Of a DNA stretch of 64,000 bases, positions 1-64,000 are shown piece by piece. The notes beneath the pieces were generated by a model. It was not told the origin of the DNA. It did not search any database and saw only the letters and a program-made list of their open reading frames with translations. Position 1 is the first letter of the stretch; each line of letters begins with the position of its first letter. The stretch is from Bacteroidetes bacterium MED-G17 (GTDB taxonomy: Bacteria; Bacteroidota; Bacteroidia; NS11-12g; UBA9320), in assembly GCA_002457675.1 (NCBI GenBank), contig NTKK01000004.1, forward strand, positions 27,666 to 91,665, read 5' to 3'. The translations under genes and the position numbers were made by a program.

Positions 1-1463
1 TCTATGAAATCAAAAACCTTTTTCACCTCATCCATAATTTCACTATTCATGCTAATTAGTGCAACATCGGAATATATTTTTGCAGTACCTTCATGGAAGT
101 TCCCAGTTCCAATAACGCCGTAATATATTGGTCTTGAATTTCTTTTACGTCCAATTAGAATAAGCTTTGAATGAACTTTCAGCCCTTTTATTCCAAAACT
201 AACTTTGATGCCCTCATTTTCGAGCAATTTAGCCCATTTTAAATTCGCTTCCTCATCAAATCGTGCACGCAACTCCATAACTACATGTACTTCTTTTCCG
301 TTTCTAGCTGCATTTATTAGCGCGTTAACAATTTGAGATTCAGAGGCCAATCTATAAACTGTAATTTTTATTTCTGTAACCTCCACATCAATTGAGGCCT
401 CTTTAATTAGAGCTACAATTGACCGAAAAGAATGGTAAGGAAAATGTAAAAGGATATCGCCATGATCCTCAAGTGATTTAAAAATGGTGAGATTTTTTGA
501 AAATATTTTTGGCTCAATTGGAATATTAGGATTATTCACGAGATTTTTTTTGCCAAGGGTAGGAAATGCCATCAAATCTCGAAAGTTGTGATATCTTCCT
601 CCAGGAATAACGTTGTCGTGGTCAGAAAGCTTAATTTTCTTTAATAAATACTTGAGGTGTTTTTCAGGCATTTCTTTGTCGTATACAAGTCTTACTGGCG
701 TGCCTTTTTTTCGTCTTTCTAAACTTTTGGTTAGCTTTTCGTAGTAACTTTCGGAGATATCATCATCAAAATCCAACTCTGCATCTCTAGTCAATTTTAT
801 GATATAAGATTCTATCGAACTAAAACTGAAAACTGAAAAAATTTCATCAAGGTGAAGCCTAATTATATCGTCTAGAAAAATAATTTTTTCCATGGAACCA
901 ATTTTAGGTAAAACTAAAAACCTAGAAACTCTATCCGTGGGGACCTCAATTATTGAATACAATGGTTTTTGGTCGTCATTATTAAGAATAACGAAAAGGT
1001 AGATTGATTTGTCTTTTAAATAGGGAAACTTAGTCGAGGAACGCACCATTATGGGCGATATGAATGGTTCTATTTGTTTAGTGAAGTAACCTCGAACATA
1101 AGTCTGTAATTCTGCTGACAATTCTATTTCACTAATAATATTAATATTGTTTTTTTCAAGCAAAACCAGTAGGTCATCATAGATGTTTTCAAATTTTTTT
1201 TGAAGAGAAAGTACTTCTTCTTGGATTTGATTTAAGATTTTTTGAGGTGGAAATATATTGTTTGTTTCTTTTGACCGCTCTAATTCTACCAATCGTTTTA
1301 CTGTTGCTACACGAACTCTAAAAAACTCATCTAGGTTATTAGAAAAAATGCCAAGAAATCTTACTCTTTCAATAAGAGGGACGCTTGAATCTTGTGCCTC
1401 CTGCAGCACTCTATTATTAAAGGCCAACCAACTTATTTCCCTATTTAATATTAATTGATCCAA
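1..1463 (-). CDS. ppk: polyphosphate kinase 1 (PPK1). The N-terminal ~485 aa are present; the C-terminus lies beyond the window edge.
   Basis: Manual minus-strand translation gives EISWLAFNNRVLQEA...PLIERVRFLGIFSNNLDEFFRVR...TEIKITVYRLA...VVMELRARFDEEANLKWAKLLENEGIKV...HSKLILIGR. This is collinear with E. coli PPK (ELSWLSFNERVLQEA / [23 protein letters not shown] / ARFDEEANIHWAKRL). No ATG lies upstream of EISWL before an in-frame TGA; the likely start is TTG at 1461-1463 (MDQLILNREISWL). The gene is absent from the ORF track because its stop is outside the window. Confidence 0.85.
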   Translation of the reverse strand, partial: MDQLILNREISWLAFNNRVLQEAQDSSVPLIERVRFLGIFSNNLDEFFRVRVATVKRLVELERSKETNNIFPPQKILNQIQEEVLSLQKKFENIYDDLLVLLEKNNINIISEIELSAELQTYVRGYFTKQIEPFISPIMVRSSTKFPYLKDKSIYLFVILNNDDQKPLYSIIEVPTDRVSRFLVLPKIGSMEKIIFLDDIIRLHLDEIFSVFSFSSIESYIIKLTRDAELDFDDDISESYYEKLTKSLERRKKGTPVRLVYDKEMPEKHLKYLLKKIKLSDHDNVIPGGRYHNFRDLMAFPTLGKKNLVNNPNIPIEPKIFSKNLTIFKSLEDHGDILLHFPYHSFRSIVALIKEASIDVEVTEIKITVYRLASESQIVNALINAARNGKEVHVVMELRARFDEEANLKWAKLLENEGIKVSFGIKGLKVHSKLILIGRKRNSRPIYYGVIGTGNFHEGTAKIYSDVALISMNSEIMDEVKKVFDFI

Positions 1464-1509
1464 AATGCTACTTCAAAGATAAGAAGACCACTTATTATAC
1501 ATCTTGATT

Positions 1510-2721
1510 TTAATCATTTTCATACTCCACATTTTCAATTCGCCAAAGCAATAGTGGTAAGTAAAGAAAAATAACAAAACCTAATTGTCTTTCTAACAAT
1601 GGTTCAAGAACCATTGAAAAAGATAAACCTATTAGGTTGGCTATTGCCAAAGGAGATTTGCTTAGTGAAGAAACCCAATAAACAACAAAAAATATGAATA
1701 AAATCAATCCAAAAGCGCCTCTAAAAAATGGTTCCGCCAAATACTGTGTATGAATATCTAAACGATTTTGCACAAACAATTTTGATTTGGAGCCCTGGTA
1801 ACCTTTAGCCATAGCCTCTCTTTCTTCAACTTTGGTGTAACCCCGAATTGGTTTCTTGGAAATACACCAATAAGCTGCTCGCCAGGATTCTACACGTTGT
1901 GCCATAGATTTATGATTGATGTCTTTTCTATTGATTAGTGAATCTAAGTCTTCTATAGAGTTATACATCTTATTTTGAAAAGAAGGTAAAACAAAAAATG
2001 AAAGAATTGGTAGGAGAATTAATGCTAAGATTGATCTTTTAACAATTTTGTTAGGTCGTTTAATCAAGTAAATCAAAAGCATAGAGGCTAAACCTACGTA
2101 TAAAACAACAAGACCAGTTCTAGAACTCAATATATGGATAGATAAAATGTTTATAACGAAAAATATACTTAAAGTTTTTCTATTTAAAAGAAACTGTTGT
2201 TTTTGATTTAAGAACAAAAAATAAAAGAGACTTAGAGAGACAGAACAAGAGATTAGGCCAAAATAAATATGTTCAATTTTGGCCAAAATAGGGATGCTTT
2301 TTGATCTAAGTAAGCTATTATTAATCTGCTCAAAATGATATAAGTAATTTATTATACTTGAAATATTTATTGAGGTTACAACCAAAATTAACAATAAATA
2401 AATCCACCGTGCCAAACTGTATTCTAGTTCATGTTTTCGGCATGCAAAAAGGGCGAATAAGACAAAAGAAAACTTAAGCAAAAGGTAGTTAGAAATCAAG
2501 GCATTTTGAATTAAACTCGAAAAGAGCACAGATAAAAATGGAACTGAGAGTAAAAAAACGATTGGTGTATATTTTTTCTTCCAATTCAAAAACGTTGGAA
2601 AAGTCAATAGAATTGTCCCTGCTGAAAGCAAAAAGCTTGAAAAAAAAAGACCGATAATCAAAGAAATTGCGCCTAAGAAATAGAAAGCAATTGCTAAAGC
2701 TTGCTGCTTTCTACTTTGCAT
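1510..2721 (-). CDS. O-antigen ligase/polymerase (Wzy_C)-like polytopic membrane protein
   Basis: 403 aa with about 10 predicted TM helices and a central loop RTGLVVLYVGLASMLL, typical of the O-antigen ligase family. It sits in an envelope-glycan gene cluster. Confidence 0.55.
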   Translation of the reverse strand: MQSRKQQALAIAFYFLGAISLIIGLFFSSFLLSAGTILLTFPTFLNWKKKYTPIVFLLSVPFLSVLFSSLIQNALISNYLLLKFSFVLFALFACRKHELEYSLARWIYLLLILVVTSINISSIINYLYHFEQINNSLLRSKSIPILAKIEHIYFGLISCSVSLSLFYFLFLNQKQQFLLNRKTLSIFFVINILSIHILSSRTGLVVLYVGLASMLLIYLIKRPNKIVKRSILALILLPILSFFVLPSFQNKMYNSIEDLDSLINRKDINHKSMAQRVESWRAAYWCISKKPIRGYTKVEEREAMAKGYQGSKSKLFVQNRLDIHTQYLAEPFFRGAFGLILFIFFVVYWVSSLSKSPLAIANLIGLSFSMVLEPLLERQLGFVIFLYLPLLLWRIENVEYEND

Positions 2722-3535
2722 AATTTATTTCAACTTCAGTTATACCGTCCATCGCGATGATGGACGCAGCTTTTTCTGATAAAAATATTATCGGTTTTTT
2801 ATTGCCTTCGAAATTACAATTTCCAACGACTTTTACAAAGACAGACCTATTGTTGGTTTTATTTTTAACTAAGAGAACTGTACCTATTTTAGCTTGATGG
2901 TGGAGGGCTTCGCTACGAATAGGATTTAAAGTACTTGATTTTAACAGATCTCCCAGCCCTTTTTCTGCTATTTTATGAAGGCCATATTCTTTTATGTAAG
3001 TAGAATCTAACGTGTACGTGTTAGATGTCGATTTTACTTTTTGGATTGGCTTAACATTCTTAATACGGACTTTGTTTAATGCAATATTTGACTCAGGTTT
3101 TTGTATCCGTAATACTTGTCCAATATAAATTTCTGTTGATTTTAGTTTATTGTATTCAATCAGTTCTCTAATAGAAATACCTGTTTCTCGGCTTATTGAA
3201 AACAGGGTTTCACCACTTTTAACCAAATATTCCGTTGCTGAATCTTCTTCTGTAGGTTTTCTGCTTACTTGTTCTGTATAACTGCTTGGCACCATTAACA
3301 ACTGTCCTATTCTAAGAAAATCACCAACTTGGGGGTTTGACTCTTTTAATTCAGCTAAAGGAATCTTATATTGCTTACTCACGGAAAATAAACCCTCACC
3401 TTGCGTTACTTGATGTATTATATACCATTTTGCCCCGACTTTCTTTCTACCAATTGAATCATAAGTTTCTCCGTAAAGATGAAGCATTAAATTACACAAC
3501 AGAAATACAATGGTTAATTTCCGAAACTTATTCAT
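2711..3535 (-). CDS. LysM peptidoglycan-binding domain protein (secreted)
   Basis: N-terminal signal peptide. Two LysM repeats are visible (LFSVSKQYKIPLAELKESNP...IGQLLMVP and ETLFSISRETGISIRELIEYNKL...IGQVLRI). The C-terminal ~100 aa are of unknown function. Confidence 0.7.
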   Translation of the reverse strand: MNKFRKLTIVFLLCNLMLHLYGETYDSIGRKKVGAKWYIIHQVTQGEGLFSVSKQYKIPLAELKESNPQVGDFLRIGQLLMVPSSYTEQVSRKPTEEDSATEYLVKSGETLFSISRETGISIRELIEYNKLKSTEIYIGQVLRIQKPESNIALNKVRIKNVKPIQKVKSTSNTYTLDSTYIKEYGLHKIAEKGLGDLLKSSTLNPIRSEALHHQAKIGTVLLVKNKTNNRSVFVKVVGNCNFEGNKKPIIFLSEKAASIIAMDGITEVEINYAK

Positions 3536-3594
3536 ACGTGCAAATTTATTACTACTTGTTTCTTTAATTTGTTAACTTATTAACCTTTTGACAG

Positions 3595-5004
3595 ATGGAT
3601 TCAAAATTTATAGTCACTTACTTATTTTTTTGTCTTAGTATCTTCTCGAGTCAATCCCAGACAAAAGAGCAATTTAAACAAGGCAAAATAGTAAAGTTTG
3701 ATATCAAAGAACCCATAGCACCAAGTGCCTCACGCATAACCTCTAAAGCCATAGCAAAAGCTAAAAAAATCAATGCTCATTTGATATTAATTCATATGAA
3801 TACCTACGGGGGCTTGGTTACTGATGCTGATTCTATTCGTTCTTCTATATTGGCCAGCCCGATTCCAGTTTACGTATTTATTGACAACAATGCGGCATCC
3901 GCTGGAGCATTAATATCCATTGCTTGTGATAAAATTTTTATGACACCAGGAGCCAACATTGGGGCTGCCACGGTTGTCAATCAAAGCGGAGAAGCAGCGC
4001 CCGACAAATATCAGAGTTATATGCGCGGTCAAATGAGAAGTACAGCAGAAGCCCAAGGGAAAGATACTTTTAAAGAAAATGGAAAAGTGGTGATAAAGTA
4101 TAAAAGAAATCCTCAAATAGCGCAAGCTATGGTAGATGAAGATATAGAAATTAAAGGCATCTCTCCAAAAGGTGAAGTCATAACATTTACCACGCAGGAG
4201 GCCATTAAATATGGCTTTTGCGATGGATCTTTTGAATCAATTAACGAAATGCTAAAATCAGAGGGATTTGAAGACTACAAGATTCAGGCAGTAGAAAAAA
4301 ATACACTTGATAAATTAATCGGGTTTTTAGCAAATCCAGCATTTCGTTCTATTTTAATTTTAGTAATATTGGGTGGGATATATTTTGAACTTCAAACTCC
4401 TGGCGTTGGTTTCCCAATTTTAGCTGCACTTATTGCTGCTGTTTTATACTTTGCTCCTTTATATTTGGACGGGCTCGCATCAAATTGGGAAATTGCACTT
4501 TTCTTCTTTGGTTTAATCTTTATGGCATTGGAAGTATTCGTTATCCCTGGATTTGGTCTAGCGGGTGTGGTTGGAATTGTTTTTATGGTATCTGGATTAA
4601 GCCTTGCAATGGTTCAAAATGTTAATTTCGATTTCTCCTTGGTTGGTGGCGAAAAGCTTTCTGGTTCTGTGCTAATGGTGCTAGCAAGTTTCTTGGTGTT
4701 TATTTTACTTCTTCTTTTATTTGGTTACAAATTTTTCAATTCAAAAATGTTTAATCGAATTGCACTTACCGAAACTCTTGAAAATTCCAAAGTGCCTGAA
4801 AATAAACCTCCGAAAAGATCATTTATTAACCATGTAGCTGAGACAATTATTGATTTGAGACCTCAAGGGAAAGTTATTTTAGAAGGGCAAGTTTATTTAG
4901 CTAAATCAAATATAAATTTTATTCCAGCACGTACAAAAGTAAAAATACTCGGTCTAGAAGGGCCTTATCTTGTGGTAATGGAGTTAAAAGATGAAACAGC
5001 TTAA
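3595..5004 (+). CDS. NfeD-family membrane-bound ClpP-class serine protease (long form)
   Basis: A ClpP-like N-terminal domain (HLILIHMNTYGGLVTDADSI...IDNNAASAGALISIACDKIFMTPGANIGAATVV), then a polytopic membrane segment, then a C-terminal OB-fold (RPQGKVILEGQVYLA). Confidence 0.75.
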   Translation: MDSKFIVTYLFFCLSIFSSQSQTKEQFKQGKIVKFDIKEPIAPSASRITSKAIAKAKKINAHLILIHMNTYGGLVTDADSIRSSILASPIPVYVFIDNNAASAGALISIACDKIFMTPGANIGAATVVNQSGEAAPDKYQSYMRGQMRSTAEAQGKDTFKENGKVVIKYKRNPQIAQAMVDEDIEIKGISPKGEVITFTTQEAIKYGFCDGSFESINEMLKSEGFEDYKIQAVEKNTLDKLIGFLANPAFRSILILVILGGIYFELQTPGVGFPILAALIAAVLYFAPLYLDGLASNWEIALFFFGLIFMALEVFVIPGFGLAGVVGIVFMVSGLSLAMVQNVNFDFSLVGGEKLSGSVLMVLASFLVFILLLLLFGYKFFNSKMFNRIALTETLENSKVPENKPPKRSFINHVAETIIDLRPQGKVILEGQVYLAKSNINFIPARTKVKILGLEGPYLVVMELKDETA

Positions 5005-5965
5005 GGTTGCCATATTTCGATTTAGTTCAATTGGTGATATTTTGCTTACCACACCGGTAGTGCGTTGTATACACGAACAACTTGATGCAGAAATTCATTA
5101 TTTCACAAAATCATCATTTACAACATTGCTAGATCAGAACCCACATATTCATAAAATTCATTCATTTAAAAATCTTAAGCACGCACGAAAAGACTTCAAG
5201 AAGGAATCTTTTGATTTGGTGATAGATTTACACAAGAACCTAAGATCACAATTAATTTCCTTTGGATTTCTCAAAAAAACCTTGCGATTTAAAAAGGAAA
5301 ATTTTAAAAAATGGTTACTTGTTAAAGCTAAGCTTAATTTACTTCCAAAAGTAAGCTTAGTGGATAGATATTTTCATCGTTTAGAAAAGATAAATGTTCT
5401 ATATGACGGACAAGGTTTAGACGTTTTCTTTGAAAAAAAAATTCAGGTAAAACTGCCAAAATCTTTTGTTGCACTCTCTCTAGCTGGCACCTACTACACA
5501 AAAAAAATACCTTTTCAGAAATGGAAACTTATTATTAAAAATATAGATAAACCAATGGTGCTACTTGGCGGCAAAAACGAATCTAAGATGGCAAGAGAAT
5601 TGATTAAAGAATTCCCGCAAAAGAAGATTATAAATGCAGCTGGGATCAATTCTCTAACCGAGAGTTGCTTTTGCATTTATAAAGCCAGTTTGCTCATTAC
5701 AGGTGATACAGGCATGATGCATATTGCCGCAGCGACGGATACACCGATTTTTTCAATTTGGGGAAATACGGTGCCTTCTTTTGGTTTCCAACCCTTCTTC
5801 AAAGATCGATCACTAGCAAAGCACAAGTCTAAAATTTTTGAAAATAAAGAACTGTCGTGTCGTCCTTGTTCAAAACTTGGTTATAATAAATGCCCAAAAG
5901 AGCATTTTAATTGTATGAACAAAATTGATTTTTCACATATCGCAAAATTGACAAATGCTATATAG
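4991..5965 (+). CDS. glycosyltransferase family 9 (LPS heptosyltransferase-like)
   Basis: N-terminus KVAIFRFSSIGDILLTTPVVRCIHEQL plus an internal GDTGMMHIAAA motif, both characteristic of GT9 (RfaF/RfaC family). Overlaps the upstream gene by 14 nt. Confidence 0.75.
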   Translation: MKQLKVAIFRFSSIGDILLTTPVVRCIHEQLDAEIHYFTKSSFTTLLDQNPHIHKIHSFKNLKHARKDFKKESFDLVIDLHKNLRSQLISFGFLKKTLRFKKENFKKWLLVKAKLNLLPKVSLVDRYFHRLEKINVLYDGQGLDVFFEKKIQVKLPKSFVALSLAGTYYTKKIPFQKWKLIIKNIDKPMVLLGGKNESKMARELIKEFPQKKIINAAGINSLTESCFCIYKASLLITGDTGMMHIAAATDTPIFSIWGNTVPSFGFQPFFKDRSLAKHKSKIFENKELSCRPCSKLGYNKCPKEHFNCMNKIDFSHIAKLTNAI

Positions 5966-7040
5966 TTCTGTTTTAAAACGATTTTTAATCTTATTGAATT
6001 TCTTTTCATTTTTCTATCATGGTGCAGCTCAAGAATCAATAAATTTCACCCAGTTAAAAAAAAATGGCGATTTGTATTGTCTTCATGATAAGCCATTTAC
6101 AGGGAAATCAATTCTAAGAGGGGAAAATAAACAGATTTTACAAAAAATATTATGGAAAGAAGGAAAAATACATGGCCAATTTATAAGCTATTACAACGAT
6201 GGAAAAATAGATTTAAGTATTAACTACCAACACGGTAAAAGATATGGGGATTATAAAAGTTATTTTCCAACTGGTAAGACTGAAGAGGTTAGACAGTATA
6301 AAAACGGTGTGTTGCATGGCAGTTTTATTTCATTCTATGAAAACGGCCAAAAGAAGGAATTAGCCAATTACCGCGATGGTCAACAGGATGGGTTATTTAT
6401 TCTTTACTTTAGTGATGGACAGAAACAGCAAGAAGGGCATTTTGAAAATGGGCAACCTAGCGGTAAAGTTATATCTTACAACACGCGTGGCGAAATTAGA
6501 AAAATAACACACTATAAGGCTGGTCTTCGTCATGGTAAATTCAAGCTTTTTCATCGAAACGGTCGACTTTTTGAAGAGAGCCAATTTGAAAATGGACTTC
6601 AAGTAGGTCATTATAAAGAATATGATCCATTTGGTAATCTTATTACAGAGGGCTTTTATAAAGATGGGAAAAAGCACGGCACTTTTAGAAAATATGGCAA
6701 GAATAAGGTCTTGGCTGAAATAGCTACATATAATTTTGGCCAAAAAAATGGTGACTTTCTAAAAATGAGTGATGGGGTAGTCGATTTCAAAGGTCAATAC
6801 AAAAATGGAAAAAAAGAAGGTCTGTGGACAGAATTTGGAGCCAATTCAAAGCGAACTTGTAAAGGAAATTATTTAAATGGTTTAAAGCATGGTCATTGGG
6901 TTTTGGGACAAACGGCCTCTTTTGGAAAGTCAGAAGGAAACTTTAAAGATGGAGAATTTGATGGACTATGGAAATATTATAATTTTAAAGGAAAAAAAAT
7001 AGGCACTGTTTTATGGGACAAAGGCCAAAAAATTAAATGA
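5955..7040 (+). CDS. MORN-repeat / YwqK-family repeat protein
   Basis: About 12 tandem copies of a G-x-x-H/EG-x-x-x-x-Y-Y-x-N/DG-Q/K motif (e.g. GVLHGSFISFYENGQKK, GLRHGKFKLFHRNGRL). N-terminal signal-like segment. Confidence 0.7.
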   Translation: MLYSSVLKRFLILLNFFSFFYHGAAQESINFTQLKKNGDLYCLHDKPFTGKSILRGENKQILQKILWKEGKIHGQFISYYNDGKIDLSINYQHGKRYGDYKSYFPTGKTEEVRQYKNGVLHGSFISFYENGQKKELANYRDGQQDGLFILYFSDGQKQQEGHFENGQPSGKVISYNTRGEIRKITHYKAGLRHGKFKLFHRNGRLFEESQFENGLQVGHYKEYDPFGNLITEGFYKDGKKHGTFRKYGKNKVLAEIATYNFGQKNGDFLKMSDGVVDFKGQYKNGKKEGLWTEFGANSKRTCKGNYLNGLKHGHWVLGQTASFGKSEGNFKDGEFDGLWKYYNFKGKKIGTVLWDKGQKIK

Positions 7041-8167
7041 AGATAGCACAACTTTCTACATTTTATCCGTATCGCGGTGGTATCGCGCAATTTAATGCTT
7101 CCTTAAAAAAATCATTGCTTCAAAACCACACCGTAGAAGCATTTAATTTCAAAAGACAGTACCCAAATTTTCTATTTCCTGGTAAGACACAGTTGGTGAA
7201 AGAGTCTATAAATACTGAAATAACTGCTATGCCGGTTTTAGACAGTATCAATCCATTTACATACTTTACAACAGTCAAATCAATTAACCAACTCAATCCA
7301 GACTTGCTTTTAATGAAATATTGGATGAGTTTTTTTGCTCCATCCCTCGGAACAGTTGCGCGTCACACAAAAAAGAAGTGTACTGTAATTAGTATTCTAG
7401 ACAACTTAATCCCCCACGAGAAGAGATTTTTTGACAACGCGCTGAACAAATACTTTATAAATCAAAATGACGGATTTGTGGTCATGAGTAAAAAAGTGAA
7501 ACATGATCTTTTAGAATCTACTAAAGGCAAGGCTAAATTAATAGAACTACCCCACCCTCTTTATAATCATTTTGGGGAGCCTGTAAAAAAGAAAGATGCT
7601 CTAAAAACAATAGGCATAAGAAATGAAAATAAAAATCTTTTATTCTTTGGGTTTATTAGAAAGTACAAAGGTTTAGACCTACTCCTTCAAGCCTTTGAAA
7701 AGTTGGACGATAGCTACAATCTTATTATCGCAGGAGAATGTTATGGTGGCTTTGAGGCATACCAAAAAATAATTAACAAAAGCAGAAAGAAAGACCAAAT
7801 ATTTCTTTTCAATAAGTACATATCAGATGCAGAAGTACCAAATTTCATGTGTGCTGCAGATGCATGTATTCTTCCCTACAAATCTGCCACCCAAAGTGGT
7901 ATTGAATCCATAGCTTACCATTTCAACACACCAATCGTTGCAACTGATGTTGGTGGGCTTAAAGAGAACATAAAGCATCTTAAAACCGGTTACATAATTC
8001 CGGAAGCAAATGCAGATTCCATCGCTTATGGCATAAAGGACTTTTTCAAGTTTTATAATGCTGACAAGATTCAACGAGAGCTGAATATCCTAAAGAAAGA
8101 GAGGTCTTGGGATAATTTTGGTCAAAAAATCATTGATTTCGCTAATTCATTGAAAAGTGATGCTTGA
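7037..8167 (+). CDS. glycosyltransferase family 4 (GT-B fold)
   Basis: C-terminal GT1/GT4 signature FNTPIVATDVGGLKENIKHLKTGYIIP. ATGA-type overlap with the upstream gene. Confidence 0.75.
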   Translation: MKIAQLSTFYPYRGGIAQFNASLKKSLLQNHTVEAFNFKRQYPNFLFPGKTQLVKESINTEITAMPVLDSINPFTYFTTVKSINQLNPDLLLMKYWMSFFAPSLGTVARHTKKKCTVISILDNLIPHEKRFFDNALNKYFINQNDGFVVMSKKVKHDLLESTKGKAKLIELPHPLYNHFGEPVKKKDALKTIGIRNENKNLLFFGFIRKYKGLDLLLQAFEKLDDSYNLIIAGECYGGFEAYQKIINKSRKKDQIFLFNKYISDAEVPNFMCAADACILPYKSATQSGIESIAYHFNTPIVATDVGGLKENIKHLKTGYIIPEANADSIAYGIKDFFKFYNADKIQRELNILKKERSWDNFGQKIIDFANSLKSDA

Positions 8168-9650
8168 CTTACTTATAAAAACCATAGCACAGATACTCTA
8201 CAAAAAACAAAAAAAATGGAGTTCAAAACCAGTTGAAACACAGGAAAAAGTATTTAGAAGCCTAATAAAAACGCTTGCTCAAACCAAATTTGGAAAAGAC
8301 CATAAAATTGACCCAAATGATAATTATGCAGCCTTCAAATCCAAAATAAAAATATCCGATTATGAAGGCATGAAGTCATATTTCGATCGAACGGCAAACG
8401 GTGAAGAAAATGTTCTTTGGAGGGGTGTTCCAATTTATCTGGCTAAAACTTCAGGAACTACTTCGGGAAGTAAGTTCGTACCAATAACAAAAGATTCCAT
8501 TGGTAATCACATGAATTCGGCAAGGAATGCCCTTGTAAACTACATCGCAAATACTGGAAATAGCTCATTTCTAAAAGGAAAAGTTATGTTTTTGTCAGGT
8601 AGCCCAGTATTAGAAAAAAAAGCAGGCATTCCAACAGGTCGTCTATCAGGTATTGTTAATCACCATGTCCCAAAGTATTTGAAAAACAATCAAATGCCCT
8701 CATGGGAAATTAACTGTATTGAGGACTGGGAAACAAAGGTTAAAGAGGTTGCAAAAGAAACGCTTAGCAAAGACATGAGACTAATAAGTGGTATTCCACC
8801 TTGGGTTCAAATGTACTTTGATAGAATAACGAAGGAAACTGGAAAAAAAATAAAAGATGTTTTTCCAAATTTCTCTGTTATGGTTTATGGAGGAGTCAAT
8901 TATGAACCATATAAAGCCAAACTAGAGGAAAGTATTGGGAAACCAATAGATGGAGTTGAAGTATTTCCTGCTTCAGAAGGTTTTTTTGCCTACCAATACA
9001 AACCCAATCAGAAAGGCCTACTATTGCTCTTGAATGAAGGGATTTTTTACGAGTTTATTCCAGCAGACAACTATTTTGACGACAATCCTCCACGACTTTC
9101 AATAAAAGATGTAGAGCTAAACGTAAATTACGCACTCATTATAAACTCAAATGCTGGTTTATGGGCTTATTCAATTGGGGATACAATCAAATTTATCAGC
9201 AAAGATCCATATCAAGTATTGGTGACTGGCCGTATTAAACATTTTATAAGTGCCTTTGGTGAGCACGTTATAGGAGAAGAAGTAGACAGAGCTATACAAA
9301 AATTGGTATCAAAATATGCATTACAAGTCACTGAATTTACAGTTGCTCCACAAGTAAATCCAGAGCATGGACTCCCCTATCACGAATGGCTTATTGAAGG
9401 TGAAATGCCAAAGGAGCGCAAAGACGATTTTATGTTAGAATTAAATCAAAAAATGTGCGAACAAAATAGCTATTACAAAGATCTTATTGAGGGATCTGTA
9501 TTAAAAGGTTTACAAGTTGTTTGGCTGCCCCAAGGTAGTTTTACAAAATACATGAAGTCAATTGGGAAATTAGGAGGTCAAAATAAAGTACCAAGATTAG
9601 CAAATGATAGAAAAATTGCTGATTGTTTGATTTCCAATAGGATAACATAA
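8157..9650 (+). CDS. GH3 (auxin-responsive promoter) family adenylate-forming enzyme homologue
   Basis: ANL-superfamily P-loop LAKTSGTTSGSKFVPIT near the N-terminus. The length (497 aa) and motif order match bacterial GH3-family proteins. Confidence 0.7.
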   Translation: MMLDLLIKTIAQILYKKQKKWSSKPVETQEKVFRSLIKTLAQTKFGKDHKIDPNDNYAAFKSKIKISDYEGMKSYFDRTANGEENVLWRGVPIYLAKTSGTTSGSKFVPITKDSIGNHMNSARNALVNYIANTGNSSFLKGKVMFLSGSPVLEKKAGIPTGRLSGIVNHHVPKYLKNNQMPSWEINCIEDWETKVKEVAKETLSKDMRLISGIPPWVQMYFDRITKETGKKIKDVFPNFSVMVYGGVNYEPYKAKLEESIGKPIDGVEVFPASEGFFAYQYKPNQKGLLLLLNEGIFYEFIPADNYFDDNPPRLSIKDVELNVNYALIINSNAGLWAYSIGDTIKFISKDPYQVLVTGRIKHFISAFGEHVIGEEVDRAIQKLVSKYALQVTEFTVAPQVNPEHGLPYHEWLIEGEMPKERKDDFMLELNQKMCEQNSYYKDLIEGSVLKGLQVVWLPQGSFTKYMKSIGKLGGQNKVPRLANDRKIADCLISNRIT

Positions 9651-9735
9651 TTAAATTTTATCCTATAATGTGACGCATTGGTCAATAAGTCTTTCTACAC
9701 ACATTAATTAATTTATTTTTGCCCATCAAATCATA

Positions 9736-11064
9736 ATGGAAGTATTAATTAAAGGGGGACAACTGATTTTATCATTAGCTATTTTAGTTACCCTTCACGA
9801 GTTGGGGCACTTTTTGGCAGCCAGAGCTTTTGGTATCCGGGTAGAAAAATTCTTTATCTTCTTTGATGCGTGGGGAAAAAAATTGTTTTCCTTTAAATAT
9901 AAAGAAACTGAATATGGAATAGGTTGGCTGCCCCTAGGTGGGTATGTTAAGATATCTGGAATGATTGATGAAAGTGTCGATAAAGAACAGATGAAAAAGC
10001 CTGCAGAATCTTGGGAATTCCGAAGCAAGCCTGCATGGCAAAGATTTATTGTAATGATCGGTGGAATAGTTATGAACTTGATTTTGGGATTCTTACTTTT
10101 TTGGATGGTATTGTACCGATATGAGTCTAAATATTTGCCCATAGAATCTGTAAATGAAAAGGGCATAGTTGCTTCGCAAACGGCGCAAGAAATTGGTTTT
10201 GCTAATGGGGATAAGCTATTGCAAGTCAATGGAAAAGAAAAAATACGATTTAAAGATTTCACTTCAATTGAAGTGCTATTTGGCGCGGAAATAAGTATTG
10301 AAAGAAACGGTGTAGTTAAAAAGGTCCAAATACCTTCAGATTTTATAAGTCGGAAAGGGAAAAAAATGCTGCTTTTTGAACCACAAAGCGAAGTTTTTGT
10401 AAAATCTTTAACAACCAAACTCAATCCAAATGCCACCAATGCTGGCTTGCTTGTGAATGACCAAATTATGGATGTTAATGGTAGTAAGGTCCTTGGCTTT
10501 GGCGATTTGGTTGATAAATTAGGCAATTTTAAAGGCGATACAGCTGACCTTCTAATACAAAGAGATAATATCCCTTTGTATATTAAATGTTTGGTAGATT
10601 CTACTGGGAAAATAGGCATTGCTCCAGATATTAGGTTTAGTAAATTGAAACAAAAATCTTATACATTATCAGAGGCCTTTGCATTTGGGTTAAATGATGG
10701 GTGGAATATGATTTACTACAATGCAGCTGGTTTTGGAAAAATTTTCAATGGGGAAATAAAAGCAACAGATTCTGTTCAAAGCCCAATTGGCATAGCCAAC
10801 CTATTCCCGAGCAAATGGGAATGGAGCATTTTCTGGAGACTTACAGCCATTATTAGTCTAATATTGGCCTTCATGAATGCATTACCTATCCCAGCCTTAG
10901 ATGGGGGGCACATGTTGTTCTTAATCATAGAAATGATACAAAGAAAGCCTTTGAGTGATAGAACTCTTTTAATTGCTCAATACATCGGTATGGCTATCTT
11001 ACTTTCACTTATGGCCTTTGCATTTGGAAATGATATTTTCAAATTATTTACGAACGGCTTTTGA
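9736..11064 (+). CDS. rseP: RIP (site-2) zinc metalloprotease RseP
   Basis: HELGHFLAARAFG (HExxH) in the first TM region, central PDZ segment(s), and a C-terminal LPIPALDGGH motif. Confidence 0.85.
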   Translation: MEVLIKGGQLILSLAILVTLHELGHFLAARAFGIRVEKFFIFFDAWGKKLFSFKYKETEYGIGWLPLGGYVKISGMIDESVDKEQMKKPAESWEFRSKPAWQRFIVMIGGIVMNLILGFLLFWMVLYRYESKYLPIESVNEKGIVASQTAQEIGFANGDKLLQVNGKEKIRFKDFTSIEVLFGAEISIERNGVVKKVQIPSDFISRKGKKMLLFEPQSEVFVKSLTTKLNPNATNAGLLVNDQIMDVNGSKVLGFGDLVDKLGNFKGDTADLLIQRDNIPLYIKCLVDSTGKIGIAPDIRFSKLKQKSYTLSEAFAFGLNDGWNMIYYNAAGFGKIFNGEIKATDSVQSPIGIANLFPSKWEWSIFWRLTAIISLILAFMNALPIPALDGGHMLFLIIEMIQRKPLSDRTLLIAQYIGMAILLSLMAFAFGNDIFKLFTNGF

Positions 11065-11534
11065 CGTATTTCGAACTCTTTCATATCAATACACCTTGTT
11101 TTTTCCTTGATGAGGATCATCTGAGATCTACTTATTTACAATTAAGTAGACAAAATCATCCAGATATGGTTATGCATAATATTGATGCCCACGCTAGTGC
11201 ACTGGAGATGACTGCAAAGATAAATCAGGCCTATACTGTTCTAAAATCTTTCAATAAACGATTGGCATATATACTGGAATTAAAAGGTTTGTTGAAGCAT
11301 AACCAGAAAGAGGATTTACCAATGGATTTTCTTATGGAAATGATGGATATTAATGAGGAGAAAGAGAATAATAAAAATGGTGAAATAGAAAAGGAGGTTC
11401 AAAAAAAACTAAGCAATCTAGAAAATAATTTAACAGATAGATGCAAAGAATATGATTTGACACAATCACCAAATGTGTTGTCCGAAATAAAGATATTGTA
11501 CTTAAAAAGGCAGTATCTCAAACGTTTGTTGTAA
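11061..11534 (+). CDS. HscB-like J-domain co-chaperone
   Basis: MTYFELFHI...LQLSRQNHPDM...AKINQAYTVLKSFNKRLAYILELKG aligns with E. coli HscB (MDYFTLFGL...LQRQYHPDKF...[23 protein letters not shown]), including the HPD tripeptide. The C-terminal helical part (FLMEMMDINEEKE) resembles HscB FLMEQLELREEL. The ATG overlaps the rseP stop (ATGA). Confidence 0.55.
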   Translation: MTYFELFHINTPCFFLDEDHLRSTYLQLSRQNHPDMVMHNIDAHASALEMTAKINQAYTVLKSFNKRLAYILELKGLLKHNQKEDLPMDFLMEMMDINEEKENNKNGEIEKEVQKKLSNLENNLTDRCKEYDLTQSPNVLSEIKILYLKRQYLKRLL

Positions 11535-11565
11535 GCTCTGTTGTCAACACGACAAAAATTTTCAT

Positions 11566-11596
11566 AAAAAAAGGGTGCGATAATCGCACCCTTCAA
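11566..11596. terminator. bidirectional intrinsic terminator between the convergent HscB-like gene and the TonB-dependent receptor
   Basis: aaaaaaa GGGTGCG ataat CGCACCC ttcaaagttt. A perfect 7-bp GC-rich stem flanked by an A-run on one side and a T-rich tract on the other. It reads as a hairpin plus U-run on the minus strand. Confidence 0.55.
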
Positions 11597-11616
11597 AGTT
11601 TCAATTATAAGCGTGT

Positions 11617-14331
11617 TTAGAAATTTACACGAATTCCTGAATTGAAATTTCTTGGCATTCCAAAGAAAACTTCAGCATCGTCTGCATCGTGGTCATTATC
11701 AAAACCATTGAACCTGCTGTTATCTTCTGCATCCTGAATATACAAGTTATCAAAAAGATTAAAGATGTGAGCAAATAAGGTAATAGAAAAAGAATTAGAC
11801 TTATTTGGGACATTATAAAATACATGTAGATCAGTTACACCATAGCTTGGTATTTCCCATGATTGTACTCTATCGCTTGCATCTGTTCTGCCGGTTGCAC
11901 TGAAATCAGAATAGAAATCTGTATAGCCTCTATAATCTAGCTTCACACTTAGTTCTTTAATCGGTGTTGCAGTCACTGAGACAAAGCCAGAGGTTTGGGG
12001 AGCATCACCTACTTTTAAACCATCAAGATAAAGGTTGTATTCAACATCTTCAGCAGCTCCTTGATTGTAATCTGTGTACGTCGCATTAACGTCACCAGCA
12101 TATTCCCAATTTCCTAAGCTACCACCAAAATCAAATCTAATTGCATTTGACACTTTCCATGAACCATTAAGTTCAATACCACTATGATTTTGACCAAGAC
12201 CATTGATGAAAACTACTCCGTCTGACCCATCTTGGTTATTGACACCCCTTGTAAGTGTTCTGTCATCCCATGATGTGTAGTAAGCGTTTAATTGGACACC
12301 AAAATTATTACCAGAATATAAGTTAGCACCTAATTCAAAAGTTATAACTTTCTCATTTTCTGGATCTTCATACACTAATCCATTTCTATCGTTTATTGCA
12401 AAGTCGAAAATTGGATTTTTAGAAATGTAACCACCATTTGCATAAATACTAAAGTTTCTGTTCACTTCATATTTTATACCGGCTTTGGTTTGAAAACCGC
12501 TATAATTATCCGTTTCAGCAAAAAGTGCTTTTCCGTCGGTACCTTTTTTCATATAATTTTCATGAGAGAAATTGTTTATAGTTGCTCCACCCATTGCAAA
12601 TATGTTAAGTCCATTTTTGCTATATTGTAGTTGTCCAAAACTACCAAACCAATCTACTGTATTGGTAAAATCATAGTCAACCCTTCCAGCTAAACCTTTA
12701 ACTACAGTTCCGGCTTCAACATCAAATTCATTATCCTCACTAACGAAATAATCACCACCTAATAGGTCTCTAATTTCTTTCCAGCCATCTCTAACCATTG
12801 ATCTCCAATCAATACCAAATTGTAGGTCTAGGTTATCGTTAACGGCAATATCAATTTTTGAAATTGCTCCGAAAGTTCTTTGTTGATTTACACTATTTCT
12901 AAGAACGCCTGTAGATCTGTTTAATGTTTCTGAATACTGTGCATCTATATTGTTTGAATTTTCAGCAATTTCTGCATCCCATTGTCTTAAGCCCATCCCT
13001 GCGTATGAACGATCGGTATTTACAGAACCATAGGTACCTGTACCACCTCCAGCTCCACCAATAAAATAAACCGTATTGTTCCATTTTACCTTATCTGAAA
13101 AATCTCGTGTATAATTGAAATTAACATGAGGTCTTTGGAAGAAATTATGTCTTTCCATTAAGAAATTTCGATGCATTCTTGTGCCTCTGTGTTTTTTGTA
13201 GAACTCATAATACTGTTCTCCATTATAGTCTGAAGAAACACCGTTGTAATTTTGGTTAAAGTCTCTTCCACCTTCTTTATACTCTTCTAGAGCAGCAATA
13301 TCATAATCATCCAAGCCTAAAGCATAGCTTTTGCTATATCGAGCAATATTCTGAGCATAAAGATTCTGGCCGTGATGTTGTCTTGCTGATAAGGCGTAAA
13401 ATTCAAATCTATCTTTTTCAGTCGCTTGGTAAGAAGCACCTACGTACCAAGCCCACGCATCTGTAAATGTACCTTCTGCAAATCCATCTCCTGTTTTTCT
13501 TGATAAAAGCGCGTTAACAGCGAATTTGTCATTAATTAACCCTGTGTTTGCTGAGATAACTGTTTTCTGGAAATTCCAGCTACCTGCTTCTCTTTGAATT
13601 GCTATTCCTTTTTCTTTTGAAGCTGGGTCAGTAATGATGTTTACCGTACCCCCAACAGATGGAACTGACTGATTTACAGGGCTTATTCCTCTCTGTACTT
13701 CTATCGAAGAAATTGCATCACCCAAACCATCATAATTTGACCAATACAACCAGCCATTTTCATTGTCGTTTGCTGGCACACCATTAATCATAATTGAGAT
13801 ATTTCTTTGGTCAAACCCTCTCATATTTATTCTTGAATCACCTGCTCCACTTCCTTGATTTGTTGAATAAACCGAAGGTGTAATATTTAAAACGTTAGGA
13901 ACGTCCCTTGACCCTAAATTTTCTACAAGCTGTTTTTTTGAAATTGTCGTTGTAGTAAATGGCGTTTTGGAAGTTGATCTTGAAGCAAGAACTTCTACCG
14001 CACTTAGTGAGCTTGATCCATAATTAAGAGAAATATCACCTAAATCAATGTCTTCTCCGTTGTAAGAAACCATTTTAGAAATGGTCGCATATCCAGCATA
14101 AGAAAATTCTAAGGTGAAATTCGACTTAGGTATGTCTAAAGTAAATGTTCCATTTTCGTCGGTTGAAGTACCAATATTTGTACCAGAAACCAAAACTGCT
14201 GCTCCTTCTAAGCCATAGGAGGATTCAGCGTCCTTAACCTTGCCTCGTACTACGTTTTGGGCAAAGACTGCAGTTGTAGCAAATACTACCATTGCCAAAA
14301 CTGCAATTAGTTTGTGTATGTTTTTAAGCAT
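11617..14331 (-). CDS. TonB-dependent outer-membrane receptor with N-terminal carboxypeptidase-regulatory-like domain
   Basis: Signal peptide, a CarbopepD_reg-like segment (VVRGKVKD...GAAVLVSGTNIGTSTDENGTFTLDIP), a plug-domain motif, then about 700 aa of beta-barrel ending in a terminal aromatic residue (...GIRVNF). Confidence 0.85.
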   Translation of the reverse strand: MLKNIHKLIAVLAMVVFATTAVFAQNVVRGKVKDAESSYGLEGAAVLVSGTNIGTSTDENGTFTLDIPKSNFTLEFSYAGYATISKMVSYNGEDIDLGDISLNYGSSSLSAVEVLASRSTSKTPFTTTTISKKQLVENLGSRDVPNVLNITPSVYSTNQGSGAGDSRINMRGFDQRNISIMINGVPANDNENGWLYWSNYDGLGDAISSIEVQRGISPVNQSVPSVGGTVNIITDPASKEKGIAIQREAGSWNFQKTVISANTGLINDKFAVNALLSRKTGDGFAEGTFTDAWAWYVGASYQATEKDRFEFYALSARQHHGQNLYAQNIARYSKSYALGLDDYDIAALEEYKEGGRDFNQNYNGVSSDYNGEQYYEFYKKHRGTRMHRNFLMERHNFFQRPHVNFNYTRDFSDKVKWNNTVYFIGGAGGGTGTYGSVNTDRSYAGMGLRQWDAEIAENSNNIDAQYSETLNRSTGVLRNSVNQQRTFGAISKIDIAVNDNLDLQFGIDWRSMVRDGWKEIRDLLGGDYFVSEDNEFDVEAGTVVKGLAGRVDYDFTNTVDWFGSFGQLQYSKNGLNIFAMGGATINNFSHENYMKKGTDGKALFAETDNYSGFQTKAGIKYEVNRNFSIYANGGYISKNPIFDFAINDRNGLVYEDPENEKVITFELGANLYSGNNFGVQLNAYYTSWDDRTLTRGVNNQDGSDGVVFINGLGQNHSGIELNGSWKVSNAIRFDFGGSLGNWEYAGDVNATYTDYNQGAAEDVEYNLYLDGLKVGDAPQTSGFVSVTATPIKELSVKLDYRGYTDFYSDFSATGRTDASDRVQSWEIPSYGVTDLHVFYNVPNKSNSFSITLFAHIFNLFDNLYIQDAEDNSRFNGFDNDHDADDAEVFFGMPRNFNSGIRVNF

Positions 14332-14423
14332 TCACAAATAATGAAATTCAAATTAATCTTATTGTTTTAAAAATATTAAATAAATATTAAGTGTTTATAA
14401 CTTTAAATCTGCTAATGAAGCAT

Positions 14424-14450
14424 AAAAAAAGCCACCTAAATTGGTGGCTT
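14424..14450 (-). terminator. intrinsic terminator downstream of the 14477..15280 gene
   Basis: Plus strand aaaaaaa GCCACC taaatt GGTGGC tt. On the minus strand this is a GC hairpin followed by a U-run. Confidence 0.55.
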
Positions 14451-14476
14451 AATAAATATATTTTGAAGTTATTCTT

Positions 14477-15280
14477 TTACAAATAAAAACTAAGTGTTAT
14501 GCTACCAGATGCATTGTCTACATCTAAATTTAGGCCTCTTGCCTTTTTGAAGTTATCACTTTCTACTTCTTTTAACTCCTTCGTGTTTTCTGTCCACTGC
14601 TCTTCTACTATAGTTCCATTTGTTTGTATATTGTAATTTAGTGCGTATCCATATTCGACAGATAAGGACATCCTATTTGCAAAAAAGTATTCTGCACCAA
14701 CAAAACCACGAGCACCTATGCCAATATTCAAACCGTTGCTAGAGCTTAGGCTTCTTGATCCATCTTCACCGTAAACTCTCAAGTCATTGCCGTACTCATA
14801 ATTTTTATTGTCAACAGACGCTAAATTAAGAATTCCTTCATACCCCCAAAACCCTCTTAACCTTCTTGAAGATAGATAATGTTGTTTCCCGAGTTCAACA
14901 CCCAAAACAAAACTGTTTGTTTTTTCTGTATTCTCAACCTTTTCGTCAGGCTGTCCATTTACTTTGGCTTCTTCAGAAAATTGGCTTGACGATGAAACAC
15001 CTAATCTTACCTTACCTCTAAGGGCTTGATCATCAGTTATCATATAGCGACCAACCAATGTGAGTGGTGTTTGATAACTGAACATACCTGCTGCAGAACT
15101 CGGCGCAGTATTGCTGAATACCCTTGTCTTGTCCATTGCATAATCTAAGGCTGGAACCGCATCAAAACCAATGCTAAACTCTCCTGCCAAAGGCAAAAAA
15201 TCAGTCTTTTTCTTTTCTTGAGCAAAAAGAGCTACCGACAGTACTGAAATTGAAAATAATGTTAATGTGATTTTTCTCAT
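14477..15280 (-). CDS. hypothetical outer-membrane beta-barrel (porin-like) protein
   Basis: The signal peptide starts at MRKITLTLFSISVLSVALFAQ (internal Met of the track ORF). The rest has alternating amphipathic beta-strand character rich in G/S/Y and ends in ...ITLSFYL. No family-specific motif was recognised. Confidence 0.4.
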   Translation of the reverse strand: MRKITLTLFSISVLSVALFAQEKKKTDFLPLAGEFSIGFDAVPALDYAMDKTRVFSNTAPSSAAGMFSYQTPLTLVGRYMITDDQALRGKVRLGVSSSSQFSEEAKVNGQPDEKVENTEKTNSFVLGVELGKQHYLSSRRLRGFWGYEGILNLASVDNKNYEYGNDLRVYGEDGSRSLSSSNGLNIGIGARGFVGAEYFFANRMSLSVEYGYALNYNIQTNGTIVEEQWTENTKELKEVESDNFKKARGLNLDVDNASGSITLSFYL

Positions 15281-15316
15281 GTCGCCAAAACTACAGAAAA
15301 TTTTCAACATAGAGAA

Positions 15317-16720
15317 TTAGATATCAAACACTTGGCTTTTCTTGGGTAAGTCAATTGGAAGATTTGTCTTTATTCCATTTAACTCATTTTTTAGATTTTC
15401 CAATGATTCTTTTTCTCCGTGAGTAAGAAAAATGTTTTCTAATTTATGGGACTTTTCACAAATTGAATCAAAATATTGCTTCAAACCATTTAAATCTGGA
15501 TGCGCACTAAATACATCAGTTTGAGCCATTTTACAATAAACAATATGCTCCCTTCCGTTTATCCAAACTTTACCCGTGTTGTCTAAGAGCTCCCTCCCTA
15601 GTGTACCAGGTGCACAAAATCCAGCAATCAAAATTGTACTTTGTGGATTTTTTAGATTGGCTCGAACATGTTGTTGAACCCTCCCTCCTACAACCATTCC
15701 TGCACTAGACACCAAAACGCTAGGGCCACCGAATGAATCCATTTCCTCTTTATCTTCCGCGTCCTCTATAGTGTATAAATTTGGGAATTGGAATATAGAA
15801 CCAAAATCCTCGTGAAAAGATATGGCATTCTTATTGAGATATGACTGAAACCGCTGATGAATACTTGTATTTATCATACCCAAAGGGCTATCGGCATAAA
15901 TCCTTAAACTGCCTAGTCTATTTGCGCGATATAGTTTGTTTAAAGTAAATAATATTGACTGTGTTCTTCCAACACTAAAGGCGGGAATCACCAACCTACC
16001 ACCCGTGTCTAAACAAGTTTTTTGAATATGCATCATCAGTTCATCCTGTGGATTATTTTTAGATTCTTTTATCCTGTTCCCATAAGTACCCTCCATCACC
16101 AAATAATTTAAATTCTCTAAAGGCTTTGGTGGCACGACTATTTGCGAATTATTTGGGCCTAAGTCTCCTGTGAAACCTATCGATTTAGTTTCACCATTTT
16201 CCGAAAATTCTAGACGAACACTTGCAGCCCCTAATATATGGCCTGCTTCGCTAAATAAGAACTTGACTTTTTCGGAAAGTTGAAATATTTTGTAAAAAGG
16301 AATTGTGACAAAAAGTTCGAGTGTTTCCAAAACTTCTGAGACGCTATATAAGATTTCGTCTTCTATTTTGCCTTTAAATTTTTTTGATTTTCTTTTTTTA
16401 TTGGCTTTTGACATTTGCAAATTGGCAGAGTCAATAAGCAATGTTTTGACGATCTCAAAGGTTGGTTCAGTGCAGAATACAGCACCTCTAAACCCTTGAG
16501 TAAACAAAGTAGGAATATTTCCAGAATGATCAACATGGGCATGAGTTAAAATTACAGCATCTATCTCAGAAGGATCGAAAGGGAATTTTTTATTTTCACT
16601 ATATTCTTGGTCTTTTTCATAACTTAAACCACAATCTACCAAATACTTTTTACTTCTACAATCTAGCAAATACATGCTTCCAGTAACTTGTTGCGCTGCG
16701 CCTAAAAAACTAATTTTCAA
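15317..16720 (-). CDS. MBL-fold beta-CASP family RNA-metabolising hydrolase
   Basis: Metallo-beta-lactamase motif ILTHAHVDHSGNIP and a beta-CASP-like C-terminal region. 467 aa. Overlaps the upstream M28 gene by 4 nt. Confidence 0.7.
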   Translation of the reverse strand: MKISFLGAAQQVTGSMYLLDCRSKKYLVDCGLSYEKDQEYSENKKFPFDPSEIDAVILTHAHVDHSGNIPTLFTQGFRGAVFCTEPTFEIVKTLLIDSANLQMSKANKKRKSKKFKGKIEDEILYSVSEVLETLELFVTIPFYKIFQLSEKVKFLFSEAGHILGAASVRLEFSENGETKSIGFTGDLGPNNSQIVVPPKPLENLNYLVMEGTYGNRIKESKNNPQDELMMHIQKTCLDTGGRLVIPAFSVGRTQSILFTLNKLYRANRLGSLRIYADSPLGMINTSIHQRFQSYLNKNAISFHEDFGSIFQFPNLYTIEDAEDKEEMDSFGGPSVLVSSAGMVVGGRVQQHVRANLKNPQSTILIAGFCAPGTLGRELLDNTGKVWINGREHIVYCKMAQTDVFSAHPDLNGLKQYFDSICEKSHKLENIFLTHGEKESLENLKNELNGIKTNLPIDLPKKSQVFDI

Positions 16721-17883
16721 TTTACTTTCTGAATTTTGAATATACCCATTTGACCTTTTGATCCTTTGATGCTTCCAAAATATAAGCCTGTATCGTGGTC
16801 AAAAACAATCTTATTTCTTCCTACTCTTACTTCTTTTTTAAACACATTTTGTCCCAAAGTGTTGGTTAGGGAAATTTTTGATTCGCCGAATTCTTTAGGA
16901 ACATCTATTGTAAATTCCTTTTTTACAGGATTTGGAAAAATGTGCATTGCAACCTTGTTTTTATTCGAAATTGAAAGTGATATAGAATCCGCTTCTAAAA
17001 GTAAGAACGCATAGGCGGTTTTGATGACTTCTTTGTGTACGCCAATATCAATGTTCAACAATAAGTCGTTTTTGGAATGGTAAAAGGGGTATTCACTATA
17101 TTGATATAAGCCTGTAATAACATAAAAGGCTTGTTGAAATGGCATATAATCTGAGTTATAGGCTTTGGAAATCACAGGTGCCAAATTAGAATACAAGTCG
17201 GCACATTGGGCAAGTTTCTGTGTTATAGCATTTGAAGCATTATTGTTCTGGAGTGGGGAATCTTCATCTCTTTCACAATATATTTTATTATTTTCACTAT
17301 TATTTTTTGTTCCACCTAACTGATCCAAATTTAAAAGAAAAACCAATGAACTATCATTTCTCCCCAAGACATTATTTACATAATGCTGGCTTCCGATTAA
17401 GTTGTTTTCTTCTGCAGAGAAGTGGATAAATTCAATTCCTGTTTGAATTGGTCTTCCTCTTAACAATCGTGCTATTTCCATACAAGCAGTAACACCAGTT
17501 CCATTGTCATTTACACCGGGTCCTCCCTTTGTATCATAATGTGCCGAAACCATAATTCTGCGGCTAATATTTCTGCCAAGGTAGCCTGCAACAAGATTAT
17601 AATGTGCTTCATCGTTGTAGATGAACGTATCGATACGCAAATAGTCAACACCTATTCTCTTATAATAATCAAGGAGCCACAAAAAGGTATTTTTCAGACC
17701 TGGAGAACCTGATATTTTTGGGCCAAGTCTTTCATATTCTAAAAGAAGTTCTTCTTGACTTTCTACTTTTTGAACTTCTGCGTAAACCTTGTGGTTAAAA
17801 TTTTGGCCATAACTCATTTTTGCAACAAGTGTTAAGACAGCAAACAAGTAGTATTTATGTATTGACCATTTCAACATGTACAA
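16717..17883 (-). CDS. M28-family zinc aminopeptidase with T9SS C-terminal sorting domain
   Basis: M28 motifs (NDNGTGVTACMEIARLL; HFSAEE). C-terminal T9SS CTD (HIFPNPVKKEFTIDVP...GLYFGSIKGSKGQMGIFKIQKVN). The true start may be an internal Met (MLKWS...); the track ORF overlaps tsaE by 29 nt. Confidence 0.75.
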   Translation of the reverse strand: MYMLKWSIHKYYLFAVLTLVAKMSYGQNFNHKVYAEVQKVESQEELLLEYERLGPKISGSPGLKNTFLWLLDYYKRIGVDYLRIDTFIYNDEAHYNLVAGYLGRNISRRIMVSAHYDTKGGPGVNDNGTGVTACMEIARLLRGRPIQTGIEFIHFSAEENNLIGSQHYVNNVLGRNDSSLVFLLNLDQLGGTKNNSENNKIYCERDEDSPLQNNNASNAITQKLAQCADLYSNLAPVISKAYNSDYMPFQQAFYVITGLYQYSEYPFYHSKNDLLLNIDIGVHKEVIKTAYAFLLLEADSISLSISNKNKVAMHIFPNPVKKEFTIDVPKEFGESKISLTNTLGQNVFKKEVRVGRNKIVFDHDTGLYFGSIKGSKGQMGIFKIQKVN

Positions 17884-18271
17884 CTCTTTTTTTATTTTGG
17901 TGGTCTATTGAGACCAAATTATATGGCAAGGGAATAAACGGTTTTATAAGTTCGGGCCATTCTATAAAAATGGTATAACCGGAATGCAAAATTTCGAAAA
18001 TTCCAATTTCTTCCAAATCTTTATTATTATCCAAACGGTATAGATCTATGTGGAAAACAGGGTTTGATTCTAGGGCATATTGATTTATTATGCCAAAAGT
18101 AGGGCTGCTCACCTCATTATCTAAGTCAAACAGTTGCATATAAAATTTGACTAAAGTAGTTTTCCCTGCCCCTAAATCCCCTTCTAAAAGGTGAATATTT
18201 GTACTTGAATTTTTGAGAAAATGGGCGACCTTTTTCCAATTTCCTAATTTTTCAAATACAAATTTTTTCAT
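17855..18271 (-). CDS. tsaE: tRNA threonylcarbamoyladenosine biosynthesis ATPase TsaE (YjeE)
   Basis: P-loop LEGDLGAGKTTLVK. 138 aa with YjeE-like organisation. Confidence 0.8.
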   Translation of the reverse strand: MKKFVFEKLGNWKKVAHFLKNSSTNIHLLEGDLGAGKTTLVKFYMQLFDLDNEVSSPTFGIINQYALESNPVFHIDLYRLDNNKDLEEIGIFEILHSGYTIFIEWPELIKPFIPLPYNLVSIDHQNKKRVVHVEMVNT

Positions 18272-19836
18272 TTCGAACGTAGTGTTATGAATGGAATTAG
18301 CATCTCTTCCATGGATATGCCTCCATGCTGAAAAGTTTGATCATAATATTTAATAAAATGGTTCATATTGTTTGGATAAACCAAAAAATCATTACTCTTC
18401 GCAAATATAAAACTGCTGCTTAGGTTCTTTTGAGGCAATTTGAAATGTCTCGGTTTAGTAGTTTCTGCGACCTCTTTCCTGTTGTAGGATAATTTTTTGC
18501 CTGTTTTGTACCTAAGATTTGTGGATGTCTGTTTATCCCCAATTACTTTCACTGGGTTTTTAACTCGAACAGAACCATGATCTGTTGTTATAACAAGTTT
18601 TACTTTGTGCGCGCTAATTTTTTTAATAAATTCCAACAAAGGAGAATGATCAAACCAAGATTTGGTCAATGACCTATAAGCAACTTCGTCCTCTGCCAGC
18701 TCGCGCATTATCTTGCTGTCGGTTCTAGCATGCGAGAGTGTGTCGACAAAATTATAAACAACAACATTAAATCTTTTGCTCATTAAGTTGTCTGCAATTC
18801 CCACTAGGTGTTTCGCTTGTTCCAAATTGACAATTTTATGATAAGTTCTAGACACATCTTGAAGACCCAAGCGAGCAAAATTTTCATTAAGAAAAACTTG
18901 TTCGTGGTTGTTTTTACCACCTTCTTCTTCGTCATAACTCCATAAGGCAGGGTATTTTTCAGCAATTTCCAAGGGGGTTAAGCCAGCAAAAATTGCATTT
19001 CGACTGTATTGTGTAGTAGTAGGCAATATTGAGAGGAATAAAGATTCTTCATCAACATTAAAAATACTTGATATAGTAGACTGCAAAATTTTCCATTGAT
19101 CATACCTTAAGTTATCCATTAACAAGAAGAAAATAGGTATATCCTCATCATGTTTTTGAATAAGCGGTTTCAACTTTTTTTCAAATAACGTATGGGACAT
19201 TATCGGTGCGTTTTGGTTGCCGAGCGCCAAAAAAGACTCGTATTTTTTTTGAATGAATTTAGAAAATTCTTGATTGGCTTCTTTCTGTTGATTTTCAAAA
19301 ACTTCATCAAAGCCCGTGTCTTTATTTTCCGAAAAGTCTAAATCCCATTTTACTAATTTTTTGTAGATATTAATCCACCCATGGATGTCATTTGTTTCTA
19401 GTAAATCTAAAGAAATCTGTCTAAAGTCTTGTTGATATTCGTTTATAGCCCTCTCGGATTGTATTCGTTTGTTTTCTAGTATCTTCTTTGTTGCTAGCAA
19501 AATCTGATTTGGGTTAACTGGTTTTATAAGATAATCTGCAATTTTTTGGCCTATCGCCTCTTCCATTATCTGTTCCGCTTCGTTTTTTGTAATCATTACC
19601 ACTGGAAGACTTGGTTTATTTTCTTTAATTTTTTTTAATGTCTCAAGTCCACCGATACCTGGCATATTCTCATCTAAAAAAACCAAATCATAATTAGTAG
19701 ATATGCATTTTTGAATAGCATCTAATCCATTATTGACTGTATCAACTTTGAAATTTTTACCTTCCAAAAACAATATATGCGGTTTTAAATGTTCAATTTC
19801 ATCGTCTGCCCACAATATCTTCTTATTTTGCATCAT
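18268..19836 (-). CDS. porX: PorX-like T9SS response regulator (CheY receiver plus PglZ/alkaline-phosphatase-like domain)
   Basis: N-terminus KKILWADDEIEHLKPHILFLEGKNFKVDTVNNGLDAI...LVFLDENMPGIGGLETLKKIK is a CheY receiver very similar to the published PorX N-terminus. It is followed by about 350 aa with PglZ-like character. 522 aa against 518 aa for P. gingivalis PorX. Confidence 0.7.
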   Translation of the reverse strand: MMQNKKILWADDEIEHLKPHILFLEGKNFKVDTVNNGLDAIQKCISTNYDLVFLDENMPGIGGLETLKKIKENKPSLPVVMITKNEAEQIMEEAIGQKIADYLIKPVNPNQILLATKKILENKRIQSERAINEYQQDFRQISLDLLETNDIHGWINIYKKLVKWDLDFSENKDTGFDEVFENQQKEANQEFSKFIQKKYESFLALGNQNAPIMSHTLFEKKLKPLIQKHDEDIPIFFLLMDNLRYDQWKILQSTISSIFNVDEESLFLSILPTTTQYSRNAIFAGLTPLEIAEKYPALWSYDEEEGGKNNHEQVFLNENFARLGLQDVSRTYHKIVNLEQAKHLVGIADNLMSKRFNVVVYNFVDTLSHARTDSKIMRELAEDEVAYRSLTKSWFDHSPLLEFIKKISAHKVKLVITTDHGSVRVKNPVKVIGDKQTSTNLRYKTGKKLSYNRKEVAETTKPRHFKLPQKNLSSSFIFAKSNDFLVYPNNMNHFIKYYDQTFQHGGISMEEMLIPFITLRSK

Positions 19837-19877
19837 AATTAAAAAACAAATTAACTATAAATAGAACACGCTTTGGT

Positions 19878-21110
19878 TTGGCAATAGTATTTCATTCAAA
19901 AAATAAAAGAAAAATTCTCAATGATCCTGTTTACGGTTTTGTGACCATACCCAATGACTTAATATTTGATTTAATTGAAAATAAATTCTTTCAAAGATTA
20001 CGAAGAATAAAACAGTTGGGCTTAAGTAACCTTGTTTATCCTGGCGCATTACATACACGATTCCATCACTGTATCGGGGCAATGAACTTGATGGACCAAT
20101 CTTTAAATATCTTAGAAAGAAAAGGCATTAAAATTTCGCAAGAAGAAAAAGAAGCGGCTCTTGCTGCTATTATATTGCATGATATTGGTCATGGGCCATT
20201 TAGCCATACATTAGAAAATACCATGATCAAGATTCCTCATGAGCAAATTTCCATCGCATTCATGAAAAGACTTAATGAGGAATTTAATGGCAAATTATCC
20301 TTAGCGATTTCAATTTTTTTGAATGAATACCATAAAAAGTTTTTACATCAATTAATAAGCAGTCAACTAGATGTAGATAGATTGGATTATTTAAGAAGGG
20401 ACAGCTTTTACACAGGAGTTTCTGAGGGGATTATTAGTTATGAGAGAATTATCAACATGCTTAATGTACACAACAACGAATTAGTTGTTGAAGAAAAGGG
20501 AATCTATAGCATTGAAAAATTTATAGTGGCCAGAAGACTAATGTATTGGCAAGTATATTTACATAAAACAACTGTTGCCGCAGATGAAATTTTAAAAAAA
20601 GCGCTAAAACGAGCAAAGGAACTTAGCAATATTGGGCATGATTTGCCCGCTTCGACAAGTTTTAAGTTTTTTCTTGAAAATAATTTCGATGCGAGTAGTT
20701 TATCCAATACCAATGTGGTTGAAAAATTCGCACTTTTAGATGATTCCGATGTCATTTCTGCATTGAAAGAGTGGACTATTTACGATGACGATATACTAAA
20801 AACTCTGAGCATCAATATGATCAATAGAAAACTGCCGCATATTTTATTTGGTGAACAGCAGTGTACGGATAAAGTGGTTGATAACATCCTGAATGAACTC
20901 AAAGAACAAGGTTTCAATAAAAAAGAGATAGCTTATTATACAAGCTTAGGGAGTGTGGAAAATGAAGCCTACAAACATTCAGGTAATGAAATAAAAATAC
21001 TCCGAAAAAATGGTGATATTGAAGATATCGCAGAAGCTTCAGACAATTACAATATTCATGCGCTCAAAGACACTGTAAAAAAACCTTTTTTTATTTTTCC
21101 ACGCAGGTAA
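19878..21110 (+). CDS. HD-domain phosphohydrolase family protein
   Basis: HD motif LHTRFHHCIGAMNL...ILHDIGHGPFSH. It sits immediately upstream of lpxD, as is common in Bacteroidota. Confidence 0.75.
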   Translation: MAIVFHSKNKRKILNDPVYGFVTIPNDLIFDLIENKFFQRLRRIKQLGLSNLVYPGALHTRFHHCIGAMNLMDQSLNILERKGIKISQEEKEAALAAIILHDIGHGPFSHTLENTMIKIPHEQISIAFMKRLNEEFNGKLSLAISIFLNEYHKKFLHQLISSQLDVDRLDYLRRDSFYTGVSEGIISYERIINMLNVHNNELVVEEKGIYSIEKFIVARRLMYWQVYLHKTTVAADEILKKALKRAKELSNIGHDLPASTSFKFFLENNFDASSLSNTNVVEKFALLDDSDVISALKEWTIYDDDILKTLSINMINRKLPHILFGEQQCTDKVVDNILNELKEQGFNKKEIAYYTSLGSVENEAYKHSGNEIKILRKNGDIEDIAEASDNYNIHALKDTVKKPFFIFPRR

Positions 21111-21146
21111 AAATTACATGCAATTAAAACAAAATATATTTGCCTT

Positions 21147-22169
21147 ATGGTTCAAGTAACCGCCAGAGAAATAGCAGAGATTGTTGAAGGGGAAATTTTT
21201 GGAAAAGAAGACGTTATAGTTTCCAAAGCCTCTAAGATTGAAGATGCTGACCCTGAATCCATTTGTTTCTTAGCAAATACAAAGTATGAAAACCATCTTT
21301 ACAACACGCAGGCAAGTATTGTGGTAGTAGACAATAACTTTGAACCTAAAAAGTCTATAAAGTCAACCTTAATAAAGGTAAGCAGCGCTTACCTTTCCTT
21401 TGCAAAAATTTTAGAGCATTTTTTTAATCCTTACAACAATTTAAAGGGAATTCATAGTAAGCATATTGCCAAAAGTGCAGCAATAGGCGAAAACGTTTAT
21501 ATAGGCGCTAATGTGGTTATTGAACCAGATGTTACTATTGGTAACAACACCAAAATACTGGCAAATGCTTTTATTGGAAAGGGGTCTTCTATCGGGCAAA
21601 ATTGCGTGTTATATGCCGGCGTGAGCTTATATCATGATGTAAAATTAGGTAATGAATGTATTATTCACAGTGGTGTCGTAATTGGTTCTGACGGTTTTGG
21701 TCACGCACCCATGCCAGACGGCTCCTATTATAAAATCCCTCAAGTTGGCAACGTGATCATTGAAGACAAAGTGGAAATTGGCGCAAACTGCACCATTGAC
21801 AGAGCAACGATGGGTAGCACTATCATTAAAAAAGGAACCAAGTTAGACAACCTAGTTCAAATAGCTCATAATGTAGAATTGGGGAAAAATATTGTAATCG
21901 CCGCTCAAGCGGGGGTTGCAGGGAGTTCAAAAATTGGAAACAATAGTATGATTGGTGGTCAAGCAGGAATTGCTGGACATATCATTATTGCTGATGGAAG
22001 TCAACTTGCTGCACAAAGTGGATTTAGCAAAAGTATTACTGAAAAAAATAAAAAATACTTTGGTAGTCCCGCAATGCCTTTAACAGATTTTTTCAAGTCA
22101 TTTGCGTTATTTAAAAAATTGCCACAAATAGAAAAAAGACTAAGTAAGTTGGAAAAAAATAAAAGATGA
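21147..22169 (+). CDS. lpxD: UDP-3-O-(3-hydroxyacyl)glucosamine N-acyltransferase
   Basis: N-terminal LpxD domain followed by a long run of left-handed beta-helix hexapeptide repeats (IGxNxxIxxGxxIGxxxxI). First gene of the lpxD-lpxC/fabZ-lpxA block. Confidence 0.85.
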   Translation: MVQVTAREIAEIVEGEIFGKEDVIVSKASKIEDADPESICFLANTKYENHLYNTQASIVVVDNNFEPKKSIKSTLIKVSSAYLSFAKILEHFFNPYNNLKGIHSKHIAKSAAIGENVYIGANVVIEPDVTIGNNTKILANAFIGKGSSIGQNCVLYAGVSLYHDVKLGNECIIHSGVVIGSDGFGHAPMPDGSYYKIPQVGNVIIEDKVEIGANCTIDRATMGSTIIKKGTKLDNLVQIAHNVELGKNIVIAAQAGVAGSSKIGNNSMIGGQAGIAGHIIIADGSQLAAQSGFSKSITEKNKKYFGSPAMPLTDFFKSFALFKKLPQIEKRLSKLEKNKR

Positions 22170-23581
22170 CAAATACTAACCCTTTTCAAAAAACCCTCAA
22201 AGAAACCCTTAGTATCGAAGGTGTTGGCCTTCATACAGGTAAATCTGTAAGCCTTAACATCATGCCAGCAAGCGAAAACCATGGATTCAAATTTCGCAGA
22301 ACAGATTTGTTACAAAGTCCAATTATCGAAGTATTTGCTGAACATGTAATTGACACATCTCGAGGAACTAAACTGCAGCAAAATGGAGCTACAATTGGAA
22401 CCATAGAGCACCTAATGGCAGCTTTGGTAGGATTCGGAATAGACAATGCCCTTATTGAAGTAGACAATGAAGAAATGCCTATTTTAGATGGTAGTTCATT
22501 GCCATATATAGAAAACTTTAAAAAAATTGGTATAGAAAATCAACGGATAGAAAAAAAGTATTTTGAAGTCCCGAACAACATAATTTTTCGCGACGAACAA
22601 AATAAAATAGAGATGATTGCAATGCCCTTGGATGACTACAGACTTACTGTAATGGTTGATTATAACTCACCAATTTTGGGCAGTCAACACGCTTCTATTA
22701 CAGATTTGACAGAATTTGAAAAGGAAATTGCGCCTAGCAGAACTTTTTGCTTTTGGCATGAATTAGAGCTTCTACATAAAAATGGTTTAATTAAAGGTGG
22801 TGATTTAGACAATGCAATTGTAATTGTTGATAAGGAAATTTCGAAAAAAGAAATGGAGGCAATGTCCAAATTATTTAAAAAACCGTCCTTAAGCATTAGA
22901 AAAGAAGGTATCCTAGATAACATAGAATTGAGATATCAAAATGAACCCGCTAGACACAAACTTTTAGATTTGATAGGAGACCTTGCGTTGGTAGGCAGTC
23001 CGCTAAAAGCCCAGATTTTGGCTGCAAGACCTGGCCATAAAGCCAATGTGGAATTTGCCAAAAAAATTAGGCAAACGCAACAAAGTATTACTTTACATAA
23101 AGTAAAAAAGTCAAATGTTCCAGAATACAACCCTGATCAGGCACCTCAATATACCTACAAAGAAGTTCAGAAAATACTTCCTCATAAATTTCCATTTTTA
23201 TTGGTAGATAAAATATTAAGTATAAAAGAAAATGTCATAACTGCTATAAAAAACGTAACAGGAGATGAATATTTTTTTCAAGGACACTTTCCTGACGAAC
23301 CTATAATGCCCGGAGTATTACAATTAGAAGCGATGGCACAAGTAGGTGGAGTGCTCATTCTACACGACAAACCAAATCCAGAAAAATGGAGTACCTACTT
23401 TGCCAAAATAGAAAATGCAAAATTCAAAGGAAAAGTTGTTCCCGGTGATAGCTTAATCATTCAAATGGTTCTTATTGCGCCAATTAGAAGGGGTATTTGC
23501 TTTATGAAAGGAAAAACCTATGTAGGTAGTCAACTTGTATCAGAGGCCGATATGACCGCACAAGTGATAGAAAACAAATAA
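22166..23581 (+). CDS. lpxC/fabZ: bifunctional UDP-3-O-acyl-GlcNAc deacetylase / 3-hydroxyacyl-ACP dehydratase (LpxC-FabZ fusion)
   Basis: LpxC N-terminal region (TLKETLSIEGVGLHTGKSVSLNIMPASENHGFKFRRTD). C-terminal FabZ hot-dog (ILPHKFPFLLVDKIL...GHFPDEPIMPGVLQLEAMAQVGG). This fusion is typical of Bacteroidota. Confidence 0.9.
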   Translation: MTNTNPFQKTLKETLSIEGVGLHTGKSVSLNIMPASENHGFKFRRTDLLQSPIIEVFAEHVIDTSRGTKLQQNGATIGTIEHLMAALVGFGIDNALIEVDNEEMPILDGSSLPYIENFKKIGIENQRIEKKYFEVPNNIIFRDEQNKIEMIAMPLDDYRLTVMVDYNSPILGSQHASITDLTEFEKEIAPSRTFCFWHELELLHKNGLIKGGDLDNAIVIVDKEISKKEMEAMSKLFKKPSLSIRKEGILDNIELRYQNEPARHKLLDLIGDLALVGSPLKAQILAARPGHKANVEFAKKIRQTQQSITLHKVKKSNVPEYNPDQAPQYTYKEVQKILPHKFPFLLVDKILSIKENVITAIKNVTGDEYFFQGHFPDEPIMPGVLQLEAMAQVGGVLILHDKPNPEKWSTYFAKIENAKFKGKVVPGDSLIIQMVLIAPIRRGICFMKGKTYVGSQLVSEADMTAQVIENK

Positions 23582-23625
23582 GTTAAATTAGGGGATTGTA
23601 CAATAAATAGTGTTATAAAAAATAA

Positions 23626-24411
23626 ATGATTCAACCTTTAGCCTACGTAAATCCAGAAGCCAAAATAGCCGACAATGTAGTGATCGAACCTTTTGTTACC
23701 ATTCACAAAAATGTGGTTATAGAAGAAGGATCATGGATTGGATCGAACGTCACTATCATGGAAGGTGCAAGAATTGGGAAAAATTGCAGAATATTTCCAG
23801 GTGCTGTAGTATCGGCCATACCGCAAGATTTGAAATTTGAAGGAGAAAATTCTGTTTTGGAGGTGGGTAATAACGTTACTATTAGAGAATGCGTAACATT
23901 AAATAGAGGAACAAAAGCAATGGGAAAAACGAAAATTGGTGATCATTGCCTCATCATGGCTTATGTGCATGTAGCGCATGACTGCATGGTAGGCGATAAT
24001 GTTATCTTAGCCAATGGGGTTCAACTTGCTGGTCATGTTGAAATTGATGACCATACCATTCTTGGTGGACTTTCCGCTGTTCATCAATTCGTAAAAATTG
24101 GCAAACATTGCATGATTTCCGGGGGATCTTTGGTGCGAAAGGATGTTCCACCTTACAGCAAAGCTGGAAGAGAACCCTTAGGTTATGAAGGGGTCAATTC
24201 TGTAGGCTTAAGGAGGCGGGGTTATGATTCAAAAACAATAAATTTAATACAAGATGTTTACCGATGGCTTTTTCTTAGAGGGTTAAACAACACTCAGGCA
24301 CTGAGGAAAATTGAAGAAGTAGTTGAATTAACAAAAGAAAGAGACGAAATCATTCAGTTCATAAAAGACTCAGACAGAGGGATTATGAAAGGTTTTATTA
24401 CCCACAAATAG
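23626..24411 (+). CDS. lpxA: acyl-ACP:UDP-GlcNAc O-acyltransferase
   Basis: MIQPLAYVNPEAKIADNVVIEPFVTI plus hexapeptide repeats and the LpxA C-terminal helical domain. 261 aa. Confidence 0.9.
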   Translation: MIQPLAYVNPEAKIADNVVIEPFVTIHKNVVIEEGSWIGSNVTIMEGARIGKNCRIFPGAVVSAIPQDLKFEGENSVLEVGNNVTIRECVTLNRGTKAMGKTKIGDHCLIMAYVHVAHDCMVGDNVILANGVQLAGHVEIDDHTILGGLSAVHQFVKIGKHCMISGGSLVRKDVPPYSKAGREPLGYEGVNSVGLRRRGYDSKTINLIQDVYRWLFLRGLNNTQALRKIEEVVELTKERDEIIQFIKDSDRGIMKGFITHK

Positions 24412-24412
24412 T

Positions 24413-25006
24413 GTGGAGATAACGCTTACAGATATCAGCAAGAAATTTGGTAAACACCAAATAATCAAAAATTTTAGTTATTCATTTGGCGGGAGTAGTA
24501 ATTACATCGTTTGTGGGAAGAATGGTTCGGGCAAAAGCACCTTGCTAAAATTGATTTCTAAATGGATGTCGCCCAATGACGGTAAAATAACGTGGAATGG
24601 CGCAGATGCTACGAAGGAAGAAGAGCTAATTTCCTTTGCAGCACCTTATATAGAACTGCCAGAAACATCAACTGTTCAAGAGATTGTATCTCTTCATTTT
24701 AAAATCAGAAAGATGTTAGAAAAACAAACTGCCCTTTTCGATTTACCTTTTATAAAAAGTAACAAAAACAAAACATATCAAGATTTATCAAGTGGCATGA
24801 AACAGAAATTAAAATTAATTCTATGCCTCTTTTCAGATGCTCAATTGTACCTGCTTGACGAACCTAGCACAAATTTGGATGCAAGGGGTGTTGAAGATTA
24901 TAAGGAAATGTTGAAGATATTGCCAGAAAAAAGGATCTTAATTATTGCATCAAACGAAGAAAAAGATTATAATTTTTTACCAAATTATAAAGTGATTCAA
25001 CTTTAA
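24413..25006 (+). CDS. short ABC-type ATPase (GTG start)
   Basis: Walker A GKNGSGKSTLLKLI, signature LSSGMKQKL, Walker B LYLLDEP. Only 197 aa. The position where the H-loop His is expected reads ILIIASNEE. Confidence 0.65.
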   Translation: MEITLTDISKKFGKHQIIKNFSYSFGGSSNYIVCGKNGSGKSTLLKLISKWMSPNDGKITWNGADATKEEELISFAAPYIELPETSTVQEIVSLHFKIRKMLEKQTALFDLPFIKSNKNKTYQDLSSGMKQKLKLILCLFSDAQLYLLDEPSTNLDARGVEDYKEMLKILPEKRILIIASNEEKDYNFLPNYKVIQL

Positions 25007-25084
25007 GGCGGATTTTAATGCCAAGAAAAAGTTATTTAATCCAATTTTCTTTTTGCAATTACCGAATCATTATACATTTGGAGA

Positions 25085-27919
25085 ATGTTTCATAAAAATT
25101 CACTTATTGCTTGGCTATTTTTATTGCCAATAAGCGCATTCTCCCAATTTGAAATTTTAGAGAAAGTAGAAAAAAATGACAATCCTTACATCATACCCTA
25201 CACAAAGTATAAATTGTTGTCAAATGACCTAACGCTAATTATTCACGAAGACCACTCAGATCCAATTGCACATGTTCAAGTTTCTTACCATGTTGGTTCT
25301 GCAAGAGAAAGCGTAAGAAACTCAGGCTTTGCACACTTCTTTGAGCATATGATGTTTCAAGGATCGAAAAATGTAGAAGATGAGGAGCATTTTAAAATAA
25401 TCAGTGAAGCAGGTGGAACCAACAATGCGTTTACTTCTTTTGATAAGACTGTTTATTTTGAAACCGCACCTTCTAATCTTACAGAAACAATGCTTTGGCT
25501 TGAAGCAGACAGGATGGGAACCCACTTGGAAGGTTTTACTGAAAAAAAATTCAACAACCAAAGAGATGCAGTAAAAAACGAAAAACGTCAGAGATATGAC
25601 AACCAGCCATATGGTATGTTAAATGAAGAGTTATTTAAAACATTATTTACAAATCATCCATATGAATGGACTCCCATTGGCTTTGTTGATGATTTAGACA
25701 TTGCATCATTCAATGATTTGAAAAACTTCTTTCTTAGGTGGTATGGGCCAAATAATGCAATCCTTACAGTTTCTGGCGATGTTAATCCAGAAGAAGTAAA
25801 GCAATGGGTAAATAAATATTTTGGTGGAATTCAGAAAGGGCCAGAAGTAAGAAAACAAAGAGCACCAAGACCTATTCTTCCAAATAATCAATACCGAGAA
25901 ATCAAGGACAATATCTTTCTCCCTTTAAATGTTTATGCCTACCCTACTGTTCCTGTATATCATAAAGACGAACCTGCATTAGACATTTTGTCTTATATCA
26001 TTGGCGGGTCAAATAACTCCATTTTATACAAAAACCTTGTAAAAACTAAAGATGCTGTTCAAGCATCTTGCTCTCACTTTTCGCTTGAGTTATCAGGTGT
26101 ATTTTCAATCAATGTTGTAAGCAGTTACAATGGATTAAGCAGAAGTGAAATTGAAGAAAAAGTTATGGCGTGTTTCGAGGAGTTTGAAAAAAACGGAATC
26201 CCAGAAGATGCATTAAAAATGGCCAAAAATTCTTTTAGAGCAGGTTATATCTCATCGTTGGAATCTATTAGTGGTCGTTCACTTATTATAGCCGATTGGA
26301 ATACGCTGCTTAACAAAAAGTGGAATGGCGAAGATGAAATTAATCGATATAAGAATGTAACAAATGAAGATATCTTGAATGCTTACAAGAGATATATTAA
26401 GGGGAAGAAATTTGTAAATATAAGTGTTGTACGAGACAACAATATTCAAGAGGATGGTAAAAAGGAAAAGTCGAAAAGTATTAATCCACATGCAGGAGAA
26501 GCTAAAAAGACAGATCCACAATATCTAAACCTTACTTACAACCCACCTAAAGACAACTTTGATAGAAGCATTCGACCTGAAATCAAAATGCAAGCTGAAG
26601 GTAGCGTATTGTCAGTCCCAAACTACTATACACAGACATTTGAGAATGGTCTACAATTAATTGGAGCAGAAAGCAATGAAGTTCCTATGGTTTATGTTAG
26701 TCTTGATATTGAAGGTGGCCACCTTCTTGAGGATGGGAAAAAAGTAAAAACAGGCGTTTCTGCACTAACTTCCTACATGATGGGGGAAGGAACAAAAGAA
26801 TTAAGCACAGAAGAATTTTCTAAACAAATTGACTTATTGGGCGCAAATCTTTATTATTCTTCGGGCAGCACACAAAGCGGTGCTTTTCTTTCCTGTCCAA
26901 TTGAAAATTTTGACGCTGCCCTTCGCCTCTTTAAAGAAAGTTTATTCAATCCAAGATTTGATGAAGAGGATTTTGAAAGAATAAAGAACCAAGCGCTTGA
27001 AAGTGTTAAAACTCAAAAAACAAGCCCAAATACTATGGCAAACAAGGCATTTAACAAATTAATTTGGGGAAAGAATACACTTGGAACCTACTACACCGGT
27101 ACCTATAAAGACATCAAAAAAGTCACATTAAACGATGTCAAAGAATTTTATAAGAAGTATTACTCTCCCAACATTTCGCGAATGATAGTTGTAGGAAATA
27201 TCGCTCAAGACGTTGCCCTTAGTAAGCTTAATTTTTTCTCGAATTGGAAAAATACAAATGTTACAATTCCTAATACCGGAAAACAAATTCAACCAGAGAA
27301 AACAAAAATTTACCTTATAGATAAACCTTATGCAGCGCAAAGTAGGATTGTTGCGGGCTTCCCAGCTCCAAAATTTGACTATAATGGTGAACATTTTAAA
27401 TGCGACATGATGAACTTCAGCTTAGGTGGTGCATTCAACAGCAGAATCAATTTAAACCTTAGAGAAGATAAAGGTTATACCTATGGCGCTAGAGCAGGCT
27501 TTACTGGCAACAAAGAGTATGGAATTTATCGTTTCTCTTCAGATGTTAAGAAACGTGCAACAGACTCATCTATCGTAGAGCTGGTTAAAGAAATCACAAA
27601 TTTTAGAAACAATGGTATTACTGATGAGGAACTTCGTTTCACAAAAAAAGCACTCATTCTTAGTGAAGCACTTAATTATGAAACTCCATTCAAAAAACTA
27701 AACTTTCTCAGTTCTATACTAGAATACGATATGCCTAAGAACTACCCTAGCATTCAAAAACAAATTGTAGAAAATATAAGTAAGTCTGAAATAAATAAGG
27801 CTGCTAAGGAATATTTGAAGCCCGAAAATATGATTATCGTGGTAGTAGGACATGCTTATAAAATAAAACCAAGTCTAGAAAAACTAGGTTTTGAGATTGT
27901 TGAAATGGAAGTAGAATAG
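25085..27919 (+). CDS. M16-family (pitrilysin-like) zinc peptidase, tandem M16 units, secreted
   Basis: Signal peptide and the inverted zinc motif HFFEHMMFQGS (HxxEH). The second half repeats the M16 fold without a metal site. 944 aa. Confidence 0.85.
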   Translation: MFHKNSLIAWLFLLPISAFSQFEILEKVEKNDNPYIIPYTKYKLLSNDLTLIIHEDHSDPIAHVQVSYHVGSARESVRNSGFAHFFEHMMFQGSKNVEDEEHFKIISEAGGTNNAFTSFDKTVYFETAPSNLTETMLWLEADRMGTHLEGFTEKKFNNQRDAVKNEKRQRYDNQPYGMLNEELFKTLFTNHPYEWTPIGFVDDLDIASFNDLKNFFLRWYGPNNAILTVSGDVNPEEVKQWVNKYFGGIQKGPEVRKQRAPRPILPNNQYREIKDNIFLPLNVYAYPTVPVYHKDEPALDILSYIIGGSNNSILYKNLVKTKDAVQASCSHFSLELSGVFSINVVSSYNGLSRSEIEEKVMACFEEFEKNGIPEDALKMAKNSFRAGYISSLESISGRSLIIADWNTLLNKKWNGEDEINRYKNVTNEDILNAYKRYIKGKKFVNISVVRDNNIQEDGKKEKSKSINPHAGEAKKTDPQYLNLTYNPPKDNFDRSIRPEIKMQAEGSVLSVPNYYTQTFENGLQLIGAESNEVPMVYVSLDIEGGHLLEDGKKVKTGVSALTSYMMGEGTKELSTEEFSKQIDLLGANLYYSSGSTQSGAFLSCPIENFDAALRLFKESLFNPRFDEEDFERIKNQALESVKTQKTSPNTMANKAFNKLIWGKNTLGTYYTGTYKDIKKVTLNDVKEFYKKYYSPNISRMIVVGNIAQDVALSKLNFFSNWKNTNVTIPNTGKQIQPEKTKIYLIDKPYAAQSRIVAGFPAPKFDYNGEHFKCDMMNFSLGGAFNSRINLNLREDKGYTYGARAGFTGNKEYGIYRFSSDVKKRATDSSIVELVKEITNFRNNGITDEELRFTKKALILSEALNYETPFKKLNFLSSILEYDMPKNYPSIQKQIVENISKSEINKAAKEYLKPENMIIVVVGHAYKIKPSLEKLGFEIVEMEVE

Positions 27920-27941
27920 ATTTTAATTTTCCAAATAAAAT

Positions 27942-27958
27942 AGCCGCTAAGCGTGGCT
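27942..27958. terminator. weak candidate bidirectional terminator hairpin between convergent genes
   Basis: AGCCGC taa GCGtGGCT: a 6-bp stem with a 1-nt bulge and a 3-nt loop, flanked by A/T-rich runs. Weak. Confidence 0.25.
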
Positions 27959-27962
27959 TTAA

Positions 27963-28673
27963 TTATAGAATAACCTCCATATTTTTAACCTTTGGAATAA
28001 TTGATGTGCTGTTTTGTTCAAAACAAATTTGTATATCCTCATTTTTGAATTTTGTTTTAAGCCTTTTTGGATGTTCACAAGTTAGCATGTATTTATAAAG
28101 ATTGTTCTTTTCTTTCGAATAAACAGATTTGGCAATTTTTGAACTGTCATCTAAATGCCATGATTTTGTTTGAAGATTACTTATTACGGCGCCCGCAAAG
28201 AGCGTATCTTCCATGTTTACCCTACCCTTCCACCCTGCACAAAATAAAATAATGTCTCTACTCCCATTCGATATTCTATTTGCTAAAGCTTGTAAATTAT
28301 GAAATGAACCAATCAAAACTTCTGAAGCGCTTTCAGACATTTTCATCACTTTTGTACCATTTGTGGTGGTTATGACCACTTTTTTCCCTTTGAGAGGTGC
28401 ATTTCGTATTTCATAAGGGCTGTTCCCAAAATCAAAGCCTTTCACCTTCATCCCGTTTCTTTCACCGATAGCTAAAAAATCATTTTTTTCTTTTAAGGAC
28501 AAGGCGTGTTCTACGTCATCTGTAGCTAAAATTTTTGAAACATCCTTCGATGCCAAAGTAGTTATAGTGCTTGTTGCACGAAGTATGTCAATGATTACAA
28601 CAACCTTCTCTTGGAAGGAGAATAAGTCTGCAAGATTAGCACCCAAGACGGTTTCAATATTTACCATATACAT
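27963..28673 (-). CDS. 2-phosphosulfolactate phosphatase (ComB) family protein
   Basis: VVIIDILRATSTITTLAS...GFDFGNSPYEI...KKVVITTTNGTKVMK is collinear with B. subtilis ComB (AVVIDMLRATSVITTAL...GFDFSNSPMEY...TLIMTTTNGTRAIK). Start placed at the internal MYMVN rather than the track start. Confidence 0.7.
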   Translation of the reverse strand: MYMVNIETVLGANLADLFSFQEKVVVIIDILRATSTITTLASKDVSKILATDDVEHALSLKEKNDFLAIGERNGMKVKGFDFGNSPYEIRNAPLKGKKVVITTTNGTKVMKMSESASEVLIGSFHNLQALANRISNGSRDIILFCAGWKGRVNMEDTLFAGAVISNLQTKSWHLDDSSKIAKSVYSKEKNNLYKYMLTCEHPKRLKTKFKNEDIQICFEQNSTSIIPKVKNMEVIL

Positions 28674-28748
28674 GCAAATATTCTTTAAAATGATGCTAAG
28701 TAACAAAAACCCTTGATCATTAACTTTTCAGAACATTATTTTGAGCTT

Positions 28749-29927
28749 ATGAAAACAGTATATATTGCTTCCGCCATTAGGACTCCTATCGGTAGTTTTA
28801 ATGGAATGCTATCAGATGTCGCTGCTACAGAACTTGGAGCTACTGCAATCAGAGGGGCATTGGACGATGCAAAAGTACATCCTAATGATGTGAATGAAGT
28901 ATTCATGGGCAATGTATTACAAGCAGGTTTAGGGCAAGCGCCAGCGCGACAGGCAGCTATTTTTGCCGGCATCCCAAATCAAGTACCATGTACAACAGTC
29001 AATAAAGTTTGTTCTAGTGGAATGAAGGCTGTGGCGTTAGGATGCCAATCGATTATGCTTGGCATTAATGATGTTGTGGTGGCAGGTGGAATGGAAAATA
29101 TGAGTCAAGTACCGCACTATTTAACTAAATCAAGAACAGGACATAAGTTTGGGTCTTTCAAAATGATTGATGGTTTAGAACATGATGGTTTGTTTGATGT
29201 GTATAATCAATATATGATGGGGAAAGCTGCTGATGAAACAGCAGAAAAATATAATATTTCAAGGCAAGAGCAAGACGAATTTGCCATTGAAAGCTACCAA
29301 AAATCAAGTAAAAGTTGGGCTGATAACAAGTTTAAGGATGAAGTTGTGCCAGTAAAAATTCCACAGAGGAAAGGTGAACCAATACTTATTGACCACGATG
29401 AAGAATACACAAAAGTTAAATTCGATAAAATACCGCATTTAAAGCCCGCGTTTGGAAAAGACGGAACAGTAACAGCCGCAAATGCTTCAACAATAAATGA
29501 TGGTGCTGCTGCTTTGGTTTTGGTTAGTGAAGAAAAATTGAAAGAATTAGGTTTAAAGCCAATAGCAAAAATTACAGGGTTTGCGGATGCTGCCCATGAA
29601 CCAGAATTGTTTACGACAGCACCAGCAAAAGCAGTACCCATAGCATTAAAAAATGCAGGTAAGCAGATTGACCAAGTTGATTTTTTTGAACTTAACGAAG
29701 CATTTTCGGTCGTTGGCTTGGTAAATTCTCAATTATTAAATCTTAATAAAAATCAGGTGAATATTCATGGAGGAGCAGTTTCTCTTGGTCACCCATTAGG
29801 AACTAGTGGTGCTCGAATTTTGGTAACACTTATTCATATTCTAAAACAGCAACAAGCGCAATGTGGTGTTGCAGGAATTTGTAACGGTGGCGGTGGTGCT
29901 AGTGCTATGGTTGTGGAAATGACATGA
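28749..29927 (+). CDS. acetyl-CoA C-acetyltransferase (thiolase II)
   Basis: MKTVYIASAIRTPIGSFNG; active-site NKVCSSGMKAV; C-terminal GHPLGTSGARI and CNGGGGASAMVVE. Start placed at MKTVY rather than the track start (28713). Confidence 0.9.
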   Translation: MKTVYIASAIRTPIGSFNGMLSDVAATELGATAIRGALDDAKVHPNDVNEVFMGNVLQAGLGQAPARQAAIFAGIPNQVPCTTVNKVCSSGMKAVALGCQSIMLGINDVVVAGGMENMSQVPHYLTKSRTGHKFGSFKMIDGLEHDGLFDVYNQYMMGKAADETAEKYNISRQEQDEFAIESYQKSSKSWADNKFKDEVVPVKIPQRKGEPILIDHDEEYTKVKFDKIPHLKPAFGKDGTVTAANASTINDGAAALVLVSEEKLKELGLKPIAKITGFADAAHEPELFTTAPAKAVPIALKNAGKQIDQVDFFELNEAFSVVGLVNSQLLNLNKNQVNIHGGAVSLGHPLGTSGARILVTLIHILKQQQAQCGVAGICNGGGGASAMVVEMT

Positions 29928-29996
29928 ATTGTTGTCAAAATGACATATCCACACTTTTGGCATGAAGTATGTTCGTCAGCATATAAATAAATTAAT

Positions 29997-30266
29997 ATGA
30001 ATATCAAACCACTTCACGACAGAGTTTTAGTCGAACCTGCGGCAGCGGAGAAAACAACAGCTGGTGGAATTATCATTCCAGATACCGCAAAAGAAAAACC
30101 TCAAAAAGGCACTATCGTAGCAGTAGGGCCTGGCAAAAAAGATGACCCTACCACAGTAAATGTAGGCGATACAATACTATATGGAAAATATAGTGGAACA
30201 GAGCTCCAAGTAGAGGGCAATGATTATTTAATGATGAGAGAATCTGACATTTTAGCAATCCTTTAA
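29997..30266 (+). CDS. groES: co-chaperonin GroES
   Basis: [14 protein letters not shown]...[26 protein letters not shown]. 89 aa, immediately upstream of groEL. Confidence 0.95.
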
Positions 30267-31913
<1,647 letters not shown>

Positions 31914-31935
31914 ACATAAAATGAAACAAAACGTA

Positions 31936-31966
31936 AAGTCACTCAGATTTGGGTGGCTTTTTTTTG
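31936..31966 (+). terminator. candidate intrinsic terminator after groEL
   Basis: aaGTCAC tcagatttgg GTGGC followed by 9 T. A short 5-bp stem (one G-U pair) with a long U-tract. Confidence 0.45.
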
Positions 31967-31999
31967 TTTGTATCACTTTATAATTTCTTTCTTTGCTAC

Positions 32000-33388
32000 A
32001 TGCGAAAAATTCCACTACACTGGCAAGTAATTGTTGCAATTTTATTGGGTGTTTTATTTTCATTTTTGGCCATACAATTCAACTTTAGGGAATTTTGTCT
32101 TTTATACATCGCCCCTTTTGGAGATATTTTTATAAATATTTTAAAGCTTATTGCTGTACCCTTAGTCCTCTTTTCAATAATCGCTGGTGTCGCATCTTTA
32201 GGAAATGTTAAAAAACTTGGGAATTTGGGAATAAAAACACTAGCAACTTATCTATTCACCACCATGACAGCTGTTTTTGTCGGATTACTTGTAGTAAATA
32301 TTTGGAAGCCTGGAAAGGATATAAATCCGCAGTTACGCTTGGAAAAAAGAATTGAATATGAACTTTGGCAGAAAAAAAACAATGTAAAAAAACTAGATAC
32401 AATTTGTCTCAGTTGCGATCAAAACAATCTTCATATCGTTCAAAAAATACAGAACAATAAACTTTACCCAAATAAAAGTGATTTTGTTCAAGACAAAATT
32501 GATAAGGCGAAACAAAATAAAACCAAAAGTCCTTTACAACCAATTGTGGATTTGGTTCCAAAAAATCTAGTCCTTGCACTTTTGGAGATGAAAATGCTGC
32601 AGATTATATTTTTTGCTATTTTCATGGGATTAGTTTTGGTAACCATCGCTAAAGAGAAAGCAAAACCAGTAATAGAACTTATTGAGGGCTTAAATGAGGT
32701 TTTTGTTCAAATGGTAAATATTATTATGGTTAGTATGCCATTCTTTGTCTTCGCGCTTATGGTTGGAACACTAACACAGTCTGCTAGCTCCCTTGGGGAT
32801 TTAACCGAGCAATTGTATTTTTTGACCAACTATTCTGGTGCAGTAATCATTGGCCTCTTATTCATGGCCTTTGTATTTTACCCTATTTTCATCTCTTTCT
32901 TCAAAAGAAAAATAAATGCTAGAAAATTTCTAAAAGGTATCTCTAAAGCACAACTAACTGCATTTTCAACAAGCAGTTCAGTTGCAACACTACCGATAAC
33001 CATGGATTGCGTTCAAAACAAATTAGGCGTAAGTCAAAATACTACAAGTTTTGTTATACCAATTGGAGCGACAGTAAATATGGACGGAACAAGCCTTTAT
33101 CAGGCAGTCGCTGTTGTTGCGTTGGCTCAATTTCATATGATAGATTTAGGCTTAAGCCAACAATTAACGATTGTACTTACAGCAACCCTTGCTTCTATTG
33201 GGGCAGCAGCAGTTCCAAGTGCAGGTTTGGTGTTGATGATTGTTGTTCTTGAAAGTGTAGGGCTAAATCCCATATGGATTGCCATTATTTTGCCAGTCGA
33301 CAGAATTTTAGATATGTGCAGAACAGTTGTGAACGTTACTGGAGATGCTGCAGTAAGCCTTATAATGGATAAGCAAAAAGTCGATTAA
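32000..33388 (+). CDS. dicarboxylate/amino-acid:cation symporter (DAACS/GltP family)
   Basis: MRKIPLHWQVIVAILLGVLF start; family motifs ...GTLTQSASS..., ...NMDGTSLYQAVAV..., ...DRILDMCRTVVNVTGDAA. About 75 extra hydrophilic residues lie between TM3 and TM4. Start placed at the internal Met (track start 31949). Confidence 0.85.
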   Translation: MRKIPLHWQVIVAILLGVLFSFLAIQFNFREFCLLYIAPFGDIFINILKLIAVPLVLFSIIAGVASLGNVKKLGNLGIKTLATYLFTTMTAVFVGLLVVNIWKPGKDINPQLRLEKRIEYELWQKKNNVKKLDTICLSCDQNNLHIVQKIQNNKLYPNKSDFVQDKIDKAKQNKTKSPLQPIVDLVPKNLVLALLEMKMLQIIFFAIFMGLVLVTIAKEKAKPVIELIEGLNEVFVQMVNIIMVSMPFFVFALMVGTLTQSASSLGDLTEQLYFLTNYSGAVIIGLLFMAFVFYPIFISFFKRKINARKFLKGISKAQLTAFSTSSSVATLPITMDCVQNKLGVSQNTTSFVIPIGATVNMDGTSLYQAVAVVALAQFHMIDLGLSQQLTIVLTATLASIGAAAVPSAGLVLMIVVLESVGLNPIWIAIILPVDRILDMCRTVVNVTGDAAVSLIMDKQKVD

Positions 33389-33539
33389 AGGCAAAATATT
33401 TAGATATTTTATGTAGTTTTCTAGTCCTCATCTCAAAATGTTAGACAATATTTTTATTTATTTGTTTCAACAAAAAACCCATTTCACATTGTTTGTTTAG
33501 GACAGACAACTATGTGGGTCATCAACTGTTCAAAGAAAA

Positions 33540-35843
33540 GTGAAAAAGAATCTAGTAATTGTAGAGTCTCCAGCAAAAGCCAAAACAATAGAAAAATTTT
33601 TGGGAGATGGGTTTGTCGTGAAATCATGCTTCGGCCACATACGTGATCTAAATAAAAAAGGAATAAGTATAGATATTGAAAATGGGTTTAAACCCATATA
33701 TGAAGTATCAGACGACAAGAAAAAAGTTGTTCAAGAACTCAAATCACTTGCCAAAAAAGCAGAAACAATTTGGTTGGCATCAGATGAAGACAGAGAAGGT
33801 GAAGCAATTAGTTGGCATTTATCTGAAGTCCTAGAGCTTGAAGAAAGCAAAACCAAAAGGATCGTATTTCATGAGATTACAAAATCCGCTATCCTTAAAG
33901 CGATAGAAAATCCAAGAAATATCAATAAGGATTTAGTAGATGCACAACAAGCCCGAAGAATACTAGACCGACTAGTTGGCTACGAACTTTCTCCTGTACT
34001 TTGGAAAAAAGTCAAACCTCAGCTTTCTGCAGGTCGTGTGCAATCAGTGGCGGTAAGGTTATTGGTAGAAAGGGAAAGAGAGATTCAAGCTTTCCAGCCT
34101 AGTTCAAGCTTTAAAATTGTCGGCGTTTTTAAGCACCCTAACGGAACTTTTCGCGCAGAATTAGACAAAAAAAATGAGGCAGAAAAAGAAGTTTATGGTC
34201 TTTTGAATTCATTTAAATCATGCCAATTTGAAATTGACGATTTAACAGTTAAACCTAGTCAAAAGAAACCATCTGCACCTTTTACAACTTCTACACTTCA
34301 ACAAGAGGCCAGTAGAAAATTAGGTTTTTCAGTTACACGTACCATGCTATTGGCTCAAAAACTTTATGAGGCAGGGCATATTACCTACATGCGAACAGAC
34401 TCTGTGAACCTCAGTGATTTTGCATTACAAAGCGCCGAAGAAGTAATAAATGCCAATTATGGTAAAGAATATCACCAAAAAAGAAAGTATAATACCAAAT
34501 CCAATAGCGCGCAAGAAGCTCATGAAGCCATTAGGCCAACTAATTTTAACAAAAAAAATGTACCTGCCGATAGTTCGGAGAGCAGACTTTATGAACTTAT
34601 TTGGAAAAGAGCAATTGCCTCTCAGATGAGTAATGCACTACTTGAAAAAACAACTATTGCTATAAACAATAGTCAAGATAAACCACTATTTAAAGCCAAA
34701 GGAGAAGTTGTGACCTTTGATGGATTCTTGAAAATATACTTACAGGGGTCAGATGAAGAACAAGAAGAAACTTTTGATGATTTGCTTCCTAAAGTGTCTG
34801 TGGGCGATGGTGTAATGAATGAAAAAATTACCGCAACGCAACGTTTTACAAGACATCCTGCACGATTTACAGAAGCTAGCTTAGTAAAAAAACTAGAAGA
34901 ATTGGGCATTGGTCGCCCGTCTACCTATGCGCCCACGATTACTACAATACAAAAGAGAGGTTATGTGGAAAAGGAAATTAAGGAAGGAAAAACAAGAAAT
35001 TACACCCAAATAATTTTACAAGCGCAGGAAATAAAAGCACAAAATCTAACGGAAATTACAGGTGCTGAGAAAAATAAATTAAGCCCAACGGATATAGGTA
35101 AAGTTGTTACTGACTTTTTAAATGAAAACTTTAAAACCATCATGGACTATGGGTTTACTGCCAGTGTAGAAAAAAACTTTGACGAAATAGCACAAGGTTA
35201 TAAGAAGTGGAGTAAAATGATCGATGAATTTTACGATCCGTTTCACCAGTCTGTTGATACAACTTTAAACCATTCTGCACGAGCCACTGGAGAAAGATTT
35301 CTGGGTGAAGATCCGCAAAGCAGTAAACCTATAATAGCAAGAATAAGCCGATTTGGGCCAGTAATACAGATAGGCAAAACAGAAGATAACGAAAAACCTA
35401 AGTTCGCAAACCTTAGAAAAGGCCAAACCATTGACACGATCAATTTAGAGGAAGCTCTTGAGTTGTTCAAACTTCCTAGAATTATCGGGAACTTTGAGGA
35501 AAATGAAATGAAAGTTTCTATTGGAAGATTTGGTCCTTACGTTCTTCATGACAGTAAATTCTATTCTTTGAATAAAGAGCTTGACCCTTACACCGTTAAT
35601 GCTGAAGAAGCTATTGAAGTCATAAAAGAAAAAAGAAAAAGAGATGCAGAAAAAATCATAAAAAAATTCGACGAAGAGCCAACCCTATTGATTCAAAATG
35701 GTAGGTGGGGTCCATATATATCATTTGGAAAGAGGAATTATAAAATCCCAAAAGAAACAGACCCAAAAACACTTGATTATGAATCCTGTATGACCTTGAT
35801 AGAGGAGCAAAATAAAATTCCGAAAAAAAGAAAAAAGAAATAA
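33540..35843 (+). CDS. topA: DNA topoisomerase I
   Basis: Toprim start MKKNLVIVESPAKAKTIEKFLG; active-site region with ...TYMRTDS...; lysine-rich C-terminal tail. 767 aa. Confidence 0.92.
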   Translation: MKKNLVIVESPAKAKTIEKFLGDGFVVKSCFGHIRDLNKKGISIDIENGFKPIYEVSDDKKKVVQELKSLAKKAETIWLASDEDREGEAISWHLSEVLELEESKTKRIVFHEITKSAILKAIENPRNINKDLVDAQQARRILDRLVGYELSPVLWKKVKPQLSAGRVQSVAVRLLVEREREIQAFQPSSSFKIVGVFKHPNGTFRAELDKKNEAEKEVYGLLNSFKSCQFEIDDLTVKPSQKKPSAPFTTSTLQQEASRKLGFSVTRTMLLAQKLYEAGHITYMRTDSVNLSDFALQSAEEVINANYGKEYHQKRKYNTKSNSAQEAHEAIRPTNFNKKNVPADSSESRLYELIWKRAIASQMSNALLEKTTIAINNSQDKPLFKAKGEVVTFDGFLKIYLQGSDEEQEETFDDLLPKVSVGDGVMNEKITATQRFTRHPARFTEASLVKKLEELGIGRPSTYAPTITTIQKRGYVEKEIKEGKTRNYTQIILQAQEIKAQNLTEITGAEKNKLSPTDIGKVVTDFLNENFKTIMDYGFTASVEKNFDEIAQGYKKWSKMIDEFYDPFHQSVDTTLNHSARATGERFLGEDPQSSKPIIARISRFGPVIQIGKTEDNEKPKFANLRKGQTIDTINLEEALELFKLPRIIGNFEENEMKVSIGRFGPYVLHDSKFYSLNKELDPYTVNAEEAIEVIKEKRKRDAEKIIKKFDEEPTLLIQNGRWGPYISFGKRNYKIPKETDPKTLDYESCMTLIEEQNKIPKKRKKK

Positions 35844-35844
35844 T

Positions 35845-36762
35845 TTGATTGAAAAATCTGAAATAGCATCTCTTATCTATCTTCTAGATGATAACGACAC
35901 TGAAGTGGTGGAGCACGTCACATCTAAACTTTTAAGTTTTGGGAACCAATTAATTCCAATAATTGAGGAAAATTGGTCTTTGTTAGATTCAATTGTCAAA
36001 CAAGAAAGAGTTGAAAATCTGATAAAAAAAATTCAATCTCAATCCTTGGAAAGTAACCTTAGGTCTTGGGTAAAATCAGACGAAAGAGATTTATTGGAAG
36101 GTCTAATATTAATAAACAAACTCTACCAGCCAGAAGTCAATATTACTGAAGTAAATAAAATGCTGGATAAAATTCGATTGGACGTTTGGTTAGAATTACG
36201 AGACGATTTAACCAGTTTCGAAAAAGTAAAAATATTAAACTATATATTCTACGATATACACAAATTCAAAGGGAACACTGAGGATTATCATAATCCGAAA
36301 AACTCATTTATTTATAATGTTTTAGAAAGTAAAACAGGCAACCCTATCCTCATGGCCTGTGTATACAGTATCGTAGCCCAAAAACTACATATTCCAATTT
36401 ATGGGATTAATTTACCTCAGCATTTCATTTTAGGTTATGTAAAACCAGAAATCGAAAAACCACATGTAAAGGCTAAATACAATAGTCCATACACTTTAAA
36501 AGAAAACGCGGGCAAAACTGCTATGTTTTACATTAACCCATTTAATAAAGGATTGGTTTTTTCTAGAGAAAATGTAAAATCGTTTCTTGACCAGTTGAAA
36601 ATTGAGCATAACGAATATTTCTATACCACCTGTTCACATGTTGAGATTTTGAAAAGAGTGGTAAGAAATCTAATTTATGCTTACGAAAAACAGACCAATC
36701 GCACTGAAGTACACCAATTGGATAAAATGATGGACATATTAAATGATGTCAACAATGACTGA
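35845..36762 (+). CDS. transglutaminase-like (Cys-His-Asp fold) family protein
   Basis: GNPILMACVYSIVAQKLHIPIYGINLPQHFILGY...YINPFNKG matches the transglutaminase-like core (Cys on a helix, His about 30 residues later, Asx later still). Function unknown. Confidence 0.5.
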   Translation: MIEKSEIASLIYLLDDNDTEVVEHVTSKLLSFGNQLIPIIEENWSLLDSIVKQERVENLIKKIQSQSLESNLRSWVKSDERDLLEGLILINKLYQPEVNITEVNKMLDKIRLDVWLELRDDLTSFEKVKILNYIFYDIHKFKGNTEDYHNPKNSFIYNVLESKTGNPILMACVYSIVAQKLHIPIYGINLPQHFILGYVKPEIEKPHVKAKYNSPYTLKENAGKTAMFYINPFNKGLVFSRENVKSFLDQLKIEHNEYFYTTCSHVEILKRVVRNLIYAYEKQTNRTEVHQLDKMMDILNDVNND

Positions 36763-37543
36763 AGAAAACTATCTCCACGTCAACAAAGACCTTTGGAACA
36801 ATCGAGTTAAAGGACATTATAGTTCGGATTTTTATGATATAAAAAAATTTAAAAAAACTAGAAATTCTTTAAATTCTATTGAACTAGATCTGCTTGGCGA
36901 CTTAACTGGAAAAAACATTTTACACCTTCAATGCCATTTTGGGATGGATACACTTTCAATGGCCAATATGGGTGCTAAAGCAGTGGGCTTAGATTTTTCT
37001 CAAAAAGCCGTGGATCAAGCAGGTAGATTACGCGATGAAATGGCTCTTGAGGCAGAATTTATATGTTGTAATGTGACCGATGCCGCAAAAAATATCAACG
37101 CAAAATTTGACATAGTTTTCACTAGCTATGGCACTATTGGTTGGATTCCTGAGCTCTTTCCGTGGGCAGAACAAATAAGCAAACTCTTAAAACCTGAGGG
37201 ACAATTTATCATGGCAGATTTCCATCCTATGGTTTGGATTTTTGACGAAAACTTTTCCAAAATATCCTACAGTTATTTCAATAAAAAATCAATAATAGAA
37301 AATGCTTCAAAAAGCTATGCAGGCGTAAAAGAAAATGGAAAATCAATTACTTGGAATCATTCACTTTCAGAAATCTTTAGTGCTTTGAGGGAATACAATT
37401 TAAAATTAGATGAATTTAAAGAATTTGAATATAGCCCTTACCCTTGCTTTTCGAATATGATTGAACTTGAAAACGGAAAGTTTTTGCAAAAAAATATAAA
37501 AGGAATGATTCCAATGGTGTACGCCATGAAATGGCATTTATAG
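36743..37543 (+). CDS. class I SAM-dependent methyltransferase
   Basis: Motif I-like ILHLQCHFGMDTLSMANMGAKAVGLDFSQKAVDQAG and a motif II acidic residue (IVFTSYG). Confidence 0.7.
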   Translation: MMSTMTEENYLHVNKDLWNNRVKGHYSSDFYDIKKFKKTRNSLNSIELDLLGDLTGKNILHLQCHFGMDTLSMANMGAKAVGLDFSQKAVDQAGRLRDEMALEAEFICCNVTDAAKNINAKFDIVFTSYGTIGWIPELFPWAEQISKLLKPEGQFIMADFHPMVWIFDENFSKISYSYFNKKSIIENASKSYAGVKENGKSITWNHSLSEIFSALREYNLKLDEFKEFEYSPYPCFSNMIELENGKFLQKNIKGMIPMVYAMKWHL

Positions 37544-37551
37544 AATAACTG

Positions 37552-39363
37552 TTGAGATACTTTTTTATTTACATTGTACCATTTATTTGTCTAAATGCAT
37601 TTGGACAAACTGATATCCAATTAGATACAATAATTGTAGCTGACAATAAGAATGAAGACTTAGATATTCAAAAGCATTTAAACCAACCATTGAGTAATGT
37701 ATTGTCTAGAGAAAATGTTGCTTTTGTAAAAAGCTATGGCCCAGGCAGTATTGCAACCTTTAGCGTAAGAGGACTGAGCTCAAGTCACAATCTACTAATT
37801 TGGGAAGGTTTACCAATGGCAAGCAGTATGCATGGAAATTTTGACTTATCCATTGTTCCAGTCTCAAGTACTAGCAGATATGTTCTAGACCAGAATGGTC
37901 AGCAAATGGCTATGGGAGGCGCTCTGCAAATATTCAAGCAAATGCCTGATAAAGAAGGGATTAAAGCGCACTTAACGCAAAATATTGGCTCATTTGGTCA
38001 ATATTCAAATTGTTTTTCTTATCAATCCAAAAAAAACAAGCTTTCTTCGAGTATTGAGCTAATCAATAGTAGATCAAAGAACAATTTCTCCTATAAAGTT
38101 GATGGAAGTGATGCAGTTTATAAAATGAATCGCGCAGAGTTTGAACAAACAAGTTTTCAAAAAAAACTCGCATTTCAATGGACAAAAAATATCTATATTG
38201 ATGCCAGCTACTTTTACCAAGAAAGTCATCGAAACATAGCAAAAAAAATTACGCAAAACGAGAGCTTATCAAGCCAAAAAGACAAAACAAACAGATTGGT
38301 TGGGTCAATGAAATTTGACCAAAAATCACTGTACTTGGAAGCAAAAATTGGTTTTAATAAAGAACAAATACATTTTACGGACAATCTAAATGGTATCAAT
38401 GCTCAGAGTGTTTTTGAAAGTTATATAGCCAAATTATTATTAAAAAATAAGCAGCCCAATCCTATAGAAGTTTTAATAATTAATACCTATTCCGCTGCTT
38501 TTGCAAATGAATATGGAGCCATTAAATATCAGAATCAAAACCAAATTGGATTACAAAAAATTATAAATAAAAATCGAAATATTTTTTCTATCGGCCTAAA
38601 TTCTAAAACCTGGGACAAAAAAAGAATAGAAATTTTGCCTCTTTTTGAGTGGAAAATATTCGCAAAAAAATCAATGCTATATACTTTCAATATCCAACGA
38701 AAAAACCGTATACCCACTTTAAATGACTTATACTGGGTGCGAGATATGAACGAAGAATTACATCCTGAAAATGGATGGTTTGCTGAATTTACACTTAATG
38801 GAAAATGGAAAAAAAATCACCATAAGATCCAATCAAAATCTCAAATATTTGGCCACTTAATAAATAACTGGATACAATGGACGCCCAATGAGAATTTTCT
38901 ATGGACAGCAAAAAATTTGCAGAGAGTTCGGGTCATTGGATTAAGTCAAAATATGTCATGGAAAAAAAACATAGAAAATATGTTTGTGGAAATTAAAAGC
39001 AAAAACCAAATTATAAATTCACAGTTTTTAGATAAAAGTAAATTGCCAAATATTCAGCCTTACGATATATTGTGGTATAGTCCTATCGTGCAAAGTCAGT
39101 TAGGTCTTACACTTGGTAAAGATTTGATTTCCGTGACATATTTCCATCAATTTTCGAGCAAAACTGTTGGGATAGTCCAGGATATCCCAGCCTACCATCT
39201 TGGGGGTGTGGAAGTTTTTGTTCAGAACACTTTTAATAAGAAGATTAATTTAGTTTTTTGTGCAAACAATTTGTGGAATCGAATTTATTTAATTACAGAA
39301 AATAGACCAATGCCACTAAGAAACTTTTCATTTCAATTTACATATAAATTAAATAATAAATAA
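37552..39363 (+). CDS. small TonB-dependent receptor-like outer-membrane protein (BtuB-sized)
   Basis: Signal peptide, a TonB-box-like DTIIVAD right after the signal, and a plug-domain motif (...GSIATFSVRGLSSSHNLLIWEGLPM). About 480 aa of barrel follow. 603 aa, no terminal Phe. Confidence 0.6.
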   Translation: MRYFFIYIVPFICLNAFGQTDIQLDTIIVADNKNEDLDIQKHLNQPLSNVLSRENVAFVKSYGPGSIATFSVRGLSSSHNLLIWEGLPMASSMHGNFDLSIVPVSSTSRYVLDQNGQQMAMGGALQIFKQMPDKEGIKAHLTQNIGSFGQYSNCFSYQSKKNKLSSSIELINSRSKNNFSYKVDGSDAVYKMNRAEFEQTSFQKKLAFQWTKNIYIDASYFYQESHRNIAKKITQNESLSSQKDKTNRLVGSMKFDQKSLYLEAKIGFNKEQIHFTDNLNGINAQSVFESYIAKLLLKNKQPNPIEVLIINTYSAAFANEYGAIKYQNQNQIGLQKIINKNRNIFSIGLNSKTWDKKRIEILPLFEWKIFAKKSMLYTFNIQRKNRIPTLNDLYWVRDMNEELHPENGWFAEFTLNGKWKKNHHKIQSKSQIFGHLINNWIQWTPNENFLWTAKNLQRVRVIGLSQNMSWKKNIENMFVEIKSKNQIINSQFLDKSKLPNIQPYDILWYSPIVQSQLGLTLGKDLISVTYFHQFSSKTVGIVQDIPAYHLGGVEVFVQNTFNKKINLVFCANNLWNRIYLITENRPMPLRNFSFQFTYKLNNK

Positions 39364-39364
39364 T

Positions 39365-40309
39365 ATGCGACTCTCATTTACCATACTCTTTTGTATCTCA
39401 CTCATTTCTGTTAAGTCCCAATCTACTGCCAATTTTGAAAATCTAAAGCTTGAAAAAAATACCTATTTAAATGGAAGTGATGAAAAGGGCGGATTTGAAA
39501 GTGGATCATTTTTCTTTCCCAATAGCTATAATAGTCAGTTTTCATCCTTCATAGGGTGGGCAATATCATCAACAACTGATACAACTACTGTTGGGTATCA
39601 AAATCAATATAGTTGCATTGACGGTATTGGAAATGACGCCTCAAATACATACGCTTTGGCTTATGCGCCAGGTGAAACTTACGTTCGGGTAAAACAAGGT
39701 GGTTCACCAAAGCCCCTAAACGGCCTTTATTTGAATAATGGCACTTATGGTACATTGAGTATGAAAAACGGCGACAATTTTGCAAAACGTTTTGGGGGTG
39801 TTGGTGGTGATGATAAAGATTTTTTCATGGTCACATTTTTCGGCTATCTTAACGGTCGAAAAAAAACTGATAGCGTAAATTTTTATCTTGCTGATTTTCG
39901 ATTTGAGGACAATAAAAAAGATTATATCATCACAGAATGGACGTTCGTGGATTTGTCGGTCTTGGGTGTTGTGGATAGCTTCTCATTCGTGCTTAATTCA
40001 AGTGATAAGGGTGATTTTGGCATGAATACACCTGCGTATCTATTTATCGATGATGTTTCATTAGATACCTCCTCTTCTATTTCATTTAGTCATGAAAAGA
40101 CGTTTGTCAGATGTTATCCAAACCCTACAAATGATCTTCTATATATTGATTCAGACGTGCCTTTAGACATTGCTATTTATACACTTTCAGGTGAACTTGC
40201 TCTTAAAGGTTCATTTAGTCAAAATGAAGGCATATCCTTGACCCACCTGCCAAAAGGGATTTACTTTATTCACACAAGTATGGGATATGGCAGAGTGATT
40301 CTATTTTAG
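39365..40309 (+). CDS. secreted hypothetical protein with T9SS C-terminal sorting domain
   Basis: Signal peptide. C-terminal CTD (VRCYPNPTNDLLYIDSDVPLDIAIYTLSGELALKG...LPKGIYFIHTSMGYGRVILF). Its start is 2 nt after the upstream receptor stop. Confidence 0.6.
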   Translation: MRLSFTILFCISLISVKSQSTANFENLKLEKNTYLNGSDEKGGFESGSFFFPNSYNSQFSSFIGWAISSTTDTTTVGYQNQYSCIDGIGNDASNTYALAYAPGETYVRVKQGGSPKPLNGLYLNNGTYGTLSMKNGDNFAKRFGGVGGDDKDFFMVTFFGYLNGRKKTDSVNFYLADFRFEDNKKDYIITEWTFVDLSVLGVVDSFSFVLNSSDKGDFGMNTPAYLFIDDVSLDTSSSISFSHEKTFVRCYPNPTNDLLYIDSDVPLDIAIYTLSGELALKGSFSQNEGISLTHLPKGIYFIHTSMGYGRVILF

Positions 40310-43170
40310 TCGCTAACCATTTCTTTTTCGTAAGCATCTATTGGCAAGCAACTGCAAATTAAATTTCGGTCTCCATATGTGTTATCTACTCTAGAAACAC
40401 TAGGCCAAAACTTTTTGTCAATTACGAAATTCGCAGGAAATACTGCCTCTTGTTTGGAATAAGGGAAATTCCAATCTTTAACCAAAGTTTTTACTGTATG
40501 TGGTGCATTTACTAGAGGATTGTTGTCACGAGGCCAAATATTCTTAGCAACTTTTTCTATTTCTTCACGAATAAGAATAAGACATTCGACAAACCTGTCC
40601 AATTCTTCTTTTGTCTCGCTTTCTGTTGGTTCAATCATCATTGTACCCGCCACAGGGAAAGATACAGTTGGTGCGTGAAAACCGTAATCCATCATACGTT
40701 TAGCAATATCTTCTACCTGTATATTATATTGTTTAAATCCTCTACAATCTATTATAAATTCATGTGCGGTAGTATTGTTTTTTCCCGTATACAAAATAGG
40801 GTAATGTGGGTCAAGACGGACTTTTAAGTAGTTTGCGTTAAGAATAGCCATCTCAGAGGCTTCTTTCAATCCATCTGAACCCATCATTTTGATGTAGGCG
40901 TAGCTAATAAGTAAAATACTTGTACTACCAAAAGGAGCACCTGCTATAGATCCAATGCCACTTTTTCCACCTGTTTGTACAAATTTATGTTTGGGCAAAA
41001 ATGGACTCAAATGTCTAGCCACTCCTATTGGGCCCATACCGGGGCCACCACCACCATGAGGGATGCAAAATGTTTTGTGCAGGTTTAAATGACAAACATC
41101 AGCTCCTATAGATCCAGGGCTTGTGAGTCCAACCTGTGCATTCATATTGGCACCATCCATGTAAACTTGCCCACCATTGTCATGTATAAGTTGCGTTATG
41201 TCTTTTATATTTTCCTCATACACACCAAAAGTGCTAGGATAGGTAATCATCAAAACAGCCAAATTGCTGGCATGCATAGTGGTTTTCTCAGTTAAGTCAT
41301 CCATATCTATGTAGCCGGTATCGGTACATTTAATCACCACTACTTTCATTCCCGCCATCACCGCGCTCGCAGGATTGGTTCCATGTGCAGATTCTGGGAC
41401 AAGCGCAATATTTCTATGTGTCTGCCCTTTATCCTTGAAATACTCTCTAATGACCATCAAGCCGGTATATTCTCCTTGTGCTCCACTATTGGGTTGAAAA
41501 CTAATTGAATCAAATCCTGTAATATCTGACAAATCTGCTTCCAAGTCTCTAAGAATTTCTGTATATCCAACATGCTGATCGGCAGGTGCAAATGGATGGA
41601 TTTGTCCAAATTTTGGCCAAGTTACAGGAATCATTTCTGTGGTGGCATTAAGCTTCATGGTGCAGCTTCCTAAAGAAATCATGGAATGTGTTAATGACAA
41701 ATCCTTATTTTCAAGCGATTTTATATACCTCAACATTTCATGTTCGGTATGGTATTTATTAAAAATAGGGTGTTGTAAAATTACATCCTTTCGTTGAAGT
41801 TTGGCTGGAATTGATTCTTCTGTCCATCTCCATTCTTGAACTTGCCAAGCAAAAACAGAACAAAATACTTCATATAATTTTAGAACATCTTCCTTGGTTG
41901 TGGTTTCATCCATGGAAATTCTTACTACATTTCCTGCGTAATAAAGGTTTATTTGATTTGCTTCTGCAGCTTTTCTTAATTGAACCACTTGTTCTGACTT
42001 CAACTGAACCTGAACGGTATCAAAAATCTCTTCAGTATTTGTTTCAAGTCCCTTTAGGTCTAGATTTATCTTGAAATTTTTAGCCAAATAATGTGTTTTC
42101 TCCGCGATACTTTTTAATGCTTTGGGTCCATGATATGTAGCATACATCCCAGCCATTACAGCCAGTAAAACTTGAGCGGTGCAAATATTACTAGTTGCTT
42201 TATCTTTTCTAATATGTTGTTCTCTTGTCTGTAGTGCCATTCGTAAGGCCTTTGCTCCTGCGGCATCTTTTGAAACACCAATAATTCTACCTGGAATTTG
42301 TCTTTTAAACTTATCAGAACTTGCAAAATATGCTGCATGTGGACCTCCAAAACCAAAGGGAATTCCAAATCTTTGAGTACTCCCAACGGCAATATCAAAA
42401 CCAATATCTTTTGGGCTTTTTAAAATACAAAGTGCTAGAATATCGGCGATACAAATGGATACTACATTATGTAATTTACATTTCTCTGTAATTTCATGAA
42501 AATCAGTAATACCTCCTGTAGCATTTGGGTATTGAACCAAAATTCCGCAATAGCTATTGTCTAAAGTTAATTTTTTATAATCACCAAAGACAAGTTCAAT
42601 GCCTAAAGGTTCTGAACGGGTGGTAACCACTTCCCTAGTCTGTTCAAAAATATTCTCATCTACGAAGAACTTTAATCTCTTATTTCTACTGTGCGTTCGA
42701 GCAGCTACCATCATTGCTTCAGCCGCAGCAGTTGATTCATCTAATAAAGACGCATTTGCAATTTCCATGCCTGTAAGGTCTGTTATCATCGTTTGATAAT
42801 TGAGGAGTGCTTCCAACCTACCTTGAGCAATTTCGGCCTGATAAGGCGTGTATTGCGTATACCATCCTGGGTTTTCGAGAATGTTCCTTAAAATGACCTT
42901 TGGTGTATAGTTGTTGTAATATCCCTGACCAATGAAAGATTTGTAGATAGTGTTTTTGTCAGCTATATCATGTAATTTTTGGAGTAGCGCCTCTTCGCTT
43001 AATGCATCACCTACAGCAAGTTTTTTATCAATAGAAATATTACTAGGAATTGTTGCATCAATTAGAGAAGAAGTTGATGAAAACCCTATTGCAGAAAGCA
43101 TTGAGTTTCGAGCACTTAAGTTATTACCCAAATGACGGTCTTTGAAGGTGTGGATGTTTTGCGTTTCCAA
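40306..43170 (-). CDS. gcvP: glycine dehydrogenase (decarboxylating), glycine-cleavage P protein (single-chain)
   Basis: 954 aa, full-length P-protein architecture. The PLP-lysine region ...CHLNLHKTFCIPHGGGGPGMGPIG... and N-terminal ...TPYQAEIAQGRLEALLNYQTM... are diagnostic. Confidence 0.95.
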   Translation of the reverse strand: METQNIHTFKDRHLGNNLSARNSMLSAIGFSSTSSLIDATIPSNISIDKKLAVGDALSEEALLQKLHDIADKNTIYKSFIGQGYYNNYTPKVILRNILENPGWYTQYTPYQAEIAQGRLEALLNYQTMITDLTGMEIANASLLDESTAAAEAMMVAARTHSRNKRLKFFVDENIFEQTREVVTTRSEPLGIELVFGDYKKLTLDNSYCGILVQYPNATGGITDFHEITEKCKLHNVVSICIADILALCILKSPKDIGFDIAVGSTQRFGIPFGFGGPHAAYFASSDKFKRQIPGRIIGVSKDAAGAKALRMALQTREQHIRKDKATSNICTAQVLLAVMAGMYATYHGPKALKSIAEKTHYLAKNFKINLDLKGLETNTEEIFDTVQVQLKSEQVVQLRKAAEANQINLYYAGNVVRISMDETTTKEDVLKLYEVFCSVFAWQVQEWRWTEESIPAKLQRKDVILQHPIFNKYHTEHEMLRYIKSLENKDLSLTHSMISLGSCTMKLNATTEMIPVTWPKFGQIHPFAPADQHVGYTEILRDLEADLSDITGFDSISFQPNSGAQGEYTGLMVIREYFKDKGQTHRNIALVPESAHGTNPASAVMAGMKVVVIKCTDTGYIDMDDLTEKTTMHASNLAVLMITYPSTFGVYEENIKDITQLIHDNGGQVYMDGANMNAQVGLTSPGSIGADVCHLNLHKTFCIPHGGGGPGMGPIGVARHLSPFLPKHKFVQTGGKSGIGSIAGAPFGSTSILLISYAYIKMMGSDGLKEASEMAILNANYLKVRLDPHYPILYTGKNNTTAHEFIIDCRGFKQYNIQVEDIAKRMMDYGFHAPTVSFPVAGTMMIEPTESETKEELDRFVECLILIREEIEKVAKNIWPRDNNPLVNAPHTVKTLVKDWNFPYSKQEAVFPANFVIDKKFWPSVSRVDNTYGDRNLICSCLPIDAYEKEMVSD

Positions 43171-43259
43171 AATTTTAAAGAATCCTACTGCGAAGATAAA
43201 AAGTGAGCTTAGTTATTTGTTTGCTTTGCGCAACGAAATGTATTTCTTTGTTTTAACAC

Positions 43260-44561
43260 ATGTTGTTTTTACAATCCCACAAACCACCTTTTTTTGACTC
43301 TGATGCAGAAATTTTTGGAATATTAATGGCTATTTTGGCATTTGTATTTTATACTTCAAATCAATCTAAAAGTCCATTCTGGTCTAAGTTTTACAAAATT
43401 GTTCCTGCGCTTTTAATGGCTTATTTATTGCCTGCTATACTTACTAGTTTCAATTTAATTTCTACCGAGTGGCATGTAATTGGAGAAGATGGTACAAAAA
43501 CCCTTAAAAAGTCAAATTTATATTTTGTAGCAACTAGGTTTCTATTGCCTGCTGCGTTATTCCTTATGACGCTAAGTATTGATTTTAAAGGACTTGTAAG
43601 GTTGGGTTGGAAACCATTGGTCATGTTTTTAACGGGAACTTTAGGGATAATCATCGGAGGGCCTTTGGCTATTGGGATTTTTTCCATTCTTTTTCCACAA
43701 ACGGTAGAAACAACAGGAGATCTCGCACTTTGGCGAGGATTTAGTACTTTAGCTGGTAGTTGGATAGGTGGAGGCGCCAATCAAACTGCAATGTTGGAAT
43801 TGTTTAAATATGACCAACAGAAATATGGCGCAATGCTTTTGGTTGATATTGTAGTAGCGAACATATGGATGGCCTTTTTATTATTTGGTATCGAAAGGCG
43901 AAAAAAAATAAATAAATGGCTCAAAGCAGATAACCGATCGGTAAATGAATTAATTAACAGAATGGAAGATTTTGGCCAAAAAGTTAAACGAGACTCAAAT
44001 CTTAGCGATTTTTTAATCATCTTAGGATTGGCCTTTTTTGGCACTTCAATGGCTCATTTTCTTGGTCAAACGTTGTCCAGTTTTTTTGGCTCGATAAAAT
44101 ATTTACAGAATTCCACACTAAGCAGTTCCTTTTTTTGGCTAGTGGTATTAAGTACTTCTTTTGGTTTGATGTTGTCGTTTACCAAAGCAAGAAATCTTGA
44201 AGGTGTTGGCGCTAGTAAATTTGGCTCTGTATTTATTTGGATTTTAGTTTCGATAATTGGAATGAAGATGGATATAAAACAAATTTTTGAAGAACCACAA
44301 CTCATAGCTATGGGAATTTTATGGATGGCTATACACGTAATCTTGTTGATTATCGTCGCACGTATTATTAGGGCACCATATTTTTTCTTGGCCGTAGGAA
44401 GTAAGGCAAACGTTGGTGGTGCAGCCTCCGCACCTGTTGTTGCTGCTGCTTTTCATCCTAGTTTGGCAACTGTTGGCGTTCTTTTAGCAGTTTTAGGTTA
44501 TGCATTGGGCACTTATGGCGCATTAATTTGTACCTACTTAATGCAATGGATTTCAAAATAA
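43260..44561 (+). CDS. polytopic membrane protein, possibly DUF819 family
   Basis: About 12 TM helices. C-terminal ...GSKANVGGAASAPVVAAAF... resembles the DUF819 signature from memory. Unverified. Confidence 0.5.
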   Translation: MLFLQSHKPPFFDSDAEIFGILMAILAFVFYTSNQSKSPFWSKFYKIVPALLMAYLLPAILTSFNLISTEWHVIGEDGTKTLKKSNLYFVATRFLLPAALFLMTLSIDFKGLVRLGWKPLVMFLTGTLGIIIGGPLAIGIFSILFPQTVETTGDLALWRGFSTLAGSWIGGGANQTAMLELFKYDQQKYGAMLLVDIVVANIWMAFLLFGIERRKKINKWLKADNRSVNELINRMEDFGQKVKRDSNLSDFLIILGLAFFGTSMAHFLGQTLSSFFGSIKYLQNSTLSSSFFWLVVLSTSFGLMLSFTKARNLEGVGASKFGSVFIWILVSIIGMKMDIKQIFEEPQLIAMGILWMAIHVILLIIVARIIRAPYFFLAVGSKANVGGAASAPVVAAAFHPSLATVGVLLAVLGYALGTYGALICTYLMQWISK

Positions 44562-44577
44562 AGACGTTTCAAACGTA

Positions 44578-45444
44578 ATGATGTACAAAAGGCTTTACTT
44601 CATCATTTTATTTTGTATACCTTCCTTTGTTAGAGCACAAATTGATTCGATTTATAAGGATTCTTTAGAAAATATTGAATATCAACTTGAAGGTCTTAGC
44701 TACAATATGCTAAATAGTTCAGATTTAGAGGAAAGGACGACAAGTAATTTATATTTTATTCTTACGCTTAAAAAGGCGTTGAGCATCCCACAGTCCTTTG
44801 ATTATGAATTTAATAAAATAAAAACGGTAAGCATTCTTAAATCTCCAGATAATCGTTTTAGACTATTTACATGGAATGTTATTTTAGACAGTTTTAAATA
44901 TGCCTATTATGGAGCAATTCAAATGCAAAAAGATGATAGTTTAATTTTACACGGCTTACTGGACAGTAGTGAATATAATAAACACCCTAAATATGTAGAA
45001 GTCGATAAAAAACATTGGATTGGAGCTGTTTATTATCAAATCCACCAAGTAACATACAAGAAAGAAAAATATTATATGCTTTTTGGCTGGGACGGTGAAG
45101 ATACCAAAATCAATAAAAAAATTGTAGATATTTTATGGTTTGATCAAAAAGAAAATCCACATTTTGGGAAGCCAATTTTTGAAATGATTGATGGAGAAAC
45201 CCAGCACCGTTTAATTTTTGAATTTGCAGATAGAGCCGTTATGCTTTGTCGTTATGATGCACGAGAAAAAAAACTTATTTATTCCCACCTTTCCCCCGTC
45301 AATCCTATGATGAAAGGATTACATTCGGAATACTATCCAGATGGCACTTATGACTATTTCGAGTTTCAAAAAGGAAAATGGTTTCAAAGAGAATTCGTGT
45401 TTAAAAATCGAGCAAAAAATTCTTTCAAATTGAGAAACAAATAG
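44578..45444 (+). CDS. hypothetical secreted protein
   Basis: Signal peptide MMYKRLYFIILFCIPSFVRAQ. No recognisable motif. Confidence 0.4.
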   Translation: MMYKRLYFIILFCIPSFVRAQIDSIYKDSLENIEYQLEGLSYNMLNSSDLEERTTSNLYFILTLKKALSIPQSFDYEFNKIKTVSILKSPDNRFRLFTWNVILDSFKYAYYGAIQMQKDDSLILHGLLDSSEYNKHPKYVEVDKKHWIGAVYYQIHQVTYKKEKYYMLFGWDGEDTKINKKIVDILWFDQKENPHFGKPIFEMIDGETQHRLIFEFADRAVMLCRYDAREKKLIYSHLSPVNPMMKGLHSEYYPDGTYDYFEFQKGKWFQREFVFKNRAKNSFKLRNK

Positions 45445-45445
45445 G

Positions 45446-46228
45446 ATGAATAGATATAATGAAATTAGGGCAATAAGTTACCAAAGGCATTTGGTTCCTC
45501 TGATGATGGAAAACTCTGCCCATGTGTTTATAGAATCTCTTTCAAGCATTAAGGCAAATAGTATAATGGACATTGCTTGTGGAACTGGCGTACTAACAAA
45601 TTTACTTGCCAACAATTTTCCGAAAGCAAGGATTGTCGGGACAGATATAAGCGAGGATATGCTTGCCTTGGCAAGAAAGCAATCTCAAAATACAAATGTT
45701 GCTTTTAAGCTATTGGATGCGCACATGTTGAAGGAAGTTGAAAAATTTGACCTTATAACTTGCCAATACGGCTATATGTTCTTTGAAGATTACACGGTAT
45801 TTTTAAGACGGGCAAAAGCATCACTTAAGCCACATGGCAAATTGGTTTTCAGCACTTGGGACTCACTTGAAAAAAATAATTTTTTTTATGAATTATGTTC
45901 CAAAATAAGTCAGCTGACACAAGCAGAATTTTTATCCGCACTTTCTGTGCCATTTGAATGCAATAAACCAGAAGAAATTGTAAATGATGTGCTGCAATGC
46001 TTTAATAATTGCACCTATAAAATTGTAGAAATTTCTTTAGGTAAAATGTCATTTGAAGACGTAGTTTCAGGTTTTATCGATGGTAATGTGCTATTTCAAG
46101 ATATAGAGCAAAACAACCCAAATGGATTCAAATTATTAAAAAGGATTTGTGCAAAACATCTTGCAGAAAAATTTTCTAGTTATTGGCAATCAGAAAAAGC
46201 ACTTGCTATTCAATTTGAAGCAAGTTGA
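45446..46228 (+). CDS. class I SAM-dependent methyltransferase
   Basis: Motif I MDIACGTGVLTNLLANNF; motif post-I ARIVGTDISEDMLALAR. 260 aa. Confidence 0.75.
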   Translation: MNRYNEIRAISYQRHLVPLMMENSAHVFIESLSSIKANSIMDIACGTGVLTNLLANNFPKARIVGTDISEDMLALARKQSQNTNVAFKLLDAHMLKEVEKFDLITCQYGYMFFEDYTVFLRRAKASLKPHGKLVFSTWDSLEKNNFFYELCSKISQLTQAEFLSALSVPFECNKPEEIVNDVLQCFNNCTYKIVEISLGKMSFEDVVSGFIDGNVLFQDIEQNNPNGFKLLKRICAKHLAEKFSSYWQSEKALAIQFEAS

Positions 46229-48282
46229 GTGTCGATTAGTTCTTTGTATGATTTAAGAAGGAAAGCCCCGAGATTTTTATTTGGAGCCACATATTCTTCA
46301 AACATTGTTTGCGCTTTTTTATTGGAAATATTCCTTTTTAATTCATTCCAAAACAGAGACCATTCAAGATCTTTTCCAAGCCTAATCCACTCACTCAATC
46401 TTAAACTAATCTGATTGTTTATGAGGTAAGTACCAACTTGTCTAGAGCTTATTATGTGAGCATTAGGGCTTCTTAATAAAACTTTGGATATATTATTGTA
46501 GCCACCACATGATCCTAAGAATACCAATTTTGCGTTAGGCGTTATGGAAGTTATAGCAATGTTTGCATAATAACTGTGTCCCCGATGTACGACTACATTT
46601 GGAAATTTTCCTGTTTTTCTAAAAATTTTCTCAATTGCTAATTGGCCCTCATATTCATATTTATTTTTATTGGCATATATCGTTACTTTCTTCCCAGAAG
46701 TACTTTTAATCCTTACATAAGTTTTAAAATCTTCAATTTTCCATTTTGTATGATTGAAGCTATGTAAAAATGTAGCAAACGAAGTCACACCATCTGCATC
46801 ATCATAAAAGAAATGTTGTTGAATATGCTCTTTCCCATCATGCACATCCTTCCAAAGTAGATTTTCTACACCAATTTGTTGCAAATCGTTTTCCATAACC
46901 GTTGAATGCTTGATTTTGGTAATATGAAGAATCAATTCATATAGCTTCTTGTCCCAATATTGTAAGCGAACATCCTTCGCTGCGTGAAGTAAAGCGTTCG
47001 CAAAAAGCTCTTTATTGGCTGAATTCCGTAAACTAGTATAGGTATTGACAACCGTAACAGCATGCTTTAAATCGCCACTCTTTTTTGACAACCCTTGAAA
47101 TAAGTGTTTAAACATGACTTTTTTCTCCCAAGTTGTCATATTGTCAACGAAAGCATTAAAAACATTATAATTTGCGCATATCTTCAACCACGTACTCAAT
47201 TTATTCAATCCTAAATTGTGGACAAATTCAAAGTTTGATTCTTCATTTATTTTTGGCAATAAACGCGCAAAAAGCCCTAAGAAGGTAGAAGTGAAAATTT
47301 CCTCCTCACCGTATACAGCTAAAGTATAGAGCGCTCTGGCATTCATAGTTTCAAATGGTTTAAACCGTATTTGATCTGAACGATCATGGAGGTCATTAAC
47401 TTTTCTAATAATTCTTAAACTCTGTAGTTTTAACTCTTCATCAATTGAATTGGATGCATACACCTTTGGGTAGTATCGCAAATGGACCAATCTGTTAAAT
47501 AATTTTTTTGAATCAACGCTTATTGCATGTGCATCTTTTATATCATAACGATTGTTTATAATGTCGTCAAGCAAAAGATAAGTTCTTGTTTCCGAACCAT
47601 AAGATTTAAAAATTTCCCTAATGGCTCTTGCTGCCGGTGTTTGCAGCTTATCAAAAACCATACGCACTTTATTTTGGCTACCTAAATATCCTTTAAGGTG
47701 CGTAGGACTTTCATCTGCCATTTTTGCAATAAATGCATGAGACCAAGATTTATTCGCCATCTTTCCAAATTGTCGAAGTGTTTCAAATGGAAATTTTTCT
47801 GAAGCTGCAAAAATGACATCTTGAGAATAAGGTTCTTCAAGAAAAAACGGAATCAGCCTTAAAGCCAAGTTTGGCATGCTTTTTAACACCAATGAGGCTC
47901 TTTCTTCGGAATATCGTTGTACTTTCATTACCATTTCAATATCAGCAAGGTAAATATTGTACATCGGATATCTCTCTTTAGAAATACTTTGATACCAAGA
48001 CAGTAAATGCTTTAGTTGCAAAATTTGCAGTTGGAGGTTTTTCAGTTTTTTAATATCTGCTATAACAATATTTGGATAAGTTATATAAGCTCTAGAGGAT
48101 CTTTCTGTTTGGATGGTTGTTTTATGGGCAGTTTTTTCGTCAAGTACACCATCATAAGCATCTAACCTGATTTGCTCATTTTTTATTGATTCGAGTAAAT
48201 CCTGAATATTTTGAGCACGCACATGGATGGATAAAGAAGTGAAAAATGAAAGGAATAAGAAATGGATTATTCTAATCCTCAT
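46210..48282 (-). CDS. large secreted hypothetical protein with a caspase-like His/Cys motif near the C-terminus
   Basis: Signal peptide MRIRIIHFLFLSFFTSLSIHVRAQ. Near the C-terminus: ...NVVVHRGHSYYANIAITSITPNAKLVFLGSCGGYNN.... This is a hydrophobic strand plus H-G, followed about 25 aa later by a hydrophobic strand plus G-S-C-G, the arrangement seen in clan CD (caspase/gingipain-like) peptidases. Confidence 0.5.
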   Translation of the reverse strand: MRIRIIHFLFLSFFTSLSIHVRAQNIQDLLESIKNEQIRLDAYDGVLDEKTAHKTTIQTERSSRAYITYPNIVIADIKKLKNLQLQILQLKHLLSWYQSISKERYPMYNIYLADIEMVMKVQRYSEERASLVLKSMPNLALRLIPFFLEEPYSQDVIFAASEKFPFETLRQFGKMANKSWSHAFIAKMADESPTHLKGYLGSQNKVRMVFDKLQTPAARAIREIFKSYGSETRTYLLLDDIINNRYDIKDAHAISVDSKKLFNRLVHLRYYPKVYASNSIDEELKLQSLRIIRKVNDLHDRSDQIRFKPFETMNARALYTLAVYGEEEIFTSTFLGLFARLLPKINEESNFEFVHNLGLNKLSTWLKICANYNVFNAFVDNMTTWEKKVMFKHLFQGLSKKSGDLKHAVTVVNTYTSLRNSANKELFANALLHAAKDVRLQYWDKKLYELILHITKIKHSTVMENDLQQIGVENLLWKDVHDGKEHIQQHFFYDDADGVTSFATFLHSFNHTKWKIEDFKTYVRIKSTSGKKVTIYANKNKYEYEGQLAIEKIFRKTGKFPNVVVHRGHSYYANIAITSITPNAKLVFLGSCGGYNNISKVLLRSPNAHIISSRQVGTYLINNQISLRLSEWIRLGKDLEWSLFWNELKRNISNKKAQTMFEEYVAPNKNLGAFLLKSYKELIDTQLASN

Positions 48283-48806
48283 GGTATTTGATTACAAATA
48301 TGATACATCGCAATAGATGCGGCTATTGATACATTAAAAGAATGTTTTGTGCCATATTGAGGAATCTCGATGTGGGTGGCACATAAATCTAAAACATCTT
48401 CAGAAATTCCGGAGACTTCATTACCGACTACCAGAAGTAATCGACTATTTTCTAAGTACTTAAAGCTTTGTAAATCAATGCTTGAATAAGTTTGTTCTAA
48501 AGCTAAAATTTGATAGCTGCTTTTTAGATGTTCCAACAATAGTCTAGTATCTGGATGATAACTCCACTTCACCGATTCCTCAGCCCCAATCGCAGCTTTT
48601 CTAATTTCACGATGCGGTGGCTTCCCTGTGATACCACATAAGAAAATTTCTTCTATTGCTAAACCGTCAGCCGTTCTAAATATTGAGCCAATATTGTGTA
48701 AGCTTCGAACATTATCCAATAAAACCGACAAAGGTCTTTTTCTCATTAATTTAAATTTGTCAAGTGTAGGCCTTTTCATGTCAATATATTTTTTTTGATG
48801 TGTCAT
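48279..48806 (-). CDS. SpoU/TrmH-family RNA 2'-O-methyltransferase
   Basis: SPOUT motifs VLLDNVRSLHNIGSIFRTADG, LLLVVGNEVSGIS and the C-terminal FNVSIAASIAMY. Confidence 0.75.
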   Translation of the reverse strand: MTHQKKYIDMKRPTLDKFKLMRKRPLSVLLDNVRSLHNIGSIFRTADGLAIEEIFLCGITGKPPHREIRKAAIGAEESVKWSYHPDTRLLLEHLKSSYQILALEQTYSSIDLQSFKYLENSRLLLVVGNEVSGISEDVLDLCATHIEIPQYGTKHSFNVSIAASIAMYHICNQIP

Positions 48807-48814
48807 GTTAAAAG

Positions 48815-51463
48815 TTGTTTACAAACTTGAACTGGTCTTTAGTTAATTTGAATAGTTCATTGGCAAAAGTAATAAGTAAAAAAGAAACCCCTTTGATGCG
48901 CCAGTATCGCGAAATCAAAGAAAAATATCCGAATACTATTCTTCTTTTTAGAGTGGGTGACTTTTATGAAACGTTTGGGAAAGATGCTATAATTGCTTCT
49001 GAAGTCTTGGGTATTGTACTCACTAAAAGGGCAAATGGTAAAGCTTCACATGTAGAGTTGGCTGGATTTCCTCACCATTCATTAGATGTTTATTTACCAA
49101 AACTTGTAAAAAATGGATATCGAGTAGCTGTTTGCGATCAATTAGAAGATCCAAAAAAAACAAAGACAATTGTCAAAAGAGGCGTTACAGATATGCTTAC
49201 GCCAGGTGTGGCAACCCATGACCAGGTGATTGATGCTAAGAAAAACAATTACTTATGTTCATTATATCAAGTTGACAAGCAATTAGGGCTTGGTTTTGTT
49301 GACTTTTCTACTGGAGAATTTCAAATCACTCAAGGTCAATTAGATACCATCGTAACACTGCTTCATGCCATAAATCCGGCAGAAATTTTGGTAAGTAAAA
49401 AACAGCAAAACTCTATAAATGAACTGTTAAAGGAGAAATACTATTTATATGCCATTGAAGACTGGTTTTTTGATACCGATTTTGCCAAAGACAAAATTTT
49501 CCATCACTACAAAGTCAATAATCTAAAAGGTTTTGGTATTGAAGATTTGGATCTAGCTTTACTTCCTGCAGGAGCAATATTGCACTATTTTCAAGAGACC
49601 CATCAAGAACATGTAGGCCATCTTCATGCTTTGAGTAGATTAAATTATGATGACGTTTTGTGGTTGGACCAGTTCACGGTTAGAAATCTTGAGTTAATTG
49701 ATTCAGCTCATCCTGACGGTTTAAGTCTATTAGATATTTTGGACAAATGCAGCAACCCGATGGGTTCTAGATTATTAAAAAAATGGCTGTTACGCCCTCT
49801 GGTTGATCTTAATGAAATTCAAAAAAGACAAAAAATTGTTTCTTTATTTTTCTCTAAACAAGAATTTGAGAGTCAAACTAGTTCACTACTAAGGAATATC
49901 GGTGATTTAGAGAGAATGGCTGCCAAATTGGCCTTAAGAAAAATTGGTCCACGAGAATTAAAACAAATGGCCCAGTCAATTAACCATGTTGTTGAGCTCG
50001 AGTCGATATGTACAAAAGAATTATCAGCCGCTTCATTTCCACTTCGAAGTGAAAAAACCATAAAACTGGTTAAAGAAATAGAAACCTATCTCGTTGAGGA
50101 ACCTCCTGCCCTTTCTACCAAAGGAGACTTAATTCAAGATGGAATTGATGAAAAACTAGATCAGTTTAGGGACATCAGAAAAAATGGCAAAGAGCATCTA
50201 ATCAATATCCAGCAAAAAGCTATTGAAGAAACAGGTATAATCTCTTTAAAAATCGGGTTCAATAATGTATTTGGGTATTATTTAGAAGTAACAAATGTTC
50301 ACAAGGACAAAGTGCCTTCAAAATGGATAAGAAAGCAAACACTTACCAATGCAGAAAGATATATTACGGAAGAGCTAAAACAATATGAACAGAAAATATT
50401 GAATGCAGAAGAACATATACTCGATTTAGAAAAGAAAATTTATGACGCGTTTATAGAGCGTATACAATCCTATGTTCCAATCGTCCAAAATCTATGTTTT
50501 TACTTGGCCCAATTGGATTGCTTAAGATCTTTTGGCCATTTGGCGTTTACAAATAAATATACTTGCCCTAAACTTAAAAAAAGTCAATCTCTTTCTTTTA
50601 AAAAACTCCGACACCCTGTAATCGAGACACAATTGCCTAGCAATGAAAGCTATATTCCAAACGATCTACATTTAAACAAGGAAAACCAACAAATCATTGT
50701 TCTTACGGGCCCAAATATGTCAGGAAAATCTGCCATCTTAAGACAAACAGCTTTAGCAGTCATCATGGCACAAATAGGATGCTTTGTACCCGCTAATGAA
50801 GCAGAAATAGGAATAGTAGATAAAATATTTACACGTGTTGGTGCGAGCGATAATATTTCTCAAGGAGAATCAACTTTTATGGTTGAAATGCTAGAGACAT
50901 CAAGTATTTTAAATAATTTATCTTCTGATAGTCTGATTTTATTAGATGAAATTGGAAGAGGCACCAGTACGTATGACGGTATCAGTTTGGCTTGGAGTAT
51001 TGCTGAATATTTGCACCAATGTGCTGAAAAACCAAAAGTTTTGTTTGCTACACATTATCATGAGCTAAACCAATTGGAGAAAAAACATACGGGCATTGTT
51101 AATTTCCATATCAGTTCAAAAGAAATGCAGTCTCAGGTCGTTTTTCTCAGGAAATTGACAAGGGGCGCTAGCAACAGTAGTTTTGGTATTCATGTAGCAG
51201 CAATGGCAGGAATGCCCAATTCTGTTCTGCAAAGAGCACAAGCATTATTAAATGAATTAGAAAACGAAAGAGGAAAAAACCAATTGTTGGGGTTAACTTC
51301 CAAAAGTTTTGACAAGGCAATCCAACAAATACCACTTTTTGAAAATCAAAATAAAGAGTGGAAAGCACTAGCTAAACAGCTTTCTCTTATAGATACAAAT
51401 ACGATAACGCCTATTGAAGCATTACTTAAACTAAATGAACTTAAATCAATTATTAAGAATTAG
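48815..51463 (+). CDS. mutS: DNA mismatch repair protein MutS
   Basis: ETPLMRQYREIKEKYPNTILLFRVGDFYETF (mismatch-binding domain) and C-terminal Walker A GPNMSGKS. 882 aa. An in-frame TTG at 48860 (giving MAKVISKKETPLM...) is a plausible alternative start. Confidence 0.92.
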   Translation: MFTNLNWSLVNLNSSLAKVISKKETPLMRQYREIKEKYPNTILLFRVGDFYETFGKDAIIASEVLGIVLTKRANGKASHVELAGFPHHSLDVYLPKLVKNGYRVAVCDQLEDPKKTKTIVKRGVTDMLTPGVATHDQVIDAKKNNYLCSLYQVDKQLGLGFVDFSTGEFQITQGQLDTIVTLLHAINPAEILVSKKQQNSINELLKEKYYLYAIEDWFFDTDFAKDKIFHHYKVNNLKGFGIEDLDLALLPAGAILHYFQETHQEHVGHLHALSRLNYDDVLWLDQFTVRNLELIDSAHPDGLSLLDILDKCSNPMGSRLLKKWLLRPLVDLNEIQKRQKIVSLFFSKQEFESQTSSLLRNIGDLERMAAKLALRKIGPRELKQMAQSINHVVELESICTKELSAASFPLRSEKTIKLVKEIETYLVEEPPALSTKGDLIQDGIDEKLDQFRDIRKNGKEHLINIQQKAIEETGIISLKIGFNNVFGYYLEVTNVHKDKVPSKWIRKQTLTNAERYITEELKQYEQKILNAEEHILDLEKKIYDAFIERIQSYVPIVQNLCFYLAQLDCLRSFGHLAFTNKYTCPKLKKSQSLSFKKLRHPVIETQLPSNESYIPNDLHLNKENQQIIVLTGPNMSGKSAILRQTALAVIMAQIGCFVPANEAEIGIVDKIFTRVGASDNISQGESTFMVEMLETSSILNNLSSDSLILLDEIGRGTSTYDGISLAWSIAEYLHQCAEKPKVLFATHYHELNQLEKKHTGIVNFHISSKEMQSQVVFLRKLTRGASNSSFGIHVAAMAGMPNSVLQRAQALLNELENERGKNQLLGLTSKSFDKAIQQIPLFENQNKEWKALAKQLSLIDTNTITPIEALLKLNELKSIIKN

Positions 51464-52685
51464 TTACATAATATTTTTTTTAATAAATTTTAATTCAGTG
51501 TGCAGTCAAAATTTTTGGATAACGGATTATGCACATGATATGGTTGGTTTGAAAAAATACCATGAAATGGGCTATACAGGTAAGGGGGTGACAATTGCTG
51601 TTTTAGACAACGGATTTTACCGGGTTGACTCTATTGCAGCATTTGCCAAGCTCAGAGATCGCGGGGGCATAATAGCTACATTCGATGTGATTGCTAATGA
51701 CAGCAATGTTTTCGATCGAGGTAATCATGGCCTTTATGTTTTATCAATAATGGCAGGTTTTGTCAATGATTCATTTAACGGGAGCGCACCAAACGCAGAT
51801 TATATTTTAGTTCATACCGAAAACGCTTTAAAAGAAGTGCATCAAGAGGAATATAACTGGAAAACTGGTTCAGAATGGGCAATTGAAAAAGGTGCCGACA
51901 TAATTAATAGTTCACTAGGATATTCACTTTTTGACACCTTAGAAGGCGATTATTCCTACCAAGAAATGAATGGTAAATCTACTGTAGTAACCTTAGCGGC
52001 TGAAGCTGCTTCGAAACAGGTGCTGGTTGTAAATAGCGCTGGAAATAGTGGAAATAATTCCTGGTATCATATCACTGCTCCGTGTGATGGACCTTCCGTA
52101 TTTTGTATTGGCGCCTTAGATTCATTTGGAAGAGTAGCAGTTTTTTCCTCACGAGGTCCTACAGCAGACGGGAGAATTAAGCCAAATGTTTCTGCAATGG
52201 GCGCTAATGTGGCATTTATTAACAGTCGAGGTCGTTTTCAGATAGGAAGTGGAACCAGCTTCTCCTCTCCTCTTATTGCTGGTATGATGGCGTGTTTGAA
52301 ACAAGCTTTTCCAAACGCCAGCAATGAACTTCTTATGCGTTCGGTAGAGCAAAGTGCTAGTCATTACAATAACCCGAATGAGGCTATTGGATATGGGATA
52401 CCAAATGTATTATTGGCTGACTCCATTATCAAAAGCACATTGGCTTCAATCACAAACAATTCTAAAACTTCTACTCCTTTTATTTTTCCTAATCCAAGTA
52501 AAAACAAATTGTTTGTAGAACACAACTATCCAATCTTTTTACTTGAGTTGAAAAATGTTTTGGGCGAAATAATCATGTTTAGTCATGAAAATAAACTTGA
52601 CATAACAATGCTTCCAAAAGGTCAATATTTTTTACATATAACCGATAGTAGACAGAATTTTTGGGTGAAAAAGATCCAAAAGTAA
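51435..52685 (+). CDS. S8-family subtilisin-like serine peptidase with T9SS C-terminal sorting domain
   Basis: Catalytic triad motifs VAVLDNGF (Asp), HGLYV (His), GTSFSSP (Ser). C-terminal CTD FIFPNPSKNKLFVEH...LPKGQYFLHI. Confidence 0.85.
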   Translation: MNLNQLLRISYIIFFLINFNSVCSQNFWITDYAHDMVGLKKYHEMGYTGKGVTIAVLDNGFYRVDSIAAFAKLRDRGGIIATFDVIANDSNVFDRGNHGLYVLSIMAGFVNDSFNGSAPNADYILVHTENALKEVHQEEYNWKTGSEWAIEKGADIINSSLGYSLFDTLEGDYSYQEMNGKSTVVTLAAEAASKQVLVVNSAGNSGNNSWYHITAPCDGPSVFCIGALDSFGRVAVFSSRGPTADGRIKPNVSAMGANVAFINSRGRFQIGSGTSFSSPLIAGMMACLKQAFPNASNELLMRSVEQSASHYNNPNEAIGYGIPNVLLADSIIKSTLASITNNSKTSTPFIFPNPSKNKLFVEHNYPIFLLELKNVLGEIIMFSHENKLDITMLPKGQYFLHITDSRQNFWVKKIQK

Positions 52686-52688
52686 GAG

Positions 52689-53687
52689 TTAATATTTTTT
52701 TGAAATAAAAGAAGTATCTGTCAAAGCCTTCAAAAAATCTATTAGGTTCTTTTTTTCTTCAGGATTAATGTCAAAAGCTTTAATAAAGTGGCTTTTGTTT
52801 GGATGAATTTTTCCACCAGATGCGTAGTGATCAATTACCGCTTCTAAAGTTTCTATGCTTCCATCATGCATATATGGAGAGGTAATGGCAACATTTCTTA
52901 AGCTTGGAACTTTAAACTTGTCCCTATCTTGCTCTAAATAAGTTATTCGCATCCGACCTGAATCATTGGGATATTTTAATCTGTACAACCCATTATTCTG
53001 CAATGAGAAATTGCTAAAATTTTTGCCATTATGGCATCTTGAACAATACAAATCCTGAAAAAATAATTTCATCCCCTTCTTTTGGGACGAATTAAGTGCG
53101 TCTAAATCACCCGTAATGTACTGATCAAATTTTGACTGGTTGCTAATCAAAGTTCGCTCAAAACAGGCAATAGCATGTGTAATGACGAATGGATTGGGGT
53201 CAATTTGGTATGCCTTGTTACTTAAATGTAGATAGCTTACATTTTTTTTCATTCGCTCAGCAATCAAGCGAAGGTCAAAGTCAAATTCAGCGTGTTCTTG
53301 TACTGGCACCAATACCTGCATTTCTAGAGACGGAACGCCTCTATCCCAGTGCAAACCTGAATCTTGATCAACCACATTAGCCAAACTAGGCGCATTTCTT
53401 CCAACTTGCTGCTGCCTAATACCTACACTTTTTGCTTTCCCATCTGTAAATGCTTTTGTGGGTAAATGGCAGGTAGCACAAGATAGTGAATAATCTCTAG
53501 ACATTATGGAGTCAAAAAATAACCTTTGCCCCAAAAGCACTTTTATAGAATCAGATGAATTTTCTCTATAATATTGTGAGAAAAAGCTTTCGTTTGGTTT
53601 AAGAGGTATAAAACAATATTCTTCGTAATTATAGAAAGTAAAAAAAACAAGTAAACCTAAGAATCCTGCTTTAAGTTTTGCGACCAT
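52689..53687 (-). CDS. di-haem cytochrome c peroxidase / MauG-family protein (MbnH-like by gene context)
   Basis: Two CxxCH haem-binding motifs (CATCH, CSRCH) about 145 aa apart, plus the CCP-family motif HWDRGVPSLEMQ. N-terminal hydrophobic segment. It is the last gene of the copper-cluster operon. Confidence 0.8.
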   Translation of the reverse strand: MVAKLKAGFLGLLVFFTFYNYEEYCFIPLKPNESFFSQYYRENSSDSIKVLLGQRLFFDSIMSRDYSLSCATCHLPTKAFTDGKAKSVGIRQQQVGRNAPSLANVVDQDSGLHWDRGVPSLEMQVLVPVQEHAEFDFDLRLIAERMKKNVSYLHLSNKAYQIDPNPFVITHAIACFERTLISNQSKFDQYITGDLDALNSSQKKGMKLFFQDLYCSRCHNGKNFSNFSLQNNGLYRLKYPNDSGRMRITYLEQDRDKFKVPSLRNVAITSPYMHDGSIETLEAVIDHYASGGKIHPNKSHFIKAFDINPEEKKNLIDFLKALTDTSFISKKY

Positions 53688-53699
53688 AATTGGACACTT

Positions 53700-54683
53700 T
53701 TACTTTTTCACCATAAACTTTTTGCTAACCAAAAATGCCTTGTCTGACTCAAAAACAGCTAGGTAAGTTCCTTGGGGCAACTCCATATTTATGAAATAAT
53801 TACCTGCATTAGAAAGATCATTCTCAAATTTAAGAATCTTTCCTTGCATGTCTATTACTTTTAGATTTACACGATTTTCATAAGGAAATTCATAAAAGAT
53901 GGTAGGTGCATATGGCAGTCCATAATCAAAAACAACATGCCCGCTTCCCTGTTGTGGGTGTTTTTTAAGCGATGCAGTTGCTTCTGTATCAAAAACTTTA
54001 AACTTATTAGTATTGAACATAATCGTTTCGTTAAGCCAATATACACCATGATTATATCCTGCTTCAGCTAAGTCAATGTCTTTTAGCCAATCAGCAATAT
54101 TTACATATAGCTCGATTTCTGTGTCCTTACCATTTATTTTTCCTGTGGTTTCAATTTTATTTACTGGAGTTAAATATTCGTCATTGGCTGTAACATGAAA
54201 TTCAAATTTTTTGTCAAGGAGTCCATCCTTGTCATCGTCTATGCTTCCTTCAATTACCAAAAATCGATAGCCAGCAGCCCATCCCCAATGCATCGAAGGA
54301 TTCTTTAATGCCAAGGGGTGCGATTCATCATAAATAGCTGGGTTTAAGTGGTTTTTTTCAACATCAACGCCAACATCAAACTTTAAACCTTGTAATTTAT
54401 CTATTGTTAAACTGTTTAAATTATAATTAGAAATATTGGCACTTGCGAGCACATAATGGTCTTTTAGTGGAATACTTTGCCCATTGTCTTGAATCTCAAA
54501 ACCAGAAAGATAATATTGTACTCTGGTAATCTGCAAAGTCCTGCCAGAATTGTCGTAATACTTTTGATCGTAAGAGAAAGGCGTGCCATTCCACTCATGA
54601 TTTAACTTTAGGGTGATGTTTCCTTGGGCAAAAACGTTTGACGATAGATAAAGGAAAAGTTGAATAAAAAATAAATATTTCAT
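53700..54683 (-). CDS. secreted hypothetical protein (candidate MbnP-like partner of the adjacent peroxidase) with T9SS-type C-terminal domain
   Basis: Signal peptide MKYLFFIQLFLYLSSNVFAQ. No catalytic motif recognised. It lies 12 nt upstream of the di-haem peroxidase gene in the same operon. The C-terminal ~70 aa (...VIDMQGKILKFENDLSNAGNYFINMELPQGTYLAVF...) look like a T9SS CTD that lacks the usual PNP start. Confidence 0.45.
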   Translation of the reverse strand: MKYLFFIQLFLYLSSNVFAQGNITLKLNHEWNGTPFSYDQKYYDNSGRTLQITRVQYYLSGFEIQDNGQSIPLKDHYVLASANISNYNLNSLTIDKLQGLKFDVGVDVEKNHLNPAIYDESHPLALKNPSMHWGWAAGYRFLVIEGSIDDDKDGLLDKKFEFHVTANDEYLTPVNKIETTGKINGKDTEIELYVNIADWLKDIDLAEAGYNHGVYWLNETIMFNTNKFKVFDTEATASLKKHPQQGSGHVVFDYGLPYAPTIFYEFPYENRVNLKVIDMQGKILKFENDLSNAGNYFINMELPQGTYLAVFESDKAFLVSKKFMVKK

Positions 54684-54688
54684 AATTT

Positions 54689-55933
54689 TTAATGTTTAAT
54701 TATTTTATGTGTTGATATAGTTTGGTCAAAATGAAGTTGTAAAATATATACGCCGTCCGGAAAACCAGTCAAATCAAAGCTTTTCTGAAAAGATTCATAG
54801 CTTTTAAGCTTATTACCATCAATACTGATTAAAGTGGTTTTTTTAACTTGATCAACCTTTATTTTACCCAGCGTAATTTCAAAAATATCTGAAGTTGGAT
54901 TTGGAAAAATCCGCGCGTGTTGTTTTACATGTTTTTCAACAACAGGAAGGTCTATATGTACAATCCTTATTTTCTGCACACCCAATACTTTGCTATTGTT
55001 TAAGTCAAAATATTCGACCAGTATAATACCACTATCAAGTAGGTTATCTAAAGATTCATTCGATAGTAATATATCATATCGTTCACCTGGCATTACTTCT
55101 AAAATATTTACGGTATCTACGCCTTCAGGAATGGGTCTACCGTCTGTACTTACCACCCGGGCAAGAAATCCACTTGGAAATATAAATCGATTACCGCAAT
55201 TCCCAATATTGGCAAAGTGTAACAGGCTGTTGTAGTGGCGACGGGGATAGTCTGAAAAAACTTCAATGTGATCAAACAAAAAATCACTGTTTGACTTACC
55301 ATTTAACATTAAATATTGGGGATGATAGTCGGGAATTGATATTTCTGTATGGTTTGAATCGTATGCGTGTTGAATAAATTCTTTGGTATGCCAATGAGTG
55401 TCTATTTCAGATGTGAGAAAAGTGTACTCTTTACCCTCATATGAATAACCATAAATTTTGCCATATAATTTGGGATGGATAACAATAACTCCATACATAC
55501 CAGCCTGAACATGTATAGGTGAAACTACATGACAGTGGTATAAATATGTACCAGGGTGTTTCGCTACAAATTCATATTTACCTTGCTCGAGATGCTTGAC
55601 ACTAAAAGACAATTCTGGCACACCGTCATTGGCTTGATTAGCATCCAAACCGTGTAGATGAATGGTGTGGGGTGCTCCTTGAGAATAATTATTCAGGATG
55701 AGCGTCACAGAGTCTCCTTCTCCAAATTCTAATAATGGCCCTGGGATAGAAATAGATTGACCCAAAAGCTCTGTATAACCCATAAGGGCTATTTTGTTCC
55801 CGTCAGGCAGCTCAAATTGTGGTTCAAGGTCGATTTTTGAAAACAACTGTTTAACAACCCTTTTCTGCGCATATAAACCCTCAAGCATTAGAAAAACATA
55901 AAAAATGACTAGAAAAAATCGCGATTGTCTCAT
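54689..55933 (-). CDS. cupredoxin / multicopper-oxidase-domain protein with T1 copper site motifs and T9SS C-terminal sorting domain
   Basis: Signal peptide. The first domain carries HTIHLHG (HxxHxHG, residues ~89-95) and YHCHVVSPIHVQAGM (HCH-x5-H-x3-GM, residues ~133-146), i.e. MCO motif-3 and motif-4 equivalents in one domain. A second cupredoxin-like domain has THWHT. C-terminal CTD RIFPNPTSDIFEITL...GVYILQLHF. Confidence 0.7.
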   Translation of the reverse strand: MRQSRFFLVIFYVFLMLEGLYAQKRVVKQLFSKIDLEPQFELPDGNKIALMGYTELLGQSISIPGPLLEFGEGDSVTLILNNYSQGAPHTIHLHGLDANQANDGVPELSFSVKHLEQGKYEFVAKHPGTYLYHCHVVSPIHVQAGMYGVIVIHPKLYGKIYGYSYEGKEYTFLTSEIDTHWHTKEFIQHAYDSNHTEISIPDYHPQYLMLNGKSNSDFLFDHIEVFSDYPRRHYNSLLHFANIGNCGNRFIFPSGFLARVVSTDGRPIPEGVDTVNILEVMPGERYDILLSNESLDNLLDSGIILVEYFDLNNSKVLGVQKIRIVHIDLPVVEKHVKQHARIFPNPTSDIFEITLGKIKVDQVKKTTLISIDGNKLKSYESFQKSFDLTGFPDGVYILQLHFDQTISTHKIIKH

Positions 55934-56802
55934 GGATCAATACTTAAAGTGGTAAACATCCCCTTTGGATATTTTTTATTCGCTCTCAGTGCAGCCAAAT
56001 TATGATCATGTACAGGGTACTCACCTGGCTTGTCAGGTATGAGTTGTAAAATCATGGAGGCCATTGGATGGATTGGCAAGGTATCTTTTTTACGCCCAAC
56101 ATGGTTTGGAAATTTACTCGAATAAACAATTTCAACATGATAGCCATGAAAGTGTAGAGAGTGTATACCCAATCCTGTATTGGTTATATGAATAACCAAG
56201 GTATCTCCCACTGAACCAATTACTTTGGCGTCTGAATCTATATTGATATCCGGATTACTTTTTCCATTAATGGTGAATAGGTTTGGTTCATACAGAGCCC
56301 AATCTACAGATGTCCCTTCGCTAAGCTGAAAATTCAATGCATATTGATGGTCTTTTAGATTCCAATAAAAGGACTTATGTGAATGGTTTTTTACAACCAA
56401 CATCCCAGACAAACCAAAATAGGAATTGACTGGGAAATCATACGGATCGAAATAAATAAAAGCACCTTCCAAAAGGCGTTTTACCTCCACGAAGGCAGTA
56501 TCTTTGGGTAGAATTTCAATAGGACTTTTACTCAAACCTTGAATCTGAAATTGGTGAACATTATTGGTTCTGTTATGAATCAATAGTGTCAAGGTATCTC
56601 CAACTCTTGCGTTTAAAATTGGGTTTTCTTGCCTAAAATGATTGGTTAGATTATAACTTACATAGGGTAACTTTTCTCCATTGACTGTGAGCATAGAATC
56701 TTGGATGACAAATAAGTTGTAATGAACAATCGTTGATTGCGCACAGATAGAGTAAAATACTATGAAAATGGGTAAATACCACTTAACCTTATTCATGTAC
56801 AA
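55930..56802 (-). CDS. two-domain cupredoxin / multicopper-oxidase-like protein lacking the T1 cysteine
   Basis: Signal peptide. Domain 1 has NHSHKS (HxH). Domain 2 has GIHSLHFHGYH (HxxHxHG) and YPVHDHNLAALRANKKYPKGM, where the canonical HCH is HDH and the downstream His is absent. No T9SS CTD. 4-nt overlap with the downstream gene. Confidence 0.65.
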   Translation of the reverse strand: MYMNKVKWYLPIFIVFYSICAQSTIVHYNLFVIQDSMLTVNGEKLPYVSYNLTNHFRQENPILNARVGDTLTLLIHNRTNNVHQFQIQGLSKSPIEILPKDTAFVEVKRLLEGAFIYFDPYDFPVNSYFGLSGMLVVKNHSHKSFYWNLKDHQYALNFQLSEGTSVDWALYEPNLFTINGKSNPDINIDSDAKVIGSVGDTLVIHITNTGLGIHSLHFHGYHVEIVYSSKFPNHVGRKKDTLPIHPMASMILQLIPDKPGEYPVHDHNLAALRANKKYPKGMFTTLSIDP

Positions 56803-57490
56803 TTAGCTTTTGAGATGCCAACACATGAGCATCAAGTAAAAATTGTACGAAATATACACCTGGCTTCCATGAAGCAAGGTCAACACGAACACTCGGCTCG
56901 GATAGGTTGTGATTCTCGAAAACCTTTTTACCAGTTAGATCAAATATTACAAAGGATGTAAATTTATGATTTACAGGAATTTCAATGAAGTTAGATGCAG
57001 GATTTGGAAAAACTACAAAATCTCTAGCTGTCTGTGATTCATGAATGTTTGCGTTTTTAGCATTTATTATCCATGTGGCAGTATCTCCATCTTTAGGATT
57101 TTTTTTATTGAAAACACGCACTCTGTAGATGGATTCTTTCTCGCTATCCATAGGATTGACTGTGAGACGTACATAAGAATTTTCCTCACTTGTAGAGTTG
57201 GGGTTCATATCGAACATCTTGCCTTTTTCTAAAATAGAACCCAAGCATAAACCATATACACAAACCAAACCATCCCAATCACTCGGGATAGTACTTTCTA
57301 CGACTTCTATGCTTAACGATAGGGTATCTTCACGATTTTTTTTCACTTGTTCAATTTTCATCTCGGTATAAGTATTTTTTGCTATCACCTGAATGAGTGT
57401 ATCATTCGGATACCAAGAGAAAGACACTTGTGAAAATAAAATAAAAGAATTTCCTAAGACAAAAATTAAAACGGCAAACTTTTTAAACAT
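56789..57490 (-). CDS. secreted hypothetical protein with T9SS C-terminal sorting domain (first gene of the copper cluster)
   Basis: Signal peptide from the internal Met (MFKKFAVLIFVLGNSFILFSQ). C-terminal CTD FVVFPNPASNFIEIPVNHKFTSFVIFDLTGKKVF...GVYFVQFLLD. 14-nt overlap with the next gene. Confidence 0.5.
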   Translation of the reverse strand: MFKKFAVLIFVLGNSFILFSQVSFSWYPNDTLIQVIAKNTYTEMKIEQVKKNREDTLSLSIEVVESTIPSDWDGLVCVYGLCLGSILEKGKMFDMNPNSTSEENSYVRLTVNPMDSEKESIYRVRVFNKKNPKDGDTATWIINAKNANIHESQTARDFVVFPNPASNFIEIPVNHKFTSFVIFDLTGKKVFENHNLSEPSVRVDLASWKPGVYFVQFLLDAHVLASQKLIVHE

Positions 57491-57547
57491 ACCGACTCGA
57501 ATATACAAAAAATATTGAAAATGCATTCATCAATATTCTTTTCATTT

Positions 57548-57555
57548 TATATTTG
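57548..57555 (+). promoter_or_regulatory. candidate Bacteroidota -7 promoter element (TAnnTTTG) upstream of tRNA-Gly
   Basis: TATATTTG lies 24 nt upstream of the mature tRNA-Gly 5' end. No clean -33 TTG at the usual spacing. Confidence 0.3.
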
Positions 57556-57578
57556 CCGCTCCCTAAAATTAGGAACAA

Positions 57579-57651
57579 GCGAAAGTAGCTCAGCTGGTAG
57601 AGCATCACCTTGCCAAGGTGGGGGTCGCGAGTTCGAATCTCGTCTTTCGCT
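57579..57651 (+). tRNA. tRNA-Gly (anticodon GCC)
   Basis: GCGAAAG acceptor pairs with CTTTCGC. D-arm GCTCAGCTGGTAGAGC. Anticodon stem-loop TCACC-TTGCCAA-GGTGG has GCC at positions 34-36. T-arm GCGAGTTCGAATCTCGT. No encoded CCA. Confidence 0.85.
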
Positions 57652-57679
57652 CTAACAATGGGTTAGCCCATTTTTTATT

Positions 57680-57763
57680 GCCCTGGTGGTGGAATTGGTA
57701 GACACGCAGGACTTAAAATCCTGTGGCCTCACGGCCGTGCGGGTTCAAGTCCCGCCTGGGGCA
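57680..57763 (+). tRNA. tRNA-Leu (anticodon TAA), class II with long variable arm
   Basis: GCCCTGGTGGTGGAATTGGTAGACACG...CAGGA-CTTAAAA-TCCTG (anticodon TAA)...long variable arm GTGGCCTCACGGCCGTG...GCGGGTTCAAGTCCCGC T-arm. The acceptor stem pairs with two G-U wobbles. Confidence 0.85.
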
Positions 57764-57798
57764 CTTTCTCAGGTCTTTTTTGTTTCTTTGCTAGTAAG

Positions 57799-58563
57799 GT
57801 GTTAAAGTTACATTTATCATTCTTCGTAAAAGTCTCTGCATTTGCGCTGTTTTTTGCTCGAGCGTATGAGCTTTATTTTTTAAAAAGTCCTTTGGCTTGG
57901 ACCTTGTCTGAGTTAGGCCTTAATCCTGGGCACTTGTTTTTAAAGTTTATCGCCCTACTCCTGTTTTCTTTTGCCGTTCTTTCCTTGTTTATATCCCATA
58001 AAAATTTCTCCAAATATTGGGGATTTGTTTTACCTGCAGTTGTAATTAAGTTGAGCATACTTTTTTCCTATTTTTGGTCTAACCATTTTTATTGGCCAAA
58101 AATATTGGAATGGTCATGGCAAATTTTCATCCCATTGCTTTTTCTTTGGATCTACAAAAAGTATAGATCTTTTGATGCCACTCGTATTTATCTAAAAGTT
58201 CTGCTTTGCGCAAGTTTGCTACCACATGCTTTAGACAGCTTTGCTCTCTTCGAAAACAGCAGCCATTATGTATACCTCACTTACAGGTTACTTAATATAG
58301 ACCAATTTATGTTGGGCATTCCCAATCAAATCTTGGCTGCCTTTCATTTGTCTATGTGTTTTTTTGTATTTGTAAAAAGTGTACGAAAGCCCTTTCTCAT
58401 GTATGCCCTTATCTTAGGCCTTTTAGTTGCTTTGGCTCGCTTGGTTACTGGATATAATCAAGATTTTGTTATTCTTTCTACAAAGCATTTTGTTTTTGAT
58501 TGCTTTTTACACCTACCCTTGGTGCTTGTTCCCTTGTCCTTATTAAGCCTAAGGGTAAAATAA
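57799..58563 (+). CDS. hypothetical polytopic membrane protein
   Basis: 254 aa, about 7 hydrophobic helices, no recognised motif. Confidence 0.4.
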   Translation: MLKLHLSFFVKVSAFALFFARAYELYFLKSPLAWTLSELGLNPGHLFLKFIALLLFSFAVLSLFISHKNFSKYWGFVLPAVVIKLSILFSYFWSNHFYWPKILEWSWQIFIPLLFLWIYKKYRSFDATRIYLKVLLCASLLPHALDSFALFENSSHYVYLTYRLLNIDQFMLGIPNQILAAFHLSMCFFVFVKSVRKPFLMYALILGLLVALARLVTGYNQDFVILSTKHFVFDCFLHLPLVLVPLSLLSLRVK

Positions 58564-58647
58564 ATGTAAAATTTAGCATTTTTTCAAATAAGCTATTGCG
58601 CTTATTCCGTTTTAATTTTCTTTAAATTCGCCTAAAATTCAATCAGT

Positions 58648-59838
58648 ATGAACATTCATGAATACCAAGCAAAAAACATCCTTAAATCTTATGGTGTTGC
58701 CATACAAGAAGGCGTAGTTGTTGACAACATAGCGCATATTGAAACGGCAGTCAAACGGCTTCAAGCGGACACAGGTACCGACTGGGTAGTTGTCAAAGCC
58801 CAAATTCATGCTGGTGGACGTGGAAAAGGTGGTGGGGTAAAACTTGCCAAAAATTTGGATGAAGCAAAACAAAGAGTGCAGGATATTTTGGGGATGCAAT
58901 TGATTACACCGCAAACTGGGCCAGAAGGCAAAAAGGTGAATAAAGTGCTTATTGCTCAAGATGTATATTATCCAGGCGAAAATGAACCAAAAGAATTTTA
59001 TATGAGTGTCTTGCTTGACCGAAGCAAGCAACAAAATGTAATCATTTACACTACAGAAGGCGGAATGGACATTGAAGAAGTCGCTGAAAAAACTCCAGAA
59101 CTTATTCATAAGGAATGGATTGATCCTGCTGTAGGATTGCAAGGTTTTCAGGCAAGAAAAATTGCTTTCAATCTAGGGCTAAGTGGTCGGGCTATGAAAC
59201 AAATGGTCAAATTTGTTTTAAGCCTTTATAAAGCTTATGATGATACCGATTCAAGCATGTTTGAAATTAACCCTGTATTGAAAACCAGCGATGACAAAAT
59301 TATTGCGGTTGATGCCAAAGTAAATTTGGATGACAATGCCTTGTATAGACATCACGACCTAATGGAGCTTAGAGATATCAGCGAAGAAGACCCTACCGAA
59401 GTAGTTGCCAAAGAGCACGACTTAAACTATGTGAAACTTGATGGTAATGTGGGATGTATGGTCAATGGCGCTGGCCTGGCTATGGCTACGATGGACATCA
59501 TAAAGCTATCGGGTGGAGAACCAGCCAACTTTTTAGATGTTGGTGGCGGAGCCAATGCTCAAACAGTAGAAGCAGGTTTTAAAATCATATTAAAAGACCC
59601 CAATGTACGAGCCATTTTGATTAACATATTCGGTGGAATTGTGCGTTGCGATCGTGTGGCAAATGGTGTAGTTGAGGCGTATAAAAACATCGGCCAAATC
59701 AATGTGCCAATTATTGTAAGATTGCAGGGCACCAATGCTGAGGAGGCAAAAGAAATAATTGACAATAGCGGCTTACAAGTGCAAAGTGCCATTTTGTTAA
59801 AAGAAGCTGCTGAATTGGTTAAAGTAGCCGTGGCTTAG
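58648..59838 (+). CDS. sucC: succinate--CoA ligase (ADP-forming) beta subunit
   Basis: MNIHEYQAKNILKSYGV start; ATP-grasp region ...VVKAQIHAGGRGKGGGVKLAKN...; C-terminal ...NIFGGIVRCDRVANGV.... 396 aa. Confidence 0.95.
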   Translation: MNIHEYQAKNILKSYGVAIQEGVVVDNIAHIETAVKRLQADTGTDWVVVKAQIHAGGRGKGGGVKLAKNLDEAKQRVQDILGMQLITPQTGPEGKKVNKVLIAQDVYYPGENEPKEFYMSVLLDRSKQQNVIIYTTEGGMDIEEVAEKTPELIHKEWIDPAVGLQGFQARKIAFNLGLSGRAMKQMVKFVLSLYKAYDDTDSSMFEINPVLKTSDDKIIAVDAKVNLDDNALYRHHDLMELRDISEEDPTEVVAKEHDLNYVKLDGNVGCMVNGAGLAMATMDIIKLSGGEPANFLDVGGGANAQTVEAGFKIILKDPNVRAILINIFGGIVRCDRVANGVVEAYKNIGQINVPIIVRLQGTNAEEAKEIIDNSGLQVQSAILLKEAAELVKVAVA

Positions 59839-59990
59839 TTTGTTTTTGACATCAAAGGCAATTTTATTTTTATTTTTTGCTTTCCTTTTTTAGCTTTTGA
59901 TACAATTTCTCCACATTTGTTTCAAACCTTTTTTCAAAAAATATTTTTAATGTATTTTGCTTTTATTCTTATAAATAGTTTAGCAACAAC

Positions 59991-60581
59991 ATGACAGTAG
60001 AACAAAAAATTGAACAGATTATCAGCAAGTACGACTTGCTGAATCATCCATTTTACCAAGCATGGTCCGCAGGTACGCTGCCCGAAGAAAAATTAAGCGA
60101 ATACACCAAAGAATATGGTACTTTCATTCAGCTAATTGCTGAAGGTTGGGGAAAAGCTGGCTACAAAAAAATCCAAAAAGTAGAGGAAGAGCATTTTTTA
60201 CTTTGGAAAGACTTTGCGAAAAGTTTGGGTCAAAACAACATCGAACAAAGCATAGAAGAGGTAGGGAAACTTAATACAGACTGCCAAAATTACTTCCAAA
60301 ACAAAGTAACTGCTTTGGGTGCCCTTTTGGCATTTGAAAATCAACAGCCGCATACCGCCACCTCTAAACTAGAAGGTTTACAAAGCCATTACAAACACCT
60401 AAAAGCAGATGAGACCTATTTTGAAATACACAAAAATGATTGGGATGAACCTGCACTATTGGTAGAGGAAATCAAAGATATGAATGATGAAAATCAAGCA
60501 TCTTCCTTGGAAGCATTAGAAGGCACTTGCCAAAACCTATGGAATGCACTAAGTGGTATTTTAGGTGATGCAGAATGCTAA
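59991..60581 (+). CDS. CADD / PqqC / TenA-like haem-oxygenase-fold protein
   Basis: LLNHPFYQAWSAGTLPEEKLSEYTKEYGTFIQ against Chlamydia CADD MLEHTFYVKWSKGELTKEQLQAYAKDYYLHIK. Downstream EEEHFLLWKDFAKSLG, ALLAFENQQP, TSKLEGLQSHY and YFEIHKNDWDEPAL parallel the CADD metal-ligand and Lys regions. Confidence 0.6.
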   Translation: MTVEQKIEQIISKYDLLNHPFYQAWSAGTLPEEKLSEYTKEYGTFIQLIAEGWGKAGYKKIQKVEEEHFLLWKDFAKSLGQNNIEQSIEEVGKLNTDCQNYFQNKVTALGALLAFENQQPHTATSKLEGLQSHYKHLKADETYFEIHKNDWDEPALLVEEIKDMNDENQASSLEALEGTCQNLWNALSGILGDAEC

Positions 60582-60610
60582 TTAAATAAATCTAAGTTCG
60601 GAAATCCGTA

Positions 60611-60642
60611 AAAAAGCACTTTCTTCCCAAAGTGCTTTTTTT
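60611..60642. terminator. bidirectional intrinsic terminator between convergent CADD-like and M61 genes
   Basis: aaAAAGCACTTT cttccc AAAGTGCTTT tttt. A perfect 10-bp inverted repeat with a 6-nt loop, an A-run 5' and a T-run 3'. Confidence 0.6.
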
Positions 60643-62407
60643 ATGGCATCCATTTCCGCAAAGCTTTTTCTTGAAAATCAGAAATTTCCTTCTTCACTGA
60701 TAGCATATATCGGAATTCTTTTGCTGATTGATTTGTCAACAAAACAGACATCATACGACCATCACGTTGGAAACTTAATTCAAGTAAATTTTCTCTTGGT
60801 TTCATCGTTTTGATGAAATCTGGCAAACTTTGATTAATGCGGTATCCGTTGATGGCAATTAACTCATCGTTGGCACTTAACCCAGCCTTCATCGCACTTG
60901 AGCCGTATGCAATTGAAACTATTTTGGTAATCCCTCCACTATATTGAGTTTGCATGCCAAAAGGGACCCCTTGTCTCTCTTGAATGCTTATTTTCAAGCC
61001 TATTTCCTCTAAAATTGTGTAATCCAAGCTTCCTTTGCCATATACCCATTGATCTATTGCCTTTGTCAAATCTATGCCAGTCAGCTTGTTTACAGTATTT
61101 ACAAAAGTTTGAAATGTAAAACCAGCACCGTCTTTTTTATAGGTATCCCAATACAATTCATACATCAAATTATCGAGTGATTTTTCGCCATTGGTGGCTT
61201 TTAGTATATGTGCGTTGAGCAAAAGTGCTAAAAGCATGCCCTTGTTATAATAAGAAATATTGGTGTTCTTCGAGTCTCTATTTGGGTTGTATAATTTCAC
61301 CCAAGCATTCTTACTAGAATGAGCCAAGCTCATAACATTTTTTCCTGGGGTGTTTTCATAGCTTGAAATTTGCCCAGCAACTTGCCGCAAATAGTCAGAA
61401 CGGCTAGTAAATCCAGCACGATGAATTGTTAATTTATCATAAAAAGAAGTAAAGCCTTCAGCAAACCAAAGCAATTCGGTATAGTTTTCATTGTGATAGT
61501 CAAACGGCCCTAATTCAATTGGTCTGAGACGTTTAACATTCCATAAATGGAAGTATTCATGTGCAATAAGCCGAAGAAAACCCAAGTATTTGTTTCGATT
61601 GGCATAGGCAAAGCGATTGACCATGCTTGTTTGGGAATTTTTATGTTCTAAACCACCCCCACCATTGTCCACATTATAAACAAAGTGAATATAAATGGGC
61701 CCGGCTGGCTGGTCATTAAATAATTTGTATTGTTCATCGCTTATGGTTTTAAAATCTCTTCTAATTTGAGCGAGTTTATAGTTGCCTTTGCCCAACATGA
61801 CTACACAATGGGTCAAGCCAGCTGACTGGTATTGAACCGTATCAAAATTTCCAATCGCGAGCGGTGCGTCAGCTAAATCATCATAATTGGGTAGGGAAAA
61901 GTTATATGGCCCTAGTTCTTTCGCAGCTATGTGGGCGCTAGACCAATGACGAAGAGGTTTTATTTGTAAATCAATTTCATTATGTTCAAAACCTTCGACC
62001 AACATAAACGCTGAAGGTCCGTGAAGAAACGCATATTCGCCGTCAACATAGCTCTCACGTACACTTTGCTCAAAGCAAAAAACATTGTAGGTAAACGAAA
62101 CTTCCTTGAAATCCTCGCAGGCAACTACCCAAGTATTCTTATCTTCTTTTGAAACAAAAAGTGATTTGTCGCCGCTTTCAGCATAGACCTTATCAATGTT
62201 TCTAGAAAATTCACGAATTTTATAAGACCCAGGTGTCCATGTAGGCATACTGAAACGCAATTCTTTAATTTTAGGATCTTTTATAAGTTCTATAGTAATA
62301 CTTGCATAGTGATTGTTCCATCTTGGAAAGGAAACTTGATATGAAATTTGTGCCATAATCGCTTGACTTATGAGTGTGAAAAAAAATAAAATGCTGAGCT
62401 TTTTCAT
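60641..62407 (-). CDS. M61-family glycyl aminopeptidase with C-terminal PDZ domain (secreted)
   Basis: Signal peptide from the internal Met (MKKLSILFFFTLISQAIMAQ). HExxH zinc motif IAHEYFHLWNVKRL. C-terminal PDZ-like region (...GLSANDELIAINGYRINQ...). The ATG overlaps the upstream gene's stop (ATGA). Confidence 0.8.
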   Translation of the reverse strand: MKKLSILFFFTLISQAIMAQISYQVSFPRWNNHYASITIELIKDPKIKELRFSMPTWTPGSYKIREFSRNIDKVYAESGDKSLFVSKEDKNTWVVACEDFKEVSFTYNVFCFEQSVRESYVDGEYAFLHGPSAFMLVEGFEHNEIDLQIKPLRHWSSAHIAAKELGPYNFSLPNYDDLADAPLAIGNFDTVQYQSAGLTHCVVMLGKGNYKLAQIRRDFKTISDEQYKLFNDQPAGPIYIHFVYNVDNGGGGLEHKNSQTSMVNRFAYANRNKYLGFLRLIAHEYFHLWNVKRLRPIELGPFDYHNENYTELLWFAEGFTSFYDKLTIHRAGFTSRSDYLRQVAGQISSYENTPGKNVMSLAHSSKNAWVKLYNPNRDSKNTNISYYNKGMLLALLLNAHILKATNGEKSLDNLMYELYWDTYKKDGAGFTFQTFVNTVNKLTGIDLTKAIDQWVYGKGSLDYTILEEIGLKISIQERQGVPFGMQTQYSGGITKIVSIAYGSSAMKAGLSANDELIAINGYRINQSLPDFIKTMKPRENLLELSFQRDGRMMSVLLTNQSAKEFRYMLSVKKEISDFQEKALRKWMP

Positions 62408-64000
62408 TTGGAAAAAATAATTGGTGTCAATTCTTCGAAGTGGGAAACTGGTTTTTCGCAGGATTGGTTTCTGCATAAATAATATTTTGTTTCCTTTTGC
62501 CAACGACCTGCAAATAAAGGAATATTATCTTGTGGTTTATCGCTAAATGTAATTCGTATTTGTGGTAAATATTCACTGTGTAGTTCTTTCGCTGCATTTT
62601 TGGCATCTTCTCCGGTTATAACCAGCTCAAAACTTGGCTCTACATTATCTAAGTAAAGTAATAGCCAATTAGCGTATGCACCACCATAGTTTTCCATAGC
62701 TTCTTGAATTGGGATAAGCATATTTCTACTTCGTACGATATATGCATCTAAACCAAAATATAAACCCAATGTATACAAGTTCTCAGCCATAATAGAATTG
62801 TCAGAAGGGATAACATTGTCTGTTATTTGCTTCGGAATGTGGTGCAGGTCAGAGGCTTTTTTCTTAGACATATGAAAATAAGTATGTCCATCGTCTAAAA
62901 AGAGTTTATCTGCTGAAATTTGAAGTTGTTTGGCAAGTTGGAGATAGTCAGAACTCGAGGTCAATTCAAAAAGCCGAATTAGTGCCTTTATATAAAGAGC
63001 ATAATCTTCACAGAGGCCTTCTATACTTGACTTCCCATTTTTATATGCATGCCATAATTGTGGTGTATCTCCTTGCATTAAGCAATTGTCTTTCAAAAAT
63101 TGGTGCATTTCAATCGCATCATAAAGGTATTTTTCCTTATTAAAAGCAGCATAAGCATCACATAAGCCAATCATCATTAAAGCATTCCAACTGGTTAGCG
63201 ACTTGTCATCCAAAGCTGGTTTTATCCTTTTTTGCCGAACATTAAATAACTTTTGATTGATGCTTTCCACACTTTCTTGGAATTCGCTCAAAGACATATT
63301 GTGCTTTTGAGCAAGCACTGTATCCATTTCTCTTCTTAAAAGTATAAATTTATTTTCTTCCCAATAGCCAAAATGATTCAAATTATAATAGTCTTCTGCC
63401 AACTGCATTTCTTCAGGATTTAAAATGTCTTTGATTTCTTTTTTTTCCCAGACGTAAAATTTACCCTCTTCACCTTCGCTATCGGCATCCAAAGCAGCGT
63501 AGTAAGGGCCATTGTCTTGTTTCAACTCTTTCTGAATAAAGGCGATGCACTGTTCAGCTACTTTTTGATAAAGTGGGTTTTTGGTTCTTTTATAAGCATC
63601 AGAATAAACAGAAATTAACTGTGCATTGTCGTAAAGCATTTTTTCAAAATGAGGAACCTTCCAAATTTCGTCTGTACTATATCTTGCAAACCCACCCCCC
63701 AAATGATCGTAAATACCACCAAAAGCCATTGAATTCAAACTCAAGTCCACCTGTTTAAGTAACTCATCTTTTTTGCTCTGATAGGCATAGCGAGTCAAAA
63801 ATTGAAGATTACTTGGCATCGGAAATTTTGGTGCGCTTAAAGTTCCACCATTTTGATAATCTAAACGATTCACCCATTTTTCTATCGAATTTTTAGGAAT
63901 TTGCTGATTCAAGGTTTGTTCCTTGTTGAAAGAAAAGTGATTTTGTGCCGCAACACCTTCGGCAAGTTGCCCAGCAAATTGAACAAGTTTTTCATTGTTT
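62404..64000 (-). CDS. YyaL/DUF255-family protein (six-hairpin glycosidase-like domain). The N-terminal thioredoxin-like part lies beyond the window.
   Basis: ...NGGTLSAPKFPMPSNLQFLTRYAY...GGIYDHLGGGFARYSTDEIWKVPHFEKMLYDNAQL matches the YyaL family (GGFGxAPKFP..., FEKMLYDNA). The reading frame stays open upstream of the track's TTG start to position 64000, so the gene is truncated by the window edge. Confidence 0.65.
   Translation of the reverse strand, partial: NNEKLVQFAGQLAEGVAAQNHFSFNKEQTLNQQIPKNSIEKWVNRLDYQNGGTLSAPKFPMPSNLQFLTRYAYQSKKDELLKQVDLSLNSMAFGGIYDHLGGGFARYSTDEIWKVPHFEKMLYDNAQLISVYSDAYKRTKNPLYQKVAEQCIAFIQKELKQDNGPYYAALDADSEGEEGKFYVWEKKEIKDILNPEEMQLAEDYYNLNHFGYWEENKFILLRREMDTVLAQKHNMSLSEFQESVESINQKLFNVRQKRIKPALDDKSLTSWNALMMIGLCDAYAAFNKEKYLYDAIEMHQFLKDNCLMQGDTPQLWHAYKNGKSSIEGLCEDYALYIKALIRLFELTSSSDYLQLAKQLQISADKLFLDDGHTYFHMSKKKASDLHHIPKQITDNVIPSDNSIMAENLYTLGLYFGLDAYIVRSRNMLIPIQEAMENYGGAYANWLLLYLDNVEPSFELVITGEDAKNAAKELHSEYLPQIRITFSDKPQDNIPLFAGRWQKETKYYLCRNQSCEKPVSHFEELTPIIFSK

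Follow-up and report, generated by a model that had tools for sequence, protein, structure and literature searches.

In Methylosinus, the di-haem enzyme MbnH reportedly oxidises a tryptophan of its partner MbnP to kynurenine, and this modification is said to make a Cu(I) site. The known type-C two-domain multicopper oxidases are homotrimers with all the ligands in each chain, and the usual motif of their second domain is HDH and not HCH. In the systems PcoA/PcoC, CopA/CopC and CueO, the multicopper oxidase gene is accompanied by one for a small Cu(I)-binding partner. The tryptophan modified in MbnP is located in a WxW motif (PMC11951088). In methanotrophs, a di-haem peroxidase gene adjoins the gene for MopE/CorA, a copper protein that has a kynurenine site and is surface-associated or secreted (PMC3621798, PMC11951088); MopE is surface-associated and copper-repressed (PMC3621798). 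Finally, copper-repressed proteobacterial operons led by DUF2946 hold TonB-dependent transporters and MbnPH-like genes (PMC9426467).

The window analysed here is the whole stretch of 64,000 nucleotides from Bacteroidetes bacterium MED-G17. ORF calling reveals five closely packed minus-strand ORFs at positions 52689-57526:

52689-53687, minus strand: g1, 332 aa, MbnH-like (MauG-type) di-haem enzyme, without T9SS C-terminal sorting domain (CTD)
53700-54683, minus strand: g2, 327 aa, MbnP family fused to a T9SS CTD
54689-55933, minus strand: g3, 414 aa, two-domain multicopper-oxidase paralogue ending in a T9SS CTD
55930-56802, minus strand: g4, 290 aa, two-domain multicopper-oxidase paralogue that has a signal peptide but no CTD
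56789-57526, minus strand: g5, 245 aa, cassette-specific secreted protein with a T9SS type A CTD

The genes g5 and g4 overlap by 14 nt and g4 and g3 by 4 nt, and gaps of 5 nt and 12 nt separate g3 from g2 and g2 from g1, respectively. The initial annotation had described an operon-like packing on this strand with junctions of at most 14 nt, which is exact. Two tRNA genes, tRNA-Gly (57579-57652) and tRNA-Leu (57680-57764), are localized upstream of the cassette on the opposite strand. The five-gene order, whose conservation had been proposed as a check, is kept across families in at least 15 independent loci of Flavobacteriales and Saprospiraceae. The loci with the same order and tight spacing span Parvicellaceae, Crocinitomicaceae, Fluviicola, Vicingaceae and Aureispira, with MbnP sequences displaying 51% down to about 29% identity to g2. 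As the order is identical in so many independent loci, the cassette is more than a product of chance.

Judged from its sequence, g2 is a member of a divergent Bacteroidota branch of the MbnP family. The HMM search suggested initially gave a divided answer: PF20243 matches g2 with an E-value of 3.9e-33 (115.4 bits, cutoff 27) and covers the model positions 2-184 of 189, whereas the NCBIfam equivalog TIGR04052 reaches 46.3 bits, under its cutoff of 140 bits, and matches residues 93-165 only. With the AF2 model of g2 (mean pLDDT of 89.6), Foldseek retrieved as top match the MbnP of Methylosinus trichosporium OB3b (7L6G, E=6e-8), and g2 thus displays the MbnP fold. A sequence-level search of the PDB with g2 gave no match, and the identity to 7L6G is just 15-18%. 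The protein had been presented as a secreted unknown of about 250 aa; it is in reality composed of 327 aa, with an MbnP domain of about 210 aa followed by a linker and the CTD. It contains the following motif:

54279-54290, minus strand: HWGW motif of g2 (H132-W133-G134-W135), with W133 and W135 invariant

Both tryptophans are invariant in alignments of 34 and of 17 homologues, and W133, the first tryptophan of the motif, is predicted to be the residue turned into kynurenine. Among the candidate His and Met copper ligands, which were picked out by conservation, H212 is invariant and M131, H122 and H163 are nearly so. The MbnP assignment, made at first from the gene context, is consolidated by PF20243, by the structural match to 7L6G and by the invariant WxW; the fold and the conserved tryptophan, whose absence would have spoken against it, are both present.

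The gene g1 adjoins g2 and its product matches PF03150 (CCP_MauG) with an E-value of 6.8e-44. The top NCBIfam family is TIGR04039 (MbnH family), with 254.3 bits, below the cutoff of 362.85 bits, and the closest PDB match is 6E1C (E=1.6e-39). The two haem motifs on which the initial assignment to the MauG family relied were found, together with a conserved His-Tyr pair:

53466-53480, minus strand: haem motif 1 of g1, CATCH, invariant in 111 homologues
53031-53045, minus strand: haem motif 2 of g1, CSRCH, conserved among homologues
52824-52829, minus strand: H287-Y288 of g1, 96-98% conserved in 111 homologues (Y288 98%)

Y288 is aligned with a tyrosine of 6E1C; against 1IQC, it falls into a gapped region right before the Met-containing segment of that protein. 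We take the distal ligand of the second haem to be this Tyr in 6E1C and Met in 1IQC, and regard Y288 as a candidate for a tyrosine axial ligand as in MauG/MbnH. MbnP and MbnH occur as a pair in 17 of the 17 cassette loci and in 68 of 72 non-cassette loci (85/89 overall). These matches and the adjacency to g2 identify g1 as an MbnH-like partner, as the initial annotation had supposed.

Three of the five proteins bear a T9SS CTD, as announced initially, with TIGR04183 scores above the cutoff of 23 bits:

53703-53939, minus strand: CTD of g2, TIGR04183 30.3 bits, profile matching CTD structures
54692-54910, minus strand: CTD of g3, PF18962 (E=5.4e-9) and TIGR04183 (35.2 bits)
56792-57013, minus strand: CTD of g5, PF18962 (E=3.1e-11) and TIGR04183 (38.9 bits), profile matching the CTDs of the T9SS substrates 8glj_D and 8glk_D at about E=1e-9

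No TIGR04183 CTD above this cutoff was found in g1 and g4. In related proteins, 84 of 90 MbnPs bear a CTD versus none of 115 MbnHs. Since g2 carries a T9SS CTD, it is predicted to exit the periplasm, and g1 is predicted to be periplasmic. The signal peptides of g2, g3, g4 and g5 end in A/S, followed by Q. An S8 peptidase neighbouring the cassette also has a CTD, and GldB and GldC are encoded near the cassette of locus L086.

The proteins g3 and g4 are, from their profiles and motifs, type-C two-domain multicopper-oxidase paralogues that have lost opposite halves of the ligands. PF07732 matches g3 (E=9.7e-16) and PF07731 matches g4 (E=9.6e-11). The profiles of g3 and g4 each align with both cupredoxin domains of the Nitrosomonas europaea oxidase 3G5W and of the metagenomic mgLAC 2ZWN (E=4.4e-31 for g3 against 3G5W, E=2.6e-12 for g4). 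The alignment of g3 against g4 with hhalign gives a probability of 99.1% over 252 colinear columns. The copper ligands are included in four motifs:

55652-55669, minus strand: HTIHLH of g3 (H89, H92, H94), invariant in 15 homologues, aligned with HTIHWH of 3G5W
55496-55537, minus strand: HCHVVSPIHVQAGM of g3, invariant, aligned with YHCH...H...GM of 3G5W
56137-56154, minus strand: domain-2 HFHGYH of g4 (H217, H219, H222), invariant in 17 homologues, aligned with the domain-2 HTHGH of 3G5W
56002-56010, minus strand: domain-2 HDH of g4 (H265, H267), invariant, aligned with IHDH of 3G5W

In g3, domain 1 retains the T1 site together with four trinuclear-cluster histidines, and the ligands of domain 2 are gone. 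In the second motif of g3, H133 and H135 are predicted to belong to the trinuclear cluster and C134, H141 and M146 to the T1 site. Conversely, the domain-1 copper ligands of g4 are gone and its domain 2 retains four trinuclear-cluster histidines; because HDH holds no cysteine, this domain lacks a T1 copper site. The full ligand set (T1 and eight histidines) is thus found in neither chain alone and is complete across g3 and g4. A single oxidase split in two was considered and rejected: each protein is a full-length, colinear two-domain paralogue with reciprocal ligand loss. Of the "split MCO" proposed initially, the two cupredoxin/multicopper-oxidase-like proteins are retained and the split is not. 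Since the eight histidines are supplied only by g3 and g4 together, an obligate heteromer is predicted, and we consider it reasonably probable.

The likely start of g5 is the ATG at position 57490, according to the alignment of homologues, which gives a protein of 233 aa. Its N-terminal domain of about 130 aa has no match in Pfam nor in the PDB. Its small family counts 121 clusters among 1.84 billion representatives, with lengths of 225-235 aa in nearly all cases; g5 is present in 15 of 17 cassette loci, and in all the loci examined for this family, its members occur with the cassette. One conserved motif stands out:

57245-57277, minus strand: WDGLVCVYGLC of g5 (W-D-x3-C-x4-C), with W72, D73, C77 and C82 invariant in 12 homologues

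This motif is a candidate metal-binding or disulfide site.

The cassette is likely a copper-handling module. As a tentative overall explanation, to which we give slightly less than an even chance, we propose a T9SS-linked cassette that handles copper at the cell surface. The five products would reach the periplasm via Sec, where g1 would oxidise W133 of g2 to kynurenine and thereby form a Cu(I) site. The proteins g3 and g4 would assemble into a two-domain multicopper oxidase that is an obligate heteromer: the T1 copper and four histidines would come from domain 1 of g3 and the other four histidines from domain 2 of g4, around a single trinuclear O2-reducing cluster. The T9SS would then export the CTD-tagged g2, g3 and g5, and g4 would probably travel with g3. 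At the surface, the MbnP would capture Cu(I) and the oxidase would turn free or MbnP-bound Cu(I) into Cu(II), so that copper would be buffered before entering the cell, in the manner of CueO or of PcoA with PcoC. Against this explanation, the characterised relatives (MbnPH with MbnT, MopE/CorA and the DUF2946 operons) point to uptake rather than defence, the window contains no efflux genes, and neither g2 nor g1 reaches the strict cutoff of its NCBIfam equivalog.

The initial annotation had suggested surface copper acquisition or an oxidase system. The families support the copper/oxidase module. Since the cassette lies in copper-efflux islands in several relatives, a role in defence is no less plausible than one in acquisition. 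For defence or buffering rather than uptake, the chances appear evenly balanced. Under acquisition, which is possible but rather unlikely, a surface or released kynurenine-MbnP would scavenge scarce seawater Cu(I) for an outer-membrane importer, as a protein analogue of a chalkophore resembling methanotroph MopE/CorA, and the oxidase would aid copper release or recycling. Canonical MbnPH pairs indeed sit with MbnT in copper-uptake operons, and MopE and the DUF2946-led operons are copper-repressed parallels (PMC3621798, PMC9426467). In many relatives, a small Cys-rich membrane protein (DUF8199/HYC_CC_PP) is encoded shortly before the cassette, a position like that of DUF2946 at the head of its operons. 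The closest genome relative has a TonB-dependent receptor directly after MbnH (L001/L006 only), the host comes from a lineage of marine planktonic MAGs, and its locus is outside any resistance island. On the other hand, no transporter was found near the operon nor, as noted initially, in it: the window neighbours are housekeeping genes, among which no efflux genes, HMA proteins or TonB-dependent receptor were found, a comparison of the window with the L001 receptor gave no homologue, and the Pfam-scanned ORFs include no TonB-dependent receptor. To our knowledge, a multicopper oxidase has no precedent in copper uptake, yet such enzymes are standard in copper resistance. Moreover, the cassettes of L088 and L013 are embedded in efflux islands, flanked by CopA P-type ATPase, CusB and CusA, and that of L006 has CusA/CusB nearby.

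The two oxidase paralogues could also act separately, g3 as an exported T1-copper electron-transfer or copper-binding protein and g4 as a periplasmic His-rich copper binder, with no trinuclear cluster; this we regard as improbable. A CTD is present in g3 in the cassette loci aligned and in none of 13 g4 homologues. Because g4 has no CTD and we know of no established precedent for an untagged partner carried by the T9SS, the two proteins could end in different compartments. The sole structure prediction of the pair, a single-sequence AF2 run on fused g4+g3, had a pLDDT of 31 and gave no model of a complex; the 120 g4 homologues listed do not exceed 307 aa, most are about 285 aa long, and there is no fusion to g3 among them. 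Against separate functions, exactly the eight trinuclear-cluster histidines are invariant across the pair and the ligands redundant in a heteromer are lost, a pattern that would make little sense if the two proteins had no site in common. In every cassette locus, the two genes are also neighbours, usually with a few-nt overlap or direct abutment.

Returning to the surface oxidase of the copper-buffering proposal, its substrate might be other than copper, namely extracellular phenolics, Fe(II) or Mn(II), with MbnP and g5 merely supplying or holding the copper for metallation. The nearest relatives with a solved structure (3G5W and 2ZWN) count among the general blue copper oxidases or laccases, the sequences of g3 and g4 show no evident Cu(I)-binding insert rich in methionine as in CueO, and secreted oxidases require a copper source. 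We nevertheless hold this explanation to be very unlikely: every locus examined has its g4 homologue in the cassette beside MbnP-MbnH, except for L011, where the distance to the cassette is at most about 6 kb, and the genes around the cassette in relatives have to do with copper efflux or binding rather than with the metabolism of aromatics or metal oxides. Five loci encode a small HMA (CopZ/MerP-like) protein beside the cassette, four of them immediately before g5, and conventional three-domain oxidases adjoin MbnPH in Saprospiraceae. Lastly, scans for sigma-70 promoters and terminators were uninformative, but five chance neighbours with no common function are extremely improbable given the recurrence of their order and tight spacing over such divergent loci.

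The association of an MbnPH-like pair, a two-subunit copper oxidase and T9SS targeting was not found in the literature searched; judging by the sequences, the conserved cassette, with a predicted two-chain oxidase and a T9SS-tagged MbnP beside its MbnH, appears to be a combination without described precedent there. With the MbnP/MbnH of M. trichosporium OB3b (7L6G; 6E1C), it shares a partner gene beside a MauG-like di-haem enzyme and the invariant WxW, and 6E1C is the best solved relative of g1. It differs from them by the CTD of g2, by the low identity to 7L6G, by scores under the TIGR04052 and TIGR04039 cutoffs, and by the absence of a methanobactin operon and of MbnT. As in the type-C oxidases 3G5W and 2ZWN, both cupredoxin domains align in g3 and g4 and the T1 site is confined to domain 1. 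Unlike in these enzymes, each paralogue keeps one ligand half (domain 1 in g3, domain 2 in g4), so a complete cluster requires both chains, and the export tag is on one chain only. The methanotroph MopE/CorA with CorB resembles the cassette by a surface copper protein, a kynurenine site (predicted here) and an adjoining di-haem peroxidase gene, and differs by its fold, its export route and the absence of an oxidase partner. With PcoA/PcoC, CopA/CopC and CueO, the resemblance is functional only: an oxidase accompanies a Cu(I)-binding partner gene, and the cassettes of some relatives lie inside copper-efflux islands. None of the five cassette proteins has a Pfam or NCBIfam match to PcoB/PcoD, CopB/CopD or CopC. 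In contrast to these systems, whose proteins reach the periplasm via Tat, the cassette is predicted to combine a kynurenine-type MbnP partner and a two-domain heteromeric oxidase with a T9SS-dependent location at the cell surface.

ORF calling recovered five minus-strand genes exactly as the initial annotation had placed them. In the direction of reading the cassette has the order g5-g4-g3-g2-g1 and is composed of the following genes:

52689-53687, minus strand: g1, MbnH-like di-haem enzyme, 332 aa
53700-54683, minus strand: g2, MbnP-family protein with a T9SS C-terminal sorting domain (CTD), 327 aa
54689-55933, minus strand: g3, two-domain multicopper-oxidase paralogue with a CTD, 414 aa
55930-56802, minus strand: g4, two-domain multicopper-oxidase paralogue without CTD, 290 aa
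56789-57526, minus strand: g5, cassette-specific protein with a CTD, 245 aa

Overlaps of 14 nt (g5/g4) and 4 nt (g4/g3) and gaps of 5 nt (g3/g2) and 12 nt (g2/g1) are observed at the junctions, and the case for a single transcription unit rests on this spacing and on synteny. A sigma-70 promoter scan gave chance-level counts (Bacteroidota promoters lie outside the scope of the tool), and a terminator scan revealed no intergenic site and no significant excess. From the alignment with homologues, the true start of g5 is likely the ATG at 57490. The longest g5 ORF begins 12 codons 5' of this start, which is common to all homologues (window 57490-57526), and the start at 57490 leaves 88 nt to the divergent tRNA-Gly gene that, with tRNA-Leu, lies upstream of the cassette on the opposite strand. 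The neighbours of the cassette in the window are MutS, an S8 peptidase, SucC, GcvP and a DNA topoisomerase (Topoisom_bac). The S8 subtilase (51435-52685, plus strand) is convergent with g1, with stop codons 3 nt apart, and possesses its own CTD; it represents a further T9SS cargo gene of this genome, and a gene of the same type is found near the cassette in L002, one of the loci from other Bacteroidota genomes (L001 to L088) compared with the window. Beyond the tRNA pair, a hydrophobic protein of 254 aa (57799-58563, plus strand) has no Pfam or NCBIfam match. No Pfam family was detected at E<=1e-5 for the ORFs 46210-48282 (minus strand, 690 aa), 37552-39363 (plus strand, 603 aa), 62404-63912 (minus strand, 502 aa) and 44578-45444 (plus strand, 288 aa).

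The assignment of g2 to MbnP, initially proposed from gene context, is confirmed by Pfam PF20243 (E=3.9e-33, across nearly the whole model). Among 34 aligned homologues, both tryptophans of the HWGW motif (W133 and W135), H212 and several glycines are invariant, and M131, H122 and H163 are nearly so. MbnP has a conserved WxW motif, one Trp of which is oxidised to kynurenine by MbnH; copper binding requires this modification, and the copper site additionally uses one His and one Met (PMC11951088). The AlphaFold2 model of g2 displays a mean pLDDT of 89.6. Searches of the PDB with the single sequence and with two profiles never reached the MbnP structure 7L6G and matched CTDs alone, so the fold was compared by structure; g2 also scores 46 bits with the strict NCBIfam MbnP equivalog model, against a cutoff of 140. 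Judged from these two results, g2 is a divergent MbnP branch.

The proposal that g1 is a MauG-family enzyme of MbnH type is likewise supported, on one hand by two CxxCH motifs and a CCP_MauG domain and, on the other hand, by its top NCBIfam family, "MbnH family di-heme enzyme" (254 bits, below the cutoff of 363 bits). The closest solved relative is 6E1C (E=1.6e-39), which we take to be MbnH. The residues H287-Y288 are conserved in 96-98% of 111 Bacteroidota homologues; Y288 is aligned with a Tyr of 6E1C, and its stretch is gapped relative to the canonical peroxidase 1IQC, just before the Met-containing segment of the latter. This conservation and these alignments hint at a MauG-type haem ligation. 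In g1, C25, which lies towards the end of the hydrophobic stretch at the N-terminus, is common to at least 60% of the 111 MbnH-like homologues and may be a lipoprotein anchor; the preceding EEY is not a typical lipobox.

Most other Bacteroidota loci contain MbnP-MbnH only, frequently with another MauG-like gene after the pair. This additional di-haem gene is longer and is found in many loci of Saprospiraceae/Chitinophagales (L050, L052, L055, L056, L059, L063-L066, L072, L074, L078-L081, L083 and L085). Some cassettes include two tandem MbnP genes of ~325-335 aa (L009:8966-10960, L013:8968-10933, L029:9986-11957 and L002:11503-15311). In L002, the region just downstream additionally encodes two shorter MbnPs (260 and 251 aa) and two further MauG-like proteins.

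The best matches of the g3 and g4 profiles are the type-C two-domain oxidases 3G5W and 2ZWN, each across both cupredoxin domains. The two proteins align colinearly with each other over 252 columns (hhalign probability 99.1%, E=5e-19). They are thus, by profile comparison, complete two-domain paralogues and not the halves of one gene, and the notion of a split multicopper oxidase is abandoned. The HDH motif that had seemed atypical is the normal domain-2 motif of type-C oxidases. A nitrite reductase is dismissed, the NirK scores being far below cutoff and the conserved motifs being HxH pairs rather than single histidines. Domain 1 of g3 keeps HTIHLH and HCH-x5-H-x4-M, that is the T1 site and four cluster histidines, while its domain 2 has non-ligands in place of the 3G5W motifs HAIHTHGH and HDH. 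In domain 1 of g4 a single histidine is left (H83), and domain 2 keeps HFHGYH and HDH. The homologue alignments reveal that the invariant ligand residues of g3 and g4 are complementary. Type-C two-domain oxidases build their trinuclear cluster at subunit interfaces, where domain 1 of one chain meets domain 2 of the adjacent chain. All eight histidines would be brought together at a g3(domain 1):g4(domain 2) interface and at no other, which predicts that g3 and g4 are obligate partners in a heteromer with a single catalytic centre. The best 120 of 430 g4 homologues are all of at most 307 aa, mostly ~285 aa, and neither a fusion with g3 nor a CTD is listed among these 120. An AlphaFold2 run on a g4+g3 fusion without alignment was uninformative (pLDDT 31).

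The three CTDs recognised in the initial annotation are borne out, TIGR04183 scoring above cutoff for g2, g3 and g5; moreover the g2 and g5 profiles match solved CTDs, including those of substrates caught in the T9SS translocon. A CTD profile built from g3 and g5 only was run on the ORFs of 80 genome loci and on the g4 homologues. It detected a CTD in 84 of 90 MbnP-like ORFs, a figure biased upward since the loci had been picked for similarity to a CTD-bearing query, and in none of the 115 MbnH-like ORFs or of the 13 g4 homologues. Bacteroidota signal peptides are characterised by a glutamine after the cleavage site, and those of g2, g3, g4 and g5 end in A/S followed by Q.

The N-terminal domain of g5 has no match in Pfam or the PDB, and the possibility of a cupredoxin was rejected, a profile-profile comparison with g4 having found nothing. 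An exhaustive search of 1.84 billion representatives recovered 121 clusters, almost all of 225-235 aa (a word-indexed search with the N-terminal domain alone gave two proteins). In this small and uniform family, W72, D73, C77 and C82 are invariant and define the motif WD-x3-C-x4-C.

The order g5-g4-g3-MbnP-MbnH is conserved in L001/L006 (one same Parvicellaceae locus), L002, L009, L013, L015, L020, L029, L043, L086, L087 and L088; MbnH comes first in L031 and the cassette is partial in L012. The cassette loci include MAGs of Parvicellaceae, Crocinitomicaceae, Fluviicola, Vicingaceae and Aureispira, and all three g4 homologues picked regardless of context are located in the same cassette. In Saprospiraceae, MbnPH adjoins oxidases of the conventional three-domain type, some of which bear a CTD. 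Across other Bacteroidota lineages, oxidases of this type are encoded at most a few kb away from MbnP-MbnH pairs (L039:6882-8561, L063:13163-14941 and L040:9277-11562), and two of them have weak CTD matches that fall under the Pfam cutoff; the link between MbnPH and oxidases has thus recurred independently. A further copper-related neighbour in relatives is a small HMA protein, encoded beside the cassette in five loci; in four of these its gene immediately precedes g5 on the upstream side.

Just upstream of many cassettes, and of many MbnPH loci too, a Cys/His-rich small membrane protein of ~150 aa is encoded (DUF8199, NCBIfam HYC_CC_PP), with conserved HxC, CC and PP motifs (L001:4592-5095, L002:4421-4891, L004:7109-7540 and L013:5656-6120). 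Its position resembles that of DUF2946, a copper-sensing upstream ORF in Proteobacteria (PMC9426467). The likeness is positional only: a relationship with DUF2946 had no Pfam support and no homology was detected.

Members of the g2 and g4 clusters (at least 90% identity) are found in the marine MAGs "Bacteroidetes bacterium MED-G17" and "TMED39", where they are annotated as hypothetical proteins, and on dozens of contigs in public collections of metagenomes, Tara Oceans among them. In GTDB, the nearest species representative, a Parvicellaceae MAG, has an MbnP with 51% identity to g2. Given this presence of the MED-G17/TMED39 lineage in metagenomes, the cassette may influence marine copper speciation.

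The families, fold, motifs, tags and synteny of the cassette are direct observations, and a copper-handling module is its best-supported function. We infer that the periplasmic MbnH (g1) would produce kynurenine at W133 of MbnP (g2) and that g3 and g4 would assemble with copper. The T9SS would then export the tagged proteins, g4 possibly being carried along, and at the surface MbnP would bind Cu(I) and the oxidase would convert Cu(I) to Cu(II). The module may serve copper defence, which is the usual role of such oxidases and is consistent with the efflux islands around the cassette in relatives: CopA-type ATPase, CusB and CusA flank it in L088 and L013, and CusA and CusB are near it in L006. 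It may also serve copper uptake, the role to which every characterised MbnPH relative points, together with the copper-repressed surface proteins MopE/CorA, the presence of MbnPH-like genes in copper-repressed DUF2946 operons and the TonB-dependent receptor gene directly after MbnH in L001/L006. No genes for CopA, CusAB, HMA, a TonB receptor, a three-domain oxidase or DUF8199 are present in the window.

The full proposal is that g3 and g4 form an obligate heteromer with a single trinuclear cluster, exported folded on the g3 CTD as the surface partner of a kynurenine-Cu(I) protein. It is tentative, and we consider it rather more likely to fail in some part than to hold throughout. If true, g4 would hitchhike through the T9SS in a complex that is already folded when it crosses the outer membrane, Bacteroidota would have an extracellular copper redox system, and g3/g4 would represent a still existing transitional form that links the homotrimeric two-domain oxidases to the fused enzymes of ceruloplasmin type. 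A tagged g3 with an untagged g4 offers a direct test of T9SS carriage of protein complexes.

In the searchable literature, no link of MbnP with T9SS or with Bacteroidota was found, although the neighbourhood analyses of the primary MbnP papers may already list oxidase neighbours; the one paper that names both MbnP and multicopper oxidases deals with proteobacterial operons, and no heteromeric two-domain oxidase is described in titles or abstracts. MbnPH pairs are already known as widespread outside methanobactin operons, and some Bacteroidota homologues are labelled "MbnP family protein" by NCBI. The MbnP-type kynurenine-copper proteins have presumably been studied so far as periplasmic; the T9SS tag on hundreds of Bacteroidota MbnPs would move this chemistry to the outside of cells that are abundant in aquatic habitats. 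With their reciprocal loss of ligands, g3 and g4 would exemplify the passage from a homo-oligomeric metalloenzyme to an obligate heteromer, a case that bears on the origin of six-domain oxidases such as ceruloplasmin.

Follow-up and report, generated by a model that had tools for sequence, protein, structure and literature searches.

Two-domain multicopper oxidases are viewed as homotrimeric enzymes from which laccases and ceruloplasmin descend. Type C members of this group consist of about 300 residues folded into two cupredoxin domains, with the type 1 (T1) copper placed in domain 1 beside the HxxHxH and HCH motifs, and with HxxHxHG and HDH motifs in domain 2. All twelve ligands are present in one chain, and the enzymes are described as homotrimers with three trinuclear clusters, the cluster lying where one chain's domain 1 meets the domain 2 of a different chain. 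The structures 3G5W, the blue copper oxidase of Nitrosomonas europaea, and 2ZWN, the metagenomic laccase mgLAC, are both type C two-domain enzymes. Two adjacent monomers of a two-domain oxidase each contribute four of the eight cluster ligands (PMC13151041; doi 10.64898/2026.07.28.741245), and type C enzymes are distinguished by a T1 copper in the N-terminal domain only (PMC13151041). Across the multicopper oxidase superfamily, four sequence signatures, HxHG, HxH and HxxHxH along with HCHxxxHxxxxM/L/F, provide the ligands for one T1 copper together with the eight cluster histidines (PMC7036934).

The window, the whole 64,000-nucleotide stretch of DNA that was analysed, contains two neighbouring genes whose products, termed A and B, have type C two-domain multicopper oxidases as their closest solved structures. 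Both open reading frames are on the minus strand and share an ATGA overlap, and the positions of their motifs were confirmed by translating the window DNA. The locus comprises the following features:

56789..57526, minus strand: upstream gene of 245 aa (probable true start Met13, at 57490), an Ig-like beta-sandwich with a type IX secretion system (T9SS) sorting domain
55930..56802, minus strand: subunit A, 290 aa (probably 288, from Met3 at 56796, as in the 288-aa database copy), secreted, two cupredoxin domains, Sec-type signal
56143-56163, minus strand: A motif HSLHFHG, with H217 and H219 as predicted trinuclear-cluster ligands
56002-56010, minus strand: A motif HDH, with H265 and H267 as predicted trinuclear-cluster ligands and Asp at the T1 Cys position
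54689..55933, minus strand: subunit B, 414 aa, secreted, two cupredoxin domains and a T9SS C-terminal sorting domain
55649-55669, minus strand: B motif HTIHLHG, with H89 as predicted T1 ligand and H92 and H94 as predicted cluster ligands
55496-55540, minus strand: B motif YHCHVVSPIHVQAGM, with C134, H141 and M146 as predicted T1 ligands and H133 and H135 as predicted cluster ligands
54692..54910, minus strand: C-terminal T9SS sorting domain (type A) at residues 342-414 in B (PF18962, E 5.4e-9; TIGR04183)
53700..54683, minus strand: MbnP-family copper-binding protein (PF20243, E 3.9e-33) with a WxW motif at 54279-54287 and a T9SS sorting domain
52689..53687, minus strand: MbnH/MauG-like di-haem peroxidase, partner of MbnP (PF03150, E 6.8e-44)

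The upstream 245-aa protein possesses two invariant cysteines (Cx4C) and is encoded by the conserved first gene of a trio, ahead of A and B; a fold search with this protein returned only generic Ig-like matches (TM 0.2-0.3).

Both A and B contain the tandem cupredoxin domains characteristic of the multicopper oxidase superfamily. Pfam assigns Cu-oxidase_3 to residues 61-155 of B (E 1e-15), within domain 1, and Cu-oxidase_2 to residues 175-270 of A (E 1e-10). The Cu-oxidase match in domain 2 of the window's B falls under the cut-off (13.7 vs 21 bits), but PF00394 is recorded for most relatives. An AlphaFold2 model of A (pLDDT 88, pTM 0.84) gave 3G5W and 2ZWN as its best fold matches, aligned over the full length (288-293 columns) with TM scores of 0.74-0.76. 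Using phmmer, domain 1 of B aligned motif for motif to domain 1 of both enzymes, with HTIHLHG placed against HTIHWHG of 3G5W, and domain 2 of A aligned in the same manner to domain 2 of both. Alignment of A to B with hhalign was collinear (probability 98.5%, E 2.9e-15), and by this comparison the two are collinear paralogues.

The copper ligands are distributed between the two proteins in a strictly complementary fashion. Domain 1 of B retains the full blue-copper T1 set of H89, C134, H141 and M146, all invariant among relatives, as well as four cluster histidines (H92, H94, H133 and H135), and the ligands of its HTIHLHG motif are invariant both in a set of 20 and in a set of 70 relatives. Domain 2 of A retains the other four cluster histidines, H217, H219, H265 and H267, all of which are invariant. 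Domain 1 of A and domain 2 of B hold none of these ligands. In the alignment columns, His fills the four B cluster positions in 70/70 sequences, against Q/K/Y/P in A, and fills the four A cluster positions in 66/66, against I/S/E/F in B. The T1 Cys position of A is Asp in 66/66, and H214 of A, which occupies a former T1 position, is Arg in some relatives. The T1 copper of B is confined to the N-terminal domain, as in type C enzymes, and A has no T1 site; neither protein has the four cluster histidines in each domain that a type C protomer carries. Of the four superfamily motifs, B alone contains only HxxHxH and HCHx5Hx4M and A alone only HxH and HDH, and taken together they supply all four.

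An earlier note on this DNA had placed HTIHLHG and YHCHVVSPIHVQAGM in the first cupredoxin domain of B and HSLHFHG and HDH in A, as translation confirmed. It had also argued that neither protein is complete alone and that their histidine pairs could jointly form an inter-subunit trinuclear cluster served by one T1 site. This idea, with eight histidines supplied by the two proteins together, is now well supported by the mapping of the ligands, by their complementary conservation, by adjacency of the genes in both directions, by Tat-hitchhiker pairs and by a natural fusion, and the alignment to known enzymes that the note had called for places the histidine motifs of A and B on the copper ligands of type C oxidases. 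Three of its details require revision. The HDH of A had been taken for a modified HCH; it is instead the normal domain-2 motif of type C enzymes, given that 2ZWN ('FHDH') and 3G5W ('IHDH') also read HDH. The 'HSH' at residues 141-143 of A lacks conservation among relatives and was for this reason rejected as a set of ligands. The x5 spacing after HCH in B, listed as an oddity, is identical in the type C enzyme 3G5W. The new element of this pair is the loss of ligands from domain 1 of A and from domain 2 of B, not the HDH motif.

Of 300 species-level genomes having a relative, more than 80 show conservation of the motifs. Every A relative (82/82, from 80 genome loci) has HxH together with H[D/E]H, with D as the middle residue in 79 of them and E in the other 3, and HCH is found in 0/82. 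Among B relatives, HxxHxHG is present in 82/82 and HCHx5Hx4M in 81/82. The motifs are therefore neither a chance occurrence nor a sequencing error. Complete relatives exist as well (P0386, P0389, P0402 and P0403), and locus L028 comes from a cultured organism, Lishizhenia tianjinensis CGMCC 1.7005. These conservation data refute the idea that the division of ligands is an artefact of sequencing or assembly, a strain-specific mutation or a decaying pair of pseudogenes, and leave it practically no probability; moreover, the motifs are unchanged in identical copies from independent assemblies, both reading frames are intact, and the model of A is confident. A frameshift does account for one apparent fusion, the 689-aa P0194 (L113, L152), in which the break lies in a run of eight G and which was rejected as a genuine A-B fusion.

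The two genes are also strictly adjacent in the genomes. B is found directly after A in 80/80 genome loci and, among loci selected through B with enough flanking sequence, A is upstream in 70 and fused to B in 2 (72/72). The distance from the stop of A to the start of B is mostly -4, -1 or +2 nt, and the genes usually overlap by 1-4 nt. Half-site A/B pairs are present outside the Bacteroidota as well, where every locus that has flanking DNA (7/7) encodes a B-like protein next to the A-like one. In P0383, A and B are joined in frame, in that order, in a single protein that has one Tat signal and whose HxH motifs number exactly four.

Judging from these sequences, A and B are probably type C two-domain multicopper oxidase paralogues that have diverged and lost complementary halves of the ligand set, and because of this loss would work only as a heteromer. 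Domain 2 of A would pack on domain 1 of B in the way that domain 2 packs on domain 1 of the next protomer in the homotrimeric two-domain oxidases. Since the ligands are divided between two chains, only the A/B interface can hold a cluster, and a single T2/T3 trinuclear cluster of eight histidines, whose convergence is expected from homology, would be built there. Electrons from the substrate would enter at the T1 copper of B and pass by way of Cys134 and His133/His135 to the cluster, at which O2 would be reduced to water. The overlapping genes are probably translationally coupled. The proposed complex would resemble the type C enzymes in having a cluster that bridges domain 1 and domain 2 of different chains, and would differ in that the ligands contained in each type C chain are here split between paralogous chains. 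Alternation of A and B would be impossible in a three-membered ring, so that one or more of the interfaces would lack catalysis; candidate stoichiometries are AB, A2B, AB2 or a larger assembly.

Ceruloplasmin shows a comparable design, with one trinuclear cluster within a ring of cupredoxin pairs and other interfaces without ligands, and the rat protein is among the fold matches to the A model at rank 42. The likeness is one of design and not of membership, as ceruloplasmin is a single six-domain chain with T1 sites in even-numbered domains, whereas A and B are separate two-domain chains (four domains when fused in P0383) with the T1 site in the first domain of B. The Mnx manganese oxidase, composed of MnxG with MnxE and MnxF, is likewise a hetero-oligomeric multicopper oxidase, as proposed for A and B; however, MnxE and MnxF are small accessory subunits that are not related to the oxidase and are not known to supply cluster ligands. 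A description of a heteromeric split-ligand two-domain oxidase was not found in the open-access literature searched. The Nmar_1354 'heterotrimer' was considered as a precedent and rejected, being a proteolytic ααα' form of one gene product.

Copper nitrite reductase (NirK) has the same two-domain fold in a trimeric family, with T1 copper in domain 1 and a catalytic copper between subunits, and NirK chains are close structural matches. This structural proximity, together with copper nitrite reductase being the best NCBIfam match of B (E 6.9e-17), would suit A and B being separate homo-oligomers with reduced copper sites that share an operon through a common pathway. B would then combine a T1 site with a partial or mononuclear site, as in a NirK-like reductase, and A would serve as a small copper protein with a binuclear or mononuclear site. 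The type 2 site of NirK is mononuclear and consists of HxxDxH and one His from the neighbouring subunit. B instead has the oxidase pattern HxxHxH, with His at the position of the NirK catalytic Asp, and its domain 2 has F, V or I where the NirK type 2 His sits. Scores on the NirK profile TIGR02376 are 61.8 bits for B and 19.4 bits for A, far below the cut-off of 296.3. Separate homo-oligomers would also leave unexplained the exactly complementary losses, the 100% adjacency, and the hitchhiker and fusion forms, and are considered quite improbable.

The heteromer proposed for A and B has consequences for export. The sorting domain of B, which is absent from known type C enzymes, is matched by Pfam at residues 342-412 and scores 35.2 bits on TIGR04183 (cut-off 23), and type A sorting domains are also carried by the upstream 245-aa protein and by MbnP. 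The absence of such a domain from A, as the earlier note had stated, was verified with Pfam, and A relatives are too short to contain one, apart from variants with N-terminal fusions. In the large A variant L076, the 850-aa N-terminal part gave zero Pfam matches, and a PQQ-type propeller as the N-terminal part of large A variants is likewise unsupported by any Pfam match. Both A and B are predicted to reach the periplasm by Sec and, because only B has a T9SS sorting domain, A would need to be attached to B in order to leave the cell. To our knowledge, there is no earlier case of a partner protein being co-exported through the T9SS.

An asymmetry of signals is also present in four of the seven non-Bacteroidota loci (L163, L165, L166 and L168). 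There, A has a twin-arginine signal (SRRDFV, TRRGML, TRRQFL and KRRDFL) and B has none. The B gene of these loci begins at the mature domain, and an in-frame stop 1-31 codons upstream makes an N-terminal extension impossible. With the presence and absence of signals judged by eye, the four pairs have the arrangement of Tat hitchhiker enzymes such as NxrAB and the DMSO-reductase family, in which one subunit bears the twin-arginine signal and its partner none. The hitchhiker mechanism itself has been described (PMC3578206), and the open-access literature searched yielded no account of a multicopper oxidase that uses it. The window pair differs from Tat hitchhikers in that A and B each have a Sec signal and are asymmetric in the T9SS sorting domain instead.

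The signal-less B proteins and the in-frame fusion P0383 point to a stable A-B complex rather than a transient one. They thereby bear on a further explanation, in which B is the sole enzyme and A a non-catalytic paralogue that delivers copper to B, assembles it, or stabilises it transiently, outside the active site. Pseudo-enzyme paralogues serving as chaperones are common, A has lost the T1 site and the domain-1 ligands, and the operon encodes other copper-binding proteins, all of which would favour such a role. Despite this, B alone has four of the eight ligands and no His in domain 2 with which to complete the cluster, while the four histidines of A are invariant across phyla and sit at the exact domain-2 cluster-ligand positions of 2ZWN and 3G5W. 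A chaperone-like role for A is therefore less likely, and a heteromeric oxidase is preferred.

If the heteromeric reading holds for the relatives, split-ligand A/B pairs may constitute a widespread and as yet undescribed class of multicopper oxidases that are obligate heteromers with one cluster per A-B unit. Such a class could be a living intermediate on the way from homotrimeric two-domain enzymes to single-chain, one-cluster enzymes of the ceruloplasmin-like six-domain kind, exported by piggy-backing of B on the Tat signal of A in some phyla and of A on the T9SS sorting domain of B in the Bacteroidota. We consider this broader picture evenly balanced. Four-domain fusions such as P0383 already exist. 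A large family with its cluster only between two paralogous subunits would represent a new quaternary design in oxidases, and a natural example of symmetric multi-site enzymes giving rise to asymmetric single-site ones. It would also explain inactivity, when expressed alone, of the products of hundreds of genes annotated as 'multicopper oxidase domain-containing protein', a matter of importance for enzyme discovery. In addition, the pairs suggest a testable cofactor-dependent co-export via Tat and possibly via the type IX system, which, if true, would be the first case of partner-protein co-export through the latter.

The genes 3' of B belong to the MbnP and MbnH families, comparable to MopE/CorA and their di-haem partners, and are neighbours of the oxidase rather than parts of it. 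The window's MbnP domain (PF20243, 115 bits, cut-off 27) has WGW at residues 133-135 and is encoded beside the MauG-like di-haem peroxidase (PF03150, 150 bits); both proteins score under the NCBIfam equivalog cut-offs, at 46 vs 140 bits for MbnP and 254 vs 363 bits for MbnH (TIGR04039). In MbnP, a Trp of the WxW motif is converted by MbnH into kynurenine, which aids copper binding (PMC11951088, PMC3621798). A phmmer search with the window's MbnP, which itself carries a T9SS sorting domain, gave no match among solved structures, and a paper linking MbnP/MbnH to a multicopper oxidase was not found in the open-access literature searched. The A/B pair would link a surface oxidase to these poorly understood copper proteins in marine Bacteroidota. 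From the neighbouring genes, our guess is that A and B serve copper handling, for example through the oxidation of Cu(I), or of a different metal, on the cell surface. MbnP and MbnH accompany about 30% of related A/B loci, and in other genomes CopZ-like, HYC_CC_PP and P1B-ATPase genes are located near A and B, with SCO1 and MerR as further neighbours of copper context.

Five closely packed genes run along the minus strand of the window from 57526 to 52689, the family of each being assigned by profile match where one was obtained:

56789-57526, minus strand: protein of 245 aa bearing a C-terminal sorting domain of the type IX secretion system (T9SS), no further family match
55930-56802, minus strand: protein A, 290 aa, Cu-oxidase_2 at residues 175-270, without sorting domain
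54689-55933, minus strand: protein B, 414 aa, Cu-oxidase_3 at residues 61-155, sorting domain at 342-412
53700-54683, minus strand: MbnP-family protein with a T9SS sorting domain
ending at 52689, minus strand: MbnH/MauG-like di-haem peroxidase, the last of the five

The stop codon of A overlaps the start codon of B within the tetranucleotide ATGA. Two tRNA genes on the plus strand, tRNA-Gly(GCC) (57579-57652) and tRNA-Leu(TAA) (57680-57764), immediately precede the operon, leaving only ~50-90 nt for its promoter. At 51435-52685 (plus strand) a gene for an S8 subtilase, likewise bearing a T9SS sorting domain, converges on the operon end; this further secreted T9SS cargo shows no evident tie to the oxidase.

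Two-domain multicopper oxidases are typed by the position of the type 1 (T1) copper site, an N-terminal location defining type C, and their eight trinuclear cluster ligands are contributed by two adjacent protomers, four from each (PMC13151041; doi 10.64898/2026.07.28.741245). The closest solved structures to both A and B are of type C, 3G5W from Nitrosomonas europaea and 2ZWN (mgLAC). The four motifs quoted in the earlier note are all present where it placed them, and alignment to these structures placed them in complementary domains. Domain 1 of B matches domain 1 of 3G5W/2ZWN (HTIHLHG to HTIHWHG; YHCH..H..GM to the same pattern), and domain 2 of A matches their domain 2 (IHSLHFHG to IHAMHSHG; VHDH to FHDH or IHDH). 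The HDH of A, previously taken for an altered HCH, is therefore what domain 2 of such enzymes normally carries. The HSH also noted in A is not conserved among relatives. The best fold matches to an AlphaFold2 model of A, for which pLDDT was 88 and pTM 0.84, were 3G5W and 2ZWN; they span the entire model (E 1e-20, TM 0.74-0.76), so A is a full two-domain protomer. The family search of A found Cu-oxidase_2 only, in agreement with the noted lack of a T9SS sorting domain.

Profile comparison showed A and B to be collinear paralogues (probability 98.5%, E 2.9e-15, 249 columns). Ligand columns were counted after aligning 66 A relatives and 70 B relatives together.

Residues at ligand positions in the joint alignment
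B H92, H94, H133, H135: His in 70/70 B; Q/E/A/R, K/Q, Y/H/F and P in A
A H217, H219, H265, H267: His in 66/66 A; I/V, S/A/M, E/D and F/V in B
T1 Cys (B C134, A D119): Cys in 70/70 B; Asp in 66/66 A

Each chain thus has exactly the half of the cluster absent from the other, and retained H89, H141 and M146 complete the T1 site of B. Judged from these ligand sets, neither A nor B could as a homo-oligomer assemble the trinuclear cluster or a type 2 site of the NirK kind. For B, the latter follows from three differences: a His replaces the catalytic Asp of NirK, domain 2 has no counterpart of the His supplied in NirK by the adjacent subunit, and the NirK family score of 61.8 bits falls below the cut-off of 296. 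In domain 1 of A, which is ligand-free, the places once taken by the T1 His and Cys are occupied by invariant H83 (56554-56556) and D119 (56446-56448), and distant A-like proteins also retain the Asp. B has three invariant His specific to its family, H114, H126 and H182; the first two are missing from 3G5W in the alignments used, in which H182 was compared less closely. These could form a candidate substrate- or metal-binding site near T1. No substrate site was identified.

Relatives of A are present in 300 species-level genomes, mostly of Crocinitomicaceae, Parvicellaceae, Vicingaceae, Fluviicola, Lishizhenia and Saprospiraceae. All 80 genome loci fetched from these have A followed by B on the same strand, mostly with -4, -1 or +2 nt between stop and start, and the HDH position is conserved, HxH and H[D/E]H occurring in all 82 A copies. 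Reciprocally, among 80 metagenome loci selected via B, A lies directly upstream in 70, the upstream flank is missing in 8, and 2 read through from A to B. The apparent fusion in the latter (P0194, 689-692 aa; L113:3020-5095, L152:3026-5101) was rejected, as the frame changes at eight consecutive G immediately ahead of the final 12 residues of A. It keeps the B signal peptide internally and is 99.8% identical between two independent metagenome assemblies; the change could be genuine, stem from slippage or be an error common to both. In three Bacteroidota MAGs (L076:3748-7233, L079:280-3765, L080:4295-7852) the A module forms the C-terminal 290 aa of a ~1160-aa protein; no Pfam family matched the remaining 850 aa at its N-terminus, and its B partner is 610 aa.

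A profile run against 1.84 billion representatives yielded 880 relatives of A. Among the best 150 of these, 130 are A-like half-site proteins, and those few that carry HCH are enzymes complete in one chain (e.g. P0386, P0389, P0402, P0403). P0371 (745 aa) is a single chain made up of a complete type C module with all four motifs, a half-site module resembling A and, C-terminally, a cupredoxin, so assemblies mixing complete and half-site units also exist. Each of seven distant A-like loci with readable contigs has a B-like neighbour, downstream of A in six and upstream in one. Domain 1 of these neighbours contains HxxHxH and YHCHx5Hx4M/L, and their domain 2 is devoid of HxH. A carries an N-terminal twin-arginine (Tat) signal in four of the seven, where B begins with its mature domain at the first residue, behind an in-frame stop 1-31 codons upstream. 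This is the hitchhiker layout described for other enzymes exported by Tat (PMC3578206); it implies that Tat-type A-B complexes would assemble before export. In P0383 (931 aa, from an NCBI assembly) the two are fused in frame behind a single Tat signal, residues 30-378 matching A end to end (E 2e-14) and 419-652 matching B (E 3e-26). Its four ligand-position HxH (HIH 278, HPH 346, HWH 482, HCH 521) are confined to the A-domain 2 and B-domain 1 parts; the sole other HxH, at 477, abuts the B domain-1 motif. Given the topology of two- and six-domain oxidases, the A-then-B order of the fusion and most operons would be that expected of ring-adjacent protomers if the cluster lies at the A-domain 2/B-domain 1 junction.

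A and B are assigned to the type C two-domain multicopper oxidases, as a form whose ligands are split between two subunits. Such pairs are widespread and apparently undescribed, no description having been found in open-access papers. The heteromer with a single T1 site proposed earlier is supported and extended by the ligand distribution, paralogy, linkage, hitchhiker layout and fusion, and from their sequences A and B most likely constitute a heteromeric oxidase, for which we infer interface geometry, copper content and activity. Substrate would be oxidised at the T1 copper of B, and its electrons would travel by the Cys-His route to a trinuclear cluster, for which B domain 1 and A domain 2 each supply four His and at which O2 would be reduced. 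A three-membered ring is unable to alternate two subunit types. In the window both proteins have Sec-type signals and only B has a sorting domain, so A would have to travel with B if the enzyme works at the cell surface. We know of no precedent for such export.

Directly 5' of A, nearly all related Bacteroidota loci encode a ~235-aa protein, represented in the window (56789-57526, minus strand) by an Ig-like beta-sandwich with the T9SS sorting domain. In the window and related loci (L001-L160) it has two invariant Cys in W-x3-[LV]-C-x4-C, plus a GDT motif; WDGxxCx4C was matched by regex in about half, and the same two Cys appear in a sampled alignment of the remainder. Searches gave no family match and no informative fold match; candidate roles for the protein are anchor, copper chaperone and third subunit.

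Function is uncertain, with neighbouring genes suggesting a role in copper handling: MbnP/MbnH in the window, and CopZ-like proteins, HYC_CC_PP proteins, P1B-ATPases, SCO1 and MerR elsewhere. Recurrent neighbours of the trio in other genomes (e.g. at L012:5660-6190 and L015:5938-6303) encode an HYC_CC_PP family protein (18 loci), a CopZ-like heavy-metal-associated protein (10), PorZ (8), an RND pump (5) and a heavy-metal P-type (P1B-) ATPase (4), all of them absent from the window. MbnP/MbnH follow the oxidase pair in ~30% of related loci. The MbnP-family protein of the window has WGW as its WxW motif (residues 133-135) and, from its sorting domain, probably stays exposed at the cell surface or is shed from it. 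Some related loci have two MbnP copies.
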